Part shown: piece by piece, positions 1 to 64,000 of the stretch | Layout of the letters: every line of letters begins with the position of its first letter | How positions within the stretch are numbered: the stretch's first letter is position 1 | Made by a program: the position numbers and the translations under genes | DNA from: an uncultured Chloroflexia bacterium | GTDB lineage: Bacteria; Chloroflexota; Limnocylindria; Limnocylindrales; CSP1-4 | DNA: 64,000 nucleotides | Assembly (NCBI GenBank): GCA_963766735.1 | Contig: CAVYBU010000025.1 | Coordinates: 67,227-131,226, forward strand | Direction: 5' to 3' | Notes under the pieces: generated by a model | What the model was told of the DNA's origin: nothing | The model's database searches: none | The model's input: the letters and a program-made list of their open reading frames with translations, nothing else

Positions 1-1
1 C

Positions 2-292
2 CGGGCGGAGTACGGCGACACGATCCACCTGACCGGTGGCCTGTCCAACGTCTCGTTCGGCATGCCGGAGCGGCGCCTGCTCAACGACACGTTCATCGAC
101 CTCGCGGCCGCGGCCGGCATCGACAGCGGGATCATCGATCCCGTGGCATCGGACCTCTCGCGGGTGTTCGGCGCCGACCGCGACAGCGAGCCGTACAGGC
201 TGGCGGCGGACATGCTGCTGGGTCGCGACCCGTTCGGCGGCGAGTACGTGGCCGCGTTCCGGGCGGGGCGGCTGGGCGGTGGCGAGGCGTAG
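2..292 (+). CDS. C-terminal part of pterin-binding methyltetrahydrofolate:corrinoid methyltransferase (AcsE/MetH pterin-binding family), truncated by window start
   Basis: Frame from nt 2 reads RAEYGDTIHLTGGLSNVSFGMPERRLLNDTF...GIDSGIIDP...YVAAFRAGRL; GLSNxSFG is the family signature. Confidence 0.85.
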   Translation, partial: RAEYGDTIHLTGGLSNVSFGMPERRLLNDTFIDLAAAAGIDSGIIDPVASDLSRVFGADRDSEPYRLAADMLLGRDPFGGEYVAAFRAGRLGGGEA

Positions 293-330
293 CTGAAGGA
301 GGCGTCGCTGAAGGAGGGTGGGAGCCCCTT

Positions 331-1084
331 TCAGCCGGCGGCGGCCTCCACTGGCACCGCCTTCACCACGCCGTCGTCGTAGCTCATGGCCAGGCGCTCG
401 CCGGGCTGCAGCGTGAGCATGTCGTCGTCCCAGTCGCCGTCGATCAGCCGGCGCACCAGGATCATGTTGCCCTCGATGCGCTCGAAGGCCCATCCCCGCC
501 GCTCGGCCTGGTCGCGCGCCACCGCCTCGGAGCCCGTGTCGTCGGCGACGCCCATGGAGACGAACGCCGCGCGCCCGTAGTGGACCTGCCACGCGCCGAG
601 CACCTCCATGAGGTAGTCCGCGTTGTCCTCGCCGTACTTCGCCACGTACTCCGCGCGGGTCGCCTCCATCTGGGCGTCGGTGTCGCTGCCGACGCCGAAG
701 TTGCCGATGCTGGCCCGGTAGCCGTCGCTCCGCTCCAGCTGGTCCGCCACGTACCAGTAGGTGGCCGGGCCGCTGGTCTCGGCCGTGTACCGCTCGCGGG
801 CGCCGAGGAACAGCGTGATGCAGTCGTGGGCCCGGGGCAGGATCACCGGCATGTCGCGGGCCTCGAGCCCGGCCGTCGCCCCACCGCACAGCCCGTAGCC
901 CAGGACGATGGCGTCGTGGTCGGGCCCGTGCGTCGATCGCCTCCTGGAGCGTGGCGCGCAGGTCCGGCGGCTCGTTGTGCAGGCCGCGCTCGAACAGCGT
1001 CACGTCCACGACGTGGGGCGACCGGGCGGCGCACAGGTAGACCGGGCGCGCGAGGATGTCGCAGGCGATGACGTGGAGGCGCAT
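331..1084 (-). CDS. DUF1638 domain protein (corrinoid methyltransferase-associated), frameshift near 925
   Basis: MRLHVIACDILARPVY...FERGLHNEP joins AIVLGYGLCGG...ILPRAHDCITLFLG across one frameshift. Confidence 0.8.
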
Positions 1085-1171
1085 CAGGCGGAGGCGAGCT
1101 GCATCGCGTGATGCTACCGGGCCGAGGTCATGTACGGGTGAAGCAGCCGCGCCAGCCCTCGCGCTGGTGAC

Positions 1172-2338
1172 TCAGCCCCGCAGCGGGTACCGCCCGAACT
1201 CCTCGACCGCGTCCACCATCGCCAGCACGTTCTCCGGCGGCACGTCGCCCATGACCGTGTGCACGGCGCCCAGCATGTAGCCACCGCCCGCGCCCAGCGT
1301 CCCGATCACCCGCCTGCACCTCGGCACGCACCTCGTCCGGCGTCCCGTGCGGCAGCACGTGGTGGGTGTCCATCCCGCCGCAGAACACCAGGTTGTCCCC
1401 GAACCTCCGCTTGAGCCCGGCGAAGTCGCTCATGCCGCCGGCCGACGCCTGGACGGGGTTGAGGACGTCCACCCCGATCTCGATGAAGTCGCCCAGCAGG
1501 TCGTAGACGTCGCCGTCGGTGTGGAACACGATCGGCGCCTTCGTCCGCTCCCGGATGAAGGCGATCAGGTCCGCGTGGATCGGCTTGAGCATCCGCCGGT
1601 ACATCGCGGGCGACATGAGGAGCCCCACCTGGGACCCCAGGTCGTCGCCGATCTTGACCATGTCGATGAGGTCGCCGCACTCGCGCAGGAAGCCGTCCAT
1701 CAGCCCCTTGCACAGCGACTGCGTCTTCCACAGGAGCGCCTCCGCGAACTCCGGCTCACCCGCCAGGTTGGCGAGGAAGTTGTCCGTCCCCTGCATGGCA
1801 AACGCGCGCTCCAGCGGGAACGCGAGCCAGGGCGTGCCCATCGAGGCGTAGACGTTCTCGTCGCGCAGGCGTCTGGGCCTCCGCCCGGACGCCCTCGTAC
1901 CGGGTGGGGTCCGTCATGTCCGGCCACGGGTGGGCCTCGATCTCGGGGAGCGTGTACGCATCGGCGAGCGGATGGATCCCCGGGAACCATTCGCCCGGGC
2001 CGCTCTCGAGGTGGCCGCTGCCCCAGTCGTCGATGTACGGGGAGTGGGGCTCCCGGGCTGGCATTCCGCTCCCGGACCGCGGCCGGGAAGCGGTCCTCCA
2101 CGCCGCGGACGTCGGCATGGAGGCGCCGGTAGGTCGTCTCGTCCGGCCTGGCCGTGCCGAGCTCGGGCCACTCGTAGATGTACTCGTCCGGCGCCTCGAT
2201 GCCCTCCAGGGCCTTGATGGCGCGGTAGGTGGACATCTTGATGCCCGTCGCGTTGCTCGGGCCCAGCACGATCGGCACGCGGTCAGGGGTCTCGTGGGCA
2301 AGCGTCGCGAGCACGCGCTCGCGGGGCGTCATCGGCAT
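1172..2338 (-). CDS. Uroporphyrinogen decarboxylase / MtaA-CmuA-like methyltransferase family protein, several frameshifts
   Basis: MTPRERVLATLAHETPDRVP N-terminus, YIDDWG, GDDLGSQVGLLMSP, FHTDG, FCGGMDTHHVLPHGT, C-terminal GYMLGAVHTV...PPENVLAM, spread over three frames. Confidence 0.85.
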
Positions 2339-2453
2339 CGGGCCCCCAGTCGCCGGACTCGACGCCGGCCTGTCGCGCCAGCCTATCGCGTCGGCCGTGG
2401 TAGCGTCCGCTCATCGGCGTCGCGTCCACGGCGCCCACGCAGGGAGGCGCACG

Positions 2454-2858
2454 ATGCCAGGCAGCGGCACCCGCGAGGACCCCTGGGCGTTGGTCACGGC
2501 GAACGGAGGGTCGGCCTACTCGATGTGGCGCGACGAGGCAGCGGACCCGCCGGCCCTCGTCTGCCAGGTGGGCTCCACCCAGCTCCGCTACCACCTCCGA
2601 GCGATCGAGGACCTGCACGCCTGGCTGCGTGAGCAGGGCGATTGGGTCCCGCTCGGCGGTGCCGATGAGCAGAAGACGGCAGCGGACGGTTCCGTGGAAG
2701 CCTGGGCACGGTCCGACGACAACCCGGTCGACGGCTGGTACGGGCTCCGCAAGGGCTACCGGGGCCGGTTCGGCGCATATCTCCCGCCCCTGCTGGAGGA
2801 GCTTGGCCTCGTGGAGCTGGAACACAACCCGAAGAACAACCGGGTCCGCGCCCGGTAG
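2454..2858 (+). CDS. Conserved hypothetical protein (DUF6855-like)
   Basis: GGGAGG RBS then MPGSGTREDPW...GGADEQK...NPVDGWYGLRKGYRGRFG. Confidence 0.7.
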   Translation: MPGSGTREDPWALVTANGGSAYSMWRDEAADPPALVCQVGSTQLRYHLRAIEDLHAWLREQGDWVPLGGADEQKTAADGSVEAWARSDDNPVDGWYGLRKGYRGRFGAYLPPLLEELGLVELEHNPKNNRVRAR

Positions 2859-2908
2859 GGTCGGCGGCTTCTCAGGCAGCCATCAGCCGGTCAGGGCATT
2901 CTTAGCCG

Positions 2909-4051
2909 GTGACGAACCAGACATCCCCACGCCCCGAACCCGACGGATCCAGGCCCCGCACAACCGGCGAGCAGCTGCGCCCCGAGGCCGCTGGCGGGAC
3001 GTCTCGCCGGCTGGCCGTGACGGCGCTCGCGCTGTCCATCGCGGGCGTGGCCATCGCGGCATGGGCCGTGTTCGCCCCGGGGGCCGCGAACTGCCAGGCC
3101 GAAGCCTGGGACACGACGCCTGCGGCTGCGGATCTGCCGGCGGGCTGGTCGCTCGCCTCCAGCCAGTACGACGTCGCCCGCAAGTCCATGTCCCTGCTCG
3201 GTTCCCTGCCCGCCGACGAGACCGTGAGCCAGGCCGTGGTGTACGCCACCGTCACCTGCTACCAGCATGGTGCGGCAGACGCGGTCACCCGATCGGCCGA
3301 CGCGGCGACCGCAGCCGGTCAGTTCGTGACCGACCGTGACGACCTCGGCGACCAGGGGTTCAGCGCGGCGGACGACTCCGGCGCCACGTTCCTGCAGTTC
3401 CGTCACGACCGGCTGGTGGTGTACCTGGCGGCCTCCGGCGACGCGACCGCGACCGAGGTGGACCAGCTGGCATCGGCATTCGACCTGGCCCTGGGCGGCG
3501 ACGGCGGGGCCGTGGCGATCGGGACCCCCGGCGCGGCAAGCCCGGTGCCCAGCGACGACGTGGCGGCGGCCGGCCCGAGCGACGACATCCCGCCGGAGGT
3601 CGCCGTCCCGGAGCTGGAGGCCGTGTTGCCGACCGGGGTGGGCGACATCGTCATGACCGTGGACAGTGCAACCGGCAGCATGATGTTCGGCGAGGACCCG
3701 GTGAGCCGTGCGATCACGGCCGCCCTGCGCGCGGATGGACGCCAGCCCGACGATCTCGGCTTGGCACAGGCGTACGACGAGACATTCGAGTCCGATCTCG
3801 AGATCACGGCCATCGCCGTGGATGGCATGAGCGGCGACAAGGTCCGGCCGGTCGTCATGGAATCCTGGCTGGGGGCGACCGGCGCGGGCATCACCACGGA
3901 GACCGTCACCCTGGCCGGCACCGAGTTCACCCGCGTGGACTACGGCGACGACGGCGCCATGGACTACGTCACGACCAGGGGAGACGTGGTCTTCGTGATC
4001 AGTACCGCGGATCCGGTGCTCGCTGCGGAGGCCGCCGCAGCCCTGCCCTGA
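2909..4051 (+). CDS. Membrane-anchored exported acidic hypothetical protein
   Basis: 380-aa ORF with one N-terminal TM helix, two domains separated by a Pro/Ala/Ser linker, GC3-biased codons. Confidence 0.75.
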   Translation: MTNQTSPRPEPDGSRPRTTGEQLRPEAAGGTSRRLAVTALALSIAGVAIAAWAVFAPGAANCQAEAWDTTPAAADLPAGWSLASSQYDVARKSMSLLGSLPADETVSQAVVYATVTCYQHGAADAVTRSADAATAAGQFVTDRDDLGDQGFSAADDSGATFLQFRHDRLVVYLAASGDATATEVDQLASAFDLALGGDGGAVAIGTPGAASPVPSDDVAAAGPSDDIPPEVAVPELEAVLPTGVGDIVMTVDSATGSMMFGEDPVSRAITAALRADGRQPDDLGLAQAYDETFESDLEITAIAVDGMSGDKVRPVVMESWLGATGAGITTETVTLAGTEFTRVDYGDDGAMDYVTTRGDVVFVISTADPVLAAEAAAALP

Positions 4052-4069
4052 GGCCACCGGACGCAGCAC

Positions 4070-4118
4070 CCCCGGACCACCCCGGACCACCCGGAACCCC
4101 GGACCACCCCGGACGACC
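4070..4118. repeat. Intergenic imperfect tandem repeat of about 10 bp (CCCCGGACCA), about 5 copies
   Basis: ccccggacca ccccggacca cccggaa ccccggacca ccccggacga. Confidence 0.8.
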
Positions 4119-4210
4119 CAGCACCAGCCCTTTCGCCCCCAACGAGACGCGCGTATGCTCGTTGTCATAGGTGCGGTCGCCACCTCGGCTGCACGGATGG
4201 AGGGCCGATC

Positions 4211-4726
4211 ATGCGCGAGCCCCTGGTTGCATGGGCGGGTGACTGCCTCGTCCGCGGCAGCGTCGACCTGGAGGATGGGCGCCTCAGCGACCAGCTCAAC
4301 GAGCGGGAGCTGGTCACGTTCTTCGATGCCACGCTCGAGGCCCTGGAAGACGGCCACCGGGTCGCCATGGACGAGGTCGAGGTTGGCCGCGGCGAGTTGC
4401 ACGTGATCGAGGTCACGGGACGCCGTGGCGACCCAGGCCGCCGGCTGCGGACGGTCGAGGAGCACGTGACGCTCCACGTCGGTCCGTATACCGTGACCGG
4501 CAACCTCCATCGCCCGCCGAGCTCGCCCCCACTCGCCGCTCTCAGCCGCTGGGCGCGGTTCGTCCCGGTCACGGATGCCGTGGTCCAGGTCGCCGACTCG
4601 GGGACGAAATCCGAGCACCAGGTCGTGGTCCTCGTCAACCGCGCGCGGATCACGGCATCGGACGAGCTGGCCCCTGTCCCGATGGGAATCGACGAGCCAC
4701 GGGAGCCCGGGACCGCGATCTCCTAG
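4211..4726 (+). CDS. Hypothetical protein, possibly two tandem DUF6812-like domains
   Basis: GGAGG RBS; two similar halves: G...RLSDQLN...FFDATL and G.LHRP...FVPVTDAVV...LVNR. Confidence 0.6.
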   Translation: MREPLVAWAGDCLVRGSVDLEDGRLSDQLNERELVTFFDATLEALEDGHRVAMDEVEVGRGELHVIEVTGRRGDPGRRLRTVEEHVTLHVGPYTVTGNLHRPPSSPPLAALSRWARFVPVTDAVVQVADSGTKSEHQVVVLVNRARITASDELAPVPMGIDEPREPGTAIS

Positions 4727-4927
4727 GGGCGCGGTTCCGCTGCCGGCCCCGGCGGTGCGGGACCGGCGGTGGCACGTCAGCCTGCGACGCGGTGGCGGCG
4801 CAGACCTGCCGAGTCCACCTGACCCGGCGGTCTGTCGGCGAGTCAGGGCGGTGTTCGCCCCGCGTCCCGGTGAATGAGAGCCGTTCGGCACCTCTTGCCT
4901 GACCCGCGGACAGCGGAGGCTACCAGC

Positions 4928-7348
4928 ATGGCTGCAACCGTCCGGCCGGACGCGCGCGTCCCGGCCAGCCCGCCTCCCTCTGCCGCCTCGCTCCACGTCG
5001 AGGGCGTGGTCCAGGGCGTCGGCTTCCGCCCGTTCGTGTGGCGCCTGGCCACGGAGCTGGGCCTCGCCGGCCGGGTCCGGAATGCCGCCGGACGGGTCGA
5101 GATCGAGGCCGCGGGATCCCGTGAGGCGCTGGACGCCTTCGCGCGCCGCCTGCGCAGCGATGCGCCGCCGCGTGCCCGCGTGGAGCGGATCACGGTGCTG
5201 CCGCTGGATCCCGCGGTGGCCACCAGACTCCCGGCCGACTTTGTGATCGATGAGAGCACCGTCTCGTCGGCCGTGGACCGACTCTTCCCGCCGGACATCG
5301 CCACGTGCGACGACTGCCTGGCAGAGCTGTGGGACCCGGCCGATCGTCGCCACCGGTACCCGTTCACCAACTGCACCAACTGCGGCCCACGCGCCACGAT
5401 CATCGACGAGCTGCCATACGACCGCGCACAGACAACGATGCGGGCCTTCCCCCTGTGCCCGGCGTGCGAGGCCGAGTACCGCGACCCCGCGAACCGCCGG
5501 TTCCACGCCGAGCCGGTGGCCTGTCCCGCGTGCGGCCCGACCCTCGTCTGGCGTCTGACCGGCGCCCCCACCGCAACCGCCGGCGGTGAGGACGCGCTGG
5601 TCGCCGCGGCCTCGACCCTCCTGGGGGGCGGGATCGTCGCGGTCAAGGGGCTGGGTGGCTACCATCTCGCCTGCGATGCGACCGACGAGGAGGCGGTCCG
5701 CCGCCTGCGGGACCGGAAGCGCCGCTGGGCCAAGCCGTTCGCCGTCATGGTCCGGGACGCCGCAACGGCCGGGGCGCTGTGTCGCCTGGGAGCGCTGGAG
5801 CGGACGATCCTCGCCGGTCCAGCCCGGCCGATCGTCCTCCTCCGGGCCCGGCGCCACGGCCTCCCGAGGCTGGCGCCATCCGTGGCCGCGGGGAACCGCC
5901 GCCTGGGCGTCTTCCTGCCGTACACGCCGCTCCACCACCTGCTCCTCGAGGCGGTCGGACGGCCGCTCGTGCTCACGTCCGGCAACCTGACCGATGAGCC
6001 CCTCGCCACGGACGATGACGATGCGATGGTCCGGCTGGCCGGCCTCGCGGACGGCTTCCTCGCCCATGATCGCGAGATCCGGGCCCGGTACGACGACTCG
6101 GTGACGCGCGTGATCGCGGGGCGCGAGTCGGTGGTCCGTCGTGCGCGCGGCTACGCGCCGGAGCCGATGCCGCTGCCCGTGGCCGCGCCGGTTCCCCTGC
6201 TCGCCGTGGGTGCGGAGCTGAAGCACACGTTCACCCTGGCGCGGGGCGGCCGGGCGCACGTCGCGCCGCACAACGGGGACCTCGAGGACCTGGCCACCCA
6301 CCGGGCGTTCACCGACGGCCTGGCCCATCTCTCACGCCTGCTCGCCCTGGAGCCGGAGGTGGTCGTCCACGACCTGCACCCGGAGTACCTGTCCACGAAA
6401 TACGCCGTGGAGCGCTTCCCGGTCGCGAAGCGGATCGTCGTCCAGCACCACCATGCGCACGTCGCATCCTGCGCGGCCGAGCACGGCGTGACGGGGCGGT
6501 TCCTGGGCGTGGCCTACGACGGCCTGGGCATGGGCGACGACGGCACGCTCTGGGGTGGGGAGGTGTTCGACGCGGACCTTCGCGGGTACCGGCGGCTCGC
6601 CCGGTTCGGACGCGCGCCGCTCCCCGGTGGCGCGCTCGCGGTGAAGCGGCCGTACCGGATGGCGCTCGGCTACCTGCTCGGGGCGGAAGCCTTCGGCGAC
6701 GGCGCCCCCGGCATCGCCGCCGCAACGGATCTCGCGGACCCGGGGCACCCGGCGGCGGCCCTCCTGGCACGCCTGGACCCGCGCGAGACCGCCGTGGTCC
6801 GCCAACAGGTGGCCCGACGCCTGAACGCCCCGGTCGCCTCGTCCGCGGGCCGGCTGTTCGACGCGGTCGCGGCGCTCATCGGCATCCGCGACGTGGCCGA
6901 GTACGAGGCCCAGGCCGCGATCGACCTGGAGCTCGCGGCGGGAGAGCGGACCGCCCCGGCATTGCCGTACCGCCTGGACCGTTCCGACGGCCTTGTCGTC
7001 TACGATCCGCGGCCCACGCTGACGGCGCTGCTGGACGGGATCGAGGCCGGCCGCAGCTCCGGTGACCTCGCCGCCGCGTTCCAGGCCACGATCACGGAGG
7101 TGACCCGGGAGATCCTCGACGGCGCACGCGCCTTGACCGGGGCCACTACCGTGTGTCTCTCGGGCGGCGTGTTCCAGAACCGCCGCCTGGCAACGGTGTT
7201 GCTGAGGGATCTCGCCCGGGACGGCTTCCGGGTGTTCATCAACCGCCAGGTCCCCGTCAACGACGGGGGAGTGAGCTACGGGCAGGCCGCGGTGGCCGCG
7301 GCCCGGCTGGGATCCGGCGCGATGGGCGCGCCACACGAGGAGGGCTGA
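4928..7348 (+). CDS. hypF: Carbamoyltransferase HypF
   Basis: GVVQGVGFRPFV acylphosphatase motif, CxxC zinc fingers (CDDC/CTNC/CPAC), KGLGGYHLAC, HHHAH, LSGGVFQN, PVNDGG. Confidence 0.97.
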   Translation: MAATVRPDARVPASPPPSAASLHVEGVVQGVGFRPFVWRLATELGLAGRVRNAAGRVEIEAAGSREALDAFARRLRSDAPPRARVERITVLPLDPAVATRLPADFVIDESTVSSAVDRLFPPDIATCDDCLAELWDPADRRHRYPFTNCTNCGPRATIIDELPYDRAQTTMRAFPLCPACEAEYRDPANRRFHAEPVACPACGPTLVWRLTGAPTATAGGEDALVAAASTLLGGGIVAVKGLGGYHLACDATDEEAVRRLRDRKRRWAKPFAVMVRDAATAGALCRLGALERTILAGPARPIVLLRARRHGLPRLAPSVAAGNRRLGVFLPYTPLHHLLLEAVGRPLVLTSGNLTDEPLATDDDDAMVRLAGLADGFLAHDREIRARYDDSVTRVIAGRESVVRRARGYAPEPMPLPVAAPVPLLAVGAELKHTFTLARGGRAHVAPHNGDLEDLATHRAFTDGLAHLSRLLALEPEVVVHDLHPEYLSTKYAVERFPVAKRIVVQHHHAHVASCAAEHGVTGRFLGVAYDGLGMGDDGTLWGGEVFDADLRGYRRLARFGRAPLPGGALAVKRPYRMALGYLLGAEAFGDGAPGIAAATDLADPGHPAAALLARLDPRETAVVRQQVARRLNAPVASSAGRLFDAVAALIGIRDVAEYEAQAAIDLELAAGERTAPALPYRLDRSDGLVVYDPRPTLTALLDGIEAGRSSGDLAAAFQATITEVTREILDGARALTGATTVCLSGGVFQNRRLATVLLRDLARDGFRVFINRQVPVNDGGVSYGQAAVAAARLGSGAMGAPHEEG

Positions 7349-7352
7349 ACGG

Positions 7353-7703
7353 ATGTGTCTGGGGATCCCCGGCCGGATCACCGAGATCCGCGACGAGGCC
7401 GGGCTGGCCATGGGCAAGGTGGACTTCGGCGGCGTGCGCAAGGACGCCTGCCTCGCCTACCTGCCGGAGATCGCGCTCGGTGACTACGTCATCGTCCACG
7501 TTGGCTTCGCCATCTCGAAGGTGGACGAGGCGGAGGCGCTCAAGACCCTCGAGATCCTCGAGAGCATGGGGGTGATGGGGCCGGAGCTGATGACCCTGGG
7601 TCCCGGCATGGACGACCTGGCCATCGTCAGCGACGACGCGCCCGGCGCGCTGACCTTCAACCCGGACCTGCCGGCCTCGAGCATCGGGAGGCCGCCTGCG
7701 TGA
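7353..7703 (+). CDS. hypC: Hydrogenase maturation chaperone HypC
   Basis: MCLGIPG N-terminus, [10 protein letters not shown]. Confidence 0.97.
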
Positions 7704-8854
7704 AGTACCTCGACGAGTACCGCGACCCCGTGCTCGCCAAGAAGCTCCTGGCCGAGATCCACCGGATCACCACCCGGCCGTGGACCATGATGGAGGTCTG
7801 CGGCGGCCAGACGCACACCATCGTCAAGCAGGGCATCGACGAGGCGCTCCCCGAGGGTGTCCGGATGATCCACGGCCCCGGCTGCCCCGTGTGCGTGACG
7901 CCCCTGGAGCAGGTGGACAAGGCGCTTGCCATCGCCGCCCGCCCGGATGTCATCTTCACCAGCTACGGCGACATGCTCCGCGTCCCCGGCTCATCCACGG
8001 ACCTGCTCGCCCTCAAGGCCCGTGGCGCCGACGTCCGGATCGTCTACAGCCCGCTCGACGCGCTCAAGATCGCCCTCGCGAACCCGGCCCGGCAGGTCGT
8101 GTTCTTCGCCGTCGGGTTCGAGACCACGGCGCCCGCGAACGCCATGGCGGTGGCCGAGGCCGCCCGCCGCGGCATCGACAACTTCAGCGTGCTGGTTTCG
8201 CACGTCCTGGTGCCGCCGGCGATGATCGCGCTCCTGGACTCGCCCACGAACCAGGTCCAGTCGTTCCTGGCCGCCGGCCACGTGTGCGCGATCATGGGCT
8301 GGACCGAGTACGAGCCGATCGCCGCGAAGTACAGGGTCCCGATCGTGGTCACCGGGTTCGAGCCGCTCGACCTGCTGGAGGGGATCCTGATGGCGATCCG
8401 CCAGCTCGAGGAGGGCCGGTTCGAGGTCGAGAACCAGTACACGCGAGCCGTGACCCGAGAGGGCGTGCCGCTTGCCCAGCAGCAGGTCCTGGCCGTGTTC
8501 GAGGTGGGCCCGCGCAAGTGGCGCGGCATCGGTGAGATCCCGGAGTCCGGCTACCGCCTCCGTCCGGAATACGCGCGGTTCGACGCGGAGCTGAGGTTCG
8601 ACGTCGGCGACATCCACACGAACGAGCACCCGGCCTGCATCGCCGGCGCCATCCTGACCGGCGACAGGACACCCCTCGACTGTGCCGCGTACGGGACCCT
8701 GTGCAACCCGCAGAAGCCCCTCGGCGCGCCGATGGTCAGCTCCGAGGGCACCTGCGCCGCGTTCTTCGCCGCGGGCCGCGGGCTCAACGCCGGCGGCGGG
8801 TTCACGGGCGCCATGCCGCTGGTGCAGGTCACCCCGTCGGAGGCCTCGAGGTGA
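7700..8854 (+). CDS. hypD: Hydrogenase formation protein HypD
   Basis: [29 protein letters not shown] motifs. Confidence 0.97.
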
Positions 8855-9930
8855 CCGCGCCCGACCGGCCCATCGTCACCATCGACGCAAACGGAGTGGC
8901 CTGTCCGGCGCCCATCCCCGAGGATCAGCGCGTGATCCTGGGCCACGGGTCCGGCGGGCAGCTCTCGGCCGCCCTGTTCCGGGACCTGCTCGGGCCGGCC
9001 CTCGCGCCCGCCGCACCGGGCGGCGTCCTCAACGACGCGGCCATCGTGGAGATCGGTGGCCTGCGTCTCGCCTTCACCACGGACTCGTTCGTGGTGTCGC
9101 CCATCCGGTTCCCCGGTGGCGACATCGGCGAGCTGGCGGTGAACGGCACCATCAACGACCTGGCGATGATGGGCGCGATGCCCACCGCGATCAGCCTCGC
9201 CTACGTGATCGAGGAGGGCCTGCCGCTCGAGGAGCTGCGGCTGATCACGATGTCCGCCGCCGCGGCGGCCGCGAAGGCGGGCGCCCGCATCGTGACCGGC
9301 GACACCAAGGTGGTCGGGCGGGGTGCCGCGGACCGGCTGTTCGTCAACACCGCCGGGATCGGGTTGGTCGCCGACGGCGTGGCCCCCTCGGCGGACAGGG
9401 CCCGGCCGGGCGACGTCGTGATCCTGTCGGGCGAGATCGGCCTCCACGGCGTCGCGATCATGAGCGTCCGCGAGGGCCTGGAGTTCGAGGTGGAGATCGC
9501 GTCCGACACGCAGGCTCTCAATGGCCTCGTGGCCGCGATCACGGCCGTGGAGCCGGACGTCCGCGTGCTCCGGGACCCCACCCGCGGCGGGCTGTCGTCG
9601 GCGCTCAACGAGGTGGCGCAGGCCTCACGCGTTGGAATGGTGCTGGACGAGCCGTCGATCCCGGTCCCGGGACCCGTCCGTGCTGCCTGCGAGTTCCTCG
9701 GCCTCGATCCGCTCCACGTCGCCAACGAAGGCAAGCTCGTCGCGATCGTGCCGGCCGCATCGGCAGACGGAGTCCTGGCGGCGATGCGCGCGACGCCGGA
9801 GGGCGCCCTCGCGGCGCGCATCGGCGAGGTGGTCGCGGATCACCCGGGGATGGTCACCATCCGCACGATCGTGGGCAGCGAGCGGATCGTGGACATGCTG
9901 GTGGGGGAGCAGCTGCCCCGGATCTGCTGA
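8851..9930 (+). CDS. hypE: Hydrogenase expression/formation protein HypE
   Basis: [27 protein letters not shown]-terminal PRIC; GTG start overlaps the hypD stop. Confidence 0.97.
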
Positions 9931-9972
9931 GGCAGGTTCGGCCCTGCAGGCGTCAGGCGCCGCCCACAGGCG

Positions 9973-10419
9973 TCAGGCGCCGCCGCTGTCCTCGCCCGGG
10001 GCGGCACGGCCGCCGGCACCGCGGCGCATCTCCCACAGCCGCGAGATCACGCGGCCGATCCCGTAGCCGGTCACGGTCGGCACCCCGAACCAGAACGTGG
10101 CGATGATCCCGGTGAACGGGTCCAGGGGCACCGGGTCGCTCAGGCCGAACGACAGAACGAGGATCACGATCATCCCCGTGATCGTGCCCAGGAACCCGAA
10201 CAGCAGGCCGGTCCAGCCGCGCGTCACGAGACCTGCCGCCACGCCCGATGCGAACAGAAGCATCGGCGAGATGCCGAACGCGGCCTGGGCGCACTTGGGC
10301 TCGAACCCCTGCGCTACGCAGTCCAGCATGTGGCCGAAGAACAACGCGAGCGGGCACGCGACGGCGACGATGGTGAAGGCGACAACGTCGCGCAGCCAGA
10401 TGTAGCGGTCGAGGTTCAA
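9973..10419 (-). CDS. Hypothetical 4-TM membrane protein
   Basis: GGAGGG RBS plus TTG start; four hydrophobic segments. Confidence 0.65.
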   Translation of the reverse strand: MNLDRYIWLRDVVAFTIVAVACPLALFFGHMLDCVAQGFEPKCAQAAFGISPMLLFASGVAAGLVTRGWTGLLFGFLGTITGMIVILVLSFGLSDPVPLDPFTGIIATFWFGVPTVTGYGIGRVISRLWEMRRGAGGRAAPGEDSGGA

Positions 10420-10528
10420 GCTGGTTCCCTCCGTACACCGACGATCATGCACGGAATGGGGGCGTCGCGCGACCCCCTTTCCGCAGCGGACGCAACTGCC
10501 GGGACAGATCAGCGCCGGGGTGCGGTCA

Positions 10529-11800
10529 TCACACCAGGTAGCGGAACCAGAGGTACGCCGTCGAGATGACCAGCGACGCGGCGACCACGACAACGCCGTA
10601 GCGGAAGAACTCGAAGAAGTGGATCGGGTGGCCGGCCCGCGTGGCGAGGTTCGCGACGACCACGTTCGCCGAGGCACCGACGATCGTGAGGTTGCCGCCC
10701 AGGCAGGCCCCGAGCGCCAGCGACCACCAGAGTGGCTGGATGTCCATCCCGGCCTCTCCCAGGCGCTGGACGACAGGGATCGCCGTGGCCGTGTACGGGA
10801 TGTTGTCGACGATCGCGGACGCGATGGCCGAGAACCAGAGGAGCCCGATCGTGGCGGCCTCCGGCTGTCCCGCCGTCGCGACGGCGAGCTGATCGGCGAT
10901 GCCGCCCACGATCCCGGTCACAACGATCGCCTCGACCAGGATGAACAGCCCGACGAAGAAGAACAGCGTCGACCATTCGATCTCGCGCAGCGTCTGGTGC
11001 GGATCCAGGCCCGCAACGAGCATCAGGACCATTGCCCCGAGCAGGGCGACGGTCGCGGGTTCAACCCCGATGGCCGAATGAATGAGAAATCCGACAAGGG
11101 TCGCTGCCGTCACCACCAGCGAGCGGATCAGGAGCGGCCAGTCCTTGATGGCGCTGTCCTCCCTGCGCTCGAGCGCCGCCTCGCGCCGTTCGTCGGGTAC
11201 CTGGAGAGCGCCCCGGAAGATGACCCGGACGATGACGACGAAGGCCAGGAACACGAGCACCGTGACCGGCCCCAGGTTCAGCAGGAAGTCGTCGAAGCCA
11301 AGGCCTGCGGCCGAGCCGATGAGGATGTTTGGCGGATCACCGATGAGGGTCGCCGTCCCGCCGATGTTCGAGGCAAGGATCCCGGAGATCAGGTACGGCA
11401 TCGGCGACACGTCGAGCCGCCGGGCGATGGACAGCGTGATCGGCGTCATCAGCACGACGGTCGTGACGTTGTCGAGGAACGCGGACAGGACCGCCGTGAC
11501 GGTCGCAAGGATGAGGAGCAGCCGGATCGGGTGGCCCCTCGACAGTGCGACGGATCGGATTGCCAGCCACTCGAAGAAGCCGGTCCTCCCGAGGATGGAG
11601 GCGATCACCATCATGCCTGCGAGGAGGAAGATCACGTTGAGGTCGATCGCCGCGAACGCCTCGTGCTGGTCGATGATGCCGAGGACGATCACGAGCAGGC
11701 CGCCGATCATGGCGATCAGCGTCCGGTCCCAGCGCTCGAGTGCGATCAGGACGTAGGCGACGACGAAGACCGCGGCTGCGATCCAGGCATCCATCGTCAT
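10529..11800 (-). CDS. ArsB/NhaD (SLC13/P-protein-like) anion/cation transporter
   Basis: SAFLDNVTTV, SNIGGTATLIGDPPNI, IVDNIP, LGGNLTIVGASAN motifs. Confidence 0.9.
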   Translation of the reverse strand: MTMDAWIAAAVFVVAYVLIALERWDRTLIAMIGGLLVIVLGIIDQHEAFAAIDLNVIFLLAGMMVIASILGRTGFFEWLAIRSVALSRGHPIRLLLILATVTAVLSAFLDNVTTVVLMTPITLSIARRLDVSPMPYLISGILASNIGGTATLIGDPPNILIGSAAGLGFDDFLLNLGPVTVLVFLAFVVIVRVIFRGALQVPDERREAALERREDSAIKDWPLLIRSLVVTAATLVGFLIHSAIGVEPATVALLGAMVLMLVAGLDPHQTLREIEWSTLFFFVGLFILVEAIVVTGIVGGIADQLAVATAGQPEAATIGLLWFSAIASAIVDNIPYTATAIPVVQRLGEAGMDIQPLWWSLALGACLGGNLTIVGASANVVVANLATRAGHPIHFFEFFRYGVVVVAASLVISTAYLWFRYLV

Positions 11801-12067
11801 GGTCGTGACCGCCTGATGAGCGCGCTACGGGAACGGATGGGGGGGCGAGAGGGGGACCCGTGCCGGGCCCCGGCAGCAGGGACGCGCGTCAGCAATCGGG
11901 CTCGTCGCCGGCCGCCACCACCAGCGACGCGGGCCCGATGGGCGTCGCGTTCATCGTCTCGAGCATCTTCACGCTCCCCAGCATACCGACGGGAGCGCGC
12001 GACAGCCAGACAATCGTAGATGGGCTCCCTGCCCCGGCCCGCGTGGTGCGACCCGGGCGTGCCGCGC

Positions 12068-12967
12068 TCACGCCTCCGCGAGCAGCTCCTCCTTCGCCTT
12101 GAGCATCTCCGCGCGCGCCTCGTCGGACACCTTCGGGAACTGCGGGTCGATGTCCATCAGCGCATCGAGGATGGCCGCGCTCGCGGCGATTCGCATGAAC
12201 CACTTCTTGTCGGCCGGGATCACGTACCAGGGCGCCCGCGCCGTACTGGTGTTCGACAGCACCTCCGAGTACGCCTCCTGGTAGGCGTCCCAGGAGGCCC
12301 GCTCACGGACGTCGGCCGCGGAGAACTTCCAGTTGGCATCAGGCTCCTCGATCCGGTCCAGGAACCGCTTCTTCTGTTCCTCCTTCGACACGTTGAGGAA
12401 CAGCTTCACGACCCGGATGCCGTTGTCGGTCAGGTACCGCTCCCAGTCGTTGATCTCGCGGAATCGACGCTTCCAGACGTCCGATCCCTTTGCCTCTGCC
12501 GGCATCCGCTGGCCCGCCAGGATCTGGGGGTGAACGCGGACGACCAGCGTCTCCTCGTAGTAGGAGCGGTTGAAGATGCCGATCATCCCGCGCGCCGGGA
12601 GCCGCAGCGCCGAGCGCCACAGGTAGTCGTGGTCCATCTCCTGGGCGGACGGGACCTTGAAGCTGGTGACCTCCACGCCCTGGGGGTTCACACCTGAGAG
12701 GACGTGACGGATTGTCCCGTCCTTCCCCGCCGCGTCGATCGCCTGGAAGATCACGAGCAGGCCGTGGACGTCCTGGGCCGCCAGCCGCTGCTGGTATTCG
12801 GACAGCAGCTTCACGCCCTCGGCCAGCACCTCCTCGGCATCGTCCTTGTCCAGGAAGTCAGCGCTGTAGCCGGGGTCGAAGTCCCCAGGGAGCGAGACCT
12901 TCCGGCCGGGGCTGACGCGCAACGGCTCGATCAGTCTGCGGATCTGCTGGGCGCGGTCGTCGGCCAT
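12068..12967 (-). CDS. ppk2: Polyphosphate kinase 2 family (polyphosphate:nucleotide phosphotransferase)
   Basis: GGAGG RBS; QAIDAAGKDGTI Walker A, FNRSYYEE, WKFSAAD, APWYVIPADKKW. Confidence 0.92.
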   Translation of the reverse strand: MADDRAQQIRRLIEPLRVSPGRKVSLPGDFDPGYSADFLDKDDAEEVLAEGVKLLSEYQQRLAAQDVHGLLVIFQAIDAAGKDGTIRHVLSGVNPQGVEVTSFKVPSAQEMDHDYLWRSALRLPARGMIGIFNRSYYEETLVVRVHPQILAGQRMPAEAKGSDVWKRRFREINDWERYLTDNGIRVVKLFLNVSKEEQKKRFLDRIEEPDANWKFSAADVRERASWDAYQEAYSEVLSNTSTARAPWYVIPADKKWFMRIAASAAILDALMDIDPQFPKVSDEARAEMLKAKEELLAEA

Positions 12968-13048
12968 GGCGGACCTCCTGCGGAGCGTGTGGCGGTGGCC
13001 GGGCGACGCGGCGACCTTGCCGGCATTATCCCGTCCCCCGGAATGCCA

Positions 13049-13079
13049 CGAGGCCCCTCCGCGGTGTGGAGGGGCCTCG
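13049..13079 (-). terminator. GC-rich hairpin downstream of NCS1 gene
   Basis: cgaggcccctcc-gcggtgt-ggaggggcctcg, perfect 12-bp stem. Confidence 0.6.
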
Positions 13080-13119
13080 GTCGAGCGTGCGTGGTGCGGA
13101 CCGGCGGGCCGGTCGCCGG

Positions 13120-14701
<1,582 letters not shown>

Positions 14702-15108
14702 GAGCCTCCCTCCACGAAGGTTTTTTGGCCGGTGCCCAGCACCGATATTGGGCGTCGCTCCCTGCGACCGCGCGATGGCGATCCGCCGCACCGCTTCGGG
14801 CGGATCTCCGTGAATACTGACGCGTTGGGCGCGCCCGCGAGCGGTGCCGGCGCAGGCTCCGACCGGGCGTTGGGCGCCAGGTCGAGGCTCCTCGACGGCG
14901 GGAGCGTCGCGACTGATGGCCCATGAGAGCATCGGCGGCCGGACGGACGGAGTGTCTCGGGTCCCGAAGATCCACGCCCTTTGGACTATGCAGGACCCGC
15001 GGAGGACGATCCGGCGCGCCTGTCATGGATGTGCGATCCGGCCCTTGCCCGGCGGTGCCGCGGACCGACGCCTGACGCCTGAAGGCAGGCGGCCAGTCCG
15101 GCCGCCCC

Positions 15109-15275
15109 GACCCGGTGTTCGAAACCGCGGTCGGCCGGATGGGCGTCAACATCTGCGACGACCGCCACTTCCCCGAGGGTGCGAGGGCCAGAGCTACGTC
15201 TGCGATCCCCGCGGGCAGCTCATCGGCGGGGCCGCCTCCGCCCACGACGAGGAGCTCGTCATCCGGGACATGGAA
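15109..15275 (+). pseudogene. Remnant of nitrilase-family beta-ureidopropionase with internal deletion
   Basis: PVFETAVGRMGVNICDDRHFPEGARA followed in another frame by GQSYVCDPRGQLIGGAASAHDEELVIRDM, two motifs normally tens of residues apart. Confidence 0.7.
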
Positions 15276-15306
15276 CCCATCCGTCCCGGGGCCCGGTCTC
15301 CTCGGG

Positions 15307-16437
15307 TCAGCCCTTCGTCTGGCTGGCCGCGTAGCCCTCGGCGTCGTCCTCCTCGTACCCGCCGCGGTAGTCCGACGCGTCCGGGCGACGGATGGAGGAG
15401 TGCGGGACGATCCGGCCGCGGTTATGCCCGCGGAAGTCCTCGAGGCTCGTCCAGCCCCGGTCGGCGTTGCGGTCCAGGAACTCCGCCATCCCGTTGGTCA
15501 GGTCGCGGATGACGTTGGGTCCGATCGCATGGTCCAGCATCGCTGCCGTGGCCACCTGGACGGTGCCGCACCCGAGCAGGAAGTAGTTGAGAGCATGGGC
15601 GAAGGTGGCGACGCCACCGATGCCCGAGAACGCCTTGTCCGGGAAGGCCTGCGTCATCTCGGCCATCTTCGCCAGCGACAGCGGCAGGATCGCCGGCCCG
15701 CCCATGCCGCCCGACGTCACGAGGCCGTCCACGTTGACCTCGAACTCGCCGGTCTCCGGATCCACGAGGGGCACGGACGGGAAGGTGTTCGAGGAAACGA
15801 TCGCGTCCGCACCGCCCAGGAACGTCGCCCGCGCCTCCTCGACGATGTTCGCCGTGGCGGGTGTGAGCTTGACCCAGACCGGCACCTTCGCCACGGCCTT
15901 CACCGCCTGTGTGGAGACTGAGCACAGGACCGCGTCCTTGCCCACGTTGGACCCCATGTCCACGCGGTCCATGTGGGGACACGAGAAGTTGAGCTCGATC
16001 GCGTCCACGCCTGCGTCCTGGACGCCCTGGACCAGCGTCTGCCAGTGCCCCAGCTCCTTGTCGTTGCCGGAGCCGGCCATGATCGAGGCGACGAGGATCC
16101 GGTTCGGCCAGGCGCGCTTGATGTTCGCGAGCTTCGGCAGCCACCAGTCCATCGGCTTGTCCGAGATCAGCTCCCAGTTCCAGGACGCCATCAGCGTGGT
16201 GTCCGGGCGCTTGGCCATCGACACGCGGGAGCCGTCGTGGTCAAGCCGCAGGAACTTCGTCTTGGGTCCCGGGACGTTCACGACCGGGTGGAGCCCGATG
16301 GTCTTCGTGACGACTCCGCCCCAGCCGGCCTCGTAGGCCCGCATGATGTTGCTCTCGGACTCGGTCGGGGGCGCCGACGCGAGCAGGAACGGGTTCTCGA
16401 AGCGGATGCCTGTGAACACCGTGGACAGATCGGCCAC
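15307..16437 (-). CDS. preA: NAD-dependent dihydropyrimidine dehydrogenase subunit PreA-like (no C-terminal ferredoxin domain)
   Basis: NPFLLASAPPT, GWGGVVTKT, NWELISD, ELNFSCPH, VWVKLTP, FSGIGG. Confidence 0.85.
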   Translation of the reverse strand: MADLSTVFTGIRFENPFLLASAPPTESESNIMRAYEAGWGGVVTKTIGLHPVVNVPGPKTKFLRLDHDGSRVSMAKRPDTTLMASWNWELISDKPMDWWLPKLANIKRAWPNRILVASIMAGSGNDKELGHWQTLVQGVQDAGVDAIELNFSCPHMDRVDMGSNVGKDAVLCSVSTQAVKAVAKVPVWVKLTPATANIVEEARATFLGGADAIVSSNTFPSVPLVDPETGEFEVNVDGLVTSGGMGGPAILPLSLAKMAEMTQAFPDKAFSGIGGVATFAHALNYFLLGCGTVQVATAAMLDHAIGPNVIRDLTNGMAEFLDRNADRGWTSLEDFRGHNRGRIVPHSSIRRPDASDYRGGYEEDDAEGYAASQTKG

Positions 16438-16624
16438 TGGGCGAGTCCTCCTGGCGCAGCGGGGATGCTGGTTGGCGCTGCGAGGGCCGCGTGCTCCGGC
16501 CCGTGATGCGCTCAGGATAGGGCCGGGGGTCGCATCGCGGGCGGGAGGCCTTCCACGCCCGGGCCGCGGGCGATAGGCTCGTGGCGCACGACCCGCCCAT
16601 CTCGCTCACGACTGGAGGCCGCAA

Positions 16625-17608
16625 ATGGAGTACCGCAGGCTCGGCAAGACCGGTCGAGACGTGAGCGTCATCGGCTTTGGGGCATGGGCGATCGGGGCCG
16701 ACTGGGGCACCGTGGACGACGCCGACAGCCTCCGCGCGCTCCACGCCGCCGCGGACGCCGGCGTGACGCTCATCGACACGGCTGACGTCTACGGGGACGG
16801 ACACAGCGAGCAGGTCATCCGCCGCTTCCTCGGGGAGCGGCCCGGCGAGGCCTTCTTCGTGGCCACCAAGATCGGGCGCCGCGCTCCCCTGGACATGGCC
16901 GAATACACGCCCGAGGCCTTCCGCGCCTGGACGGATCGCAGCCGGGACAACCTCGGTATGGACACCCTGGACCTCGTCCAGCTGCACTGCCTGCACCCGT
17001 CGATCTACTACCACCCGGAGACCTTCGCCGCCATGGACGATCTGGTCGCCGCCGGCGCGATTGCGAGCTACGGCGTGAGCGTGGAGCGGGTGGAGGAGGG
17101 GCTCAAGGCGATGGAGTTCCCGGGCGTCGCCACGGTCCAGATCATCTTCAACATGTTCCGCCAGCGGCCGGCGGAGCGGTTCCTGGCCGAGGCGTTCCGG
17201 CGCGACGTCGGCGTCCTGGCACGGGTGCCCCTCGCGTCCGGCCTGCTGACCGGCAGGATGTCGGCCGCCACCCAGTTCGAGCCGACGGACCACCGCCTGT
17301 ACAACCGCCAGGGTGCGTCGTTCGACCGGGGCGAGACGTTCGCGGGCGTGGACTACGAGACGGGCCTCGAGGTCGTGGACGCGCTCCGGGGGCTGGTCCC
17401 GGACGATGCCACCCTGGCCCAGCTGGCCCTCCGGTGGATCCTGATGCACGACGGCGTGACCGCCACCATCCCCGGCGCCAAGACCCCGGACCAGGCGCGT
17501 GCCAACGCCGCCGCCGCGGACCTGGCGCCGCTGCCCGCGGCGACGATGGAGCGTGTCGCCGAGCTCTACGAGACGCGCATCAAGCCGCTTGTCCACCAGC
17601 GCTGGTAG
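16625..17608 (+). CDS. Aldo/keto reductase
   Basis: MEYRRLGKTG, IDTADVYG, ATK, LVQLH, IPGAK. Confidence 0.93.
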   Translation: MEYRRLGKTGRDVSVIGFGAWAIGADWGTVDDADSLRALHAAADAGVTLIDTADVYGDGHSEQVIRRFLGERPGEAFFVATKIGRRAPLDMAEYTPEAFRAWTDRSRDNLGMDTLDLVQLHCLHPSIYYHPETFAAMDDLVAAGAIASYGVSVERVEEGLKAMEFPGVATVQIIFNMFRQRPAERFLAEAFRRDVGVLARVPLASGLLTGRMSAATQFEPTDHRLYNRQGASFDRGETFAGVDYETGLEVVDALRGLVPDDATLAQLALRWILMHDGVTATIPGAKTPDQARANAAAADLAPLPAATMERVAELYETRIKPLVHQRW

Positions 17609-17621
17609 GAGAAGGACCACC

Positions 17622-18854
17622 GTGGGCACTCAGATCCGCATCACCGGCGCCGTGCTCACGGAGCGCGAGCACCGCGTCCCGCTGGACCACGCACGCCACG
17701 ACGGTCCGTCCATCACCGTCTTCACCCGCGAGGTGGCCGCCCCGGACGGCCTCGACCGCCCGTACCTCGTGTTTCTCCAGGGCGGCCCCGGGTTCGAGGC
17801 CGCGCGCCCCACGAGCCCGCCCACCGGCTGGATGAAGCGGGCTCTCACCGAGTACCGCGTCCTGCTGCTCGACCAGCGCGGGACGGGCCGTTCCACCCCC
17901 GTTGGGTCGCAGATCCCCGGGGAGACGCCGGCCGACCAGGCCGCCTACCTGACCCACTTCCGGGCCGATGCCATCGTCCGGGACGCCGAATGCATCCGGG
18001 ATGAGCTGGGCGTGGATCGCTGGAGCGTGCTGGGGCAGAGCTTCGGCGGTTTCACATCGCTGACCTACCTCTCGATCGCCCCCGAGGGGCTTCGGGAGGC
18101 GCTCATCACCGGCGGCCTCGCCCCAATCACGAACCGGCCGGTCGATGACGTCTACGGCGCCACGTGGGAGCGCCTCCGCGAGGCGAACCGACGCTACTTC
18201 GAGCGGTACCCGGACGACCGCGACCGCGTCGGCGAAGCCCATCGCCGCATCGAGGCGGAGGACGTCCGGCTGCCGTCCGGTGACCGGCTCACGGTCCGCC
18301 GGTTCCGGCAGATGGGCATGTGGCTGGGCAGCTCCGCAGGCTTCGAGCTCCTCCACCATGTCCTGGAGCTCCCGTTCGGCTCGCCAGCGTTCCTGCACGA
18401 CGTGGAGGGCGCGACTCCCTGGACCCGCAACCCGATGTACGCGACCCTTCACGAATCGTCCTACGCGGACGGGGGCCCCACTCGCTGGTCGGCCCACCGG
18501 CTGACCCCGGACTGGCTGGACGGTTCCGAGGCGTTCACCGCGGAGCACGTCTTCCCGTGGATGTTCGAGGAGTACGGCGGCCTGCGGCCCCACCGCGACG
18601 TGGCTGAGCTGCTGGCAGAGCACCCGTGGCCGCGCCTGTACGACGAGGCGCAGCTGGCCCGCAACGAGGTCCCCGTCGCCGCCACGATCTACGTGGACGA
18701 CCTGTACGTGGAACGTGCCCTCGCCGAGCAGACGGCCGCGGCGGTCCGGGGCCTGCGACCCTGGATCACCAACGAGTACGCCCACAACGGCCTGCGCGCG
18801 GACGGCGAGCGCGTGGTCGGCCGGCTGATCGACCTGGTGAAGGGCCGAGCCTGA
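17622..18854 (+). CDS. Prolyl aminopeptidase / proline iminopeptidase-type alpha/beta hydrolase
   Basis: FLQGGPG, LDQRGTGRS, GQSFGG nucleophile, NEYAHNG. Confidence 0.88.
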   Translation: MGTQIRITGAVLTEREHRVPLDHARHDGPSITVFTREVAAPDGLDRPYLVFLQGGPGFEAARPTSPPTGWMKRALTEYRVLLLDQRGTGRSTPVGSQIPGETPADQAAYLTHFRADAIVRDAECIRDELGVDRWSVLGQSFGGFTSLTYLSIAPEGLREALITGGLAPITNRPVDDVYGATWERLREANRRYFERYPDDRDRVGEAHRRIEAEDVRLPSGDRLTVRRFRQMGMWLGSSAGFELLHHVLELPFGSPAFLHDVEGATPWTRNPMYATLHESSYADGGPTRWSAHRLTPDWLDGSEAFTAEHVFPWMFEEYGGLRPHRDVAELLAEHPWPRLYDEAQLARNEVPVAATIYVDDLYVERALAEQTAAAVRGLRPWITNEYAHNGLRADGERVVGRLIDLVKGRA

Positions 18855-18874
18855 GCAAGAGGGAGGACCGGACG

Positions 18875-19846
18875 ATGAGTGACGACGAGCTCGACCGCCG
18901 GCCGGAGCCGATCGGTCCACCCAACGCCATGGAGGTTCCGCGGTTTGCGGGGCCGGACACGTTCGCGCGGCTGCCGCGGCTCGACGATGTTGGGACGGCC
19001 GCGGTGGCGCTGGTCGGTGTGCCGTTCGACGCCGGTGTCTCGTATCGCAGCGGAGCCCGGTTCGGGCCTGCGGCGATCCGCGCCGGGTCGAAGCTCCTCC
19101 GCCCCTACCACCCGGGCCTGGACGTGGAGCCGTGGCGCCACCACCAGGTGGCCGATGCGGGTGACATCGCCTGCAACCCCTTCGACATCGGCGAGGCCAT
19201 CGCTGCGATCGAGGCCGGTGCCACGGAGCTCGCGACCCGAGCAGACAGGCTCGTGGCCCTGGGCGGCGATCACACGATCGCCCTCCCCCTCGTGCGGGCG
19301 CTGCACCGGCGGCGCGGCCCGCTGGCGCTCGTCCACTTCGACGCCCATCTCGACACCTGGGACACGTACTTCGGGGAGCCCTACACGCACGGAACGCCCT
19401 TCCGGCGGGCGTTCGAGGAGGGGCTCCTGGCGAGCGAGCGATCGGTGCACGTCGGCATCCGCGGACCGCTCTACTCGACGGTGGACCTCCAGCAGGACGC
19501 CGGCATGGGCTTCGAGGTCATCTCGACGGCGGACGTGGCGCGTGCGGGCGTCGACCACGTGATCGGACGCATCCGCGAGCGCGTCGGCAGCACGCCCGTG
19601 TATGTCAGCGTGGACATCGACGTCCTCGATCCAGCGCACGCGCCCGGGACGGGGACGCCCGAGCCCGGTGGCCTCACCACGCGCGAACTGCAGTTCATCC
19701 TGCGCGGCATGGACGGCCTGGACCTCGCCGGCGCGGACGTGGTGGAGGTCTCGCCCGCCTATGACCACGCGGAGCTGACGGCGCTGGCTGCGGCGAACAT
19801 CGCCTACGAGTACCTCGGCCTGTTCGCGCGGGCATCCACGGAGTAG
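18875..19846 (+). CDS. speB: Agmatinase / ureohydrolase
   Basis: GARFGP, LGGDHT, HFDAHLD, SVDIDVLDP, APGTGTPEPGG. Confidence 0.9.
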   Translation: MSDDELDRRPEPIGPPNAMEVPRFAGPDTFARLPRLDDVGTAAVALVGVPFDAGVSYRSGARFGPAAIRAGSKLLRPYHPGLDVEPWRHHQVADAGDIACNPFDIGEAIAAIEAGATELATRADRLVALGGDHTIALPLVRALHRRRGPLALVHFDAHLDTWDTYFGEPYTHGTPFRRAFEEGLLASERSVHVGIRGPLYSTVDLQQDAGMGFEVISTADVARAGVDHVIGRIRERVGSTPVYVSVDIDVLDPAHAPGTGTPEPGGLTTRELQFILRGMDGLDLAGADVVEVSPAYDHAELTALAAANIAYEYLGLFARASTE

Positions 19847-19984
19847 CAGGCGCCCAGACTGGCCATTCGGCGGCATGTTCGACGCGCGGGCGGCGCCCGA
19901 TCCCCGGACGGCGCATGATGCCCCGGACGGCGCTGCATGCGACCCGCTTCGCGCCATCAGTCACGGTTCGGAGGATCAGCTCAC

Positions 19985-20053
19985 ATGGACAAGAAGGCGA
20001 AGACACCCAAGAAGCCGAAGACCGCCAAGCCGAAGGCTCCCAAGGGGTCCTGA
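19985..20053 (+). CDS. 22-aa lysine/proline-rich small protein MDKKAKTPKKPKTAKPKAPKGS
   Basis: GGAGGA at 19970-19975, ATG at 19985, all Lys codons AAG, TGA at 20051; below the ORF-track cut-off. Confidence 0.6.
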   Translation: MDKKAKTPKKPKTAKPKAPKGS

Positions 20054-20126
20054 CGCCACATTCGCCCGAGGCGTTGCCGGGCGCCGCCGCGAAAGCTGGG
20101 GCGCGGCCCCGGCTGCCGGCCCTGCC

Positions 20127-20795
20127 TCAGGGTGCGACCAGACCCCACCGGGGGCCGGTGCTCGCTCCATCCGGAGCCGCCGAGGGGGCGGCCTCCGGCG
20201 GGGAGCTCTCGAACAGGTAGCTGAACTCCGCGCCGTTGTGGCAGACCCAGCAGTTCTCGCGGTCGGCCATCGCGTCCGGCAGGGGCGCATGCTCGTCAAC
20301 GCCGTGACAGGACAGACAGGGCTTGTCGCCGCCCATGTGCTCGGGGCGCATCGGCGCGCCGCTCGTCCCCGACGCCAGCTCCGCGTTCACCTGGTGACAG
20401 ACCAGGCAGTCCTGGGTGTGCAGGCTCGAGTGTCCAGGGGCGGTCTCCACCAGGGCATCCTTCGCGTGGCAGAGGGTGCAGTCCCGGAAGCCCCACACCG
20501 GATGGCCCAGCTTGGGGATCGGCTTGGTGCCCACGGTTCCCGCGATCGTGAGGTGACAGCCTTCGCAGTTGGCGTCCTTCGGCATCTCGATGGCGATCGG
20601 CGACAGCGCCATGCCGGACCCTGGGGTCGGCGCCGGCGTGACGATCGGGGTCGGCGTGGGGGCCTGGAAGGCGGTCAACCCGCTGACGTCCGGCAGCGCC
20701 ACCAGCAGCAGGAAGCCGGCCACGACGCAGATGCCCGCCGTGAGCGCGGCGATGGTGAGTCGGTAGGCGCGCCGGGAGGCGGCGGGGCCGGTCAC
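20127..20795 (-). CDS. Membrane-anchored pentaheme cytochrome c
   Basis: N-terminal TM, Pro/Thr linker, five CxxCH motifs (CEGCH, CTLCH, CLVCH, CLSCH, CWVCH). Confidence 0.88.
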   Translation of the reverse strand: MTGPAASRRAYRLTIAALTAGICVVAGFLLLVALPDVSGLTAFQAPTPTPIVTPAPTPGSGMALSPIAIEMPKDANCEGCHLTIAGTVGTKPIPKLGHPVWGFRDCTLCHAKDALVETAPGHSSLHTQDCLVCHQVNAELASGTSGAPMRPEHMGGDKPCLSCHGVDEHAPLPDAMADRENCWVCHNGAEFSYLFESSPPEAAPSAAPDGASTGPRWGLVAP

Positions 20796-22165
20796 GACTG
20801 GGCTCCAAGCTTGATGGCGGCGACCTCGACGGGCGCAGGCGAGTCCTGGGCGCCGTCCCGCGCCGGGGAGGCGGTGTCATGGGCGTCGTGGTCGTGGTCC
20901 GCGTCGTGCCGACGGACCCATGGCCAGTTGATGCCCACGTGCACGTCCGTCTCGCCCATGTCCAGGTAGCGCTCCGCGAGGGTGTAGGTCAGGGCGAGGA
21001 GGGCGAGACCACCCACGAAGAGCGAGATCTCGACCATCGTGGGCTCGTAGGAGGCGTAGGGGTACGAGATCGTGCCGGCCGCCGTCGTGGTGGGGAAGAT
21101 CTGGCCCGCCATGACGAAGCTGTACCGGTCGGCGAACACCCCGACCAGGACCAGGATCGAGGCTGCGAGCGTCCCGGCCGGGTTCCGCGTCATCGGCATC
21201 AGGAGCAGCAGGGCCGGCGCCACCAGGCCGGCGATCACGCGAACGCCCCAGAACTGGAGGGCCAACGGGCCGCTGACGAGGGCCACCGTGGCCTCGCGGT
21301 GCCCGGGGACGGTCCCCGTGAGCCCGGCGACGACCTGCCGGATGACCAGCGCACTGACGATCACCAGCCCGATGGCCAGGAGGAAGCGCACGGACGGCAG
21401 GGCGATGGAGGCGGACCGCTCATGGTCCGCGAGGCGAAGCCGGTGCACCGCGTAGAACACGATGCCCAGGAGCGCCGTCCCGGCGAGGAACGCCGATGCG
21501 ACCATCTGGATCGGGGTGAAGATGCCGAACCAGTAGGGCTTGGCGGCGAGGACTCCGAACACCGCGCCCAGGGTGAACGGGGCCAGGATCGCGACGCACG
21601 CGGCCAGGGTGCACGCCCACTGGTGGATCCTGGGGTGGTCGGAGAACATGCTCCAGACCTCGACCAGGAGCACCACGAGGTAGCCGCCGTAGAACACGCC
21701 CATCCACCACATCGGGGAGCTGGGCGAGGGCACGAACACCGCGCCGAACACCATCCGCACCGGGTAGTGCAGGTCCAGCGCGATGATCACGAACGCGGTC
21801 GAGAGGCTGAGGACGGCCAGGATCGCGTGCCGCTTCTCGAACGGACGGAAGCGCTCGATCCCGAACACCGTGCCCAGCGAGGAGGCGAGGCACAGCCCGC
21901 TGGTCATGATCGCGAAGAAGACGTAGGCCACGATCATGAGGCCCCACTCGAAGCTCGGCGTCGTGCCGAACACCTCCCAGCCCGGGGGCAGGGAGAGGAG
22001 CGCGGCGATGGACGCGATCGCGAGGACCGCCAGCAGGCCGCCGATCCAGAGGCGGAGCCCGAACGGCATGGAGCGCACCTCGCGCACCACGGCGGCGCCG
22101 GCGGCGCGCGGGCCGATGGGGACGGTCCGCCCGCCGAGGTGGAGCGTGTGTCCGGATGCGGTCAT
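20792..22165 (-). CDS. NrfD/PsrC family integral membrane quinol-interacting subunit
   Basis: WGLMIVAYVFF, DLHYP, SSPMWWM, about 10 TM helices, DRYSFV. Confidence 0.9.
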   Translation of the reverse strand: MTASGHTLHLGGRTVPIGPRAAGAAVVREVRSMPFGLRLWIGGLLAVLAIASIAALLSLPPGWEVFGTTPSFEWGLMIVAYVFFAIMTSGLCLASSLGTVFGIERFRPFEKRHAILAVLSLSTAFVIIALDLHYPVRMVFGAVFVPSPSSPMWWMGVFYGGYLVVLLVEVWSMFSDHPRIHQWACTLAACVAILAPFTLGAVFGVLAAKPYWFGIFTPIQMVASAFLAGTALLGIVFYAVHRLRLADHERSASIALPSVRFLLAIGLVIVSALVIRQVVAGLTGTVPGHREATVALVSGPLALQFWGVRVIAGLVAPALLLLMPMTRNPAGTLAASILVLVGVFADRYSFVMAGQIFPTTTAAGTISYPYASYEPTMVEISLFVGGLALLALTYTLAERYLDMGETDVHVGINWPWVRRHDADHDHDAHDTASPARDGAQDSPAPVEVAAIKLGAQS

Positions 22166-22168
22166 CGC

Positions 22169-23104
22169 TCAGGCCTCCTCGACCGACGGACCGAGGTAGA
22201 GCACACGGGGTTTCGTGCCGTACTCGGGGTGGAGCATCTGGGGGTCCTGCTCGCGCAGGATCTGCGCGACCTCGCTGGTCTCGTCCGCCGCGTCGCCGAA
22301 CTTGCGGGAACCGACGGGGCAGATCTCGACGCAGGCAGGGAGCTGGCCCTGGTTGATGCGGTGGTAGCACCAGGTGCACTTGTCGGCGACACCGGGCGTC
22401 GTCTCGTCCTCGGCGCCGGCCTCGGCCGGCACCAGGTAGCGGGCCCCGTACGGGCAGGCGACGATGCAGTACCCGCAGCCGATGCACCGGCGGGCGTCCA
22501 CCAGGATCACCCCGTCATCGGTGTGGTACGTGGCGCCGACCGGGCACACGGAGGTGCACGGGGAGTCCTCGCACTGCATGCACAGGCGCGGCTGGAAGTG
22601 CGAGGCCTCAACGGCCTTGCCGGCGGCACCGGGCGCGGTGGACTCGGCCGGGAAGCCGTCGATGCCACCGTGCGGGGAGTCCACGTACAGGGTTCCGTCG
22701 GTGGTCGTGGTGTGGCGCTCCACCCAGGTCCGGGTGAAGACCGGCTCCTCGACGACGTGGTTCTCTTCCTTGCACGCGACCACGCACAGGCCGCAGCCGA
22801 TGCACGTCGCGGTGTCCACCACGAACGTCCACTGCTTGCTCGCGGGGTCGTAGGTGGGGACGATCGGGCTGACCGCCTCGCTGTCGTCGGCGAACACCGG
22901 GATGAAGCGCGCGAGCGCCACGGCGCCGACGAGGCCGCCCGCGACCGCGAGGCCGAAGCCGAGGAAGGCGCGGCGGCTCGTCGACACGACCGAGATGGCC
23001 GGGGCGAGCTCGGTCAGCGGGACGAGCGAGTCGCGATCCGGCGCCTCCGCCGGGGTGGGTGCAACGGGAGCCGCCGGGGCCCCGTCGTTCAGCGGTTCGC
23101 TCAT
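22169..23104 (-). CDS. NrfC/DsrO-like 4x[4Fe-4S] ferredoxin subunit with Tat signal
   Basis: SRRAFL twin-arginine motif; CIGCGLCVVAC, CMQCEDSPCTSVCP, CIGCGYCIVACP, KCTWC...PACVEICP. Confidence 0.92.
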   Translation of the reverse strand: MSEPLNDGAPAAPVAPTPAEAPDRDSLVPLTELAPAISVVSTSRRAFLGFGLAVAGGLVGAVALARFIPVFADDSEAVSPIVPTYDPASKQWTFVVDTATCIGCGLCVVACKEENHVVEEPVFTRTWVERHTTTTDGTLYVDSPHGGIDGFPAESTAPGAAGKAVEASHFQPRLCMQCEDSPCTSVCPVGATYHTDDGVILVDARRCIGCGYCIVACPYGARYLVPAEAGAEDETTPGVADKCTWCYHRINQGQLPACVEICPVGSRKFGDAADETSEVAQILREQDPQMLHPEYGTKPRVLYLGPSVEEA

Positions 23105-23790
23105 GATGCTCCACCGGTGTCGTCGGCCGGGCCGCGGCCCGGTGCGTGGCAGTCGAGGCACGGCTTGTCATCGGACGTGCCGGCCGGATGGCGCTGGACG
23201 CGGTGCTTGAAGCCCTCGGGCCCGTGGCACACGAGGCACGGAGGCAGCTTCTCCAGGGGATGCTCCACCACGGGCGGCCGGTTGGCGACGCCGGTGTGCG
23301 GGTCGTGGCAGGCGAGGCAGGTCGACACGTAGTGCTCGGTGGGGATGATCCCGCGGAGACCCTCCGGGCGGCCAGTGGCCTGGACGTGGCAGCGGATGCA
23401 GACCTCGTCGGTCGGGACCGCGATCTTCACCGTATCGCCGCCGGGAGCCTCGCTCTCCAGCGTGTGCTCGAGCAGGGCTCCGTGGCAGCTCTGGCAGCCG
23501 ATGCCGACGTGGCTCTTGCTGACCAGCTTCTTGGCCTGCGGCTCGTGGCACTCCGCGCAGGTGGAGGAGCTGGCAAAGGTGAGCTCGCGGGCGGCGGTCA
23601 GCTTCGCGTCGACGTCCCGGTGGAGCGAGAAGTCGAGGTACGGGGACCAGGCCATGGCCGCGCCGACGAACAGGCCGACGGACAGGACGCCGGCGCCGGC
23701 GATGATGCCGGCCGTGGCGAGGACGGCGCCACGGCGGGTGCGCGGCCTGACCGAGACCCAGAAGCGGCGGGGCCGCAGCGACGTCTTCAC
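23101..23790 (-). CDS. Membrane-anchored hexaheme cytochrome c
   Basis: N-terminal TM; six CxxCH motifs (CAECH, CQSCH, CIRCH, CLACH, CLVCH, CLDCH). Confidence 0.88.
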   Translation of the reverse strand: MKTSLRPRRFWVSVRPRTRRGAVLATAGIIAGAGVLSVGLFVGAAMAWSPYLDFSLHRDVDAKLTAARELTFASSSTCAECHEPQAKKLVSKSHVGIGCQSCHGALLEHTLESEAPGGDTVKIAVPTDEVCIRCHVQATGRPEGLRGIIPTEHYVSTCLACHDPHTGVANRPPVVEHPLEKLPPCLVCHGPEGFKHRVQRHPAGTSDDKPCLDCHAPGRGPADDTGGAS

Positions 23791-24503
23791 AGTGTGGAGG
23801 CGTTCAGCAGACCGCGGCGGACCGTGTAGCGGAGGAGCTCGACCCGGTCGTGCAGGTCAAGCTTCTCCATCAGGTTCGCGCGGTTGTAGTGGACGGTCTG
23901 CTCGGACAGGCGCAGCGAGCGGGCGATATCCCGGTTGGTGTGCCCCATCGCTGCCAGGAGAAGGATCTGGCGCTCACGGTCCGACAGCGTCTCGTACGGG
24001 TCGTCGATCCCGGCGTCCGGGCTGCGTCGCACGTAGGTGTTGATCATCCGGGTGACGATCGCGGGGCTCACATAGGTGTGGCCGGCTGCGACGCTGCGGA
24101 CGGCAGCCACGACGTCGGTGCCCTGGGCCTCGCGGGTGAGGAACCCGTTGGCGCCGGCCTTGAGCGCGAGCGAGAACTGCTCGGTGGCACAGCGGCAGTC
24201 GAGAGCGATGATCTTCGCGTGCGGGCAGGCCGTGCGGAACGCTTCGATGGCCTCGTAGGTCCCGCAGCCAAAGCCGCCGATGCCCTCGCACTCCATGACG
24301 ATGACATCGGCGTTGCTGGCACGGGCGTCGTCGGCGATGGACTCGCGCGCGGTGGCCTCGGCAACGACGCCCATGTCGCGCTCCTGGTCGATCACGTCCC
24401 GGAACGCCGTGCTGAGCATCGGGAAGTCGACGATCGCGAGCATGACCCCAAGACGGGTCGTCTCAGCGACACCGTCGGCCTTCGTGTCGCGGGTGGTCGT
24501 CAT
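23787..24503 (-). CDS. NarL/LuxR-family response regulator with atypical Cys-rich receiver
   Basis: LSDRERQILLLAAMGHTNRDIA...LSEQTV LuxR HTH; receiver reads DVIVMECEG where DVVLMD is canonical. Confidence 0.88.
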   Translation of the reverse strand: MTTTRDTKADGVAETTRLGVMLAIVDFPMLSTAFRDVIDQERDMGVVAEATARESIADDARASNADVIVMECEGIGGFGCGTYEAIEAFRTACPHAKIIALDCRCATEQFSLALKAGANGFLTREAQGTDVVAAVRSVAAGHTYVSPAIVTRMINTYVRRSPDAGIDDPYETLSDRERQILLLAAMGHTNRDIARSLRLSEQTVHYNRANLMEKLDLHDRVELLRYTVRRGLLNASTL

Positions 24504-24517
24504 CGGATATCCGCCGC

Positions 24518-24889
24518 TCAGCGCGGCTGGGACCCGTGGTTCGGCTGATTGCCCGTGCCCTTCTGGTCCGCGGTATCCTCGCGGCCGTGATGGCGCACGA
24601 CCGCGGCCCAGCCGAACGGCATCGCCAGCATGAACACCGTCACGAACGCGGCGCCGGCGATGGCCGCCGGGGTGCCCAGCGTGAACAGCAGGATGTGGAT
24701 GCCGACGAAGGCGATCCCCGACCCGCACCAGAGGGTGAGCGTGACGAGCCCGAGCCAGGCGGCGATTCGTGCGCCCCGGCCGCCCTTGGACCCGTACGCG
24801 AACCAGATGATCAACCCGACGATGCCCTCGACGAGGATCAACATCGGGACGATCAGTGCGATGTCCTCGGTGATTTCTGCGATCTGCAT
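24518..24889 (-). CDS. Small 3-TM membrane protein, first gene of the cytochrome/NrfCD operon
   Basis: GGAG RBS, three hydrophobic segments, 14 nt gap to the regulator. Confidence 0.7.
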   Translation of the reverse strand: MQIAEITEDIALIVPMLILVEGIVGLIIWFAYGSKGGRGARIAAWLGLVTLTLWCGSGIAFVGIHILLFTLGTPAAIAGAAFVTVFMLAMPFGWAAVVRHHGREDTADQKGTGNQPNHGSQPR

Positions 24890-25054
24890 GTGCAACGCTC
24901 CACCGCTATCGACACTGAGACCGGTCGATGTCAGTGATCGTCGCCCTGAACAGGGGCGCCCGGACAGACACGTGGGCGTCGAGACGAACCTGCGTGGGTG
25001 CCTAACCTGAACGACGGTTGGCGACATTTCGGCGACGGAGGTGGGTATCGAATG

Positions 25055-25113
25055 CCGACGGCCGTCGGAATCGCACCCCACGCGCGTCGGAATCGCCCCC
25101 ATGGCCGTCGGAG
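25055..25113. promoter_or_regulatory. Putative operator array upstream of the cytochrome operon
   Basis: cgtcggaatcgc(a)cccca at 25063 and 25085, partial cgtcgga at 25106; palindrome ccgacggccgtcgg at 25055-25068. Confidence 0.5.
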
Positions 25114-25175
25114 CCCGTGCTCACGACAGCCCTTGGGCGCCTTCGTTTCGGGCTCACGACGCGAACCCGCCATCG

Positions 25176-26240
25176 TCAGGCGGGCAGGGTCACCCAGAAC
25201 GTGGTCCGGCCGTCTTCGGAGGCAACGCCCACCTGGCCGCCGGCCCCTTCGACGAGCTGCCGGACGATCGTGAGGCCGATGCCGGCCCCGCCTTGCGCCC
25301 GGTCGCGGGACTTCTCGACGCGATAGAACCGCTCCCACACTCGAGGGAGATCCCCGGGCGGGATCGCGGGGCCCGTGTTCATCACGCGGACGCGGACGCC
25401 GGCCGTCACCCGGTCCGCGGTCACCCGGACATCGCCGCCTTCGGGGGTGTATCTCTGGGCGTTCTGGAGAAGGTTGGCCATCACCTGGGTCAGCTCGTCC
25501 GGACGCGCCCGCGCGACGAGGCCCCCTGGCGCGTCAATGGCCAGCGAGATCCGCCTCCGCGCCAGCGCGGGCGCCACCAGGTCCGCGGCCGTTCGAACTG
25601 CGACCCCCACGTCCACGTCGCGGGCCGCATCGCGCGCATCACCGGCGCCTGACAGGACGTCCAGCGACGCCGCCAGCCGCGTCAGCCGGTCGACCTCCTC
25701 CCGCAACGAGTCAAAGGTGGCCGGATCCGGGGGCAGCACGCCGTCCCGGAGCGCCTCGAGGTAGCCCTGCAGGTTGGTCAGCGGCGTCCGCAGCTCGTGC
25801 GACGCGTTGACGATGAACTCCCGGCGGATCGCCTCCTGCTCGGCCAGGCGTTCCGCCATCCTGTTGTAGGCAACCGCCAGCGCCCTGAGCTCCGCCGGCC
25901 CCGTCTCCGGGACGCGGGCGTCAAGGTCTCCGGCCGCGATCCGGCCCGCTCCCTCGGCAAGGCGTTCGACCGGCCGCGCAAGGCGCCGGGCGAGCAGCAT
26001 CGCGAGCGCGGTCGCCGCCACCGCCGCGAGGGCCGCCGCCAGCGCGAACACGGCTGTGACGCTGGAATCGAACATCTCCCGGGCGTGATCGGCGCTGTCG
26101 CCGGCGGCCATCATCAGGGTGGCGAACGCGTCTCCGCCCACGCGAAGGACTCCCGCCGCCACCACGACCAGCGCCACGCCGGCCACCGCCATCGCGGCCA
26201 GGAGGAACCGCGTCGCGAAGCGGTCCGGCCCCCGGTTCAT
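25176..26240 (-). CDS. HAMP-domain sensor histidine kinase (BaeS/CopS-like)
   Basis: Two TM helices, HAMP, ASHELRTPL, NLLQNA, FYRVEKSR, GAGIGL. Confidence 0.93.
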   Translation of the reverse strand: MNRGPDRFATRFLLAAMAVAGVALVVVAAGVLRVGGDAFATLMMAAGDSADHAREMFDSSVTAVFALAAALAAVAATALAMLLARRLARPVERLAEGAGRIAAGDLDARVPETGPAELRALAVAYNRMAERLAEQEAIRREFIVNASHELRTPLTNLQGYLEALRDGVLPPDPATFDSLREEVDRLTRLAASLDVLSGAGDARDAARDVDVGVAVRTAADLVAPALARRRISLAIDAPGGLVARARPDELTQVMANLLQNAQRYTPEGGDVRVTADRVTAGVRVRVMNTGPAIPPGDLPRVWERFYRVEKSRDRAQGGAGIGLTIVRQLVEGAGGQVGVASEDGRTTFWVTLPA

Positions 26241-26977
26241 CGGGTGGCCGCCGACCGCTCGACGGGCATCGCGGCACGGTAGCCGACGCCGCGCACCGTG
26301 GCGATGTACCGGGGCTCGCCGGCGTCGTCGCCCAGCTTCTCCCGCAGGCGCTTGACGTACTGGTCGATCGCCCGGTCAAGCACGTCCCCTTCGCCGCCAC
26401 CGTGGATCGCATCGAGCAGCTGGTCTCGGGAGAGGACACGGCCCCCGGCCTCGAGCAGGGCCGTGAGCAGGCGGAGCTCGAGCGCGCTGAGCGGGACGAC
26501 CTGCCCTTCGACCGTGACGGTGTGGCGCCCGGGGTCCAGGACGAGGGCGCCCATCGCCAGGACGGAACCGGGCCGCGCCTCGGCTCGCTCGGTCCGGCGG
26601 AGGATCGTCCGCACGCGCGTGACCAGCTCCGCCGGCGAGAACGGCTTGGGCAGGTAGTCATCGGCGCCCTCGCTCAACCCCAGGATCCGGTCGCCGACGC
26701 CCGCGCGGGCCGACAGCACGAGGATCGGGACCTCGCCCAGCTCACGCGCCCGGCGGATCACCGTGAGCCCGTCGATCTCCGGGATCATCAGGTCCAGGAC
26801 GACGAGGCGGGGCGTGTCCTCCTCGATCGCGCGGAGGGCGGATCGCCCGTTCGTTGCCGTCACGACGGTGAACCGCTCGCGCTCGAGGTAGGTGCGGACC
26901 AGCGCGACGATCTTGGGATCGTCGTCGACGACGAGGATCGGGGCCGAGGGGGGCGGGGTGGGCACGAAGGGCATCAT
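26237..26977 (-). CDS. OmpR-family response regulator
   Basis: ILVVDDD, LDLMIP, GADDYLPKPF, IATVRGVGY. Confidence 0.93.
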   Translation of the reverse strand: MMPFVPTPPPSAPILVVDDDPKIVALVRTYLERERFTVVTATNGRSALRAIEEDTPRLVVLDLMIPEIDGLTVIRRARELGEVPILVLSARAGVGDRILGLSEGADDYLPKPFSPAELVTRVRTILRRTERAEARPGSVLAMGALVLDPGRHTVTVEGQVVPLSALELRLLTALLEAGGRVLSRDQLLDAIHGGGEGDVLDRAIDQYVKRLREKLGDDAGEPRYIATVRGVGYRAAMPVERSAATR

Positions 26978-27001
26978 GGCGCCCCGAAGCGTCGGCGACA
27001 A

Positions 27002-27021
27002 CCATGACGGGTCCGTGACGG
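27002..27021. promoter_or_regulatory. Putative OmpR-type tandem box
   Basis: ccatgacgg and ccgtgacgg, 11 bp apart, between divergent regulator and secreted-protein genes. Confidence 0.4.
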
Positions 27022-27126
27022 CGGGTCATCTGTGCGTCGCGCCCCGCCGCGACAGTGCGGCCAGCCCCGGATTGCCGGGACGGCCGGCCGGTCGGCCCAC
27101 CCACCGGCGCACGCGGAGAACCACCC

Positions 27127-27540
27127 ATGTACCGACGTCTCGTCTCCGGCATCGCCGCCGCCGCGATGCTCCTCTCCATCGCCGCAACCTCCGTCGCGGC
27201 CGGCGGGCCGCCGGCGCTCGCGTTCTACGTGGACGGCGCCCAGTACCGGACCGTCGGCACCCCAACCGACTTCAGCCGCACGGGCGCCCCGGCGTCGTCA
27301 TACGACCGCATCTACGTGCTCGGCGGTGACCTCGTCAACGTGGCCGACGCCAAGCCCGGCGACCGCGACTTCAATGGCGGCCGCTGGATGGTCCTGCCGG
27401 TCACCTGGCACGTCGCACCGGTCCAGCTCACCAGCGCAGAGCAGGTGGAGGCCCTGGACGCGAACGGATCGCTGAGCATCGCGGATGCGCCGGTGAAGCT
27501 GTTCGAGTGCCCCGTCATCCCGGTCGGCGGCCGCCGCTGA
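27127..27540 (+). CDS. Secreted hypothetical protein
   Basis: GGAG RBS, Sec signal MYRRLVSGIAAAAMLLSIAATSVAA; PGDRDFNGGRW, FECP. Confidence 0.75.
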   Translation: MYRRLVSGIAAAAMLLSIAATSVAAGGPPALAFYVDGAQYRTVGTPTDFSRTGAPASSYDRIYVLGGDLVNVADAKPGDRDFNGGRWMVLPVTWHVAPVQLTSAEQVEALDANGSLSIADAPVKLFECPVIPVGGRR

Positions 27541-27550
27541 TCCTGGCCCG

Positions 27551-27578
27551 GGTGCGGGGTCGTCGCCGGCCCCGCACC
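27551..27578. terminator. Hairpin between convergent genes
   Basis: ggtgcggggtcg-tcgc-cggccccgcacc. Confidence 0.55.
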
Positions 27579-27607
27579 GACCCGGCGGTCGTCGCCGGCC
27601 CCCGGGT

Positions 27608-28606
27608 CTAACGCTGCAGTGTCTCGCCGCGGTCGAGCCGGATCACCCGCCGGTCGGTCACGATCGCGGTGATCAGCGAGGCCGGCGTGACGTCGAACGC
27701 CGGGTTGAGGACGCGGGTCCCGGGCGGAGCGCTCCGGACGCCGCGGAACGACGTCACCTCATCCGCGCCGCGCTCCTCTATCTCGATGTCCGCTCCGCAG
27801 GCGGTTGCCATGTCCATCGATGACTCCGGCGCCACGACCAGGAACGGGACCCCGGCGTGGCGAGCCGCAAGGGCGAGCGAGAGGGAGCCCACCTTGTTCG
27901 CGGTGTCACCACTCCGGGTGACGCGGTCGGCGCCGATCAGGACGACGTCCGCCAGGCCGCGGGCGAGGACCGAGGCGGCCGCCGAATCGACCAGCAGCCG
28001 AAATGGCGCACCCATGCCGGCCAGCTCCCAGGCGGTGAGTCGCGCGCCCTGGAGCAACGGCCGCGTCTCGAGCGGCAGCGCCTCCTCGAGCAGGCCGCGC
28101 GCGTGCAGCTCGCCGATCACGCCCAGGGCGGTCCCACGCTCCACGGCCGCGAGGGCACCCGTGTTGCAGATGGTCATGGCGCGGACGAGGGGCCGTGGAA
28201 CCAGCTCGCGGACAAGGTCGGCTCCCAGCGAAGCCATCGAGGCAGACGCGGCGATGTCCTCGTCCCGGATGCGGAGCGCCTCGTCCAGCACGGCCGCCGG
28301 TCCCGCCTGCAGGCAGGCGAGGGCGCGATCCACGCCCCAGGCCAGGTTGACCGCGGTGGGCCTGGCGGCACGCAGGCGGACGGCCCCGGCCCGGACGGCC
28401 GCCTCGTCCCCCGGGTTCGCCGCCGCGAGCAGCGCCACGCCTAGCGCGCCGGCCACGCCCAGCGCCGGTGCGCCGCGGACCGCCAGTCGCGCGATGGCAT
28501 CGATCAGCGAATCCACCGAGCCGATGCGCAGGACGACGAGATCGTCGGGGAGGCGGGCCTGGTCGATGAGGCGGACCTCGCCGTCGACCCAGTCGATCGT
28601 TCGCAT
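27608..28606 (-). CDS. mtnA: S-methyl-5-thioribose-1-phosphate isomerase
   Basis: VRGAPALG, RPTAVNL, TICNTGALA, ETRPLLQGARLTAWEL, GADR...ANKVG, NPAFDVTP. Confidence 0.93.
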   Translation of the reverse strand: MRTIDWVDGEVRLIDQARLPDDLVVLRIGSVDSLIDAIARLAVRGAPALGVAGALGVALLAAANPGDEAAVRAGAVRLRAARPTAVNLAWGVDRALACLQAGPAAVLDEALRIRDEDIAASASMASLGADLVRELVPRPLVRAMTICNTGALAAVERGTALGVIGELHARGLLEEALPLETRPLLQGARLTAWELAGMGAPFRLLVDSAAASVLARGLADVVLIGADRVTRSGDTANKVGSLSLALAARHAGVPFLVVAPESSMDMATACGADIEIEERGADEVTSFRGVRSAPPGTRVLNPAFDVTPASLITAIVTDRRVIRLDRGETLQR

Positions 28607-28675
28607 GACCAGTTGATCTTCGCAGGTGCGGCCACGGGATCGGGGGGGGCCGCGCGGAAGAGCTCAGGATCGGCG

Positions 28676-28945
28676 TCAGGCTGCCTCTGCCGGGACCGGA
28701 ACGACGTCGGCCGCCGGGTCCCGCCGCTCGACGACCAGCGCGGCCTCCAGCACCGCGATCCCGCCCACCATCTCGTTCAGGGTCGGGACCTGGGCGAGCA
28801 CCAGCCCGGCCACGACGACCGCCGTCACGGGCTCCATCAGCATCAGGACGGCTGCGCGGGTGCTGCCGATCACACGGACGCCGCTGATCACCCAGACCCT
28901 GGGGAAGGCCGCCCCCATCGTCCCGGCAAAGATGATCGCCGCCCA
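28676..28945 (-). pseudogene. 3' fragment of EamA/DMT transporter, diverged copy of 31074-31343
   Basis: WAAIIFAGTMGAAFPRVWVISGVRVIGSTRAAVLMLMEPVTAVVVAGLVLAQ is nearly identical to the C-terminus of the intact EamA gene. Confidence 0.85.
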
Positions 28946-29316
28946 CCGCAACCGACGGCACGCAGACGAGGACGGCGATCAGCGACGTTGCCATCGGTCC
29001 CGTCGCGTTCGCACTGTTCCTGATCATGATCGGCCTGATCTGCGGTGTGGCAGGAAGCGTCAACCTCGCTGACCCCTCCGGCCGTCCGGACGCCGTGGAT
29101 GAAGCCATCGCTCGTCGAGTGGGACCTCACCGGAGATGAGGACAGCGGCTTCGGCGCCGTCGTGTTTCTGTCGGCGACGCCTATCCGGATCGTCAAGGAC
29201 TTCGACCCGACGTACTCGAAGGTGGCGACCACTCGATTGAGCGCGAATTGCGCCGTCGCGATGCCTCTCTCGAACCCGACGCACACAAAGGAGGCCCTCC
29301 ATAATGGACTGAGGTC

Positions 29317-30921
29317 ATGGACGCAGCCCTTCTCGCGACCTCATTCCTCCTCGGCTTTGCCGCGAAGCGATTCGGCCTGCCCCCACTCGTCGGCTACCTC
29401 GCCGCGGGATTCGTCCTCCACTCCTTCGGCTACGAGGTCACCGAGACGATCGAGGTCGTCTCCGAGGTCGGGATCCTCCTCCTGCTCTTTGGCATCGGGT
29501 TGAAGCTTCGCCCGAAGACGCTTGCCCGCCCATCGGTCTGGGCGACGGCCACCGTGGCTGCTGTCGTGGCCACCGCGATCATGGGATCGCTGCTGCTCGC
29601 GATCGGAGCGCTGGGAATCCCGCTCGCGCGTGATCTCGATCCGGGGTCAGCAGCCCTGGTCGGCTTCGCCCTCTCATTCTCAAGCACGGTGTTCGCCGTC
29701 CAGGCGCTCGAGAGCGCCAACGAATCCGACTCACTGGCGGGGCGCACCGCCGTTGGTGTCCTCATCCTGCAGGACATCTTCGCGGTCGCATTCCTGGTCC
29801 TGGCCGAGGGAACGTGGCCATCACCGTGGGCACTTCTCGTCATCCCGGCATTCGTTCTGCTCCGCCCGATCGCCGGTTGGTTCCTGGACCACAGCGGACA
29901 CGGCGAGGTCCTGGTGCTGTTCGGATTCACGCTCGCCATCGGAGTCGGCGCTGGGATGTTCGAGCTGCTGGACCTGAAACCCGAACTCGGAGCGCTTGTC
30001 GCGGGCCTGCTGCTGTCCGGCCATCCACGATCGGGAGAGATGGCCGACCGCCTCCTGAGCTTCAAGGACCTCTTCCTCGTCGGCTTCTTTCTGTCGATCG
30101 GGTTGGCGGGTGCCCCCTCCGCGACCGCGTGGGGGATCGGCCTGGTGATCATCCTGCTGCTCCCGGCGAAGGCGGTCGGTTTCCTCTGGCTGTTCACCAG
30201 GTTCCGCCTGAGAGCGCGCACGTCGCTTCACGCGTCTCTGAAGCTCTCGACATTCAGCGAATTCGGGCTGATCGTCGGGGCAGCGGCGCTGGCCGAGGGG
30301 TTGGTCGATCAAGTCTGGGTGTCGACGGTCGCCGTTGCAGTCGCGGGTTCATTCGTCGTCGCGTCGGTCGCCGATTCTCATCGGTACGAGTTCTATGACC
30401 GCTGGCTCGGTTGGCTCAAGAGGCTCGAGCGGCGGCCAATCCTGGCGGAGGACTCGATCCTGGACTGCGGCGATGCCAGGGTCATCGTGTTCGGCATGGG
30501 CAGGGTGGGCACCGGTGCCTACAACGAGATCGTGGAGCGGCGCGGGGCAGTCGCCGTCGGCATCGACCGTGATGCAGACCGGGTGGCGATGCACCAAGAG
30601 AACGGGAGGAACGTGGTGCGAGGTGACGCCCTCGATCGAGACTACTGGGAGCGCGTCCGCTTCCATCCCGATGTCGAACTCGTCATTGCCGCGATGAGCA
30701 ACCACGGCGCGAATTTGGAGTGTGTCCATCGCATTCGGGAGTTCCTGCCCGATGCTCGTATTGCTGCGATCGCGAGATACCCGGACCAGATTGCCGAGTT
30801 GCGCGCCGCGGGTGTCGCCGTCGCCCGCAATCTGTACGAAGAAGCCGGGCAGGCCCTCGCTGACGATGCGGCGACCCACATCCTCGGCCCGGAGGAATCA
30901 CCCAATGAGCGAACAGGCTGA
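29317..30921 (+). CDS. CPA2/Kef-type cation:proton antiporter with C-terminal TrkA-N (RCK) domain
   Basis: GLPPLVGYL, SFSSTV, LILQD, FSEFGLI, VFGMGRVG; more T-rich codons than flanking genes. Confidence 0.9.
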   Translation: MDAALLATSFLLGFAAKRFGLPPLVGYLAAGFVLHSFGYEVTETIEVVSEVGILLLLFGIGLKLRPKTLARPSVWATATVAAVVATAIMGSLLLAIGALGIPLARDLDPGSAALVGFALSFSSTVFAVQALESANESDSLAGRTAVGVLILQDIFAVAFLVLAEGTWPSPWALLVIPAFVLLRPIAGWFLDHSGHGEVLVLFGFTLAIGVGAGMFELLDLKPELGALVAGLLLSGHPRSGEMADRLLSFKDLFLVGFFLSIGLAGAPSATAWGIGLVIILLLPAKAVGFLWLFTRFRLRARTSLHASLKLSTFSEFGLIVGAAALAEGLVDQVWVSTVAVAVAGSFVVASVADSHRYEFYDRWLGWLKRLERRPILAEDSILDCGDARVIVFGMGRVGTGAYNEIVERRGAVAVGIDRDADRVAMHQENGRNVVRGDALDRDYWERVRFHPDVELVIAAMSNHGANLECVHRIREFLPDARIAAIARYPDQIAELRAAGVAVARNLYEEAGQALADDAATHILGPEESPNERTG

Positions 30922-30992
30922 ACGCCGACCGCCGCTGCGTACCCGGCGCGAGCCGCCGCCGTTCCGTCACGTGGCTGTGGTCGGTGTTGAAC

Positions 30993-31050
30993 GCCAGCTC
31001 CCACGTCGTGAGCCGCGCCCCTGGAGCAGCGGCCGCGTCTCGAGCGGCAG
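30993..31050 (-). pseudogene. 58-bp remnant of a second mtnA copy
   Basis: Matches 28020-28078 (LPLETRPLLQGARLTxWELA) with a 1-nt deletion and a few substitutions. Confidence 0.8.
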
Positions 31051-31073
31051 GCGGGGAGGCGGCCGGCACGTCG

Positions 31074-32051
31074 CTACGCCTCGTTCCCCGGGATCCGGAC
31101 CAGGTCGGCCGCCGGGTCGCGCTGCTGGACGATCAGCACGGCTGCCAGCACCGCGATCCCGCCGGCGACCTCGTTCAGGGTCGGGGCCTGGGCGAGCACC
31201 AGCCCGGCCACCACGACGGCCGTCACGGGCTCCATCAGCATCAGCACGGCTGCGCGGGTGCTGCCGATCACCCGGACGCCGCTGATCACCCAGACCTTGG
31301 GGAACGCCGCTCCAATCGTCCCGGCGAAGATGATCGCTGACCATGCCAGCGGAGACGTGACCCAGGTACCCACGACGTCCGCCCCGCCCAGGAGCAGCGC
31401 GGCCGTCCCGGAGATGACCAGTCCGCCCGCGAGCACGAGCGACGTCGCCTGGGCCGGGGGAACGCGCGGGAACCCGTCCCGCACCACGACCAGGTAGACC
31501 GCGTGGCAGACGGCGGCGGCTGCGGCCAGGGCCACCCCGGCGGCGGTCACGTTCGTGTCCGGGCCGAGCCTGCCGCCGAGGACCAGTGCCAGCCCCAGCG
31601 CCGAGAGAGCCAGAGCGATCACGCGCCTGCGTGTGAGCCGCTCCCGGCGCAGGGCGACCGCGATGAACGCCACCTGGACCGGGTACGTGAAGAAGATCAC
31701 CATGACGACGGCCACCGCCATGGCGCCGAATGCGAAGAACAGCACCAGGTTCATGAGCCCGTTCACGCCGATGGCCAGCAGCAGCATGCGACGCTGGCGG
31801 GCGGGGAGGGAGGCGAGCCGCACGGATGGCAGTCGCCGGGTGACCAGGAGGAGCCCGAGGACCGCCGCCCCGATGCCAGCGCGCAGGGCGCTCATCGTGG
31901 CCGGCTCGACCCCTGCGCTGTAGGCCAGGCCGGCGACCGGGCCCAGGGTGCCGAGCGCGACGGCCGCGACCAGGACACGGATGACCCCGCCCGCATACCG
32001 GGCCTGCTCGGCCGCGGGGTCCCGGATTGCGGGTGGCGATGAATGGGTCAT
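31074..32051 (-). CDS. EamA/DMT family transporter
   Basis: Ten TM helices, two EamA repeats, FFTYP, GSTRAAVLMLMEPV. Confidence 0.88.
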   Translation of the reverse strand: MTHSSPPAIRDPAAEQARYAGGVIRVLVAAVALGTLGPVAGLAYSAGVEPATMSALRAGIGAAVLGLLLVTRRLPSVRLASLPARQRRMLLLAIGVNGLMNLVLFFAFGAMAVAVVMVIFFTYPVQVAFIAVALRRERLTRRRVIALALSALGLALVLGGRLGPDTNVTAAGVALAAAAAVCHAVYLVVVRDGFPRVPPAQATSLVLAGGLVISGTAALLLGGADVVGTWVTSPLAWSAIIFAGTIGAAFPKVWVISGVRVIGSTRAAVLMLMEPVTAVVVAGLVLAQAPTLNEVAGGIAVLAAVLIVQQRDPAADLVRIPGNEA

Positions 32052-32226
32052 CAGGCCATCGATTATCGACGGTAGCGTCGACGGCACGGGGAGGCACGGC
32101 TCGACAACGTCAGGCAGGGTGGGCCGGCCCGACGTACACATGGTCCCGGCTGGACGAGCGATGGCACGGTTCTGCCATGCCAAATGGGCCGTGGGTTCAG
32201 CCCCCGGCTCCCGGTAGAGTCGGGTC

Positions 32227-34119
32227 GTGGACTGCATCGTTCTGGTCAAGCAGGTCCCGGACGTCTCGAATATCCCCGAGGACGCCTGGGATCGCGAGAA
32301 GGGCACGCTCCGACGAGGCCTGCTCGACAACATCCTCAATCCCCTGGACCTGCACGCGCTGACGTTCGCGGACCGACTCAGCCAGGCCGGCGGGAGAGGC
32401 CGCGTGGTGTTCCTCACCATGGGCCCGCCCCAGGCCCGCGAGGTGCTGGTGGACTGCCTGTCCCGCGTGTCGGGCGAGGCGGTCCTCCTCACGGACAAGG
32501 ACTTCGCCGGCGCCGACACCGGGGCCACGGCCTACTCCCTCGCCTGCGCCATCCGCCGGATCGAGAAGGAGATGTTCGACGGCAGCCGCGACTACGTGAT
32601 CGTGTCGGGCATGCAGTCCGTGGACGGCGATACGGCCCAGGTGCCGCCGCAGATCGCCGAGGACCTGGGCATCGACCACATCGCGTATGCCAAGGGCCTC
32701 GAGACCGAGCCGGAGATCGTGATCCGGAGGATCGCGTCGGAGGGCGTCGAGGACGTCCATCCAATCCGCCTCCCGGTGCTGGTCACCGTCACCGCGTGCA
32801 CTGATCCGCTCTACCGCGGGTTCGCCCAGACGCGCGCGGCGCGCGGCGCCCCGCTCCACGAGTGGAACGCTGCATCGGTGGGCGCGGACCCCGCCCGAAC
32901 GGGCCTCAGGGGTTCCTGGACCCAGGTCTACCGCCTGTTCTCGCCGTCAGAGGACCGTCCCAAGACGTGCGAGTTCCTCCGCAGCCCGGCCGAGCTGATC
33001 GGCAAGGTGGCGGCCCGCTACCAGCAGGCCGAGTCTGGCGCCGGCCCGGAGGCTGACGAGGTCTACCAGCTGGACGGCAGGGAGCCCTCGTACCGCGGCG
33101 AGTTCTGGGTCTTCGCCGAGCGCGAGGGCGATGGCGTCCGCTCGGTCTCCCTCGAGCTGTTGGGCAAGGCCAGGCGCCTGGCTGACAGCCTGGGCGAGAA
33201 GGTCGGCGCGGTGCTCCCGTGCAACGAGGCCGGCAACCGCCCCGAGCAGCTCATCGCCGCGGGCGCAGACATCGTCTACGTCCTCGAGCACCCGCAGCTC
33301 GCCTGCTTCGACCCGCTCGGCTACAAGAAGGCGATCGCGACCCTCGTGATCGACAGGAAGCCCCAGGTCATGCTCTTCGGGGCCAGCCCATTGGGCCGCG
33401 AGCTGGCGCCCCGGGTCGCGTATGCCTGCAGGTCCGGGCTCACGGCGGACTGCACCCGCCTCGAGATCGGCGACTATGAGAAGGGCACGACCTCCCTGAC
33501 CGCGATCCTCAAGCAGACCCGCCCCGCCCTCGGCGGCAACGTCATGGCCACGATCATGACCAAGGACTCGCCGAGCCAGATGGCCACCGTCCGACCGGGC
33601 GTGTTCAAGGTCCCCGAGCCTGATCCCGGACGGACCGGCGAGATCATCCGCGTTCCCGTCGAGCTCGTCGCCGAGGACCATGGCCTCGAGGCGGTGCCGG
33701 TCGAGTCGTTCGCGACGAAGGTTTCCATCAGGGACGCGGAGATCGTGGTCGCCGGCGGCCACGGGTTCCGGTCGCGCGCAGACTTCGATACCTACCTCGC
33801 GCCGCTCGCGGCGGGCCTCGGCAGCCTGCTGGGCGCCAAGACGAAGGTGGCGGCGTCCCGGATGGCGGTGGAGGACGGGTTCACCACCCACGACTACCAG
33901 GTCGGCCAGACGGGCCAGACCGTCCAGCCGCGACTCTACGTGGCGATCGGCATCTCCGGAGCGGTGCAGCACATCACCGGCATGCAGGGCTCCGAGATCG
34001 TGGTCGCAATCAACAAGGATCCGAAGGCCCGGATCTTCAACTATGCGGACTTCGGAATCGTGGGCGACATCGAGACGGTGGTCCCGGACCTGATCCGCGC
34101 GACGGAGGGACGCGCATGA
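32227..34119 (+). CDS. Fused electron transfer flavoprotein beta+alpha subunit (FixA-FixB type)
   Basis: VLVKQVPD, GADTGAT, GMQSVDGDTAQV (beta) followed by GLTADCT, QTRPALGGN, QVGQTG, IGISGAVQH, AINKDP (alpha) in one ORF. Confidence 0.92.
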   Translation: MDCIVLVKQVPDVSNIPEDAWDREKGTLRRGLLDNILNPLDLHALTFADRLSQAGGRGRVVFLTMGPPQAREVLVDCLSRVSGEAVLLTDKDFAGADTGATAYSLACAIRRIEKEMFDGSRDYVIVSGMQSVDGDTAQVPPQIAEDLGIDHIAYAKGLETEPEIVIRRIASEGVEDVHPIRLPVLVTVTACTDPLYRGFAQTRAARGAPLHEWNAASVGADPARTGLRGSWTQVYRLFSPSEDRPKTCEFLRSPAELIGKVAARYQQAESGAGPEADEVYQLDGREPSYRGEFWVFAEREGDGVRSVSLELLGKARRLADSLGEKVGAVLPCNEAGNRPEQLIAAGADIVYVLEHPQLACFDPLGYKKAIATLVIDRKPQVMLFGASPLGRELAPRVAYACRSGLTADCTRLEIGDYEKGTTSLTAILKQTRPALGGNVMATIMTKDSPSQMATVRPGVFKVPEPDPGRTGEIIRVPVELVAEDHGLEAVPVESFATKVSIRDAEIVVAGGHGFRSRADFDTYLAPLAAGLGSLLGAKTKVAASRMAVEDGFTTHDYQVGQTGQTVQPRLYVAIGISGAVQHITGMQGSEIVVAINKDPKARIFNYADFGIVGDIETVVPDLIRATEGRA

Positions 34120-35699
34120 CCGCCCCGATCGACGTCCTGATCGTCGGTGGCGGCCCGGCCGGCCTGGCCGCGGCGATCCGCCTCAAGCAGGAGCTGGCCA
34201 CGGCGTCGCGGGAAGCCTCCGTCGTCGTCATCGACAAGGCCCCTCGCCCCGGCTACCACAACCTCTCCGGCGCCTCGTTCGAGCCCGCCTGCCTCGATGA
34301 GCTTGTTCCGGGCTGGCGCGACGATCGCCGGTTCATGGAGCACGTCACCCCTGTCGAGCAGGACGACATGTTCTTCCTCCTCGGCCCGCGCGCGTTCCGG
34401 ATCCCGGACGTCGTCGTGCCCAAGGGCATGCACCACGGTGGCGACGTCACGATCTCGCTCTCGCGCCTGACCGGCTACCTGGCCACCAAGGCCGAGGCCG
34501 CCGGCGTGGAGCTGTACAGCGGCTACTCCGCGCGGACGCTCCTCGTCGAGGACGAGCGTGTCGTGGGCGTCGGCCTGGGCGAGGTCGGGCTCAGCTCCCA
34601 CGGCGGCGACAAGTCCAATCACCGGCCGGCCGAGGAGATCCGGGCGCGGGTCACGATCCTCGCGGACGGGACGCGGGGCGTCCTCTCGGAGCAGCTCCGC
34701 GATCACTTCGGGGCGGGCAGGAACCCACAGGTCTACTCGCTCGGCATCAAGGCCCTCGTCGCGTTCCCGGGGGACAACCCGTTCGGGACCAACCGCGTGA
34801 TGCACACGCTGGGCTACCCGAACCCGTCGAGCGTGTTCGGCGGCGGCTTCCTGTACAGCATGGGCGAGAAGCTCGTGGCGGTCGGCCTGATCATGGGCCT
34901 GGACTGGAAGTACGGGGATCTGAACCCGCAGCGCGAGTTCGAGCGGTATCGCTCCCACCCGTTCATCGCCGATCTCCTCAAGGGATCGGTCACGATCGCC
35001 ACGGGCGCCCGCACGATCCCGGAGGGCGGCTACCACGCGCTGGGCAGGATCGCGGTTCCGGGCGCGCTCGCCGTGGGCGACGGTGCCGGGTTCGTCAACA
35101 TGGAGAAGATCAAGGGCATCCACTACGGGATGCTGTCCGGGATGGCCGCCGCGGAGACTGTTGTTGCGGGGCTGGCCGCCGCGGACGGCGACACGGTGCA
35201 GCTCTCCGGCTACGCGGAGCGCCTCGAGGGACGGGGCGTGCTCCCGGCGATGCGCCACGCGCGCAACTACCGGCAGAGCTTCCGCTGGGGCCTGTTCACG
35301 GGGGCACCGCTCTCGCTCGTCCAATCGAAGATCCCGCGGCGCCTCGGGATGGAACCCGACTCGCGCGGCACGAAGCGCGGCGCCAGGCTCAACCGGCCAG
35401 ATCCGGGCGGCATGGACGGGGCGACGTTCGTCAGCCTCACCGGCGCCCTCCACCGCGAGGACGAGCCGGCCCACATGACGATCCTGGACCCGGCGGCATG
35501 CGTGACGTGCGAGGCGGACTACGCCAACTCCTGCACGGCCTTCTGCCCGGGCCAGGTCTACCGGTGGGACGGCGGCAAGATCGTTCTCTCCGCGTCGAAC
35601 TGCCTCCACTGCATGACCTGCGCGGTGAAGTGCCCGCTGGAGAACATCCGCTGGCTGCCTCCCGAGGGCGGTGAGGGTCCTCGCTTCAAGCAGATGTGA
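34116..35699 (+). CDS. ETF:quinone oxidoreductase (FixC-FixX fusion type)
   Basis: GGGPAG FAD motif, PQVYSLGIK, GGGFLY, IKGIH, C-terminal FCPGQVY...NCLHCMTC...PEGGEGP. Confidence 0.9.
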   Translation: MTAPIDVLIVGGGPAGLAAAIRLKQELATASREASVVVIDKAPRPGYHNLSGASFEPACLDELVPGWRDDRRFMEHVTPVEQDDMFFLLGPRAFRIPDVVVPKGMHHGGDVTISLSRLTGYLATKAEAAGVELYSGYSARTLLVEDERVVGVGLGEVGLSSHGGDKSNHRPAEEIRARVTILADGTRGVLSEQLRDHFGAGRNPQVYSLGIKALVAFPGDNPFGTNRVMHTLGYPNPSSVFGGGFLYSMGEKLVAVGLIMGLDWKYGDLNPQREFERYRSHPFIADLLKGSVTIATGARTIPEGGYHALGRIAVPGALAVGDGAGFVNMEKIKGIHYGMLSGMAAAETVVAGLAAADGDTVQLSGYAERLEGRGVLPAMRHARNYRQSFRWGLFTGAPLSLVQSKIPRRLGMEPDSRGTKRGARLNRPDPGGMDGATFVSLTGALHREDEPAHMTILDPAACVTCEADYANSCTAFCPGQVYRWDGGKIVLSASNCLHCMTCAVKCPLENIRWLPPEGGEGPRFKQM

Positions 35700-35777
35700 C
35701 GTCCGGCGCGTCGTGACGTCGCGCGTGTCCCAATGGCCGCGCGTCCCGGCGTGACCCGGAACTGTCCGCGACACGGA

Positions 35778-35805
35778 AGGGCGGCCACCTCGCGGTGACC
35801 GCCCT
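35778..35805. terminator. Hairpin between convergent genes
   Basis: agggcggccacc-tcgc-ggtgaccgccct. Confidence 0.55.
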
Positions 35806-35806
35806 G

Positions 35807-36505
35807 TCAGTCGTGCCAGGAAGGATCTACGGGGCTCGTCTCGGTCGTGCGGCGCATCGAGCCGACCAGCAGTGCCGCGCCCAGGGCCACCAGCAGCGCC
35901 GGCCACAGGCTCACGGCGGCCAGACCTGGGATCACCGAGTCCGCCAGCGCGATGACTCCGAACACCACCAGCAGCACGCCCGCGTAGACGGCAGCGCCTG
36001 CGCCGCGTCGCCGATCGGTCGTCGGCTCCTGGCCCGGGGCCTGGGCCGCCCAGCCCTGGGTGCCGGTCCACGCGGGGTCAGCCCAGCCGGCCTGGCCGGC
36101 GTCCCATTCCTGGGTGGGCGACGCATCGGCAGTGGCGCCGGCTGCGTCTCCGCCGTCGCTGCCCGCCACGCTCCCGGCCTCGTTCCCGGACGCCTCTGGG
36201 GTTCCGGCCGCGGGTGCGGCACCCGGAACCGGGGCCCCTCCCGGCGCCCACGAACCACTCGGCGCCCACGATCCGCCCGGTGCCCACGTGGGGCCCCGGC
36301 CGCCTGCCACCGGCCCGACTGGCGCCAGCGGCATGATGAACGCGAGGATGACGTACAGCAGGATCGTGAAGCCGCCCAGGAAGACGGACAGGATCCAGAG
36401 GATGCGGACCAGCGTGGGGTCCAGCTCCAGGTACTCGGCCATACCGCCGGCGACGCCGGCCAGTTGCTTGTCGTACCGGCTCCGGTACAGGCGACGGGTG
36501 TTCAC
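35807..36505 (-). CDS. PspC domain membrane protein
   Basis: RRLYRSRYDKQLAGVAGGMAEYLELDPTLVRI; low-complexity linker; C-terminal 2-TM LiaF-like segment. Confidence 0.88.
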   Translation of the reverse strand: MNTRRLYRSRYDKQLAGVAGGMAEYLELDPTLVRILWILSVFLGGFTILLYVILAFIMPLAPVGPVAGGRGPTWAPGGSWAPSGSWAPGGAPVPGAAPAAGTPEASGNEAGSVAGSDGGDAAGATADASPTQEWDAGQAGWADPAWTGTQGWAAQAPGQEPTTDRRRGAGAAVYAGVLLVVFGVIALADSVIPGLAAVSLWPALLVALGAALLVGSMRRTTETSPVDPSWHD

Positions 36506-37492
36506 AGACAGCCTCCCTCGGGGTTGATGACCACGCTTCCGACGTTGGCCGAGACGGCCACGTCGGCGTGGAAATCTGCGTTGGCGTAGTTCGGGCTCTC
36601 CCATGCGTCCCCGACGCGGACGAGCCCGTTGTAGGTGACGGCGCCCAGGGCGGACTCGCCCCGGACCCGAACGCCCAGGCCTGCGGGTGCGCAGACCTCG
36701 AGCGAGCCGGCGTTGACGGTCAGGGTCCCAGTGACATCGCCGGTGCTCGGCAGGATGCACCACGGCGGCCCCTGCATTGACCTCGACGTCCAGGCGCTCG
36801 AGGGTGGCCCCCTCGATGTCCAGCCGGGCCTTGCCGGCGTTGAGCGCCAGCCCCAGGGTGCCGAGGCGGGCTCCCGCCAGGTCGAGCCGTGCTTCGCCGG
36901 CGTTGACCTCGGTGTCGACGTCGAGCAGCGTGCCCGTCGGCAGGCGGAGCCTCCAGTCGTCGCCCCAGTCCGTCGACGAGAGCCAGCCGCGGCGTTCTGC
37001 CGAGCGGATCGAGAGGCGGCCTGGCGCATCGGACACGATCGCCCCGCCGCCGCGACCGTGGCTCGCGTCGAAGTCCCAGGTGCTGCCCGGCCCGGTGGTC
37101 ACCACCAGCTCGCCGCACGCGAGCGAGAGGTCCACGGTGGCCGCGGCGCCGAACGTCCCCTGGCGCTCCGTGACCGTTGCGTCCCGGCCGGCGTCCCCGC
37201 ACCCTGCGGACCAGCCCGACCGGCCATCGAAGTCCGGCATGTCGGGCACCGCCACGATCATCATGCCGAGCATCAGCCCCGGCATCGTTGCCGCGACCAC
37301 GCCGCCCGGCACGCGGGCCCGCGTCCGGCGAAGGATCAGCCCCACGCCGATCGCGATCACCGCCAGCGGCCAGAGCGACAGGGCTTCGGTCACGGCCTCG
37401 GCGTCGATCGCCCCGGCCTGCGCCATGAGGACGACGCCTCCCGCTGCGATGAGGAACACCCCGGTGTAGAGGAACCCGCGTCTGACGGTCAT
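36502..37492 (-). CDS. LiaF/DUF4097-like envelope-stress membrane protein, frameshift near 36760
   Basis: GGAGG RBS, N-terminal TMs with LWP motif, repeated VNAGxxxLDL beta-helix units continuing in a second frame. Confidence 0.72.
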
Positions 37493-37763
37493 ATCCACCC
37501 TCCCTGGCGGCTGGTTCCGGCCCGGCCCCGTGGCCGGCTCGGTTGGTTTCTTGTCATCCATGACGCTACGAGCGGGGTCGCCCTCGGACCAGCCGGGCAG
37601 CGGGCATCTTTGGGGTGGGGGTAGCCCCAGTGCGACAGCACCAGCGGCGGGGCGGCGGGTCCACGGCGTCGTCCCGGACCCGGGCCTCGACGATCGCCGC
37701 ACGTTCACGCGAGGCGAGAGCGTGGTGTGCCCCGGGGAGATAGGGTTCGGGCCACAAGTCACG

Positions 37764-38744
37764 ATGTCGACTCGGCCAGCTGAGGACGAAGGGGGCGCCG
37801 GCGAGATGGGCGAAGGGGGCAGGCCTGTGGGACAGCGACTGATCGCGGGCATGCTGCGCGCTGCCCTGCGGCTCCTGAGGCGGTGGGCGCTCCGGGCAGA
37901 CCTGCCGATCTCGACGCAGAGGCGCCGGATGGCGCGCGTGAGCGGCTGGATGCGTGTCCCACGTGACGCCCGGTACCAGGCGACGGTCTGCGGTGGCATC
38001 CCCGGGGAGTCCGTGGTCGCCCGCGATGCGGCGTCATCCGAAAGGGCAGTCCTCTACCTGCACGGCGGCGGGTACTGCGTGGGCTCGCCCGCGTCGCACC
38101 GGGTGATCACGCGGGACCTCGCGGTGCGGGGCGGGGCGCGGGTGTTCGCGGCCGACTACCGGCTCGCGCCCGAGGCGCCCTTCCCGGCGGCGATCGAGGA
38201 CGCAGTCGCGGCATGGCGCGGGCTGCTGGCGGAGGGGTTCCGTCCGGAGCGGTCGGTGATCGCGGGCGATTCGGCGGGTGGAGGACTGGCTGTTGCTGCG
38301 GCCCTGCGCCTGCGGGAGCTCGGGCTGCCGATGCCAGCCGCGCTGGTGCTGTTCTCGCCATGGGTGGACCTCGCGCTTGACGGTCTCGGCGAGCCCCGGC
38401 GCGGGGAGGTCACGCTGAGCCGGTCCTGGATCGCGGCCTGCGCCGGTGCCTACCTGGGCGGGGCACCGGCGGGCGACCCGCTCGCCTCGCCGGTCGGCGC
38501 GGACATGCGGGGCCTTCCGCCGACGCTCATCCAGGCGGGCGCGGATGAGCTGCTCCTGGCCGATGCACGCCGCCTGCACGAAGCCATGTCGGCCGCGGGC
38601 GTCGACGTTGAGCTGCAGGTGTACGAGGGGTGCTGGCACGTCTTCCAGCTGCATGCCGGAATGCTTGCCGATGCGGACCGGGCGATGGCCGCGACGACGG
38701 CGTTCATCGCTTCCCGGGCACCACTCCGGACGCCTGGCCCGTAG
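37764..38744 (+). CDS. HSL-family esterase / alpha-beta hydrolase
   Basis: YLHGGGY, DYRLAPE, GDSAGG, WHVF. Confidence 0.92.
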   Translation: MSTRPAEDEGGAGEMGEGGRPVGQRLIAGMLRAALRLLRRWALRADLPISTQRRRMARVSGWMRVPRDARYQATVCGGIPGESVVARDAASSERAVLYLHGGGYCVGSPASHRVITRDLAVRGGARVFAADYRLAPEAPFPAAIEDAVAAWRGLLAEGFRPERSVIAGDSAGGGLAVAAALRLRELGLPMPAALVLFSPWVDLALDGLGEPRRGEVTLSRSWIAACAGAYLGGAPAGDPLASPVGADMRGLPPTLIQAGADELLLADARRLHEAMSAAGVDVELQVYEGCWHVFQLHAGMLADADRAMAATTAFIASRAPLRTPGP

Positions 38745-39420
38745 CATCCGGCTGTCCTGGGGTGTGGGGAGCGCCCCGGAGTGCGTGGGCCGCCGCGACC
38801 AGTGCCAGCAGCATCCCGGCCGCGAAGACGGGCCACGGGTACGGTCCGGGCAGGCCGCCGTCGATGACCCGGCCCGCGTCGAGCGTGTACGAGAGGATGA
38901 CGAGCAGCCCGCCGCCAAGCCCTGCGGCCCAGTGCCGGCCCGACAGCACCAGTGTCCGGCCGGACCGGATCATGCGGGCGACGAAGAGCCCGACCACGAC
39001 GAGCGCCAGGCTCACGGCGACGGGCGACCAGACCGGGCCGACCCACGGCACCGGGATGAGGAACAGGAGGTCCGTCGTGTCCAGCGCGGGCGGCCAGCCG
39101 CTGAACACGTTGAGCCACGCGTAGTAGCCGATGTCCCATGCGCCGAACACGACCGCAGCCCAGGCAAGGCGCTCCAGCCCGTTCCGGCCCGCCAGCAGCC
39201 CCGCGGCGGCGATCATCACCAGCGTTGCCGCCTCCCGGCCGACCTCGATCGCGACGAGGTCACCCGCCTCGATCGCCGGATGGAGGGGGAAGATCTCCCC
39301 GACCTGCCCTCCGAGCGCGAGAGTCAGGTAGACGACGACCGCTGCTTCGAGGTAGGCCATCGCCACCGCGAAGACGAGGACGGCTGCAGCCGTTGTCCGG
39401 AACGAGAGACCCGCGGGCAT
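38704..39420 (-). CDS. Conserved hypothetical membrane protein
   Basis: AMAYLEAAVVVYL, EVGREAATLVM, WDIGYY, LLFLIPVPWVGPV. Confidence 0.75.
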   Translation of the reverse strand: MPAGLSFRTTAAAVLVFAVAMAYLEAAVVVYLTLALGGQVGEIFPLHPAIEAGDLVAIEVGREAATLVMIAAAGLLAGRNGLERLAWAAVVFGAWDIGYYAWLNVFSGWPPALDTTDLLFLIPVPWVGPVWSPVAVSLALVVVGLFVARMIRSGRTLVLSGRHWAAGLGGGLLVILSYTLDAGRVIDGGLPGPYPWPVFAAGMLLALVAAAHALRGAPHTPGQPDATGQASGVVPGKR

Positions 39421-39453
39421 GCCTGCCACGCTAGCACCCGGGGGCGAGCCTCG

Positions 39454-39527
39454 GTCACGACAGCATGGAGGCGTCCCGGCGGCTGGAGGCGTCACGACAG
39501 CCTGGAGGCGTCCCGGCGGCTGGAGGA
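39454..39527. repeat. 37-bp tandem direct repeat, 2 copies, in divergent intergenic region
   Basis: gtcacgacagc(a/c)tggaggcgtcccggcggctggagg(c/a) at 39454 and 39491. Confidence 0.85.
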
Positions 39528-39656
39528 GATCCGGCGCAGCGTGGCGGCGCCCCGGCGCCTTGAAGGCGCTCCGGCGCCCGGCGGCAGGCCCAAAGGCACT
39601 GGCCCGACCCGTTGCCATCCGGGGACCATCAGCCATTCCGCGAAGTGAGGGAACCC

Positions 39657-40136
39657 ATGTCCAGCATCGATCAGGCCACGACGGACTTCCTGGCCCAGAA
39701 GCGCATCGCCGTGGTAGGGGTCTCGCGCGAGCACGGAGGCAAGCACGGCGGGAACGTCGTCTACCTGCGTCTCAAGGAGCGCGGCTACGAGGTCTTCGCG
39801 GTGAACCCGAACGCCGACGTGGTGGAGGGCGACCCCTGCTTTCACGACCTCCGGTCGATCCCGGGCGGCGTGGACGCGGTGGTGATCGCGACGACGCCGG
39901 CGGTGGCCCCATCGGTGGCCCAGGAGTGCAAGGAGCTCGGGATCACCCGAGTCTGGATGCACCGTGGCTTCGGAGGCGGGAGCGTCTCGAAGGAGGCCCA
40001 CGAGTACTGCCGTGCGAATGGCATCGCGTCGATCGCCGGCGGCTGCCCGCTGATGTACGGACCCACCTCGGACGGCGGCCATCGGTTCATGCGCTCGATG
40101 CTTGGACTGTTCGGGAGGCTGCCGAAGGAGGCCTGA
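39657..40136 (+). CDS. CoA-binding domain protein (YccU-like)
   Basis: KRIAVVGVS, FAVNP, RVWMH, GGCPLM. Confidence 0.88.
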   Translation: MSSIDQATTDFLAQKRIAVVGVSREHGGKHGGNVVYLRLKERGYEVFAVNPNADVVEGDPCFHDLRSIPGGVDAVVIATTPAVAPSVAQECKELGITRVWMHRGFGGGSVSKEAHEYCRANGIASIAGGCPLMYGPTSDGGHRFMRSMLGLFGRLPKEA

Positions 40137-40163
40137 CGCGCAGGCGCCCGGCCGCGGGATCCC

Positions 40164-41140
40164 TCAGCCCAGGAGGACGGGGAGCGCGCCCGGACGAACC
40201 CGGGCATCGAGCGAGGCGATCGGGTATGGGTCCCCGTCCACCTCGGTCGGGCCCGCCGGGATGACCTCAACCCGGACGTGGGTCCCGGCAAGGCGCATCG
40301 CGGCTCCGGATGGCGACCTGCCCGCCGATGCCGCGGTCATCAGCTCCAGCGCACCGATGATCCCGCCCAGGACCCCGCCCCGCGGCAGGACGAAGACGTG
40401 GAGCAGGCCATCGGTCGGGTCGATCGGAAGGCGTGGGCGCAGGACGCCCGGGATCGCCTCGCCGCAGTTCGCCACCAGCACCACGATCGACTCGAGCTCC
40501 GTGCGGATGCCGTCGATCGTCAGGATCGTTGGCCGGGGCGTGAGGTGGGCCAGGAGGCCGCTCGCGGCGAGGAAGTAGGCCGCGACGCCGTACCGGTGCT
40601 TCATCTCGCGCGAGGTCGCGGCGATGACCCGCGCGTCGAAGCCGGTTCCGCAGGCGACCAGGAATGGCATGGGAGCGGGCGGGGGAGCGGATGCCTCAGG
40701 TCCTCCGGCCCGTCCGCCGGCTCTCCGAGCCGGACCTCGCCCATGTCGAAGGACCGGGGAGTGCCGGTTGCGAGCGCGGAGATGGCGGCCTCCAGGTTCC
40801 GGGGCACACCGATCGACGAGGCGTACAGGTTGCCCGTACCGCAGGGCACGATGCCCATCGCCACGCCGGTTCCGGCGATGGCGGCCGCCGCGTCCCGGAG
40901 CGTTCCGTCGCCACCCGCGACCGCGATGACCGAAGAGCCGGCGCGGACCGCGGCCTGGGCCGTCTCCAGGATCTCGCCCGGGGCACCCGTCTCCACGACC
41001 ACCACCTCGCGGTGGCCGCGGGCACGGAGCGCATCGGTCACCTGGCCGACGATCCGGCGCCGGACGCGCCCGTCGCGGATCCGCGACGCCAGCGGGCTGA
41101 CGATGAGCGTGGCGAGGGCGGGATCGGGTGGCGTGGTCAC
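40164..41140 (-). CDS. Diacylglycerol kinase family lipid kinase, frameshift near 40690
   Basis: AGGDGTL, PCGTGN, CGTGFDA, EVDGD. Confidence 0.82.
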
Positions 41141-41208
41141 GGAACCAATGATCGGGCTTCCGGCGGCAGCCGTGTGGCAGCTCCGCGGGGGGGGTCCGAC
41201 GCTGCCGG

Positions 41209-42372
41209 TCAGTCGACTGCGAGCGCCTGCTCGAGATCGGCCCACAGCTCCTCGACCGGCTCCAGCCCGACATGGAGGCGGATGAGCTCGCCGCCCGTCC
41301 ACGGAGCGACGGACCGCACCACGTTCGAGCAGCGCGCCGGCATCACCAGCGACTCGAAGCCGCCCCACGAGTAGCCCAGGCCGAACCGGCCTCCCTCGAC
41401 GAGACGATCGGTGAATGCCCCGGCCCGGTCCCGATCCGCCGGCTGTCCATCCGGCGCCAGCAGCTCGAAGGAGAACAACCCGCTGCTGCCGTGGAAGTCG
41501 CGGCGCCACAGGTGGTGGCCGGGGCAATCAGGGAAGGCGGGGTGGAGGATCCGCCCGACCCGCGGCTGATCGACCAGCCGGCGGGCGATCTCGAGGGCGT
41601 TCGCCTCGTGGGCGCGGATACGCAGGTCCACGGTCCGGGCGCCCCGGATCACGAGGAACGCATCTTCGCCATTCGTGCACATGCCCAGCTGTCCGGCGGC
41701 TCTCCGGACGTCCGACAGGAGCGCGTCGTTCGCGAACACCGCGCCCATCAGCACGTCGGCGTGCCCGCCCCAGTACTTCGTGAGGGCCACGATCGAGAGG
41801 TCCACGCCGTGGTCGAACGGCCGGAAGAGCCCGGGTGAGCCCCATGTGTTGTCGATGGCCGTGACCACGCGATGGTCCGCCGCGCGGGCTGCGGCCACGA
41901 TCGCGGCCACGTCCTGGACCTCGAACGTGTAGGTGCCGGGGCTCTCCATCCAGACCATGGTCGTGTTCGGCCGGATGAGGGCTGAGATCCCGGCGCCGAT
42001 GACGGGGTCGTAGTACTCGACGGTGATCCCGAGGCGGGTGAGCAGCCCGTCGCACAGGCGCCGGGTGGGCCCGTAGACGGCGTCCACCATGAGCAGGTGA
42101 TCGCCCGATCGCAGGACCGCGAGCAGCGCCGTGGTGATGGCCGCGAGACCGCTGGGCCCCAGGACGACACCGGCGCCGCCCTCACCGGCCAGGAGCAGCG
42201 CGTCGAGCGCGGCGGTGGTCGGAGTCCCGTGGGTGCCATACGTGGACACGGTGGGGTCGCCGGCCCGCGTCGCTGCGAGGGTGGCCTCCAGGTCGGCGAC
42301 ATCGTCGAACAGCACCGTTGAGGTCCGGCGGATCTCCGGGCTCGGCGTCTTGAAGCGGCCGCGGTTCATCAT
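41209..42372 (-). CDS. metC: Cystathionine beta-lyase (PLP-dependent trans-sulfuration family)
   Basis: RTSTVLF, SGLAAI, ESPG, IDNTW, TKYWGGHAD, GYSWGGFES, RLHVGLE. Confidence 0.85.
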   Translation of the reverse strand: MMNRGRFKTPSPEIRRTSTVLFDDVADLEATLAATRAGDPTVSTYGTHGTPTTAALDALLLAGEGGAGVVLGPSGLAAITTALLAVLRSGDHLLMVDAVYGPTRRLCDGLLTRLGITVEYYDPVIGAGISALIRPNTTMVWMESPGTYTFEVQDVAAIVAAARAADHRVVTAIDNTWGSPGLFRPFDHGVDLSIVALTKYWGGHADVLMGAVFANDALLSDVRRAAGQLGMCTNGEDAFLVIRGARTVDLRIRAHEANALEIARRLVDQPRVGRILHPAFPDCPGHHLWRRDFHGSSGLFSFELLAPDGQPADRDRAGAFTDRLVEGGRFGLGYSWGGFESLVMPARCSNVVRSVAPWTGGELIRLHVGLEPVEELWADLEQALAVD

Positions 42373-42509
42373 CGGCGCATTGTCGCGCTTCCGGTCGTCG
42401 GTCTGGCGGGCGCGCCGTCCAGCTCGCGTGTCACACTCACGTCTGCTGCCGGCGACGGGTCGCCACATGACCGGACATCGACCGGCATGGCCGGAGGAGG
42501 AGTGCGCGG

Positions 42510-42896
42510 GTGAGGTTCGAGGCTGCGATGGAGCTCGTCGTCGTCGGGTTCGAGATTGCAGGGATCGCCATCCTGGCGATCGGCTCCCTGCGCGCGCTGG
42601 CGACTGCGGCATCCGCCCTGTTCCGCGGGGAGCGTGAGGGTGTCTACCAGCGCGCCCGAATCCAGGTCGGGCAGGCCATCCTCCTCGGTCTCGAGGTGCT
42701 GATCATCGCGGACATCGTCCAGACGGTGACCATCGACCTGACGATCGAGAGCGCCATCACCCTCGGGATCATCGTGCTGGTCCGGACGTTCCTGAGCTTC
42801 TCGCTCGAGATCGAGCTCGAGGGGGTCGTGCCCTGGCATCGTCGCCGGGCGAGACAGCTGGGCGCGAGTGACGAGGCGGCGGCCCCGCCCGTCTGA
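42510..42896 (+). CDS. DUF1622 membrane protein
   Basis: GQAILLGLEVLIIADIVQTV, LGIIVLVRTFLSFSL. Confidence 0.88.
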   Translation: MRFEAAMELVVVGFEIAGIAILAIGSLRALATAASALFRGEREGVYQRARIQVGQAILLGLEVLIIADIVQTVTIDLTIESAITLGIIVLVRTFLSFSLEIELEGVVPWHRRRARQLGASDEAAAPPV

Positions 42897-42905
42897 CCTC
42901 GATCC

Positions 42906-43589
42906 TCAGGCCCCGCGCAGTCCCAGGGCCGCCCTCACGTTCACCGGGATCGCCGTGAAGTCGGGCGCGACGGCGAGGGCACCCTCGCCCAGGAGCACAT
43001 CCGCGGACTGGGACGAGGTGATCCCCAGGACGGCGCACCCGGCCGCACGAGCTGCCTGCACGCCGTTCCGGGCGTCCTCGACCACGAGGCAGCGTGCGGC
43101 CGGCAGCCCAAGCCGCTCCACGGCGCGCAGGAACGTCTCCGGGTCCGGCTTCTTGCGGGTGACGTCCTCGGCGGAGATGACGACGTCGAACGTCGACTCG
43201 GGAATCCCGATCGCGGCCAGGTTGCCGTCCAGCTTGGGCCGGTCGGAGCTCGTCGCCAGGGCCAGCCGAAGGCCCGCCGTGCGCAGCGCGGCGACGAACT
43301 CCCGGGCGCCGTTGACCGGCTGGAGCGCGCCCTTGATGCGTTCGAGGTAGATCTCGTAGGTCAGCGGCTTGTCGATCGCGAGGTCCACGGTCACGCCGTG
43401 GCGCGCGGCCGCCCCGGTGATGAACCGGTCCTCACCGGTTCCGACGAACGGGACGAAGTCCTCGCGCGTCGCGCTGATCCCGTAGCGGCGCCGGAGCATC
43501 TCCCCAGCCGCATCGGCGATGAATGGTTCCGAGTCGCACAGCACGCCGTCCATGTCGAAGACCACCGCGTCGAAGGCTCGGGAGGGCAT
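42906..43589 (-). CDS. HAD family phosphatase
   Basis: FDMDGVL, LATSS, KPDPE, VVEDARNG. Confidence 0.92.
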   Translation of the reverse strand: MPSRAFDAVVFDMDGVLCDSEPFIADAAGEMLRRRYGISATREDFVPFVGTGEDRFITGAAARHGVTVDLAIDKPLTYEIYLERIKGALQPVNGAREFVAALRTAGLRLALATSSDRPKLDGNLAAIGIPESTFDVVISAEDVTRKKPDPETFLRAVERLGLPAARCLVVEDARNGVQAARAAGCAVLGITSSQSADVLLGEGALAVAPDFTAIPVNVRAALGLRGA

Positions 43590-43664
43590 GCCTCGAACCT
43601 ACCACGCGGCTATGCTCCACGGCACGCTGGGACCGCCCCGGGCCCGGCTCATGGATGGACGCCG

Positions 43665-44378
43665 TTGAGACTCCTCACCCCAACGCTTCCGGCGCTGATC
43701 GTGATCGCCCTGCTGATGGCCGGGTGCGGGTCAGGTTCGGCGTCCGCCGTGGCGTCCGATCCAGCTGCGCCGTCGGCATCCGATCCGGCTGCGCCGTCGG
43801 CGTCGGCTGCGGCAGCGGCGTCCGACCCGGCCGCGCCGTCGGCCTCGAGCGTGCCGACCTCGAGCGTGCCGACCTCGGCACCGGCAGCCTCCACGCTGGA
43901 GGACCGCCTGCTCGCCATCGACCAGGCCATCGCAACGTGGCAGTCCGCGCCCGACCTGCCCGCCGCCCGCGCGGCGGCCGAGGAGGCGCGCAACCTCGTC
44001 GTGGGACCGGACGGTCCGTACTACGGGGATGCCGACGGCGATGGCACCGTCGCCGGGGCGAGCGAGGCAGGCCTCCTTCCCGGCCTCGATGGTCAGCCCG
44101 GCCTGGCGACCGAGGCCGATGGAGCGTGCGCGGTGCGGGACATCCGCGGCGGAAGCTGGGCCGATCCCACCGTGCGGTGGACGACGCTGGAGGAGGCGAT
44201 CAAGGCGTGGAGCCAGTCCAACAACACCTTCCCGTCGTTGCCGTCGCACCCCCAGCGGATCGTCGGCTGGTCGACCCTGGCGCTCCAGGCGGATGACCTC
44301 GACACGGCCCTCGAGTACGGCGGGCATGCCCGCCTCCACATCGACATCTCGATGCGCGCCGCCGTGGACTGCCGCTGA
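43665..44378 (+). CDS. Lipoprotein of unknown function with repetitive Ser/Ala/Pro linker
   Basis: TTG start, lipobox LMAGC, ASDPAAPS x3 and SSVPT x2 repeats, DADGDG motif. Confidence 0.7.
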   Translation: MRLLTPTLPALIVIALLMAGCGSGSASAVASDPAAPSASDPAAPSASAAAAASDPAAPSASSVPTSSVPTSAPAASTLEDRLLAIDQAIATWQSAPDLPAARAAAEEARNLVVGPDGPYYGDADGDGTVAGASEAGLLPGLDGQPGLATEADGACAVRDIRGGSWADPTVRWTTLEEAIKAWSQSNNTFPSLPSHPQRIVGWSTLALQADDLDTALEYGGHARLHIDISMRAAVDCR

Positions 44379-44492
44379 AGGCGACGCCGGCCGGAACACG
44401 GTGCCGCAGGGCGACGGCTATCATCGCGAACCAGATCGACAGGCCCGGCATCGACAGCCCGGTCGGAACCGGGCACCGGAGGATGCGGACGC

Positions 44493-44810
44493 GTGGACGG
44501 CAGCGAACTCGCCCTCTTCGGCCTCGTGGCGGCGACGGCTGTCGCGGTCGTGGTGCCCTTCGTGTTCCGGGCGCCCGGGCGAGCGCTCCGCAAGCGGTTC
44601 ATCGCGCTGGGCACGCTCAAGGGCAGGACGCGCAAGGAGATCGTGAAGGCCGTCGGCCAGCCGGCCACCGAGACGACCCTCCCCGACGGTCGGACGCTCC
44701 TCCAGTGGCGGGCGACGGGCTACCACATCGCGCTGGTGTTCGAGAAGAACGGGCGCTGCTTCGGCGTCACCCACGAGAACGGGCGGCGGGTGATGGCAGG
44801 GCCCGGATGA
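44493..44810 (+). CDS. Small membrane-anchored hypothetical protein
   Basis: GGAGG RBS, N-terminal TM, GRTRKEIVKAVGQP resembles SmpA/BLIP-like folds. Confidence 0.6.
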   Translation: MDGSELALFGLVAATAVAVVVPFVFRAPGRALRKRFIALGTLKGRTRKEIVKAVGQPATETTLPDGRTLLQWRATGYHIALVFEKNGRCFGVTHENGRRVMAGPG

Positions 44811-44952
44811 TGGGCGCGACACGCCCCGTCCAGCCTTCGAGCCACGTGTAGGCCAGCGCACCGAAGGCGAGCATCGAGATGGCAGCGCCCGGCAGGGTAC
44901 GCACAGCAGGTGGACGTCCGCGCTGCGACCGCAAGCGGCTATGCTGCCACCC

Positions 44953-45414
44953 ATGGGCGACCAGGTGCAGCTCTCGGGCGAGGAGTGGGAAGCTCTCCTG
45001 CACATGCCCTTCGGTGCGTATTCCACCGTCGCCGAGGCGGGCGATCCCGCCGGCGAAGCGCAGTTCCGTCGCTTCGTGGAGGAGATCGAGGCCGGCCGGG
45101 CGACGTTCGCGGAAGGGAGCACGGGCGCCACCCTGACCGACACACTGGCGGCGAACCTCGACACCCTATGGTCGGCCTACCACGCGTCCGGCCGGTCAGC
45201 CAACGACGTGGTCAAGCGCGGCGTCAAGGTGCTGGGCAAGGTGCCCGACGCCGAGTCGGTCGCGATCCGGGACTGGCTCCTGGTCATGGCCGTCGGCGTG
45301 GCCGCCGCGACGCGGGTCGTGGGTGAGTCCCCCGTGTCCTGGGACGAGATGTTCGCGATCCGTGACCTCGCCAAGTGGGTCAAGCGCCCGGTGCCGGACA
45401 TCAGTCAGGGCTGA
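44953..45414 (+). CDS. Hypothetical helical protein
   Basis: GC3-biased ORF filling the gap between genes. Confidence 0.6.
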   Translation: MGDQVQLSGEEWEALLHMPFGAYSTVAEAGDPAGEAQFRRFVEEIEAGRATFAEGSTGATLTDTLAANLDTLWSAYHASGRSANDVVKRGVKVLGKVPDAESVAIRDWLLVMAVGVAAATRVVGESPVSWDEMFAIRDLAKWVKRPVPDISQG

Positions 45415-45613
45415 TCCACGATTGCCCGGTGGCACCGGGCAGCGCGGCCGAGGGGCCGACAGCCGGCTGGTCGGCGACTGACGCCGGCCGGCTCGATCCG
45501 CCGGCCAGGTTCGGACGAGGGTGCACGGACACCGCCGGCAGGATGTGGGCCGGGTCGCCGCGATGTGCGACAGTCTTCGTGCGTCCAACGGCATCGCAGC
45601 AGGAGCTGACGGC

Positions 45614-46858
45614 ATGACCACCGACGCAACCACGATCCATCCGCTCCTGGCCGCGGCCGAGGCGATCCTTCCCGACGTCATCGACGTGCGGCGACGGCTC
45701 CATCGTCATCCGGAGATCGGCCTGCAGCTGCCCGAGACGCAGGCGATGGTTGCCGAGGCGCTGCGGGCGATCGGGCTTGAGCCGAGGCTGGGCGACACCA
45801 CGTCCTCGGTCGTCGCCGTCATCGATGGCGCCCGCCCGGGGCCGACGATCCTCCTGCGCGGTGACATGGACGGGCTGCCGCTTCGCGAGGACACCGGGCT
45901 GCCCTTCGCGTCCGAGGATCCCGCCGCGATGCACGCGTGTGGGCACGACACCCACGTCGCGATGCTGCTGGGCGCGGCACGCCTCCTGGCCGGTCGGCGC
46001 GATGCCCTCTCGGGGCGGGTCCTGCTGATGTTCCAACCGGGCGAGGAGGGCTATCACGGCGCCCGCTTCATGCTCGAGGAGGGCCTCCTGGAGGAAGGCG
46101 CCCACGGAGCCGGTGGTGTCGAGCGGGCGGTGGCGATCCACATCGCCACGGACTACCCGGCGGGTACGATCGCCCTGCGGCCCGGGCCGCTCATGGCCTC
46201 GTCTGACGCGATCAGGGCCACGGTCCGCGGTCGGGGCGGTCACGCCTCGGCCCCGCACCTCGCGCTCGACCCGATCCCGACCGCCGCGGAGCTTGTCCTG
46301 GCGCTCCAGGCCGTGGTCACGCGGTCGGTCGACCCGTTCGACCCCGCGGTCCTGACCATCACCCGCATCAGCGGTGGCACGACGAACAACATCATCCCCG
46401 AGACGGTCGAGATCGAGGGCACCATCCGGACGGTCTCCGCGAAGACCCGCGCGCTCATGCACGACCTCGTTGGCCGGGTGGCGTCCGGCGTGGCGGCGGC
46501 GCACGGCACGACGGTGGACCTGGAGATCGTACCGGGCTACCCGGTCACGTTCTGTGACCCCGACGTGACCGCGTGGATACGCGGCCTGGCTGTCGGGCTT
46601 GCCGGCGAGGCCTCGGTGCTGGACCTCGAGCAGCCGATCATGGGCGCCGAGGACTTCTCGTACGTGACGGAGCGCGTGTCGGGGATGATGGCCTTCCTCG
46701 GCGCCTGCCCGCCGTCGGAGGACCCGGAGACGGGGCCCCAGAACCACTCGAACCGCGTCGTGTTCGACGAGGCGTCCATGGCCCTGGGCGTCGCCCTGTA
46801 CGCGTCCGCAGCGATCAACTTCCTCGGCGAGAGCGGGTCCCCGGAAGGGAAGGCATGA
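45614..46858 (+). CDS. M20 family amidohydrolase
   Basis: LHRHPE, RGDMDGL, MHACGHDTH, FQPGEE, GGHAS, GAEDF. Confidence 0.93.
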   Translation: MTTDATTIHPLLAAAEAILPDVIDVRRRLHRHPEIGLQLPETQAMVAEALRAIGLEPRLGDTTSSVVAVIDGARPGPTILLRGDMDGLPLREDTGLPFASEDPAAMHACGHDTHVAMLLGAARLLAGRRDALSGRVLLMFQPGEEGYHGARFMLEEGLLEEGAHGAGGVERAVAIHIATDYPAGTIALRPGPLMASSDAIRATVRGRGGHASAPHLALDPIPTAAELVLALQAVVTRSVDPFDPAVLTITRISGGTTNNIIPETVEIEGTIRTVSAKTRALMHDLVGRVASGVAAAHGTTVDLEIVPGYPVTFCDPDVTAWIRGLAVGLAGEASVLDLEQPIMGAEDFSYVTERVSGMMAFLGACPPSEDPETGPQNHSNRVVFDEASMALGVALYASAAINFLGESGSPEGKA

Positions 46859-46959
46859 CCACGGCGCTCGCGCGGCTGGCTTCGATCAAGCGGGCCTACG
46901 ACCCCGGCAACCTCTTCCGTCCGGCCGCGAACGCCGAACCGGCGACCGGCGAGGCGTAG
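46855..46959 (+). pseudogene. Isolated BBE (berberine-bridge-like) C-terminal motif, 34 aa
   Basis: ARLASIKRAYDPGNLFR is the conserved tail of VAO/BBE flavoproteins; ATGA overlap with M20 stop. Confidence 0.55.
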
Positions 46960-47011
46960 CTCCCAGGGTTGCTGGGACACCCTTCGCGCTTCGATCGAAA
47001 CCCGTTGCCGG

Positions 47012-47209
47012 TCAGTCCTCCGCTTCGTCCTCGTCCTCCGGCCGGCGAAGCGCGTCCTGCAGGTCACCCAGCGCGTGCTGGGCGTCCCCCTTGACCTGCC
47101 TCGCCTTGCCGCGCAGCTCGGTCCCCTTGTCGCCGGTGATCTTGCCGACCGTCTCCTCCACCGTGCCCTGGACCTTCGAGATGGTGCCTTTTGCGTGCTC
47201 ATCGTTCAT
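47012..47209 (-). CDS. CsbD family stress protein
   Basis: KGTISKVQGTVEETVGKITGD...GKARQVKG. Confidence 0.85.
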   Translation of the reverse strand: MNDEHAKGTISKVQGTVEETVGKITGDKGTELRGKARQVKGDAQHALGDLQDALRRPEDEDEAED

Positions 47210-47409
47210 GGGGGAATGGTTGCACAGACTGCCCTCCGGCCTCGTGTGCGCATTTCCGCGGAGGCGCGCACACTCCGCCAATCGGAGGGAGGCACGAGAG
47301 CCCTCGGGCTCCCACCAGCGCGGCGTCCCCATACGGTCGCCAGACCGTCGCGCAGGGCCGATGGCGAACCCTTCCGTCGCTGGGCACGCACGTGCCCGTG
47401 GAGGTTCCG

Positions 47410-47769
47410 ATGCCGTTGATGGCAGTCGCGTTCCCGATCCTGCCCGGAAAGACCGCCGAGTGGCGTGCCTGGATGGACGAGCTGAACGGTTCACGCCGCG
47501 CGGAGTTCGACGACTCCCGACGACGGGCCGGTGTCCGCGAGCGCACGTTCCTGCAGTCGACCCCGATGGGCGACCTCGTGATCGTGACGCTCGAGGGCGA
47601 CGATCCCGGGCGGGCGTTCGGGAAGATGATGAGCGCGGATGACGCGTTCACGAAGTGGTTCACCGAGCGGGCCCACGAGATCCACGGCGTCGATCTGTCG
47701 GTGAGACCCACCGGGTCACCGTCCGAGCTCGTGATCGACACCGACCGGGCGCCTGTCGCGGCCCGCTAG
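47410..47769 (+). CDS. Hypothetical protein (dimeric alpha/beta barrel-like)
   Basis: GGAGG RBS; FPILPGK...ERTFLQSTP...IHGVDL. Confidence 0.7.
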   Translation: MPLMAVAFPILPGKTAEWRAWMDELNGSRRAEFDDSRRRAGVRERTFLQSTPMGDLVIVTLEGDDPGRAFGKMMSADDAFTKWFTERAHEIHGVDLSVRPTGSPSELVIDTDRAPVAAR

Positions 47770-47874
47770 GTACCACCCGCCTCAGCCCCCAGGGAGGGGC
47801 TGCCCTCAGACGAGGCCGCTCGCTTCGGCGGGCGGCCTCACTCGTTCCGGCCGCCGACATTGTGGCGCCAATGG

Positions 47875-47904
47875 CAAGACCCCCGGCGGATGCCGGGGGT
47901 CTTG
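47875..47904. terminator. Strong hairpin between convergent genes
   Basis: caagacccccggc-ggat-gccgggggtcttg, perfect 13-bp stem. Confidence 0.7.
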
Positions 47905-47927
47905 GTGTCGCTGCGAGTCTGATCAGG

Positions 47928-48759
47928 TCAGTCGTTCAGGAACGTGGCGATCCAATCGAGGTCGTCGGCCTTGTCCACGCGGTAGACGCCGCCGGTGCCG
48001 CCGCAGGTGGAGTTCATGCCGAAGGAGGTGACGCCCGCCAGGACGTTCGAGGTCCCGATGAAGTTCGGGCCGCCCGAATCGCCGAAGCAGGTGCCGCCGG
48101 TCTTGGCGTTGTTCGACAGCAGCAGGGCGAAGTCACCGACGAACCCGGTGTTGATCTGGTTGAGCTTGGGGTGGGCGATCATCCGGGCCCGGAGGGCGAC
48201 GTCCTTCCAGGAGGCGGCATCCGGGAAGCTCTTCTGCATCCCGTAGCCGACGGCCGTGAAGGTGACGTCCTTCTTGCCTCGCATCGTCTTGAGCGCGTCG
48301 AGCTGATCCAGCTGCGGCAGCACGCCGTACTCACTCCATGACAACGGGCTCGTCGAGGACGACGACGCCGAGGTCGAACAGGTAGAACGCGTTGGGGTCG
48401 TAGTCGGGGTGGACGTACGCCGTCCCGTCGACGCTCGTTGGCCCGCCGACCGGGTAGCCGTTTCCGGGGCGTCCGGCATCGACATCGGTCTCGAACCAGA
48501 TGGTCGCGCGGGCCGCGGGAGCCTCGGTGCAGTGCCCGGCCGTCAGGAAGACGGTTGGCGAGATGAGGGTGCCGGTGCACCGCCAGAGCGGGTTGCCATC
48601 TGCATCATCGGCCACCATCAGGCCGACGAAGGGGTGGGCGTCCCCGTCCAGCGCCCCGTCCGTGATCGCCGCCGCCGGGGCGATGGTGATCGTCATCAGC
48701 GCGATGACGCCCGCCACCGCAAGGGCCGCCGAACGCTTGCCCCGGGTATTCCTTCGCAT
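47928..48759 (-). CDS. Secreted trypsin-like (S1) serine protease, frameshift near 48340
   Basis: Signal peptide, CTGTLISP, TAGHC, FDLGVV, CFGDSGGP. Confidence 0.87.
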
Positions 48760-49042
48760 CATGCCTCCTGTTGCGGTACTGCCCCCTTCGCCGGATCGGT
48801 GCATCGGCCGGCGGCGGGCGATAGGCTGCGACGAGTCTCCTCGCCGCGGATACCCAGAAAGTACTACGAGCAGGCAGTACCGGCGACCACCCCGGACCGC
48901 ACCGAACGCACCAAGTGGTGCAGCGGAGCACCGGCTGCCCGCGATCCTTCACGCGATCCCTCGTCCGGACTGAGGATCGCGGCGGCCAGCAGCCGGGCAT
49001 CATGGGGTCAGTCACTCGAGTTCGACCGAGCATGAGGAACCC

Positions 49043-50243
49043 ATGGGACGGATCATCCCGGGCGGCGCCGGGCTGCTCCCTGCCACGGCCGACGTCGTCG
49101 TCATCGGGGGCGGGATCGCGGGCGCGGCCGACGCCTTCTTTCTCGGGCGCCACGGCCTGTCCGCCGTCGTCCTCGAGCGTGCACCGCAACTCGGCTCGCT
49201 CACCACCGCCCAGGCGGTTGCCTGCTACCGCGCCCAATGGGACGACGCCGACTACGCCGCGCTCGCCCTCCCCAGCATCGCCTTCTACGAGGCGTTCGAG
49301 GCGGAGACCGGCCTCGGTAGCTGGCCGATCGGGCTCCGGCAGCAGGGCTGGCTCTTCCTCACGGCCGCGCCCGGACGGCCCCGCGGTCTTCGGGCGGTTC
49401 GTCGAGGCGACCCGCTCCTTCGGCGTGGCCGACTCCGAGCTCCTCGTTGGCGACGAGATCCGGCGCCGCTTCCCGTGGGTGGCCGAGCGCATGACCGCGG
49501 CGACCTTCCGGGCCCGGGACGGCTGGGTCTCACCCTACGAGGTTGTCCAGGGCCTGGCCCGCGCGTCCACGGCCGAGTTCTTCGCCGGGACGGAGGCGCT
49601 CGAGATCCTGGTCGACGGCGGGCGCGTGACGGGAGTCAGGACCGACCGCGGCGTCATCGCCACCCCGCGCGTCGTCATCTCGGCCGGGCCATTCTCGCGC
49701 CGGCTCGCCGCCACGGCCGGCATCGACCTGCCGGTGACGATGGTCCGCCACCACCGCGCGATGGTCGCGCCCCAGCCGGAGATCCCGGCCCTCGGCCCGA
49801 TGACGCTGGACGTGGACACGCACGCCTACTGGCGGCCGGAAGGCGGTGGTGCGTTCCTGGGCATGGGCCAGGACGAGGACGGCACCGAGCCCGCGGACCC
49901 CGTCCCGACCGACTGGACGTTCCCCGCCGTGGTCATGGATGCGGCGAGCCGGGCGGTCCCCTTCTGGTCCACGATCGCCGACCGGCTGACCGGACCCGAG
50001 GTCAGCCTCGCTGCCGGCCAGTACACGTGCACCGCCGACGGACGCCCACTGATCGGCGGCTGCGAGATCGAGGGGCTCTTCTTCCACGCTGGCGACAATG
50101 GCTGGGGCATCGAGAGCGGTCCCGAGGCTGGGCGTCGCCTGGCCGCAATCGTTGCCGGCGCCGAGCCCGACGATGCGACGAACCCCTATCGGCTCCGCCG
50201 GCCGACGGCCGCGGCGGGCGCACCGCGGACGGTCACGTATTGA
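49043..50243 (+). CDS. FAD-dependent oxidoreductase (DAO / sarcosine oxidase beta-like), frameshift near 49370
   Basis: VVIGGGIAG, DGWVSP, VISAG, TADGRPLIG, GDNGWG. Confidence 0.85.
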
Positions 50244-50252
50244 GGCCCTGCC

Positions 50253-51308
50253 ATGCCGGCGCTCGAATCTGCTCCGCTGCCGAGGAGGGCCCCGATGGAG
50301 GATGAGGGCGCCCGCCGTCATCGCGGGGAGCTGTTCGCCGCCCTGGCCGCGATGGGTTTCGGGTCCGCGTACGTCGCGACCTCGTTCGCGCTCCTGGCCT
50401 TCGGGCCGGTCCAGGCCGCAGCGTGGCGGAGCGTCCTCGCCGCGACCGTGATCGGGGTCATCGTGGTCGTGCGGCGGCGCCGAAACGGCTCCGCCGAGCC
50501 CGGGACCGAGCCCGGGACCGACGCGCCCGGCATTGGGGCGGCCAGCGTGGAGGTGCCTCCGCCCCCCGCCGCCCGCGCGGTCCGCTTGCTGGTGCTCGCG
50601 ATCTTTGCCGGGCCCCTGTTCCTGGCGTCGATGAACCTCGCGGTCGAGCACGTCGGCGCGGCGATCGCCGCCTTCGTCGCGGGGCTGTACGCCGTGCTGT
50701 CGGCCGTCATCGCGCCCGCCCTGCTGCCGGAGCGGCTGACCATGCGGGTGCTGGCCGGGTTCCTCCTGGCCCTCATCGGTACCGCCCTGCTCGCGGAGCT
50801 TGACCCGGACGCGACAGACGTGGCCGGCATGGGATGGGGCCTCCTCGCCGCCCTGTCGTTCGCGCTGTACCTGGTGCTTGCGCGCCGGTGGTCCAGGCCA
50901 TACCGCCTTGACGGGCTGACCGTCGCGCTCGCCATCGGCTCGCTCACCGCCGTGGTGCTCGGCGGGTTCGTCCTCGCGACCGATCCCGCCTCGCTCACGC
51001 CCTCCGCCCCGCCCACCGAGGCCATCGTCGCCATCGTCTGGCTCGCTGTGGTGGCCGGCCTCGGCCCGATCCTCATGGTGGCCAGCGTCCGGCTCATCCC
51101 GGCGGCGCGCTCGGCGGCGTTCCTGCTCCTCAACCCGATCACCGCGACCATCCTTGCCGTCGTCCTGCTCGGCGAGCGGCCGTCGCCGCTCCAGTTCGGG
51201 GGCGGCGTGCTCGTGCTCCTCGGGATGGCCGCCGCGACGATCCCGGGCCGGACGGGCCGCGGCCGGACGCCGGATCGAACGCCGGTGGATACCTTGCAGG
51301 TCAGTTGA
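50253..51308 (+). CDS. EamA/DMT family transporter
   Basis: Ten TMs, LLPER, LLNPITATILAVVLLGER. Confidence 0.85.
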   Translation: MPALESAPLPRRAPMEDEGARRHRGELFAALAAMGFGSAYVATSFALLAFGPVQAAAWRSVLAATVIGVIVVVRRRRNGSAEPGTEPGTDAPGIGAASVEVPPPPAARAVRLLVLAIFAGPLFLASMNLAVEHVGAAIAAFVAGLYAVLSAVIAPALLPERLTMRVLAGFLLALIGTALLAELDPDATDVAGMGWGLLAALSFALYLVLARRWSRPYRLDGLTVALAIGSLTAVVLGGFVLATDPASLTPSAPPTEAIVAIVWLAVVAGLGPILMVASVRLIPAARSAAFLLLNPITATILAVVLLGERPSPLQFGGGVLVLLGMAAATIPGRTGRGRTPDRTPVDTLQVS

Positions 51309-51377
51309 TGTGGATCCAGCTGCTCTAGCCGCTCGCCCGCTCGAGCGACGTGCCGCAACCAGGGAAGGAGCACAGGC

Positions 51378-51731
51378 ATGACCGCGCCGCGAAGGCTGGA
51401 GTCGGTCGTCCTGCGCGAGCAGCGGGACGCTGACGGATCACGCCGGCTCGGGGCCGCGTGGCGCGAGGGCGTGGGCATCGTCATCGAGGGCCAGGACCTG
51501 GGTCCGGGCGTGGAGAGGATCTGGGGCGAGGGCAACGACGAGTACGAGTGGGCCTGGGTGATCGGCCCCGAGGCCGTCCCCGCGATGATCGCCGCGCTCG
51601 AGGGAACCGAGGGAGACGATCCGCTCGTGCTGCTCAAGACGTGGTACGCCGCAGGCGGCGGGATGGACCCGGGCGTCCACCTGCGCGAGGCGGGCGTTGC
51701 GCTGGAGTTCTGGAGCCGGGTGGGGGACTGA
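51378..51731 (+). CDS. Hypothetical protein
   Basis: AGGAG RBS; IEGQDLGPGVERIWG...EYEW motif. Confidence 0.7.
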   Translation: MTAPRRLESVVLREQRDADGSRRLGAAWREGVGIVIEGQDLGPGVERIWGEGNDEYEWAWVIGPEAVPAMIAALEGTEGDDPLVLLKTWYAAGGGMDPGVHLREAGVALEFWSRVGD

Positions 51732-51775
51732 GCTCGCCGCCGGGCCGGCGGTCAGGCAGGGCGCGGTCCGGCCTG

Positions 51776-52734
51776 TCAGTGCAGGATGTCCGGCGGTTCG
51801 AAGCCCCAGGCGTCCTCGGGGTCCGGGGACTCTGCCCAGCGCACCTCGTCCCAGTCCGTGCCCGGGTGGCCCACCAGGCCTTCCTCCACCTCGAGCCCGC
51901 CACGGCGCACGACCTCCGTGAACGGCGGCAGTGGCCGGCGGAACAGCTCCGGCGCATCCGTGGCGACGACCTCGAGAAGCTCCTCGAGCGGGATGACCGG
52001 CGGCCCGAACCAGCTGGGGTCCGGCCCGATCACGCGCTGGGCGAGGCGGGCCACGCGGTTGCCCGCGGCATCCACGTGCAGCCCCGTGACCGCACGCCGG
52101 TCCAGCGCGACCACCCCGATCAGGCCGCCGGTGACCGTGATCCCGAGCAGCTGGCGCGTGCCGAGGACGGGCAGCCACCCGGGCGAGGTCCGTGGAGCAG
52201 TTGGGTGAAGCGGGTCTCCCACAGCAGCTCGCGCAGGTGATCGTTCTCGTTGCCGGGTGGCATGCCCAGCTCGACGAGGAAGCCGAGGAGGGCGTCGGCG
52301 GTCTCCTCGTCGATCCGGGCCCGGATGTCCACGTCGTCGTCCTCGTCCAGGAACGGCAGCTCGAAGTAGTCGCCGAGGTAGTCGCGGTGGACCGCGTCCT
52401 CGCCGCTGACCAGGTGCGCGTGCGGCACCAGGCGCTCGACCAGGGCCAGGTCATCCCGCACCACGACGATCTCCTCCCGCCGCTCGAGCGACGTGAGGCG
52501 GACCGTGAACACCGCGCCCTCCAGCTGGTCGGCCAGCGAATGCCATCGGCCGTCGGGGCTCTCGATGAAGGCCGAGTTGTAGGCGATGGCCGTCCGGACG
52601 GCGTTGTGCGGGTTCTTCGCCCGTGTCCGTCCGGCCGCCACGATCGGAGGCACCAGCCCATCGAGCGTCATCGGGCCGCGCTCGCGGATCAGATCCAGGA
52701 CGGTGTCGGCGATCGTGGGACCGCGTCTCGGCAT
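51776..52734 (-). CDS. Hypothetical protein with N-terminal winged-helix (HARE-HTH-like), frameshift near 52180
   Basis: GGAGGTG RBS; TIADTVLDLIRERGPMT...RTRAKNPHNAVRTAI...FIESPDGRW. Confidence 0.6.
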
Positions 52735-52808
52735 ATCAACTCACCTCCATGTCCGTCAGTGTGACCGAGACGAATTCCCTGCGGATTACGACCGTGGAGC
52801 GGGGGTAG

Positions 52809-53300
52809 TCAGCCCCGGCCCGACCGGTCCAGGATCGGCTCGCAGTGGTCCGCGGTCTCGTGCTCCGTCATCAGCACGACCAGCCCCACCACCGAGCCAA
52901 GCTCTGTCCAGGGATACAGGATCGGGGTGTCCCAGCGGTCGGGCGGCATCGTCGCGATCGCCGCCTCGAGCCGGTCGTGCGTCGCCTCGTACTCGGCCCA
53001 CACGTCGGCCATCGGCCAGGCCCGACGCTCGAGCGCCGCCTTCTCGTTGTAGGCATCGTAGAGCCCGGGCAATTCGATGCGCGTGTACTCGCCCCCCGCT
53101 GCGTGCGCCTCCAGCGACCGGGCGGCCTCGCCGTTCCAGACGCCGAGGTGCCCCAGCACGTCGCGGACCTGCCAGGCCTGCTCGTCGTCGTGGACGACCG
53201 CCTCCGGGGCAAGCGGCTCGAGTGCCACCCGGGTCATCCGGCGCGTCCGCCGGAGCAGCCCCAGCGTCGAGTTCCGCTCATCGTCCATCTCGGTGCGCAT
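52809..53300 (-). CDS. DinB/ClbS-like four-helix-bundle protein
   Basis: WQVRDVLGHLGVW, C-terminal HETADH. Confidence 0.8.
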   Translation of the reverse strand: MRTEMDDERNSTLGLLRRTRRMTRVALEPLAPEAVVHDDEQAWQVRDVLGHLGVWNGEAARSLEAHAAGGEYTRIELPGLYDAYNEKAALERRAWPMADVWAEYEATHDRLEAAIATMPPDRWDTPILYPWTELGSVVGLVVLMTEHETADHCEPILDRSGRG

Positions 53301-53415
53301 CGGGTCTCTCCTCGGCGGCGCGAGATGCCAGCGCGAGTGCATCCAGGGCGCTGCCTCGCCCGCCGCCGACAAGGCTAGTCCACGCGGACGCCGAGCGAGG
53401 CGGCCTGGCGGGTCG

Positions 53416-53523
53416 TGTCCACGGTTTGTCCGCCCTGCCAACCCGGCGAGGTGCGCTCGAGATGCTACGAACATTTGACATCGGTGCATGACGATTGGCT
53501 AGAGTATGGACAAACATTAGACA
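53416..53523 (+). promoter_or_regulatory. Sigma70-like promoter flanked by two inverted 11-bp-periodic TnGACA operators
   Basis: TTGACA at 53475, TAGAGT at 53500; tggacaaacattagaca at 53507-53523; reverse complement of 53416-53432 is cggacaaaccgtggaca (13/17 identical). Confidence 0.55.
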
Positions 53524-53558
53524 ACCACTGTGGCAGAGAGCACCCGGAGGAACAGGTC

Positions 53559-54984
53559 ATGACCACGCACACGCTCGTCGCCAGCCAGGTCATCCCCGTC
53601 GACGTCGATCGTGCGTGGTCGTTCTTCTCACGCCCGGAGAACCTCGGCCGGATCACCCCGTCATCGATGGCGTTCGACATGCACACGGAGCGTCCCTCGA
53701 TGACCGAGGGGACGCTCATCGACTACACCGTCCGGCCACTCATGGGGATCCCGATGCCATGGCGGACGCGGATCGAGGCGATCGAGCCTCCCTTGCGCTT
53801 CCGCGACGTCCAGCTCCGTGGGCCGTACAAGCGCTGGGAGCATAGCCACACGCTGACGCCGGTCGCCGGAGGGACGCGGATCGACGATCGGATCGAGTAC
53901 GAGCTGCCGTTCGGTCCGGTCGGCGAGATCGCCCATCGGATGATCGTGCGCCGCGAGCTCGAGCGGATCTTCCGGTACCGCGCGCGAGCGATCGAGAGCA
54001 TCTTCGAGCCGGTCGCGATCGGCATCAAACCACGCACGGTGGTCGTCGCCGGGGGCACCGGCTTCGTCGGGAGGCGCCATCGCCAGGGAGCTGCGCCGAC
54101 GCGGGGACCGCGTCATCGTCCTGTCCTCGCGCGGCGAGGGTTCCCGCGGATCGTTGCCCGACGACATCGAGATCCGACGCGCGGACGTCCGTGATCCGGC
54201 CAGCCTGGCCGGGCTCCTCGGCGGTGCCGACGCGCTGGTCATCGCCCTGGCCTTCAAGAACTCGCCGATGGAGAACCCGCGTCGCGGCCAGACGTTCATG
54301 GAGGTGGATGCCGCCGGCACCGAGAACCTCGTTGCGGCCGCCCGCACCGCGGGTGTCCAGCGCCTCGTCTACCTGTCCGGAGCGGGTGCGGCAGCTGATG
54401 CGGAGAAGCACTGGTTCCGGGCGAAGTGGCGCGCCGAAGACGCGGTCAGGGGCTCGGCGATCCCCGCGACCATCATCCGACCGACCTGGATCTACGGACC
54501 GGATGACGTCTCGCTCAACCGGTTCATCGGGTTCGCACGCTCCCTGCCGGTCGTGCCGATGACGAACTTCGGACGCCAGCGGCTGGCACCGGTCTTCATC
54601 GACGACGTGGCCAACCTGGCGGCCGACTCAATTCGAGACGACGCCGCTGCGGGTCGCGCCTTCGAGATCGGGGGACCGGACACCCTGACGATGCGCGAGA
54701 TCATCGCGGCCGCGATCGCCCAGGACGGCCATCGACGGCCGATCATGCCGGGGCCCGCGCCGCTCATCAAGCTGGGTGCCTGGCCGCTCAAGTTCCTGCC
54801 GGCACCGCCGTTGACGCCCGACGCGGTGGACTTCATCAACCAGCCGGCGACGGTGGACAACACCCCCCTGCTCGATGCGATGCCGCGCCGTCTCACCCCG
54901 CTCGGCGAGGGCCTGGCCACGTACCTCGGCACGCCCGAGCCGAACGCCACGCTCGCCTTCGAACGGCAGGCAGAGGCCGCCTGA
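53559..54984 (+). CDS. SRPBCC domain fused to NDUFA9-like NAD(P)H-binding epimerase/reductase, frameshift near 54075
   Basis: FFSRPENLGRITP...QLRGPYKRWEHSH...IFRYR, then VAGGTGFVG, RAKWRAE, IRPTWIYG, FEIGGP. Confidence 0.82.
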
Positions 54985-54987
54985 GCG

Positions 54988-57356
54988 ATGGCCGTCGACC
55001 GCGCCCTTGACTGGACCGCAGATCGCAGCGCCACCCTCGCCGCGGCGGCGCAGGTGCGCGGCTCGGCCGTCGCGTGGCGACCCACGTCCATTCGCCGCCC
55101 GGAGTGGCTCGGTGACCTCCGGTTCGTCACTGCCCTCGACGCGGTCGCGAGCGCTCCGACCATCCTCGACGCGATCCATGCCAGCGCCGGTCTGAGTTCC
55201 GCGACCGCCGCCCTGGTGCGCGACCCCGGACAACCGCGCCATCGCACGAGGGCCGCCGTGGCGGAGCTGCGCACCCGGACTCGCGATCCACGCGACCGGC
55301 CGACCGCGATCGCAAGCGTCCACGCCCTGGCCCGGATCCCGGGTGACGACGTCGACGACATCCTCGCCGAGATCCTCGACGAGTCGCCGCGAGATCTCGT
55401 GGCTCACGTCGCATGGGCCGGCGCGGCGCGCACGTTCGCCCCGTCCCTGCTCGACCGGTTCGTCGCCCTCGTCGTCGCCGGTGGCCTGCCGGGCATGCAC
55501 GCGCAGGCCGCACTCGAGGCCTGGTCCCGGACCGATCCGTGGCTCGTCGCGGCTGCGATCCGGGAGGGGATCGCCCGGACGACCGCGCCCGTCGGGCGAC
55601 GGCACCTCGTCGAGACGCTCGGCCTGGTCCCCGATCCCACGGTTCTCGACGACCTGGCGCGACACGCGACCGACGCGCGGGAGGGCGATGCGGCCCGGAT
55701 CGCGGCCATCGCGGCCTTCGGCGATCGCGCGTGGGAGCCCATGGCGCGCCAGGTGTCGTCGCTCTCCTCTGGGACCGGCCCCATCGCGGCCGCTTCGGCG
55801 CTCGCCCGCATGGATCGCGTGGCCACGCGACGCGTCACGAGACACCGTCCGGCTCTGCGCGGGCCGCGTCCGTCTGCCATGGCCGGGCTGCGGATCGCCC
55901 AGCTCCACCTCGGCGCGGAGCTCGACCCCGAGATGCGACGCGCCGGCGTCGGCGCGACCGGGGGGATCGCCACCCTTCTCGTCGACCTCGACCGCGCGCT
56001 CAACCGCAGGTCCGGGATCGACTCGGTCGTGACGATCGGCCGCGGGACGACCGACGACGTTCTTCGTCCGGCTGGACCGAGCGGTGATCAGGGCTTCCGC
56101 CCCGTCCCGCTTCGACCGGAAGAAGACTCGGCGTTCCTGGGCGACTGGCCCGCCCGGGTCGCTGCCGAACGAGGGATCCGCCGGATCCTGCGCGGCGACG
56201 GGCAGCCCGACGTCCTCCACCTCCGGATGGCCGATGTCGGGAGCCTCGCCGGGTCCCGCGTGGCGGCCGAGTCCGGCATCCGGACCGTCTTCAGCCTGGC
56301 TCCCGACCCGCACGGCCTCATCGCCGCGCGCGAGGCGGCCGGCGAGCTGGACCGGGCGACGTTCGGTGGCGAGGATGCGCGGTCCCACCTGTGGTTCCGC
56401 GCCCGGCTCGTCGAGCGCCTGGCGCGTGACGCGGACCAGGTCGTGCTGTTCCCTCGCGAGCACCTGGAAGAACAGCTGCGCGACCTCGTCGGGATCGACA
56501 TCAGCAGCGGCACCGCGCCGGTTCACGGTGATCCCCGAGGGCATCGATGTCGAGCGGATCGACGCCGCGGACGCCGCGCTGGCGATGGCCGACGCGTCAG
56601 ACGGGGCGCCTTCGTCGGACAGGGCGCTCGTCACCGGCGCCGCGCGATGCGGGCTCGTCGTCGCCTGCCCTGAATGCCGGACTCGGCGCGCTGCTCGCCA
56701 GGATCGCCGACCTCCCGGTCTCGCGTCATGGCCTGCCGGTCATCCTGAGCATCGGCCGGCTGCACGAGGTGAAGGGCATGTCCCGGCTGGTGGCCGCGTT
56801 CGGTGCCGACCCGAGCCTTCGTGCACGCGCGAACCTCGTCATCGTGGGCGGCGATCTCGACGCACCGAGCCCCGACGAGGCCGCGGAGCTCGAGCGAATC
56901 CAGGTGGCCTTGCGCACCGATGCGGCCGTCCGGGACGCGGTGGTCCTGCTCGGACATCGCCCCAATGGCGACATCGGCCATCTGCTCGCCGCCGCGCATC
57001 GAGGCGTCGGCGACCTCATCGCGCCCTCGGGCGGGTACGCCTGCGCGAGCGCGAAGGAGGAGTTCGGGCTCGCGATCGTCGAGGCCCTCGCGACCGGGCT
57101 CGCCGTCGTGGCTCCGCGCGCGGGCGGTCCGGCGACCTACGTCGAGGACGGACGGACGGGCGTCCTCGTCGACACGACGCGTCGTGCGGACCTCATCCGC
57201 GGGATCCACGGTGCCCTCGATCTCGCCGGCGTGCCGGGCCGTGCCGATCATGCGCGGGCCACCATCCGTGGCGCCTACGACGTCCGGGTCATGGCCGAGA
57301 CGCTCGAGACGATCTACGCGAGCGCCAGCACCGCGAGCGAGCGGCGCGCGTCGTGA
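54988..57356 (+). CDS. GT4 glycosyltransferase (sucrose-phosphate-synthase-like) with N-terminal HEAT-like repeats, frameshifted near 56510
   Basis: Helical Ala/Leu-rich N-terminus, GATGGIATLL, HLRMADVG, APDPH, IGRLHEVKG, KEEFGLAIVEAL. Confidence 0.8.
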
Positions 57357-58722
57357 CACTCCTCGTCGTCAGCCCCGACTACGCCTCGCACGCCCTGCCG
57401 TTGCTCACCATCGCCGAGGCATGGCAGGCGCGCGGTGAGCGTGTGGTCGTCGCTACCGGTCCGGCCGTCGCGCCGCTCGTCGCACGCGCTGGCTTCGAGC
57501 TCGTGGAGCTCGAGCTCGGACGTGGATCGAACGCCGGTATCGCTCGACCGGAGGATCAGCGAGCGGGCGAAGACGCCAACCTGCGGGCGTTCTTCGAGGC
57601 CACCCGACGAGGCATGGTCGAGACGCTGCGCTACCAGGCGGAGCGTCGATCCGGCGACCTGCTGTGGATGCCCGTGGCGACGGGCCGGCGCACGATCGAG
57701 GTCGCCGAGATGGTCCGGCCCGACGCCATCCTGGTCGACCACGTCGCCTTCGGTGCGACGGTCGGTCTCCGGGCCGCCGGGATCCCATACGCGGACGTCG
57801 TCCTGGGCCACCCCACGCAGCTTCCGGTCGCCGCCGAGACCTTCGGCGTGCCGAGCAGCTGGCCCACGGCATTCGAGCCGGACGCGGCAGCGCTCTCAAG
57901 CCTGCGCGACGTCGCGAGAGGCGTGGCGTCGCGGTTCACCGGCGACTACAACGACGCGATGCGGACGATCTCCCCCACGGCGCCGACGGTCCCGGATGCA
58001 TTCGCGGCCCACGGCCCGCTCGTCCTGTTCAACTATCCGGAGGCGCTCCACGAGCGGATCACGGACTGGGTCGCTGCCCCGGACCCACGCCTTCCTTGGC
58101 TCCGCACTCCGGCTCGAGGATGCCGGGGAGGCGGCGGCCTGGCTCAGACCGGGATGCGGATCGCCCGATCGTCCTCGTCTCGTTCGGGACGTTCCTGTCC
58201 GCCCGCGGGGATGTCCTGGCCCGGGTGGCCGATGCCCTGCGTGGTCTCGACGTCCGCGTCGCCATGGCCACCGGCGCGGCCGATCTGCGTTCCCTTGGCC
58301 CACTTCCACGCGACTGGTTCGTGCGCCCGCACCTCCCCCAGGTGGCGATCCTGGAGCGGGCCGCGGCGTTCGTGACGCATGGCGGCAACAACAGCGTGAC
58401 CGAGGCTGCCTCCCTGGGCGTGCCGATGCTGGTCATGCCGTTCTCGACCGACCAGTTCGACGGTGCCGCGGCCATCGAAGCGTCGGGCCTCGGTCTGGCG
58501 GCCGACCCGAACGTCGTGACGGCGGCCGAGCTCCGGACGCTCATCGACCGCCTCGTCATTGCGCCTGCAGCGGGCGTGTCCTTGCTCGCGGCGCAGCTTG
58601 CGGCCCGACCCGGGCCGGCAACGGCCCGAGCCGCGGTCGAGGCGTGGCAGGACGGGCTCCTGCCGACGGCGACGCGAGCCTCGGGCGGGCACGACGCGCG
58701 GGCGGCGGCTACTCCGTCGTGA
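57353..58722 (+). CDS. GT1/MGT-type glycosyltransferase, frameshifts near 58070-58160
   Basis: SPDYASH, LVSFGT, LPQVAIL, FVTHGGNNSVTEA, PFSTDQ; GTGA overlap with upstream gene. Confidence 0.82.
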
Positions 58723-58786
58723 GGCCTGACCTCGCCCGTGAGCCCTTCGGAGACGGGCCGTGGATCGGGACTGATATCCTCGCCCT

Positions 58787-60070
58787 GTGACGTTCGCCCC
58801 GGCGCTCGGCCCTCTGCGGACCCGCGGAATCCTTGCCCTCGCGCTCGTCCTCGGCCTGATCGCCTGCTCGGCGGGCGGGAGCGGGGCCACTCCAGTCGCT
58901 TCCCCTGGTCCGACCGCGACGCCGGTCGCCGGGAGTCCTTCTGCCGGGACACCGTCAGCCTGCCCGTCACCGATGAGCCCGGCAGCCCAGATCGCTCGCC
59001 TCGGGCGCATCGCCCGGACCGGGCCCGACACGGGCGTGTGGGTCGGTCTGAACCTCGACTGGGGAAGCCAGACCGTGGCCGCCCTGACGGCCAGCCTCGG
59101 CAGCCCGCCGGCCGTCGTCGTGAGCTTCGTCTCGTTCCCGCTCACCGCCGACGATGTGGTGAACCTGGTCGCAGCGGCGGACCAGGCCCACGCCGCGGGG
59201 GCCGTCCTGATCGTCACGCTCGAGCCCTGGGGCGGCCTCGCCGCCGTTACCGACGGGGCGATCGCAGACATGACCTCGCAACTGGCCCTCTTCGGATCCG
59301 AGGGGGTCCCGGTCATCGTCCGCTTCGCCCACGAGATGAATGGCACGTGGTACCCGTGGAGCCAGGATCCGGCGGCATACGTGGCCGTCTTCCAGCGGGT
59401 CGCCGACGCCGTCCACGCCGGCGCCCCGACCGCGGCCATGCTCTGGGCCCCCAACCAAGGCGAGGGCTATCCCTACGCCGGCGGGCAGTACGAGGCCAAG
59501 CCGGGCAGCCCCGCGATCGCGCTCCTCGACACCAACCGCAACGGGCGCCTCGATACGGGGGACGATCCCTACGCGCCCTACTGGCCCGGCGCCGCCTACG
59601 TCGACTGGGTGGGCATGAGCCTGTACCACTGGGGGACGACCTATCCCTGGGGCGCCAACACGATCCCCGCGCCCGGCAAGTTCGCCGCGATGATCACCGG
59701 TACGACGCCGACCAGCCCGGTCCCGGACTTCTACGCCGGCTACGCCGCGCGCTATGGGAAGCCGCTTGCGATCGTCGAGACGGCGGCCTTCTACCGCCCG
59801 GGCGGCGACGGGGCGGCGGAGTCGGCCATCAAGACGGCCTGGCTGACGCAGGTCCTCTCCGCCGACACGCGCACCCGCTTCCCGCTCATGCGGATCGTCA
59901 ACTGGTTCGAGTGGCGCAAGACCGAAGCGGAGGTGGATGCGGTCGTCGACTGGCGGATCGTGGCCGATCCCGCCCTGCGGGCGGCATTCCTCGCGGCGCT
60001 GACCGGCGGGTTCGAGCTTGGCCCCGCGGTGCCGGTGGTGTCCTCGACAGCGGGCTGCCCGACACCGTAG
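58787..60070 (+). CDS. GH26 glycoside hydrolase lipoprotein
   Basis: Lipobox LIAC, RFAHEMNGTWYPW, LWAPN, YWPGAAYVDWVG, KPLAIVET. Confidence 0.87.
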   Translation: MTFAPALGPLRTRGILALALVLGLIACSAGGSGATPVASPGPTATPVAGSPSAGTPSACPSPMSPAAQIARLGRIARTGPDTGVWVGLNLDWGSQTVAALTASLGSPPAVVVSFVSFPLTADDVVNLVAAADQAHAAGAVLIVTLEPWGGLAAVTDGAIADMTSQLALFGSEGVPVIVRFAHEMNGTWYPWSQDPAAYVAVFQRVADAVHAGAPTAAMLWAPNQGEGYPYAGGQYEAKPGSPAIALLDTNRNGRLDTGDDPYAPYWPGAAYVDWVGMSLYHWGTTYPWGANTIPAPGKFAAMITGTTPTSPVPDFYAGYAARYGKPLAIVETAAFYRPGGDGAAESAIKTAWLTQVLSADTRTRFPLMRIVNWFEWRKTEAEVDAVVDWRIVADPALRAAFLAALTGGFELGPAVPVVSSTAGCPTP

Positions 60071-60186
60071 CCCGCACCTCCGGGGCGGGCCCGGACGTGC
60101 CGCATCGTGCGACCCGACCCCGCGTCGCCGCGCAGCGTCGCTGGTCGACGGTGGGTCGGGCGAGCACGCCTTCGCGACAGGGGAAG

Positions 60187-60231
60187 TGGAGCCGGAGACG
60201 GGGTTCGAACCCGCGACATTCAGCTTGGGAA
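60187..60231 (-). other. 3' half of tRNA-Gly(CCC), att-like duplication
   Basis: Minus strand reads TTCCCAAGCTGAATGTCGCGGGTTCGAACCCCGTCTCCGGCTCCA (anticodon loop, T-arm, acceptor 3' strand, CCA); no D-arm or 5' acceptor strand upstream. Confidence 0.85.
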
Positions 60232-60336
60232 CGGCGGCAAGACCGCCGCGACGTCTGCGCAGCCCCCTGGAGCGGTCCTGGTTGACGCTTCCGACGCTAT
60301 CTCGAGGAGGCTTGCGGCACAACGGTTCTCACGGGA

Positions 60337-60880
60337 TCAGGCGTCAGTGGCCGCCGCCGCGCGCCTGAACGTCTCCAGGCTCATCGGCCGGAGTACGCCA
60401 CGAGCGTCACCCGCTCCACGGACGGGTCTCCCGCAGGCGGCGTCGCAGCGTGCGCGACGGCGACGTCGGCCGCAGGTCGGCCGGATACCCGAAGACGCCG
60501 GTGCTGATGGCCGGGACAGGTCCGTCCGGGCCCCCAGCTCGTGCGACCAGCGCAGCGACGTGGCGTAGGCCGACGCGAGCCGGTCGGCTCGTCCTTCCCG
60601 CCGAGCCACACGGGACCGACGGCATGGATGACCCATCGCGCCGGCAGGGCGTCGGCACCGGAGACCACGGCGCTGCCGGTCGGACGTGCCGGACGCGGGT
60701 CGCCTGCCGGCGCATCTCGCCAAGAGCCGCGGGACCGCCCGCCCGTGGATCGCGCCGTCGACGCCGCCGCCGTCGGCGAAGGGGCTGTTCGCCGCGTTGA
60801 CGATGGCGTCCGCGGGGATCTGCGTGATGTCGCCCTCCACGACGCGAGCACGCGTCCCGGTGCGACTCCAGCTCGTCCAC
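60337..60880 (-). pseudogene. Macrodomain O-acetyl-ADP-ribose deacetylase, multiply frameshifted
   Basis: [52 protein letters not shown] spread over three frames. Confidence 0.82.
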
Positions 60881-60904
60881 GGTTCGCCTCCTCCGTATCG
60901 ATGA

Positions 60905-62413
60905 TCAGCCGCCCGGGCGGTCCGGCGCCGGTGGCCACGCCCGCACGAAGTCCTGCTGCTCGGGGAGCGTGATCGAGCCGCGACGCGCCGCCTGGACCCG
61001 CCGGATCGCCTCGTCGGTGTCCAGCCCGGCCTGGCGGAGGAGGCAGGCCGCGGTCATGCCGGAGCGGTTGATGCCGCCACGGCACGCGATGGCGATGAAC
61101 TGCCCAGAGCGCACGCGATCGGCGAGGTCGGCGATGGCCGCGCGGTACGCGGCGGGATCGGCCGGGATGTGCGGATCCGGGATGGGGAACCGGAGGAGCT
61201 CCGGACCGGCCGCCGCCATCACCTCGGGCAGCCCTGGAACCAGGCAGTCGTCCAGCTCCGAGTCCTCGACCAGGAGGAACAGGGCATCCACGCCGAGCTC
61301 CCGCAGCCGCGCGAGGTCGAGATCGAGATCGCGCCAGTGTGTTCCCGAGAAGCCGTCCTGCTTCTTGCCGGGCAGGAACGTGATGCCCGCCCGGCCGGTG
61401 CCTTCGAACGAGGTCCCCCGCAGGTCCAGCTCGTCCACACGGAGCGGGTACCCGCTCGACGTGCGCGCGCCGGTCGACCCGACCAGCCCATCGACCAGCG
61501 GCGCTGCCATCTCGCGGCCGCGCATCCCTCGGCGCCACTCGAGCGGGATGCTCTCCCAGCCCCAGTGCGCGCCCGCCAGTCCGCCCGCGATCGCGGCGGT
61601 CGTATCGGTGTCGTTGCCGTAGGCGACGGCGCGGCGGATGGTGTCGGCGTAGTCGGCAGCGCCGGCGAACGCCTCCCACGCGGACCAGAAGGCGTCGACG
61701 ACGAAGCCGCTTCCGCTCCGTCGCTCCCAGCCGCGCAGCTCCTCGAGGGCCGTGAGGTGCGCCTCGTAGCCACGCTCGTCGTGATACAGGCGCTCGTTCT
61801 CGGCGAATGCCTCCTCGAGCGCCGCCGCGGGCTCCTGCCCGCGCAGCAACCCGGCGATCGCCACGCAGTACACCGCGCAGGCGACCTGGCAGCGGGGGTG
61901 CCCGTGCGTGACCCGCGACGCGAGGTGGGCGCGGGAGATCAGCTGCGTCGGCGGCAGGTCCCGCCCGACCAGCGCGACCGGCAGGATCCGCATCAGCGAG
62001 CCGTTGCCGCAGTCGTGCTCACCGGAGGGACCGGCGTCGACGGCGGACACGCCGGCGGCGAGCCGTCGCATGGCCTCCGACGTCGCCCCGCCGATGTCGA
62101 ACAGCCCGTCGCCGTCGGGCGTGTAGGCACCGTCCCGCTGCCAGGCGAGTGCCCGACGGCCCTGGTCGTCGAGGTCGAACCCGTCCGCGCGTCCGGCCTC
62201 CGTGTCGAGAAGCGAGTCGAGCAGCGCCAGCATCAGGGCGCCATCGTCGCTCCAGGTCCCGGGCAGCTGGTGGTGCGCCCCCGTCGCCCCGAACACGACG
62301 CTGTCCGCGGGCCTCGCCGGCCCGAACTCGTACGGCACGCCCACGGCATCACCGACGAGGTGACCCCAGGCGGCGCCCGCGAGGCGCGAGGCAAGCTCGA
62401 GGGTTCCGGTCAT
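60905..62413 (-). CDS. ADP-ribosylglycohydrolase fused to C-terminal CDKN3-like Cys phosphatase
   Basis: GDAVG, WSDD, GNGSLMR, DTDT, then [24 protein letters not shown] (CX5R). Confidence 0.88.
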
Positions 62414-62417
62414 GGTG

Positions 62418-63194
62418 TCATCGCCTCCCCTGACTCCCTGTCGCGCGGGCGAACCGGTAGAGCTCCGGTGGCCGATGACCCACGCCCTCGAGCCGCTCGC
62501 CGGTGGCCTCGACGAGGCCCCGATCCAGCACCTTGCGCCGGAAGCTGTCCTTGTTGAGCGGGTGGCCCAGGATCGCCTCGTGGACGAGGCGCAGGTCCCG
62601 GAGCGTGAACGTCTCGGGGAGCAGCTCGAACCCGATCGGCGCGTAGTCCAGCTTGCCGCGGATGCGCTCGACGGCGGTGGACAGGATCCGCGCGTGGTCG
62701 AAGGCCAGCGGGAGGACCCGGCCCCCGGCATCGCGGACCTCGAGGTCGCCGTCGGTGTCGTCGTCGCCGTCGGGCGGGCAGACCAGGTCGCCGAGCACGA
62801 GGCCGGCATCGCCCCGGGAGCTCACGGCCCGATCCAGGCGCTCCGCCTCCACCAGCGCGTAGTAGACGACGCTGATCACGCGGGTCCGTGGATCCCGGTC
62901 CGGGTCGCCGAACGTGTACAGCTGCTCGGTGAAGACCTGCTCGAGGCCCGCCTTGGTCGCCAGGGCGCGCCCGGCAGCCGCGTCGAGCGACTCGTCCATG
63001 CCCACGAAGGCGCCCGGCAGCGCCCAGCGTCCCTGCTGCGGCTGGTTCGAGCGCCGGAACAGGAGGGTCCGGATGCCGCCGTCGGCGACCGTCAGCAGCA
63101 CGACATCGACCGCCACGGACGGGTGCGGGTACGCGCTCGCGTCGTACGCGGCGAGGAACGCCAGCTCGTCGGGGTCCCGTGGATCGATGGCCAT
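62418..63194 (-). CDS. nrtR: NrtR-family Nudix-wHTH transcriptional regulator
   Basis: PSVAVDVV, WALPGAFV, EQLYTFGDPDRDPR, LAFDH, FTLRDL, SFRRK, HRPPELY. Confidence 0.88.
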   Translation of the reverse strand: MAIDPRDPDELAFLAAYDASAYPHPSVAVDVVLLTVADGGIRTLLFRRSNQPQQGRWALPGAFVGMDESLDAAAGRALATKAGLEQVFTEQLYTFGDPDRDPRTRVISVVYYALVEAERLDRAVSSRGDAGLVLGDLVCPPDGDDDTDGDLEVRDAGGRVLPLAFDHARILSTAVERIRGKLDYAPIGFELLPETFTLRDLRLVHEAILGHPLNKDSFRRKVLDRGLVEATGERLEGVGHRPPELYRFARATGSQGRR

Positions 63195-63211
63195 TGACGG
63201 CTCCCTGGTTA

Positions 63212-63253
63212 GATGTATGATGCAGTTATGCATGACACATCAAAGGTTGTCAA
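63212..63253. promoter_or_regulatory. AT-rich palindromic operator overlapping the nrtR promoter
   Basis: gatgtatgatgca-gtta-tgcatgacacatc (11/13 inverted repeat); minus strand TTGACA-17bp-CATAAC. Confidence 0.65.
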
Positions 63254-63277
63254 GCCCGATCCGGAGACGAGGAGACC

Positions 63278-63922
63278 ATGCCCAACGCTGACGACCCGGT
63301 GATCGACCACCCCATCCCGCCCCAGCCGTGGCTGTACGGCCCACGCCTGATCGCGGCGACCAAGGTGGCCCTGGAGATGCACGCGACCCAGGTCCGCAAG
63401 GGATCGCGGGTGCCGTACGCCGCGCACCTGCTGGGGACGTGCTCGATCGCGCTCGACCACGGTGCCAACGAGGACCAGGCGATCGCCGCGCTCCTCCACG
63501 ACGCCATCGAGGACGTCCACTACGCGCCCGGCGCCCGGGAGGCCGTCGCGGCGTTCGGCCCCGAGGTCCTGCGGATCGTGGAGGCCTGCACGGACGCGGA
63601 CACCTTCCCCAAGCCTCCCTGGAAGGCCCGCAAGGTCGCCTACATCGAGCACCTCGCGGACGCGGACGGCGCGGTCCTCCTCGTCTCGGCGTCGGACAAG
63701 CTCCACAACGCGCGGTCGATGGTGGCGGATTACCGGCGCGTGGGCGAGGCCCTGTGGGGCCGGTTCAAGGCGACGAAGGCGGAGACGCTCTGGAACTACC
63801 GCGCGCTCGTGACCGCGTTCCGGGCGAACCCGGCGCACCCGGGAGAGCTGGTGGACGAGCTCGACCGGACGGTCACCGAGCTCGAGCGACTTGCCGCAAC
63901 CGAGGAAGGAGCCCAGGCATGA
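63278..63922 (+). CDS. HD-domain RelA/SpoT-type small alarmone hydrolase (Mesh1-like)
   Basis: HATQVRKGSRVPYAAHL, ALLHDAIED, SDKLHN. Confidence 0.85.
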   Translation: MPNADDPVIDHPIPPQPWLYGPRLIAATKVALEMHATQVRKGSRVPYAAHLLGTCSIALDHGANEDQAIAALLHDAIEDVHYAPGAREAVAAFGPEVLRIVEACTDADTFPKPPWKARKVAYIEHLADADGAVLLVSASDKLHNARSMVADYRRVGEALWGRFKATKAETLWNYRALVTAFRANPAHPGELVDELDRTVTELERLAATEEGAQA

Positions 63923-64000
63923 CCACCCAGACGCACCTCGCATTCGTGGTCCTGCGCGACCTGGACGACGCGGACGGCACGCGCCATCTCGAGGCCGAGT
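63919..64000 (+). CDS. N-terminus of hypothetical protein resembling 51378-51731, truncated by window end
   Basis: AGGAG RBS, ATGA overlap; MTTQTHLAFVVLRDLDDADGTRHLEAE. Confidence 0.6.
   Translation, partial: MTTQTHLAFVVLRDLDDADGTRHLEAE

Follow-up and report, generated by a model that had tools for sequence, protein, structure and literature searches.

A conserved Chloroflexota gene cassette for a probable electron path of iron-sulfur clusters and eleven haems between membrane quinones and the cell exterior

Judged by subunit make-up, the architecture considered here appears to be known already from Cbc4 of Geobacter, the operons of Methanoperedens, Nhc and Qrc, and ACIII. Cbc4 of Geobacter sulfurreducens (CbcS-CbcT-CbcU) has been proposed, in the part of the source available to us, to be a quinone:cytochrome c oxidoreductase that feeds more cytochromes (10.1101/2025.04.14.648717), and operons of Methanoperedens have been proposed, in the available parts of two papers, to encode an oxidoreductase that passes electrons from menaquinone to cytochrome c and so serves extracellular electron transfer (PMC7082337; PMC10874420). 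The haem wire of ACIII includes His/Met haems, with ActE as the exit to the oxidase, according to the section of the source that describes it (PMC5928083). In Qrc and Nhc of sulfate reducers, quinone is reduced with electrons from cytochrome c3 (PMC8076601). The characterised CISM, Nrf, Hyb, and Mcc systems have the catalytic gene adjacent (see also Table 1 of PMC8076601).

We identified six tightly coupled genes on the minus strand (20127-24889) by open reading frame (ORF) reading of a 64,000-nt window from an uncultured Chloroflexia bacterium (GCA_963766735.1, contig CAVYBU010000025.1, 67,227-131,226; the window is the whole stretch that was analysed, and all coordinates are positions in it). 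Judging from their sequences, these genes probably encode an electron path between the quinones of the membrane and the outside of the cell, made up of iron-sulfur clusters and eleven haems, without a substrate-converting enzyme. The features are:

25056..25087, no strand assigned: operator-like palindrome pair, 22 bp apart
24518..24889, minus strand: small membrane protein "TM3", first cassette gene, about 123 aa, 3-4 hydrophobic helices
23787..24503, minus strand: atypical LuxR/NarL-family regulator, 238 aa, pseudo-receiver plus GerE HTH
23101..23790, minus strand: hexahaem cytochrome c "cyt6", 229 aa, 6 CxxCH
22169..23104, minus strand: Tat-exported NrfC/PsrB/DsrO-like iron-sulfur subunit, four [4Fe-4S] motifs
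20792..22165, minus strand: NrfD-like integral membrane subunit, 457 aa, 10 predicted transmembrane helices
20127..20795, minus strand: pentahaem cytochrome c "cyt5", 222 aa, 5 CxxCH

A first, sequence-only reading had taken these genes for one tightly coupled operon, and this description stands: all six are present on the same strand, their frames have a GC3 of 0.82-0.96 (the third-position G+C bias expected for real genes), and neighbouring genes overlap or are separated by short gaps. There are 4-nt GTGA/ATGA overlaps between the regulator and cyt6 and between NrfD and cyt5, and also between cyt6 and NrfC if the NrfC-like protein (ORF 22169-23161) starts at M20 (23104), its probable start; the NrfC/NrfD junction is a 3-nt gap, and the TM3/regulator junction a 14-nt gap.

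The NrfC-like protein matches Fer4_11 in Pfam (72 bits), and contains 16 Cys in four cluster motifs and an SRRAFLG Tat motif; each of the 16 Cys is kept in at least 95% of 81 NrfC-like sequences, along with the SRRAFLG motif. The full set of 16 Cys leads us to expect four [4Fe-4S] clusters, unlike the one [3Fe-4S] and three [4Fe-4S] clusters of ACIII. Its best NCBIfam match is DsrO (176.8 bits, under the cut-off of 200), and the other scores are 163.5 for TtrB, 129.7 for NrfC (cut-off 377.6), 102 for QrcC (400), and 91.1 for HmcB (420). Among PDB chains, Thermus PsrB (2vpw_B) ranks first with 149.8 bits; those of ActB reach about 72-77 bits.

The NrfD-like protein matches PF03916 (85.7 bits, E 5.7e-24; Pfam), and scores far under the NCBIfam cut-offs for DsrP (35.9, cut-off 350), QrcD (31.4, 570), and TtrC (23.3, 314), with no match to HmcC. 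None of the 90 nearest full-length representatives reached a curated family cut-off, and with a profile of the cassette NrfD family, neither ActC nor PsrC was matched among PDB chains at E<=10. By these scores and by phylogeny, which had been suggested as a check, the protein stays out of the characterised clades: in the tree the family forms a single clade (SH-aLRT 100), with E. coli HybB, NrfD, and DmsC outside it. An AlphaFold2 model of moderate confidence (pLDDT 65.6, pTM 0.63) has 10 long helices, and its top Foldseek matches are ActC chains (TM 0.62-0.65). The subunit is presumed to hold a quinone site: in an hhalign alignment with E. coli HybB, itself a weak match (E 0.046, probability 1.2%), the invariant D131, S150, R112, Y162, E169, and R347 align to HybB D109, S129, R89, Y141, E148, and R329, which are classed as quinone-site or channel residues in a review (PMC8076601); by the same weak alignment and the review, the residues kept include an Arg matching ActC Arg395. 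The HybB residues common to this subunit are those of a quinone reductase that draws cytoplasmic protons. In three relatives (P0010, P0124, and P0125), NrfD and the downstream cytochrome are one fused protein.

Both cytochromes match Cytochrome_C7 in Pfam (cyt6, 34.9 bits; cyt5, 33.1 bits), and each has a haem domain of about 150-170 residues. The N-terminus of cyt6 is basic with one hydrophobic helix, which may be a signal anchor or else belong to a cleavable signal peptide (AMA-W site); cyt5 has an N-terminal membrane helix, a Pro/Thr-rich linker, and the haem domain, in that order. Six haem motifs are found in 67 of 73 cyt6 homologues; with its 6 CxxCH, cyt6 has six extra His (94, 109, 153, 165, 177, and 201) invariant among 68 sequences, which implies six bis-His haems. 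(The AlphaFold2 model of cyt6, pLDDT 57.2, was too poor for use.) The 5 CxxCH of cyt5, together with its conserved His98, His122, His126, and His153 and invariant Met176, imply four bis-His haems and one His/Met haem. The latter, proposed from the start, is likely, with the LPDAM Met kept in all 62 five-haem forms; the further idea that it is the exit haem is unsupported, since 13 relatives with 7-8 haems have two or three more CxxCH downstream of this Met, and the haem it ligates is not assignable from sequence alone. The short distal-ligand units described in the first reading are present, but with P-x(1-3)-H rather than the strict P-x-x-x-H spacing. A conserved sixth ligand is thus predicted for every one of the 11 haems, one being Met, which is new here, so that no open catalytic haem is evident. 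Neither cytochrome has a CxxCK or other atypical haem motif, and no NrfA or octahaem family came near its cut-off (best 15.7 bits against 375; NCBIfam).

We compared the cassette with 80 related loci, covering 10 kb on each side of it; flank genes were tested by representatives (43 recurrent flank clusters and all 82 clusters of ORFs of at least 520 aa). The cassette is conserved in soil and freshwater Chloroflexota. Where a locus has room, meaning enough flanking DNA to show the gene, NrfC is found in 75/75 cases, cyt6 in 69/69, cyt5 in 75/76, the regulator in 60/67, and TM3, which is weakly conserved and has no family in Pfam or NCBIfam, in 47/65; gene order is kept down to 54% NrfD identity. 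The lack of a catalytic subunit, first noted in the window, extends to these relatives: the 64-kb window contains no molybdopterin, NrfA, or hydrogenase structural genes, and the cluster representatives include no Mo-bisPGD enzyme (Molybdopterin, PF00384), NiFe-hydrogenase, or NrfA within 10 kb at any of the 80 loci. Nor is a donor enzyme or soluble cytochrome gene linked to the cassette at any of them.

Among other neighbours, a sulfite-oxidase-type PF00174 protein, the sole Mo-domain protein type nearby, is found 6 kb from the cassette at one locus (L067), a multicopper oxidase once (L077), and a divergent upstream gene for a formate/nitrite-family transporter at five loci. The window has hypFCDE at 4874-9930, and hypE lies within 10 kb at six loci; beyond these maturation genes, about 10 kb off, nothing links a hydrogenase to the cassette. 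A histidine kinase and an OmpR gene are located just upstream (25176-27001), a pair seen beside the cassette only in the window and at L002 (1 of the 80 related loci).

Also new here are the cytochromes of 10 to 24 haems that certain relatives have in addition; these are found at only 6 of the 80 loci, and none is present in the 64-kb window. A 24-haem protein with a cyt6 N-terminus replaces cyt6 in L036 and adjoins the cassette in L029, and a 10-haem cytochrome accompanies the cassette in L041, L055, L058, and L068. Also present in the neighbourhoods of L041 and L068 are ResB/CcsA maturation genes, a 6-haem cytochrome, and a segment with a PKD domain, which in L068 is part of a fusion with a 7-haem cytochrome; L058 has ResB/CcsA and a thioredoxin-like gene, and L055 a thioredoxin-like gene.

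The regulator ORF spans 23787-24728, but the real start is at 24503; the resulting protein has 238 aa, as do nearly all of its 120 best homologues. It had been read as a NarL-type regulator, but is not a normal response regulator of that type: the GerE HTH scores 63.1 bits, but Response_reg only 25.7, under the cut-off of 30.2 (Pfam), and in a BLASTP alignment the residues opposite Asp59, Asp13, Ser87, and Lys109 of E. coli NarL are Glu, Val, Asp, and Arg, respectively. In a family alignment (64 rows, 3 gapped; counts from the 61 rows with a residue, ORF numbering), the column of NarL Asp59 has Glu in 55/61 rows and Asp in 1/61, and Cys147, Cys155, Cys178, and Cys180 are kept in 53, 53, 59, and 54 rows, respectively. 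The absence of the phospho-acceptor Asp from the regulator, together with its four conserved Cys, is new here. The TM3 ORF covers 24518-25102, with a conserved M-Q-I start whose ATG is at 24889. Two palindromes precede this first cassette gene by 177 and 199 nt, CGACGGCCGTCG at 25056-25067 (a 12-mer found once in the 64-kb window) and the core ACGCGCGT at 25080-25087. The core ACG-SS-CGT is found in 42 of 48 upstream 281-nt regions, against 171 of 3600 random 281-nt stretches from the same loci; the extended consensus, built from 85 sites, is CRACGSSCGTYG. The loci, 1.35 Mb in all, contain 37 tandem pairs, of which 34 are upstream of the cassette and two are beside a paralogue of the regulator. 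These predicted tandem operator-like palindromes, also new here, are probably bound by the regulator, and lend support to the earlier description of the operon as self-regulated.

We favour, with some reserve, the view that the four redox proteins form one membrane complex, a stand-alone quinone:multihaem-cytochrome oxidoreductase with its own regulator, by which electrons would pass between the quinone pool and the outer side of the cytoplasmic membrane. The original proposal of an ACIII/Qrc/Cbc-like conduit of NrfCD and two cytochromes agrees with the gene set, the separate clade, and the absent catalytic subunit; only its exit haem is given up. We lean, modestly, towards the outward direction (quinol oxidation). 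The 10-helix NrfD-like subunit would take quinol from a (mena)quinone pool near the outer face, and electrons would then pass to the four [4Fe-4S] clusters of the Tat-exported subunit and along the eleven c-type haems of the two membrane-tethered cytochromes (6 bis-His; 4 bis-His and 1 His/Met). The final acceptor would be encoded outside the cassette, and may be the host's cytochrome-c-dependent enzymes, or an extracellular acceptor reached via further cytochromes; the extra 10- to 24-haem cytochromes of the relatives may be a lengthened wire. The LuxR-type regulator of the cassette would act as its switch; the usual Asp phosphorylation would be impossible for this protein, which probably senses redox state or a metal via the four Cys around the former phosphorylation pocket.

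The same complex could run in the opposite direction, as a Qrc/Nhc-like quinone reductase. Its electrons would come from beyond the membrane, where the donor could be Fe(II), a cathode-like mineral, a soluble cytochrome, or a hydrogenase or formate dehydrogenase on the periplasmic side, and would reduce menaquinone with cytoplasmic protons, conserving energy by a redox loop. We consider this unlikely, though it is the foremost alternative: Qrc (with the 6-haem QrcA) and Nhc, the closest comparators by subunit make-up, are cytochrome-only NrfD complexes that run from cytochrome to quinone (PMC8076601 Table 1; PMC13059093, as far as the available part of the latter goes), which speaks against outward flow; the weak NCBIfam likeness of the NrfD subunit is to DsrP and QrcD; and the His/Met haem could serve donors of the Fe(II) type as an entry of high potential. 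The residues aligned to the N-side proton path of HybB are invariant (in the weak alignment above), but N-side channels have been proposed for NrfD-like subunits in complexes of either direction (PMC8076601), and so do not discriminate between the two. The nearby hyp genes would fit a hydrogenase donor, but they are maturation genes, and their spacing looks more like a locally conserved arrangement than a link within an operon; donor genes are linked at 0 of 80 loci, there is no QrcB, and QrcC and QrcD score far under their cut-offs.

It is less probable still that NrfCD acts, as in Psr, Ttr, Hyb, and Mcc, as the membrane anchor of an enzyme that docks on the iron-sulfur subunit, here a molybdoenzyme, a hydrogenase, or an octahaem reductase with its gene elsewhere, and that the cytochromes are accessories. 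That subunit is nearest to PsrB, DsrO, and TtrB, which all serve catalytic partners, and our view of the loci spans 10 kb on each side rather than whole genomes; but these family scores are all under cut-off, the adjacency seen in CISM, Nrf, Hyb, and Mcc is lacking at 80 of 80 loci, where only the single PF00174 protein and multicopper oxidase are nearby, and the cytochrome genes are translationally coupled to, and as conserved as, NrfC and NrfD. Very improbable is a cassette that is a full quinol:substrate reductase, with one cytochrome as the enzyme, for instance a small reductase of nitrite, hydroxylamine, peroxide, or metals. Catalytic multihaem cytochromes exist (NrfA, MccA, and octahaem reductases; Table 1 of PMC8076601), the divergent transporter gene would suit such a role, and Ellin6529 genomes are reported, in the part of the source available, as nitrite reducers via nirK (10.1101/2020.12.21.419267); against this, a conserved His or Met matches each of the 11 haem motifs, none of them atypical, the NrfA/octahaem scores are negligible, and both proteins are small. 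Finally, since the complex is known here from genes alone, the genes might be adjacent merely by descent, with no functional unit, a reading to which we give almost no weight given the kept gene order, the start/stop codon overlaps, the NrfD-cytochrome fusions, and the common operator-like array upstream.

The stand-alone oxidoreductase that we favour resembles each of the known systems in part. It shares with E. coli NrfBCD, a quinol-oxidising module, a pentahaem cytochrome, NrfC, and NrfD, in that gene order; unlike the E. coli Nrf nitrite reductase, it lacks NrfA, and E. coli NrfD has 8 helices (PMC8076601) rather than the 10 predicted here. Like Qrc (QrcABCD) and Nhc (NhcABCD), it would be a cytochrome-only NrfD complex on the outer membrane face with a 10-helix subunit (PMC8076601, Tables 1-2), QrcA having six haems, as cyt6, and NhcB four [4Fe-4S] clusters, as the NrfC-like subunit (PMC8076601). 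With ACIII (ActABCDEF), it shares the order cytochrome, iron-sulfur protein, NrfD-like protein, cytochrome, a 10-helix quinol-binding subunit, and, as far as the ACIII source was available, a haem wire with a His/Met haem; unlike ACIII (5+1 haems against 6+5), it has no molybdopterin-like B1 domain, second NrfD-like subunit (ActF), or ActD.

The Methanoperedens operons, as described in the available parts of their sources, also combine two multihaem cytochromes with a 4Fe-4S protein and a membrane protein of the NrfD type, but are archaeal, the haem numbers of the cytochromes are either 3 and 6 or 7 in each, and one cluster has extra b-type cytochrome genes; the likeness is one of architecture, and the archaeal c7-like cluster found in an Atlas search with cyt5 (score 0.90) is a weak lead. 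Cbc4, in the available part of its source, likewise has a linker-bearing membrane-anchored multihaem cytochrome, a four-[4Fe-4S] protein, an integral membrane subunit, and no catalytic subunit, a likeness in subunit architecture rather than in the sequence of CbcU or CbcT, to a system whose own role is a proposal. Whereas Cbc4 has one tetrahaem NapC/NirT-type cytochrome, all bis-His, and belongs to a diderm Desulfobacterota host, the cassette has two c7/c3-type cytochromes (6 and 5 haems), with one predicted Met ligand, in a Chloroflexota host.

We identified six open reading frames on the minus strand of the window between 20127 and 25102, each with the third-position G+C bias typical of real genes (the window has about 71% G+C), and assigned them using Pfam and NCBIfam profiles. 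In order of transcription, the genes are:

Small membrane protein, first: minus strand, start at 24889 (from alignment with homologues), no Pfam or NCBIfam family
LuxR/NarL-type regulator, second: minus strand, 23787-24503, GerE/LuxR helix-turn-helix at 63.1 bits (cut-off 23.5)
cyt6, third: minus strand, hexahaem cytochrome c with six CxxCH motifs
NrfC, fourth: minus strand, ferredoxin-type protein carrying four cluster motifs and a twin-arginine motif
NrfD, fifth: minus strand, NrfD-family membrane protein, 85.7 bits against the NrfD/PsrC superfamily PF03916 (cut-off 25.8) over residues 66-357
cyt5, sixth: minus strand, pentahaem cytochrome c with five CxxCH motifs

Three starts (regulator, small membrane protein and NrfC) were shifted by alignment with homologues: the regulator start at 24503 gives a protein of 238 aa, the same length as in nearly all of its best 120 homologues, and NrfC probably starts at 23104. 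With the revised starts, there are 4-nt overlaps at the regulator/cyt6, cyt6/NrfC and NrfD/cyt5 junctions, and the other junctions are gaps of 3 and 14 nt. The reading frames, their coding bias, the Pfam and NCBIfam domains and the tight junctions bear out the six-gene operon of the sequence-only reading, as well as its statement, which holds across the 64-kb window, that no molybdopterin, NrfA or hydrogenase structural gene is present. Scanning 19800-25400 for promoters and terminators returned no plausible minus-strand site, using a consensus that may not suit this phylum. A published description of the cassette was not found in the literature that we searched, that is, outside subscription journals.

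The cassette is conserved among related genomes. Among the candidates scored, 647 NrfD homologues were found at E<=0.001, and the best 120 are all at least 61% identical to the window protein. A genome scan using one genome per species gave 173 relatives, from which the best 80 loci were kept; 79 of these carry Chloroflexota titles, including ten Limnocylindria or Limnocylindrales and two Anaerolineaceae. The sole other title belongs to a bin of Candidatus Sulfomarinibacteraceae (Acidobacteriota), which could reflect mis-binning or gene transfer (L050). The accompanying genes were counted as follows:

Presence of cassette genes in the best 80 of 173 related loci, out of those with sufficient flanking DNA on the side in question
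NrfC: 75 of 75
cyt6: 69 of 69
cyt5: 75 of 76 (the exception is L036)
Regulator: 60 of 67
Small membrane protein: 47 of 65

NrfD is fused to the downstream cytochrome (with five to eight haems) in three homologues, P0010 (L005:10001-12061), P0124 and P0125; three further candidates (P0073, P0147 and P0148) were set aside, since they look like frame-shifted gene calls. In some genome bins (L021/L025, L004/L038 and L010/L036) the cassette occurs twice, on separate contigs, which may reflect paralogous modules coexisting in one organism or, alternatively, mixed bins. Five loci (among them L012, L018, L019 and L030; e.g. L030:6117-7004) have a gene of the formate/nitrite transporter family immediately upstream of the cassette, in divergent orientation.

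We searched the surroundings of these loci for a catalytic subunit. The search reached 10 kb to either side of the gene. The 1220 predicted proteins of the best 80 loci and the window were clustered, and we scanned representatives of the 43 recurrent flank clusters, together with one representative for each of 82 clusters holding 172 ORFs of at least 520 aa. Molybdopterin (PF00384), NiFe hydrogenase and NrfA domains were all absent from the scanned flank representatives of the best 80 loci within 10 kb; the lack of a molybdoenzyme is thus common to these loci and is not a loss in the window only, as the sequence-only reading had allowed it might be. The recurrent flank clusters have housekeeping functions (hydrolase, aldo-keto reductase, MtnA-like isomerase, transporters, PPK2 and pyrimidine catabolism). 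The only redox enzymes seen in the scans occur in one locus each: L067 has a Mo domain of the sulfite-oxidase type at a distance of 6 kb, and L077 has a multicopper oxidase. A QrcB-type gene (molybdopterin-like, cofactor-less) is absent from the window and from the large ORFs of the best 80 loci, and DsrM- or DsrK-like genes are absent from the flanks in the window and from the recurrent flank clusters of the loci.

Several other features of the window may be recorded here. The hydrogenase maturation genes hypF, hypC, hypD and hypE lie on the plus strand at 4874-9930, about 10 kb from the cassette, in a window that holds no hydrogenase structural gene; hypE is found within 10 kb of the cassette in six related loci. 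Just upstream of the hyp genes are ORFs of unknown function at 2909-4726, and a DUF6855 protein is encoded at 2229-2858. The window also encodes, at 32227-35699 (plus strand), a further input to the quinone pool: a fused electron-transfer flavoprotein gene (ETF beta-alpha, 630 aa) followed by ETF:quinone oxidoreductase, a pair also present in L001. A 256-nt direct repeat (28690-28945 and 31088-31343, 89% identical) flanks a Na+/H+ exchanger-TrkA gene at 29317-30921. The 3' end of an EamA transporter gene forms one copy and a 91-aa EamA fragment the other, an arrangement that suggests an insertion with partial duplication.

The NrfD protein falls below every curated NCBIfam cut-off (DsrP 35.9 vs 350, QrcD 31.4 vs 570, TtrC 23.3 vs 314). 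Its AlphaFold2 model has ten long helices at a moderate pLDDT of 65.6, and Foldseek places ActC closest to this model (TM 0.62-0.65), followed by ActF and PsrC, with 14-17% identity in the structural alignment with ActC. A profile of 25 family members retrieved no ActC or PsrC chain from the PDB at E<=10, and phmmer with the window protein gave no PDB match. Profile search of 1.84 billion representative sequences returned 1300 matches, in which the NrfD family is a handful of full-length representatives and the scores past it drop from 354 to about 259 bits. None of the nearest 90 full-length representatives reaches a curated cut-off (the top score is DsrP, 104.8 vs 350); among 30 outgroup names checked, those that are named at all are generic ("NrfD/PsrC family"), and they belong to anaerobes, for example Zhaonella, Desulfuribacillus, Dissulfurimicrobium and Desulfurispirillum; the nearest outgroup proteins are those of Zhaonella (WP_227761777.1) and Desulfuribacillus (WP_069703113.1). 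The family forms one clade (SH-aLRT 100) inside an unnamed radiation in a quick maximum-likelihood tree of 107 rows whose only references were E. coli NrfD, HybB and DmsC; the three E. coli proteins lie outside it on long branches, so that their exact placement is unsure. The cut-offs and the tree, with those references, speak against the NrfD protein belonging to a characterised clade, an outcome that would have counted against the initial proposal.

A full-length but weak hhalign alignment with E. coli HybB (E 0.046) pairs the invariant residues D131, S150, R112, Y162, E169 and R347 with HybB D109, S129, R89, Y141, E148 and R329, respectively. In PMC8076601, these HybB residues are given as positions of the quinone site, of the N-side channel and equivalent to ActC Arg395. 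Weak as it is, the alignment of the invariant residues with them is in favour of NrfD having a functional quinone site and proton path.

All 16 cysteines of the four cluster motifs in NrfC are conserved in at least 95% of 81 sequences, so the protein is expected to carry four [4Fe-4S] clusters. In addition to its six CxxCH motifs, cyt6 has six more invariant histidines (68 sequences). Each of 62 pentahaem cyt5 sequences has His98, His122, His153 and Met176, and 60 of them have His126. The haem motifs of both cytochromes are CxxCH throughout (11 of 11), and the conserved histidines and Met176 provide a candidate sixth ligand for every one of the eleven haems, which would make ten bis-His haems and one His/Met haem; nothing in this pattern suggests an open catalytic haem. 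Both cytochromes have a hydrophobic helix at the N-terminus, followed in cyt5 by a Pro/Thr-rich linker, and the AMA-W of cyt6 could be a signal-peptidase site. The AlphaFold2 model of cyt6 (40 sequences; pLDDT 57.2, pTM 0.36; haems absent from the model) is too poor for a fold search. PDB sequence searches with cyt6, cyt5 and the cyt5 profile gave nothing under E 0.02, and Atlas searches with the two cytochromes matched mainly their own Chloroflexota clusters. Complex prediction for NrfD (25-415) with cyt5 (1-200) gave an ipSAE of 0.00 in both runs, which were made without controls and give no verdict.

Some relatives contain longer haem chains. Further multihaem cytochromes lie within 10 kb in six of the best 80 loci. 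Two of these loci encode 24-haem cytochromes (653-687 aa) with the conserved N-terminus of cyt6: in L036 (309-2372), the protein occupies the cyt6 position directly upstream of NrfC and cyt5 is not recognisable, and in L029 (5021-6982) it lies beside the cassette. On a divergent branch (L041, L055, L058 and L068), the cassette is found with a 10-haem NapC/NirT-like cytochrome in a cytochrome island (e.g. L068:2283-18809), and the upstream regulator is missing. Two loci of this branch, L041 and L068, also encode TPR proteins, a 6-haem cytochrome and a segment with a PKD domain, which in L068 is joined to a 7-haem cytochrome; an NHL propeller is seen in L068 too. Maturation genes of System II (ResB and CcsA) are present in L041, L058 and L068, CcdA in L041 and L068, and a thioredoxin-like gene in L041, L055 and L058. 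In addition, 13 of 75 cyt5 homologues have seven or eight haems, with two or three motifs after the Met-bearing unit, whose methionine is kept in 11 of the 13. The sequence-only reading had suggested an exit haem for this unit (LPDAM); these 13 homologues indicate that the His/Met haem is not necessarily the last. Given the cyt6-like 24-haem forms and the longer cyt5 homologues, the haem wire can be lengthened at either cytochrome, as would suit a conduit that leads outwards.

The regulator is unusual in its receiver domain, which scores 25.7 bits against Response_reg, below the cut-off of 30.2. Aligned with E. coli NarL, it has Glu at Asp59, Val at Asp13, Asp at Ser87 and Arg at Lys109. Across the family (64 rows, three gapped), the Asp59 position is Glu in 55 of 61 sequences and Asp in one; judging from this loss of the phospho-acceptor, the protein cannot act as an ordinary response regulator. 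Four cysteines are conserved (Cys147 and Cys155 each in 53/61, Cys178 in 59/61, Cys180 in 54/61) where strands 3 and 4 end, surrounding what was once the phosphorylation pocket, and we infer that the pseudo-receiver may be a thiol/redox, metal or Fe-S sensor. Homologues of the regulator are automatically named "NreC" by JGI. Of 48 regions lying upstream of the first gene, 42 contain a palindrome with the core ACG-SS-CGT, extended to CRACGSSCGTYG; among random stretches taken from these loci, only 4.8% contain the core. The sites usually occur in two to four copies about 21-22 bp apart, and of 37 tandem pairs in 1.35 Mb, 34 are upstream of the cassette and two beside a paralogue of the regulator. 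The window has the following pair:

25056-25067: palindrome, first of the tandem
25080-25087: palindrome, second of the tandem

Elsewhere in the 64 kb the 12-mer is not found, and the 8-mer by itself shows no enrichment across the window (14 found, 14.05 expected). A BaeS-like histidine kinase and OmpR response regulator directly upstream (25176-27001, minus strand) were rejected as the cassette's sensor, because they are linked to it only in the window and L002.

What such a complex would do can be approached through its analogues. Electron exchange between quinone and cytochrome without a catalytic subunit is described for alternative complex III (ACIII), Qrc and Nhc in PMC8076601, and is proposed for Geobacter Cbc4 (10.1101/2025.04.14.648717) and for the NrfD/FeS/multihaem operons of Methanoperedens (PMC7082337, PMC10874420). 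The make-up of the cassette matches this group. We lean towards quinol oxidation with outward electron flow, since relatives extend the wire outwards, since analogues outside the sulfate reducers are read that way, and since the cytochrome c oxidase and NirK of Ellin6529 (reported from its genomes in 10.1101/2020.12.21.419267) need such a donor. The opposite, Qrc-like direction for the same complex (PMC13059093) is a serious rival. A bolder reading is that Limnocylindria/Ellin6529 use the cassette as their main quinol:cytochrome c oxidoreductase, a stripped-down "complex III" (one NrfD, one four-cluster ferredoxin and eleven haems) with the aa3 oxidase, NirK or extracellular acceptors downstream of it, and that it is controlled by a sensor of a new class in which a response-regulator fold has its phosphorylation pocket replaced by a four-Cys metal, Fe-S or thiol redox site and which binds the tandem CRACGSSCGTYG operators; that all of this should hold together we consider improbable.

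Limnocylindria (Ellin6529, Edaphomicrobia) are abundant and essentially uncultured in soils and fresh waters. Metagenome studies attribute aerobic respiration, nitrite reduction and the oxidation of trace gases to them. A conserved quinone-to-cytochrome module, if true, would be a central and so far undescribed part of their respiratory chain, and would be the smallest known make-up for an NrfD-type cytochrome-reducing complex, with variants that reach 24 haems. The Cys-bearing pseudo-receiver and its clear operator array offer a testable case of a two-component protein becoming a one-component redox sensor. Cbc4, Nhc, Qrc, ACIII and archaeal operons already show this overall architecture, so the cassette should be only moderately surprising to a specialist.

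Compared with these and other known systems, the cassette differs in its subunits and scores. ACIII has two NrfD-like subunits (ActC and ActF), whereas the cassette has one, both in the window and in the loci, and the profile search at E<=10 did not identify the window NrfD as ActC-type; ActB joins a molybdopterin-like B1 domain to its FeS part (PDB chains of 933-1039 aa), whereas NrfC has at most 330 aa and ferredoxin domains only. The nearest PDB chain to NrfC is Thermus PsrB (149.8 bits), with ActB chains far lower (about 72-77 bits), and the cluster sets of ActB and QrcC include [3Fe-4S] (Table 1 of PMC8076601), in contrast to the four [4Fe-4S] clusters expected here. Scores also stay below the equivalog cut-offs for Qrc (QrcD 31.4 vs 570, QrcC 102 vs 400), DsrMKJOP (DsrO 176.8 vs 200, DsrP 35.9 vs 350) and Ttr (TtrB 163.5 vs 416, TtrC 23.3 vs 314); for Hmc/Nhc, HmcB reaches 91.1 vs 420, and HmcC has no match for the window protein at E<=0.01. 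Nrf nitrite reductase has NrfA with CxxCK, whereas NrfA is absent from the window and the scanned loci and CxxCK from the cassette, and the NrfC equivalog score is 129.7 vs 377.6. The complex iron-sulfur molybdoenzymes (Psr, Ttr, Dms, Arr) have an adjacent Mo-bisPGD subunit, and none turned up in the window or among the scanned flank representatives of the best 80 loci. Geobacter Cbc4 differs in its cytochrome CbcS, which is described as NapC/NirT-like in 10.1101/2025.04.14.648717, whereas the window cytochromes match c7/c3 profiles; in make-up only, it is like the cassette, sharing an anchored multihaem cytochrome, a four-cluster FeS protein and an integral membrane subunit, with no catalytic subunit.
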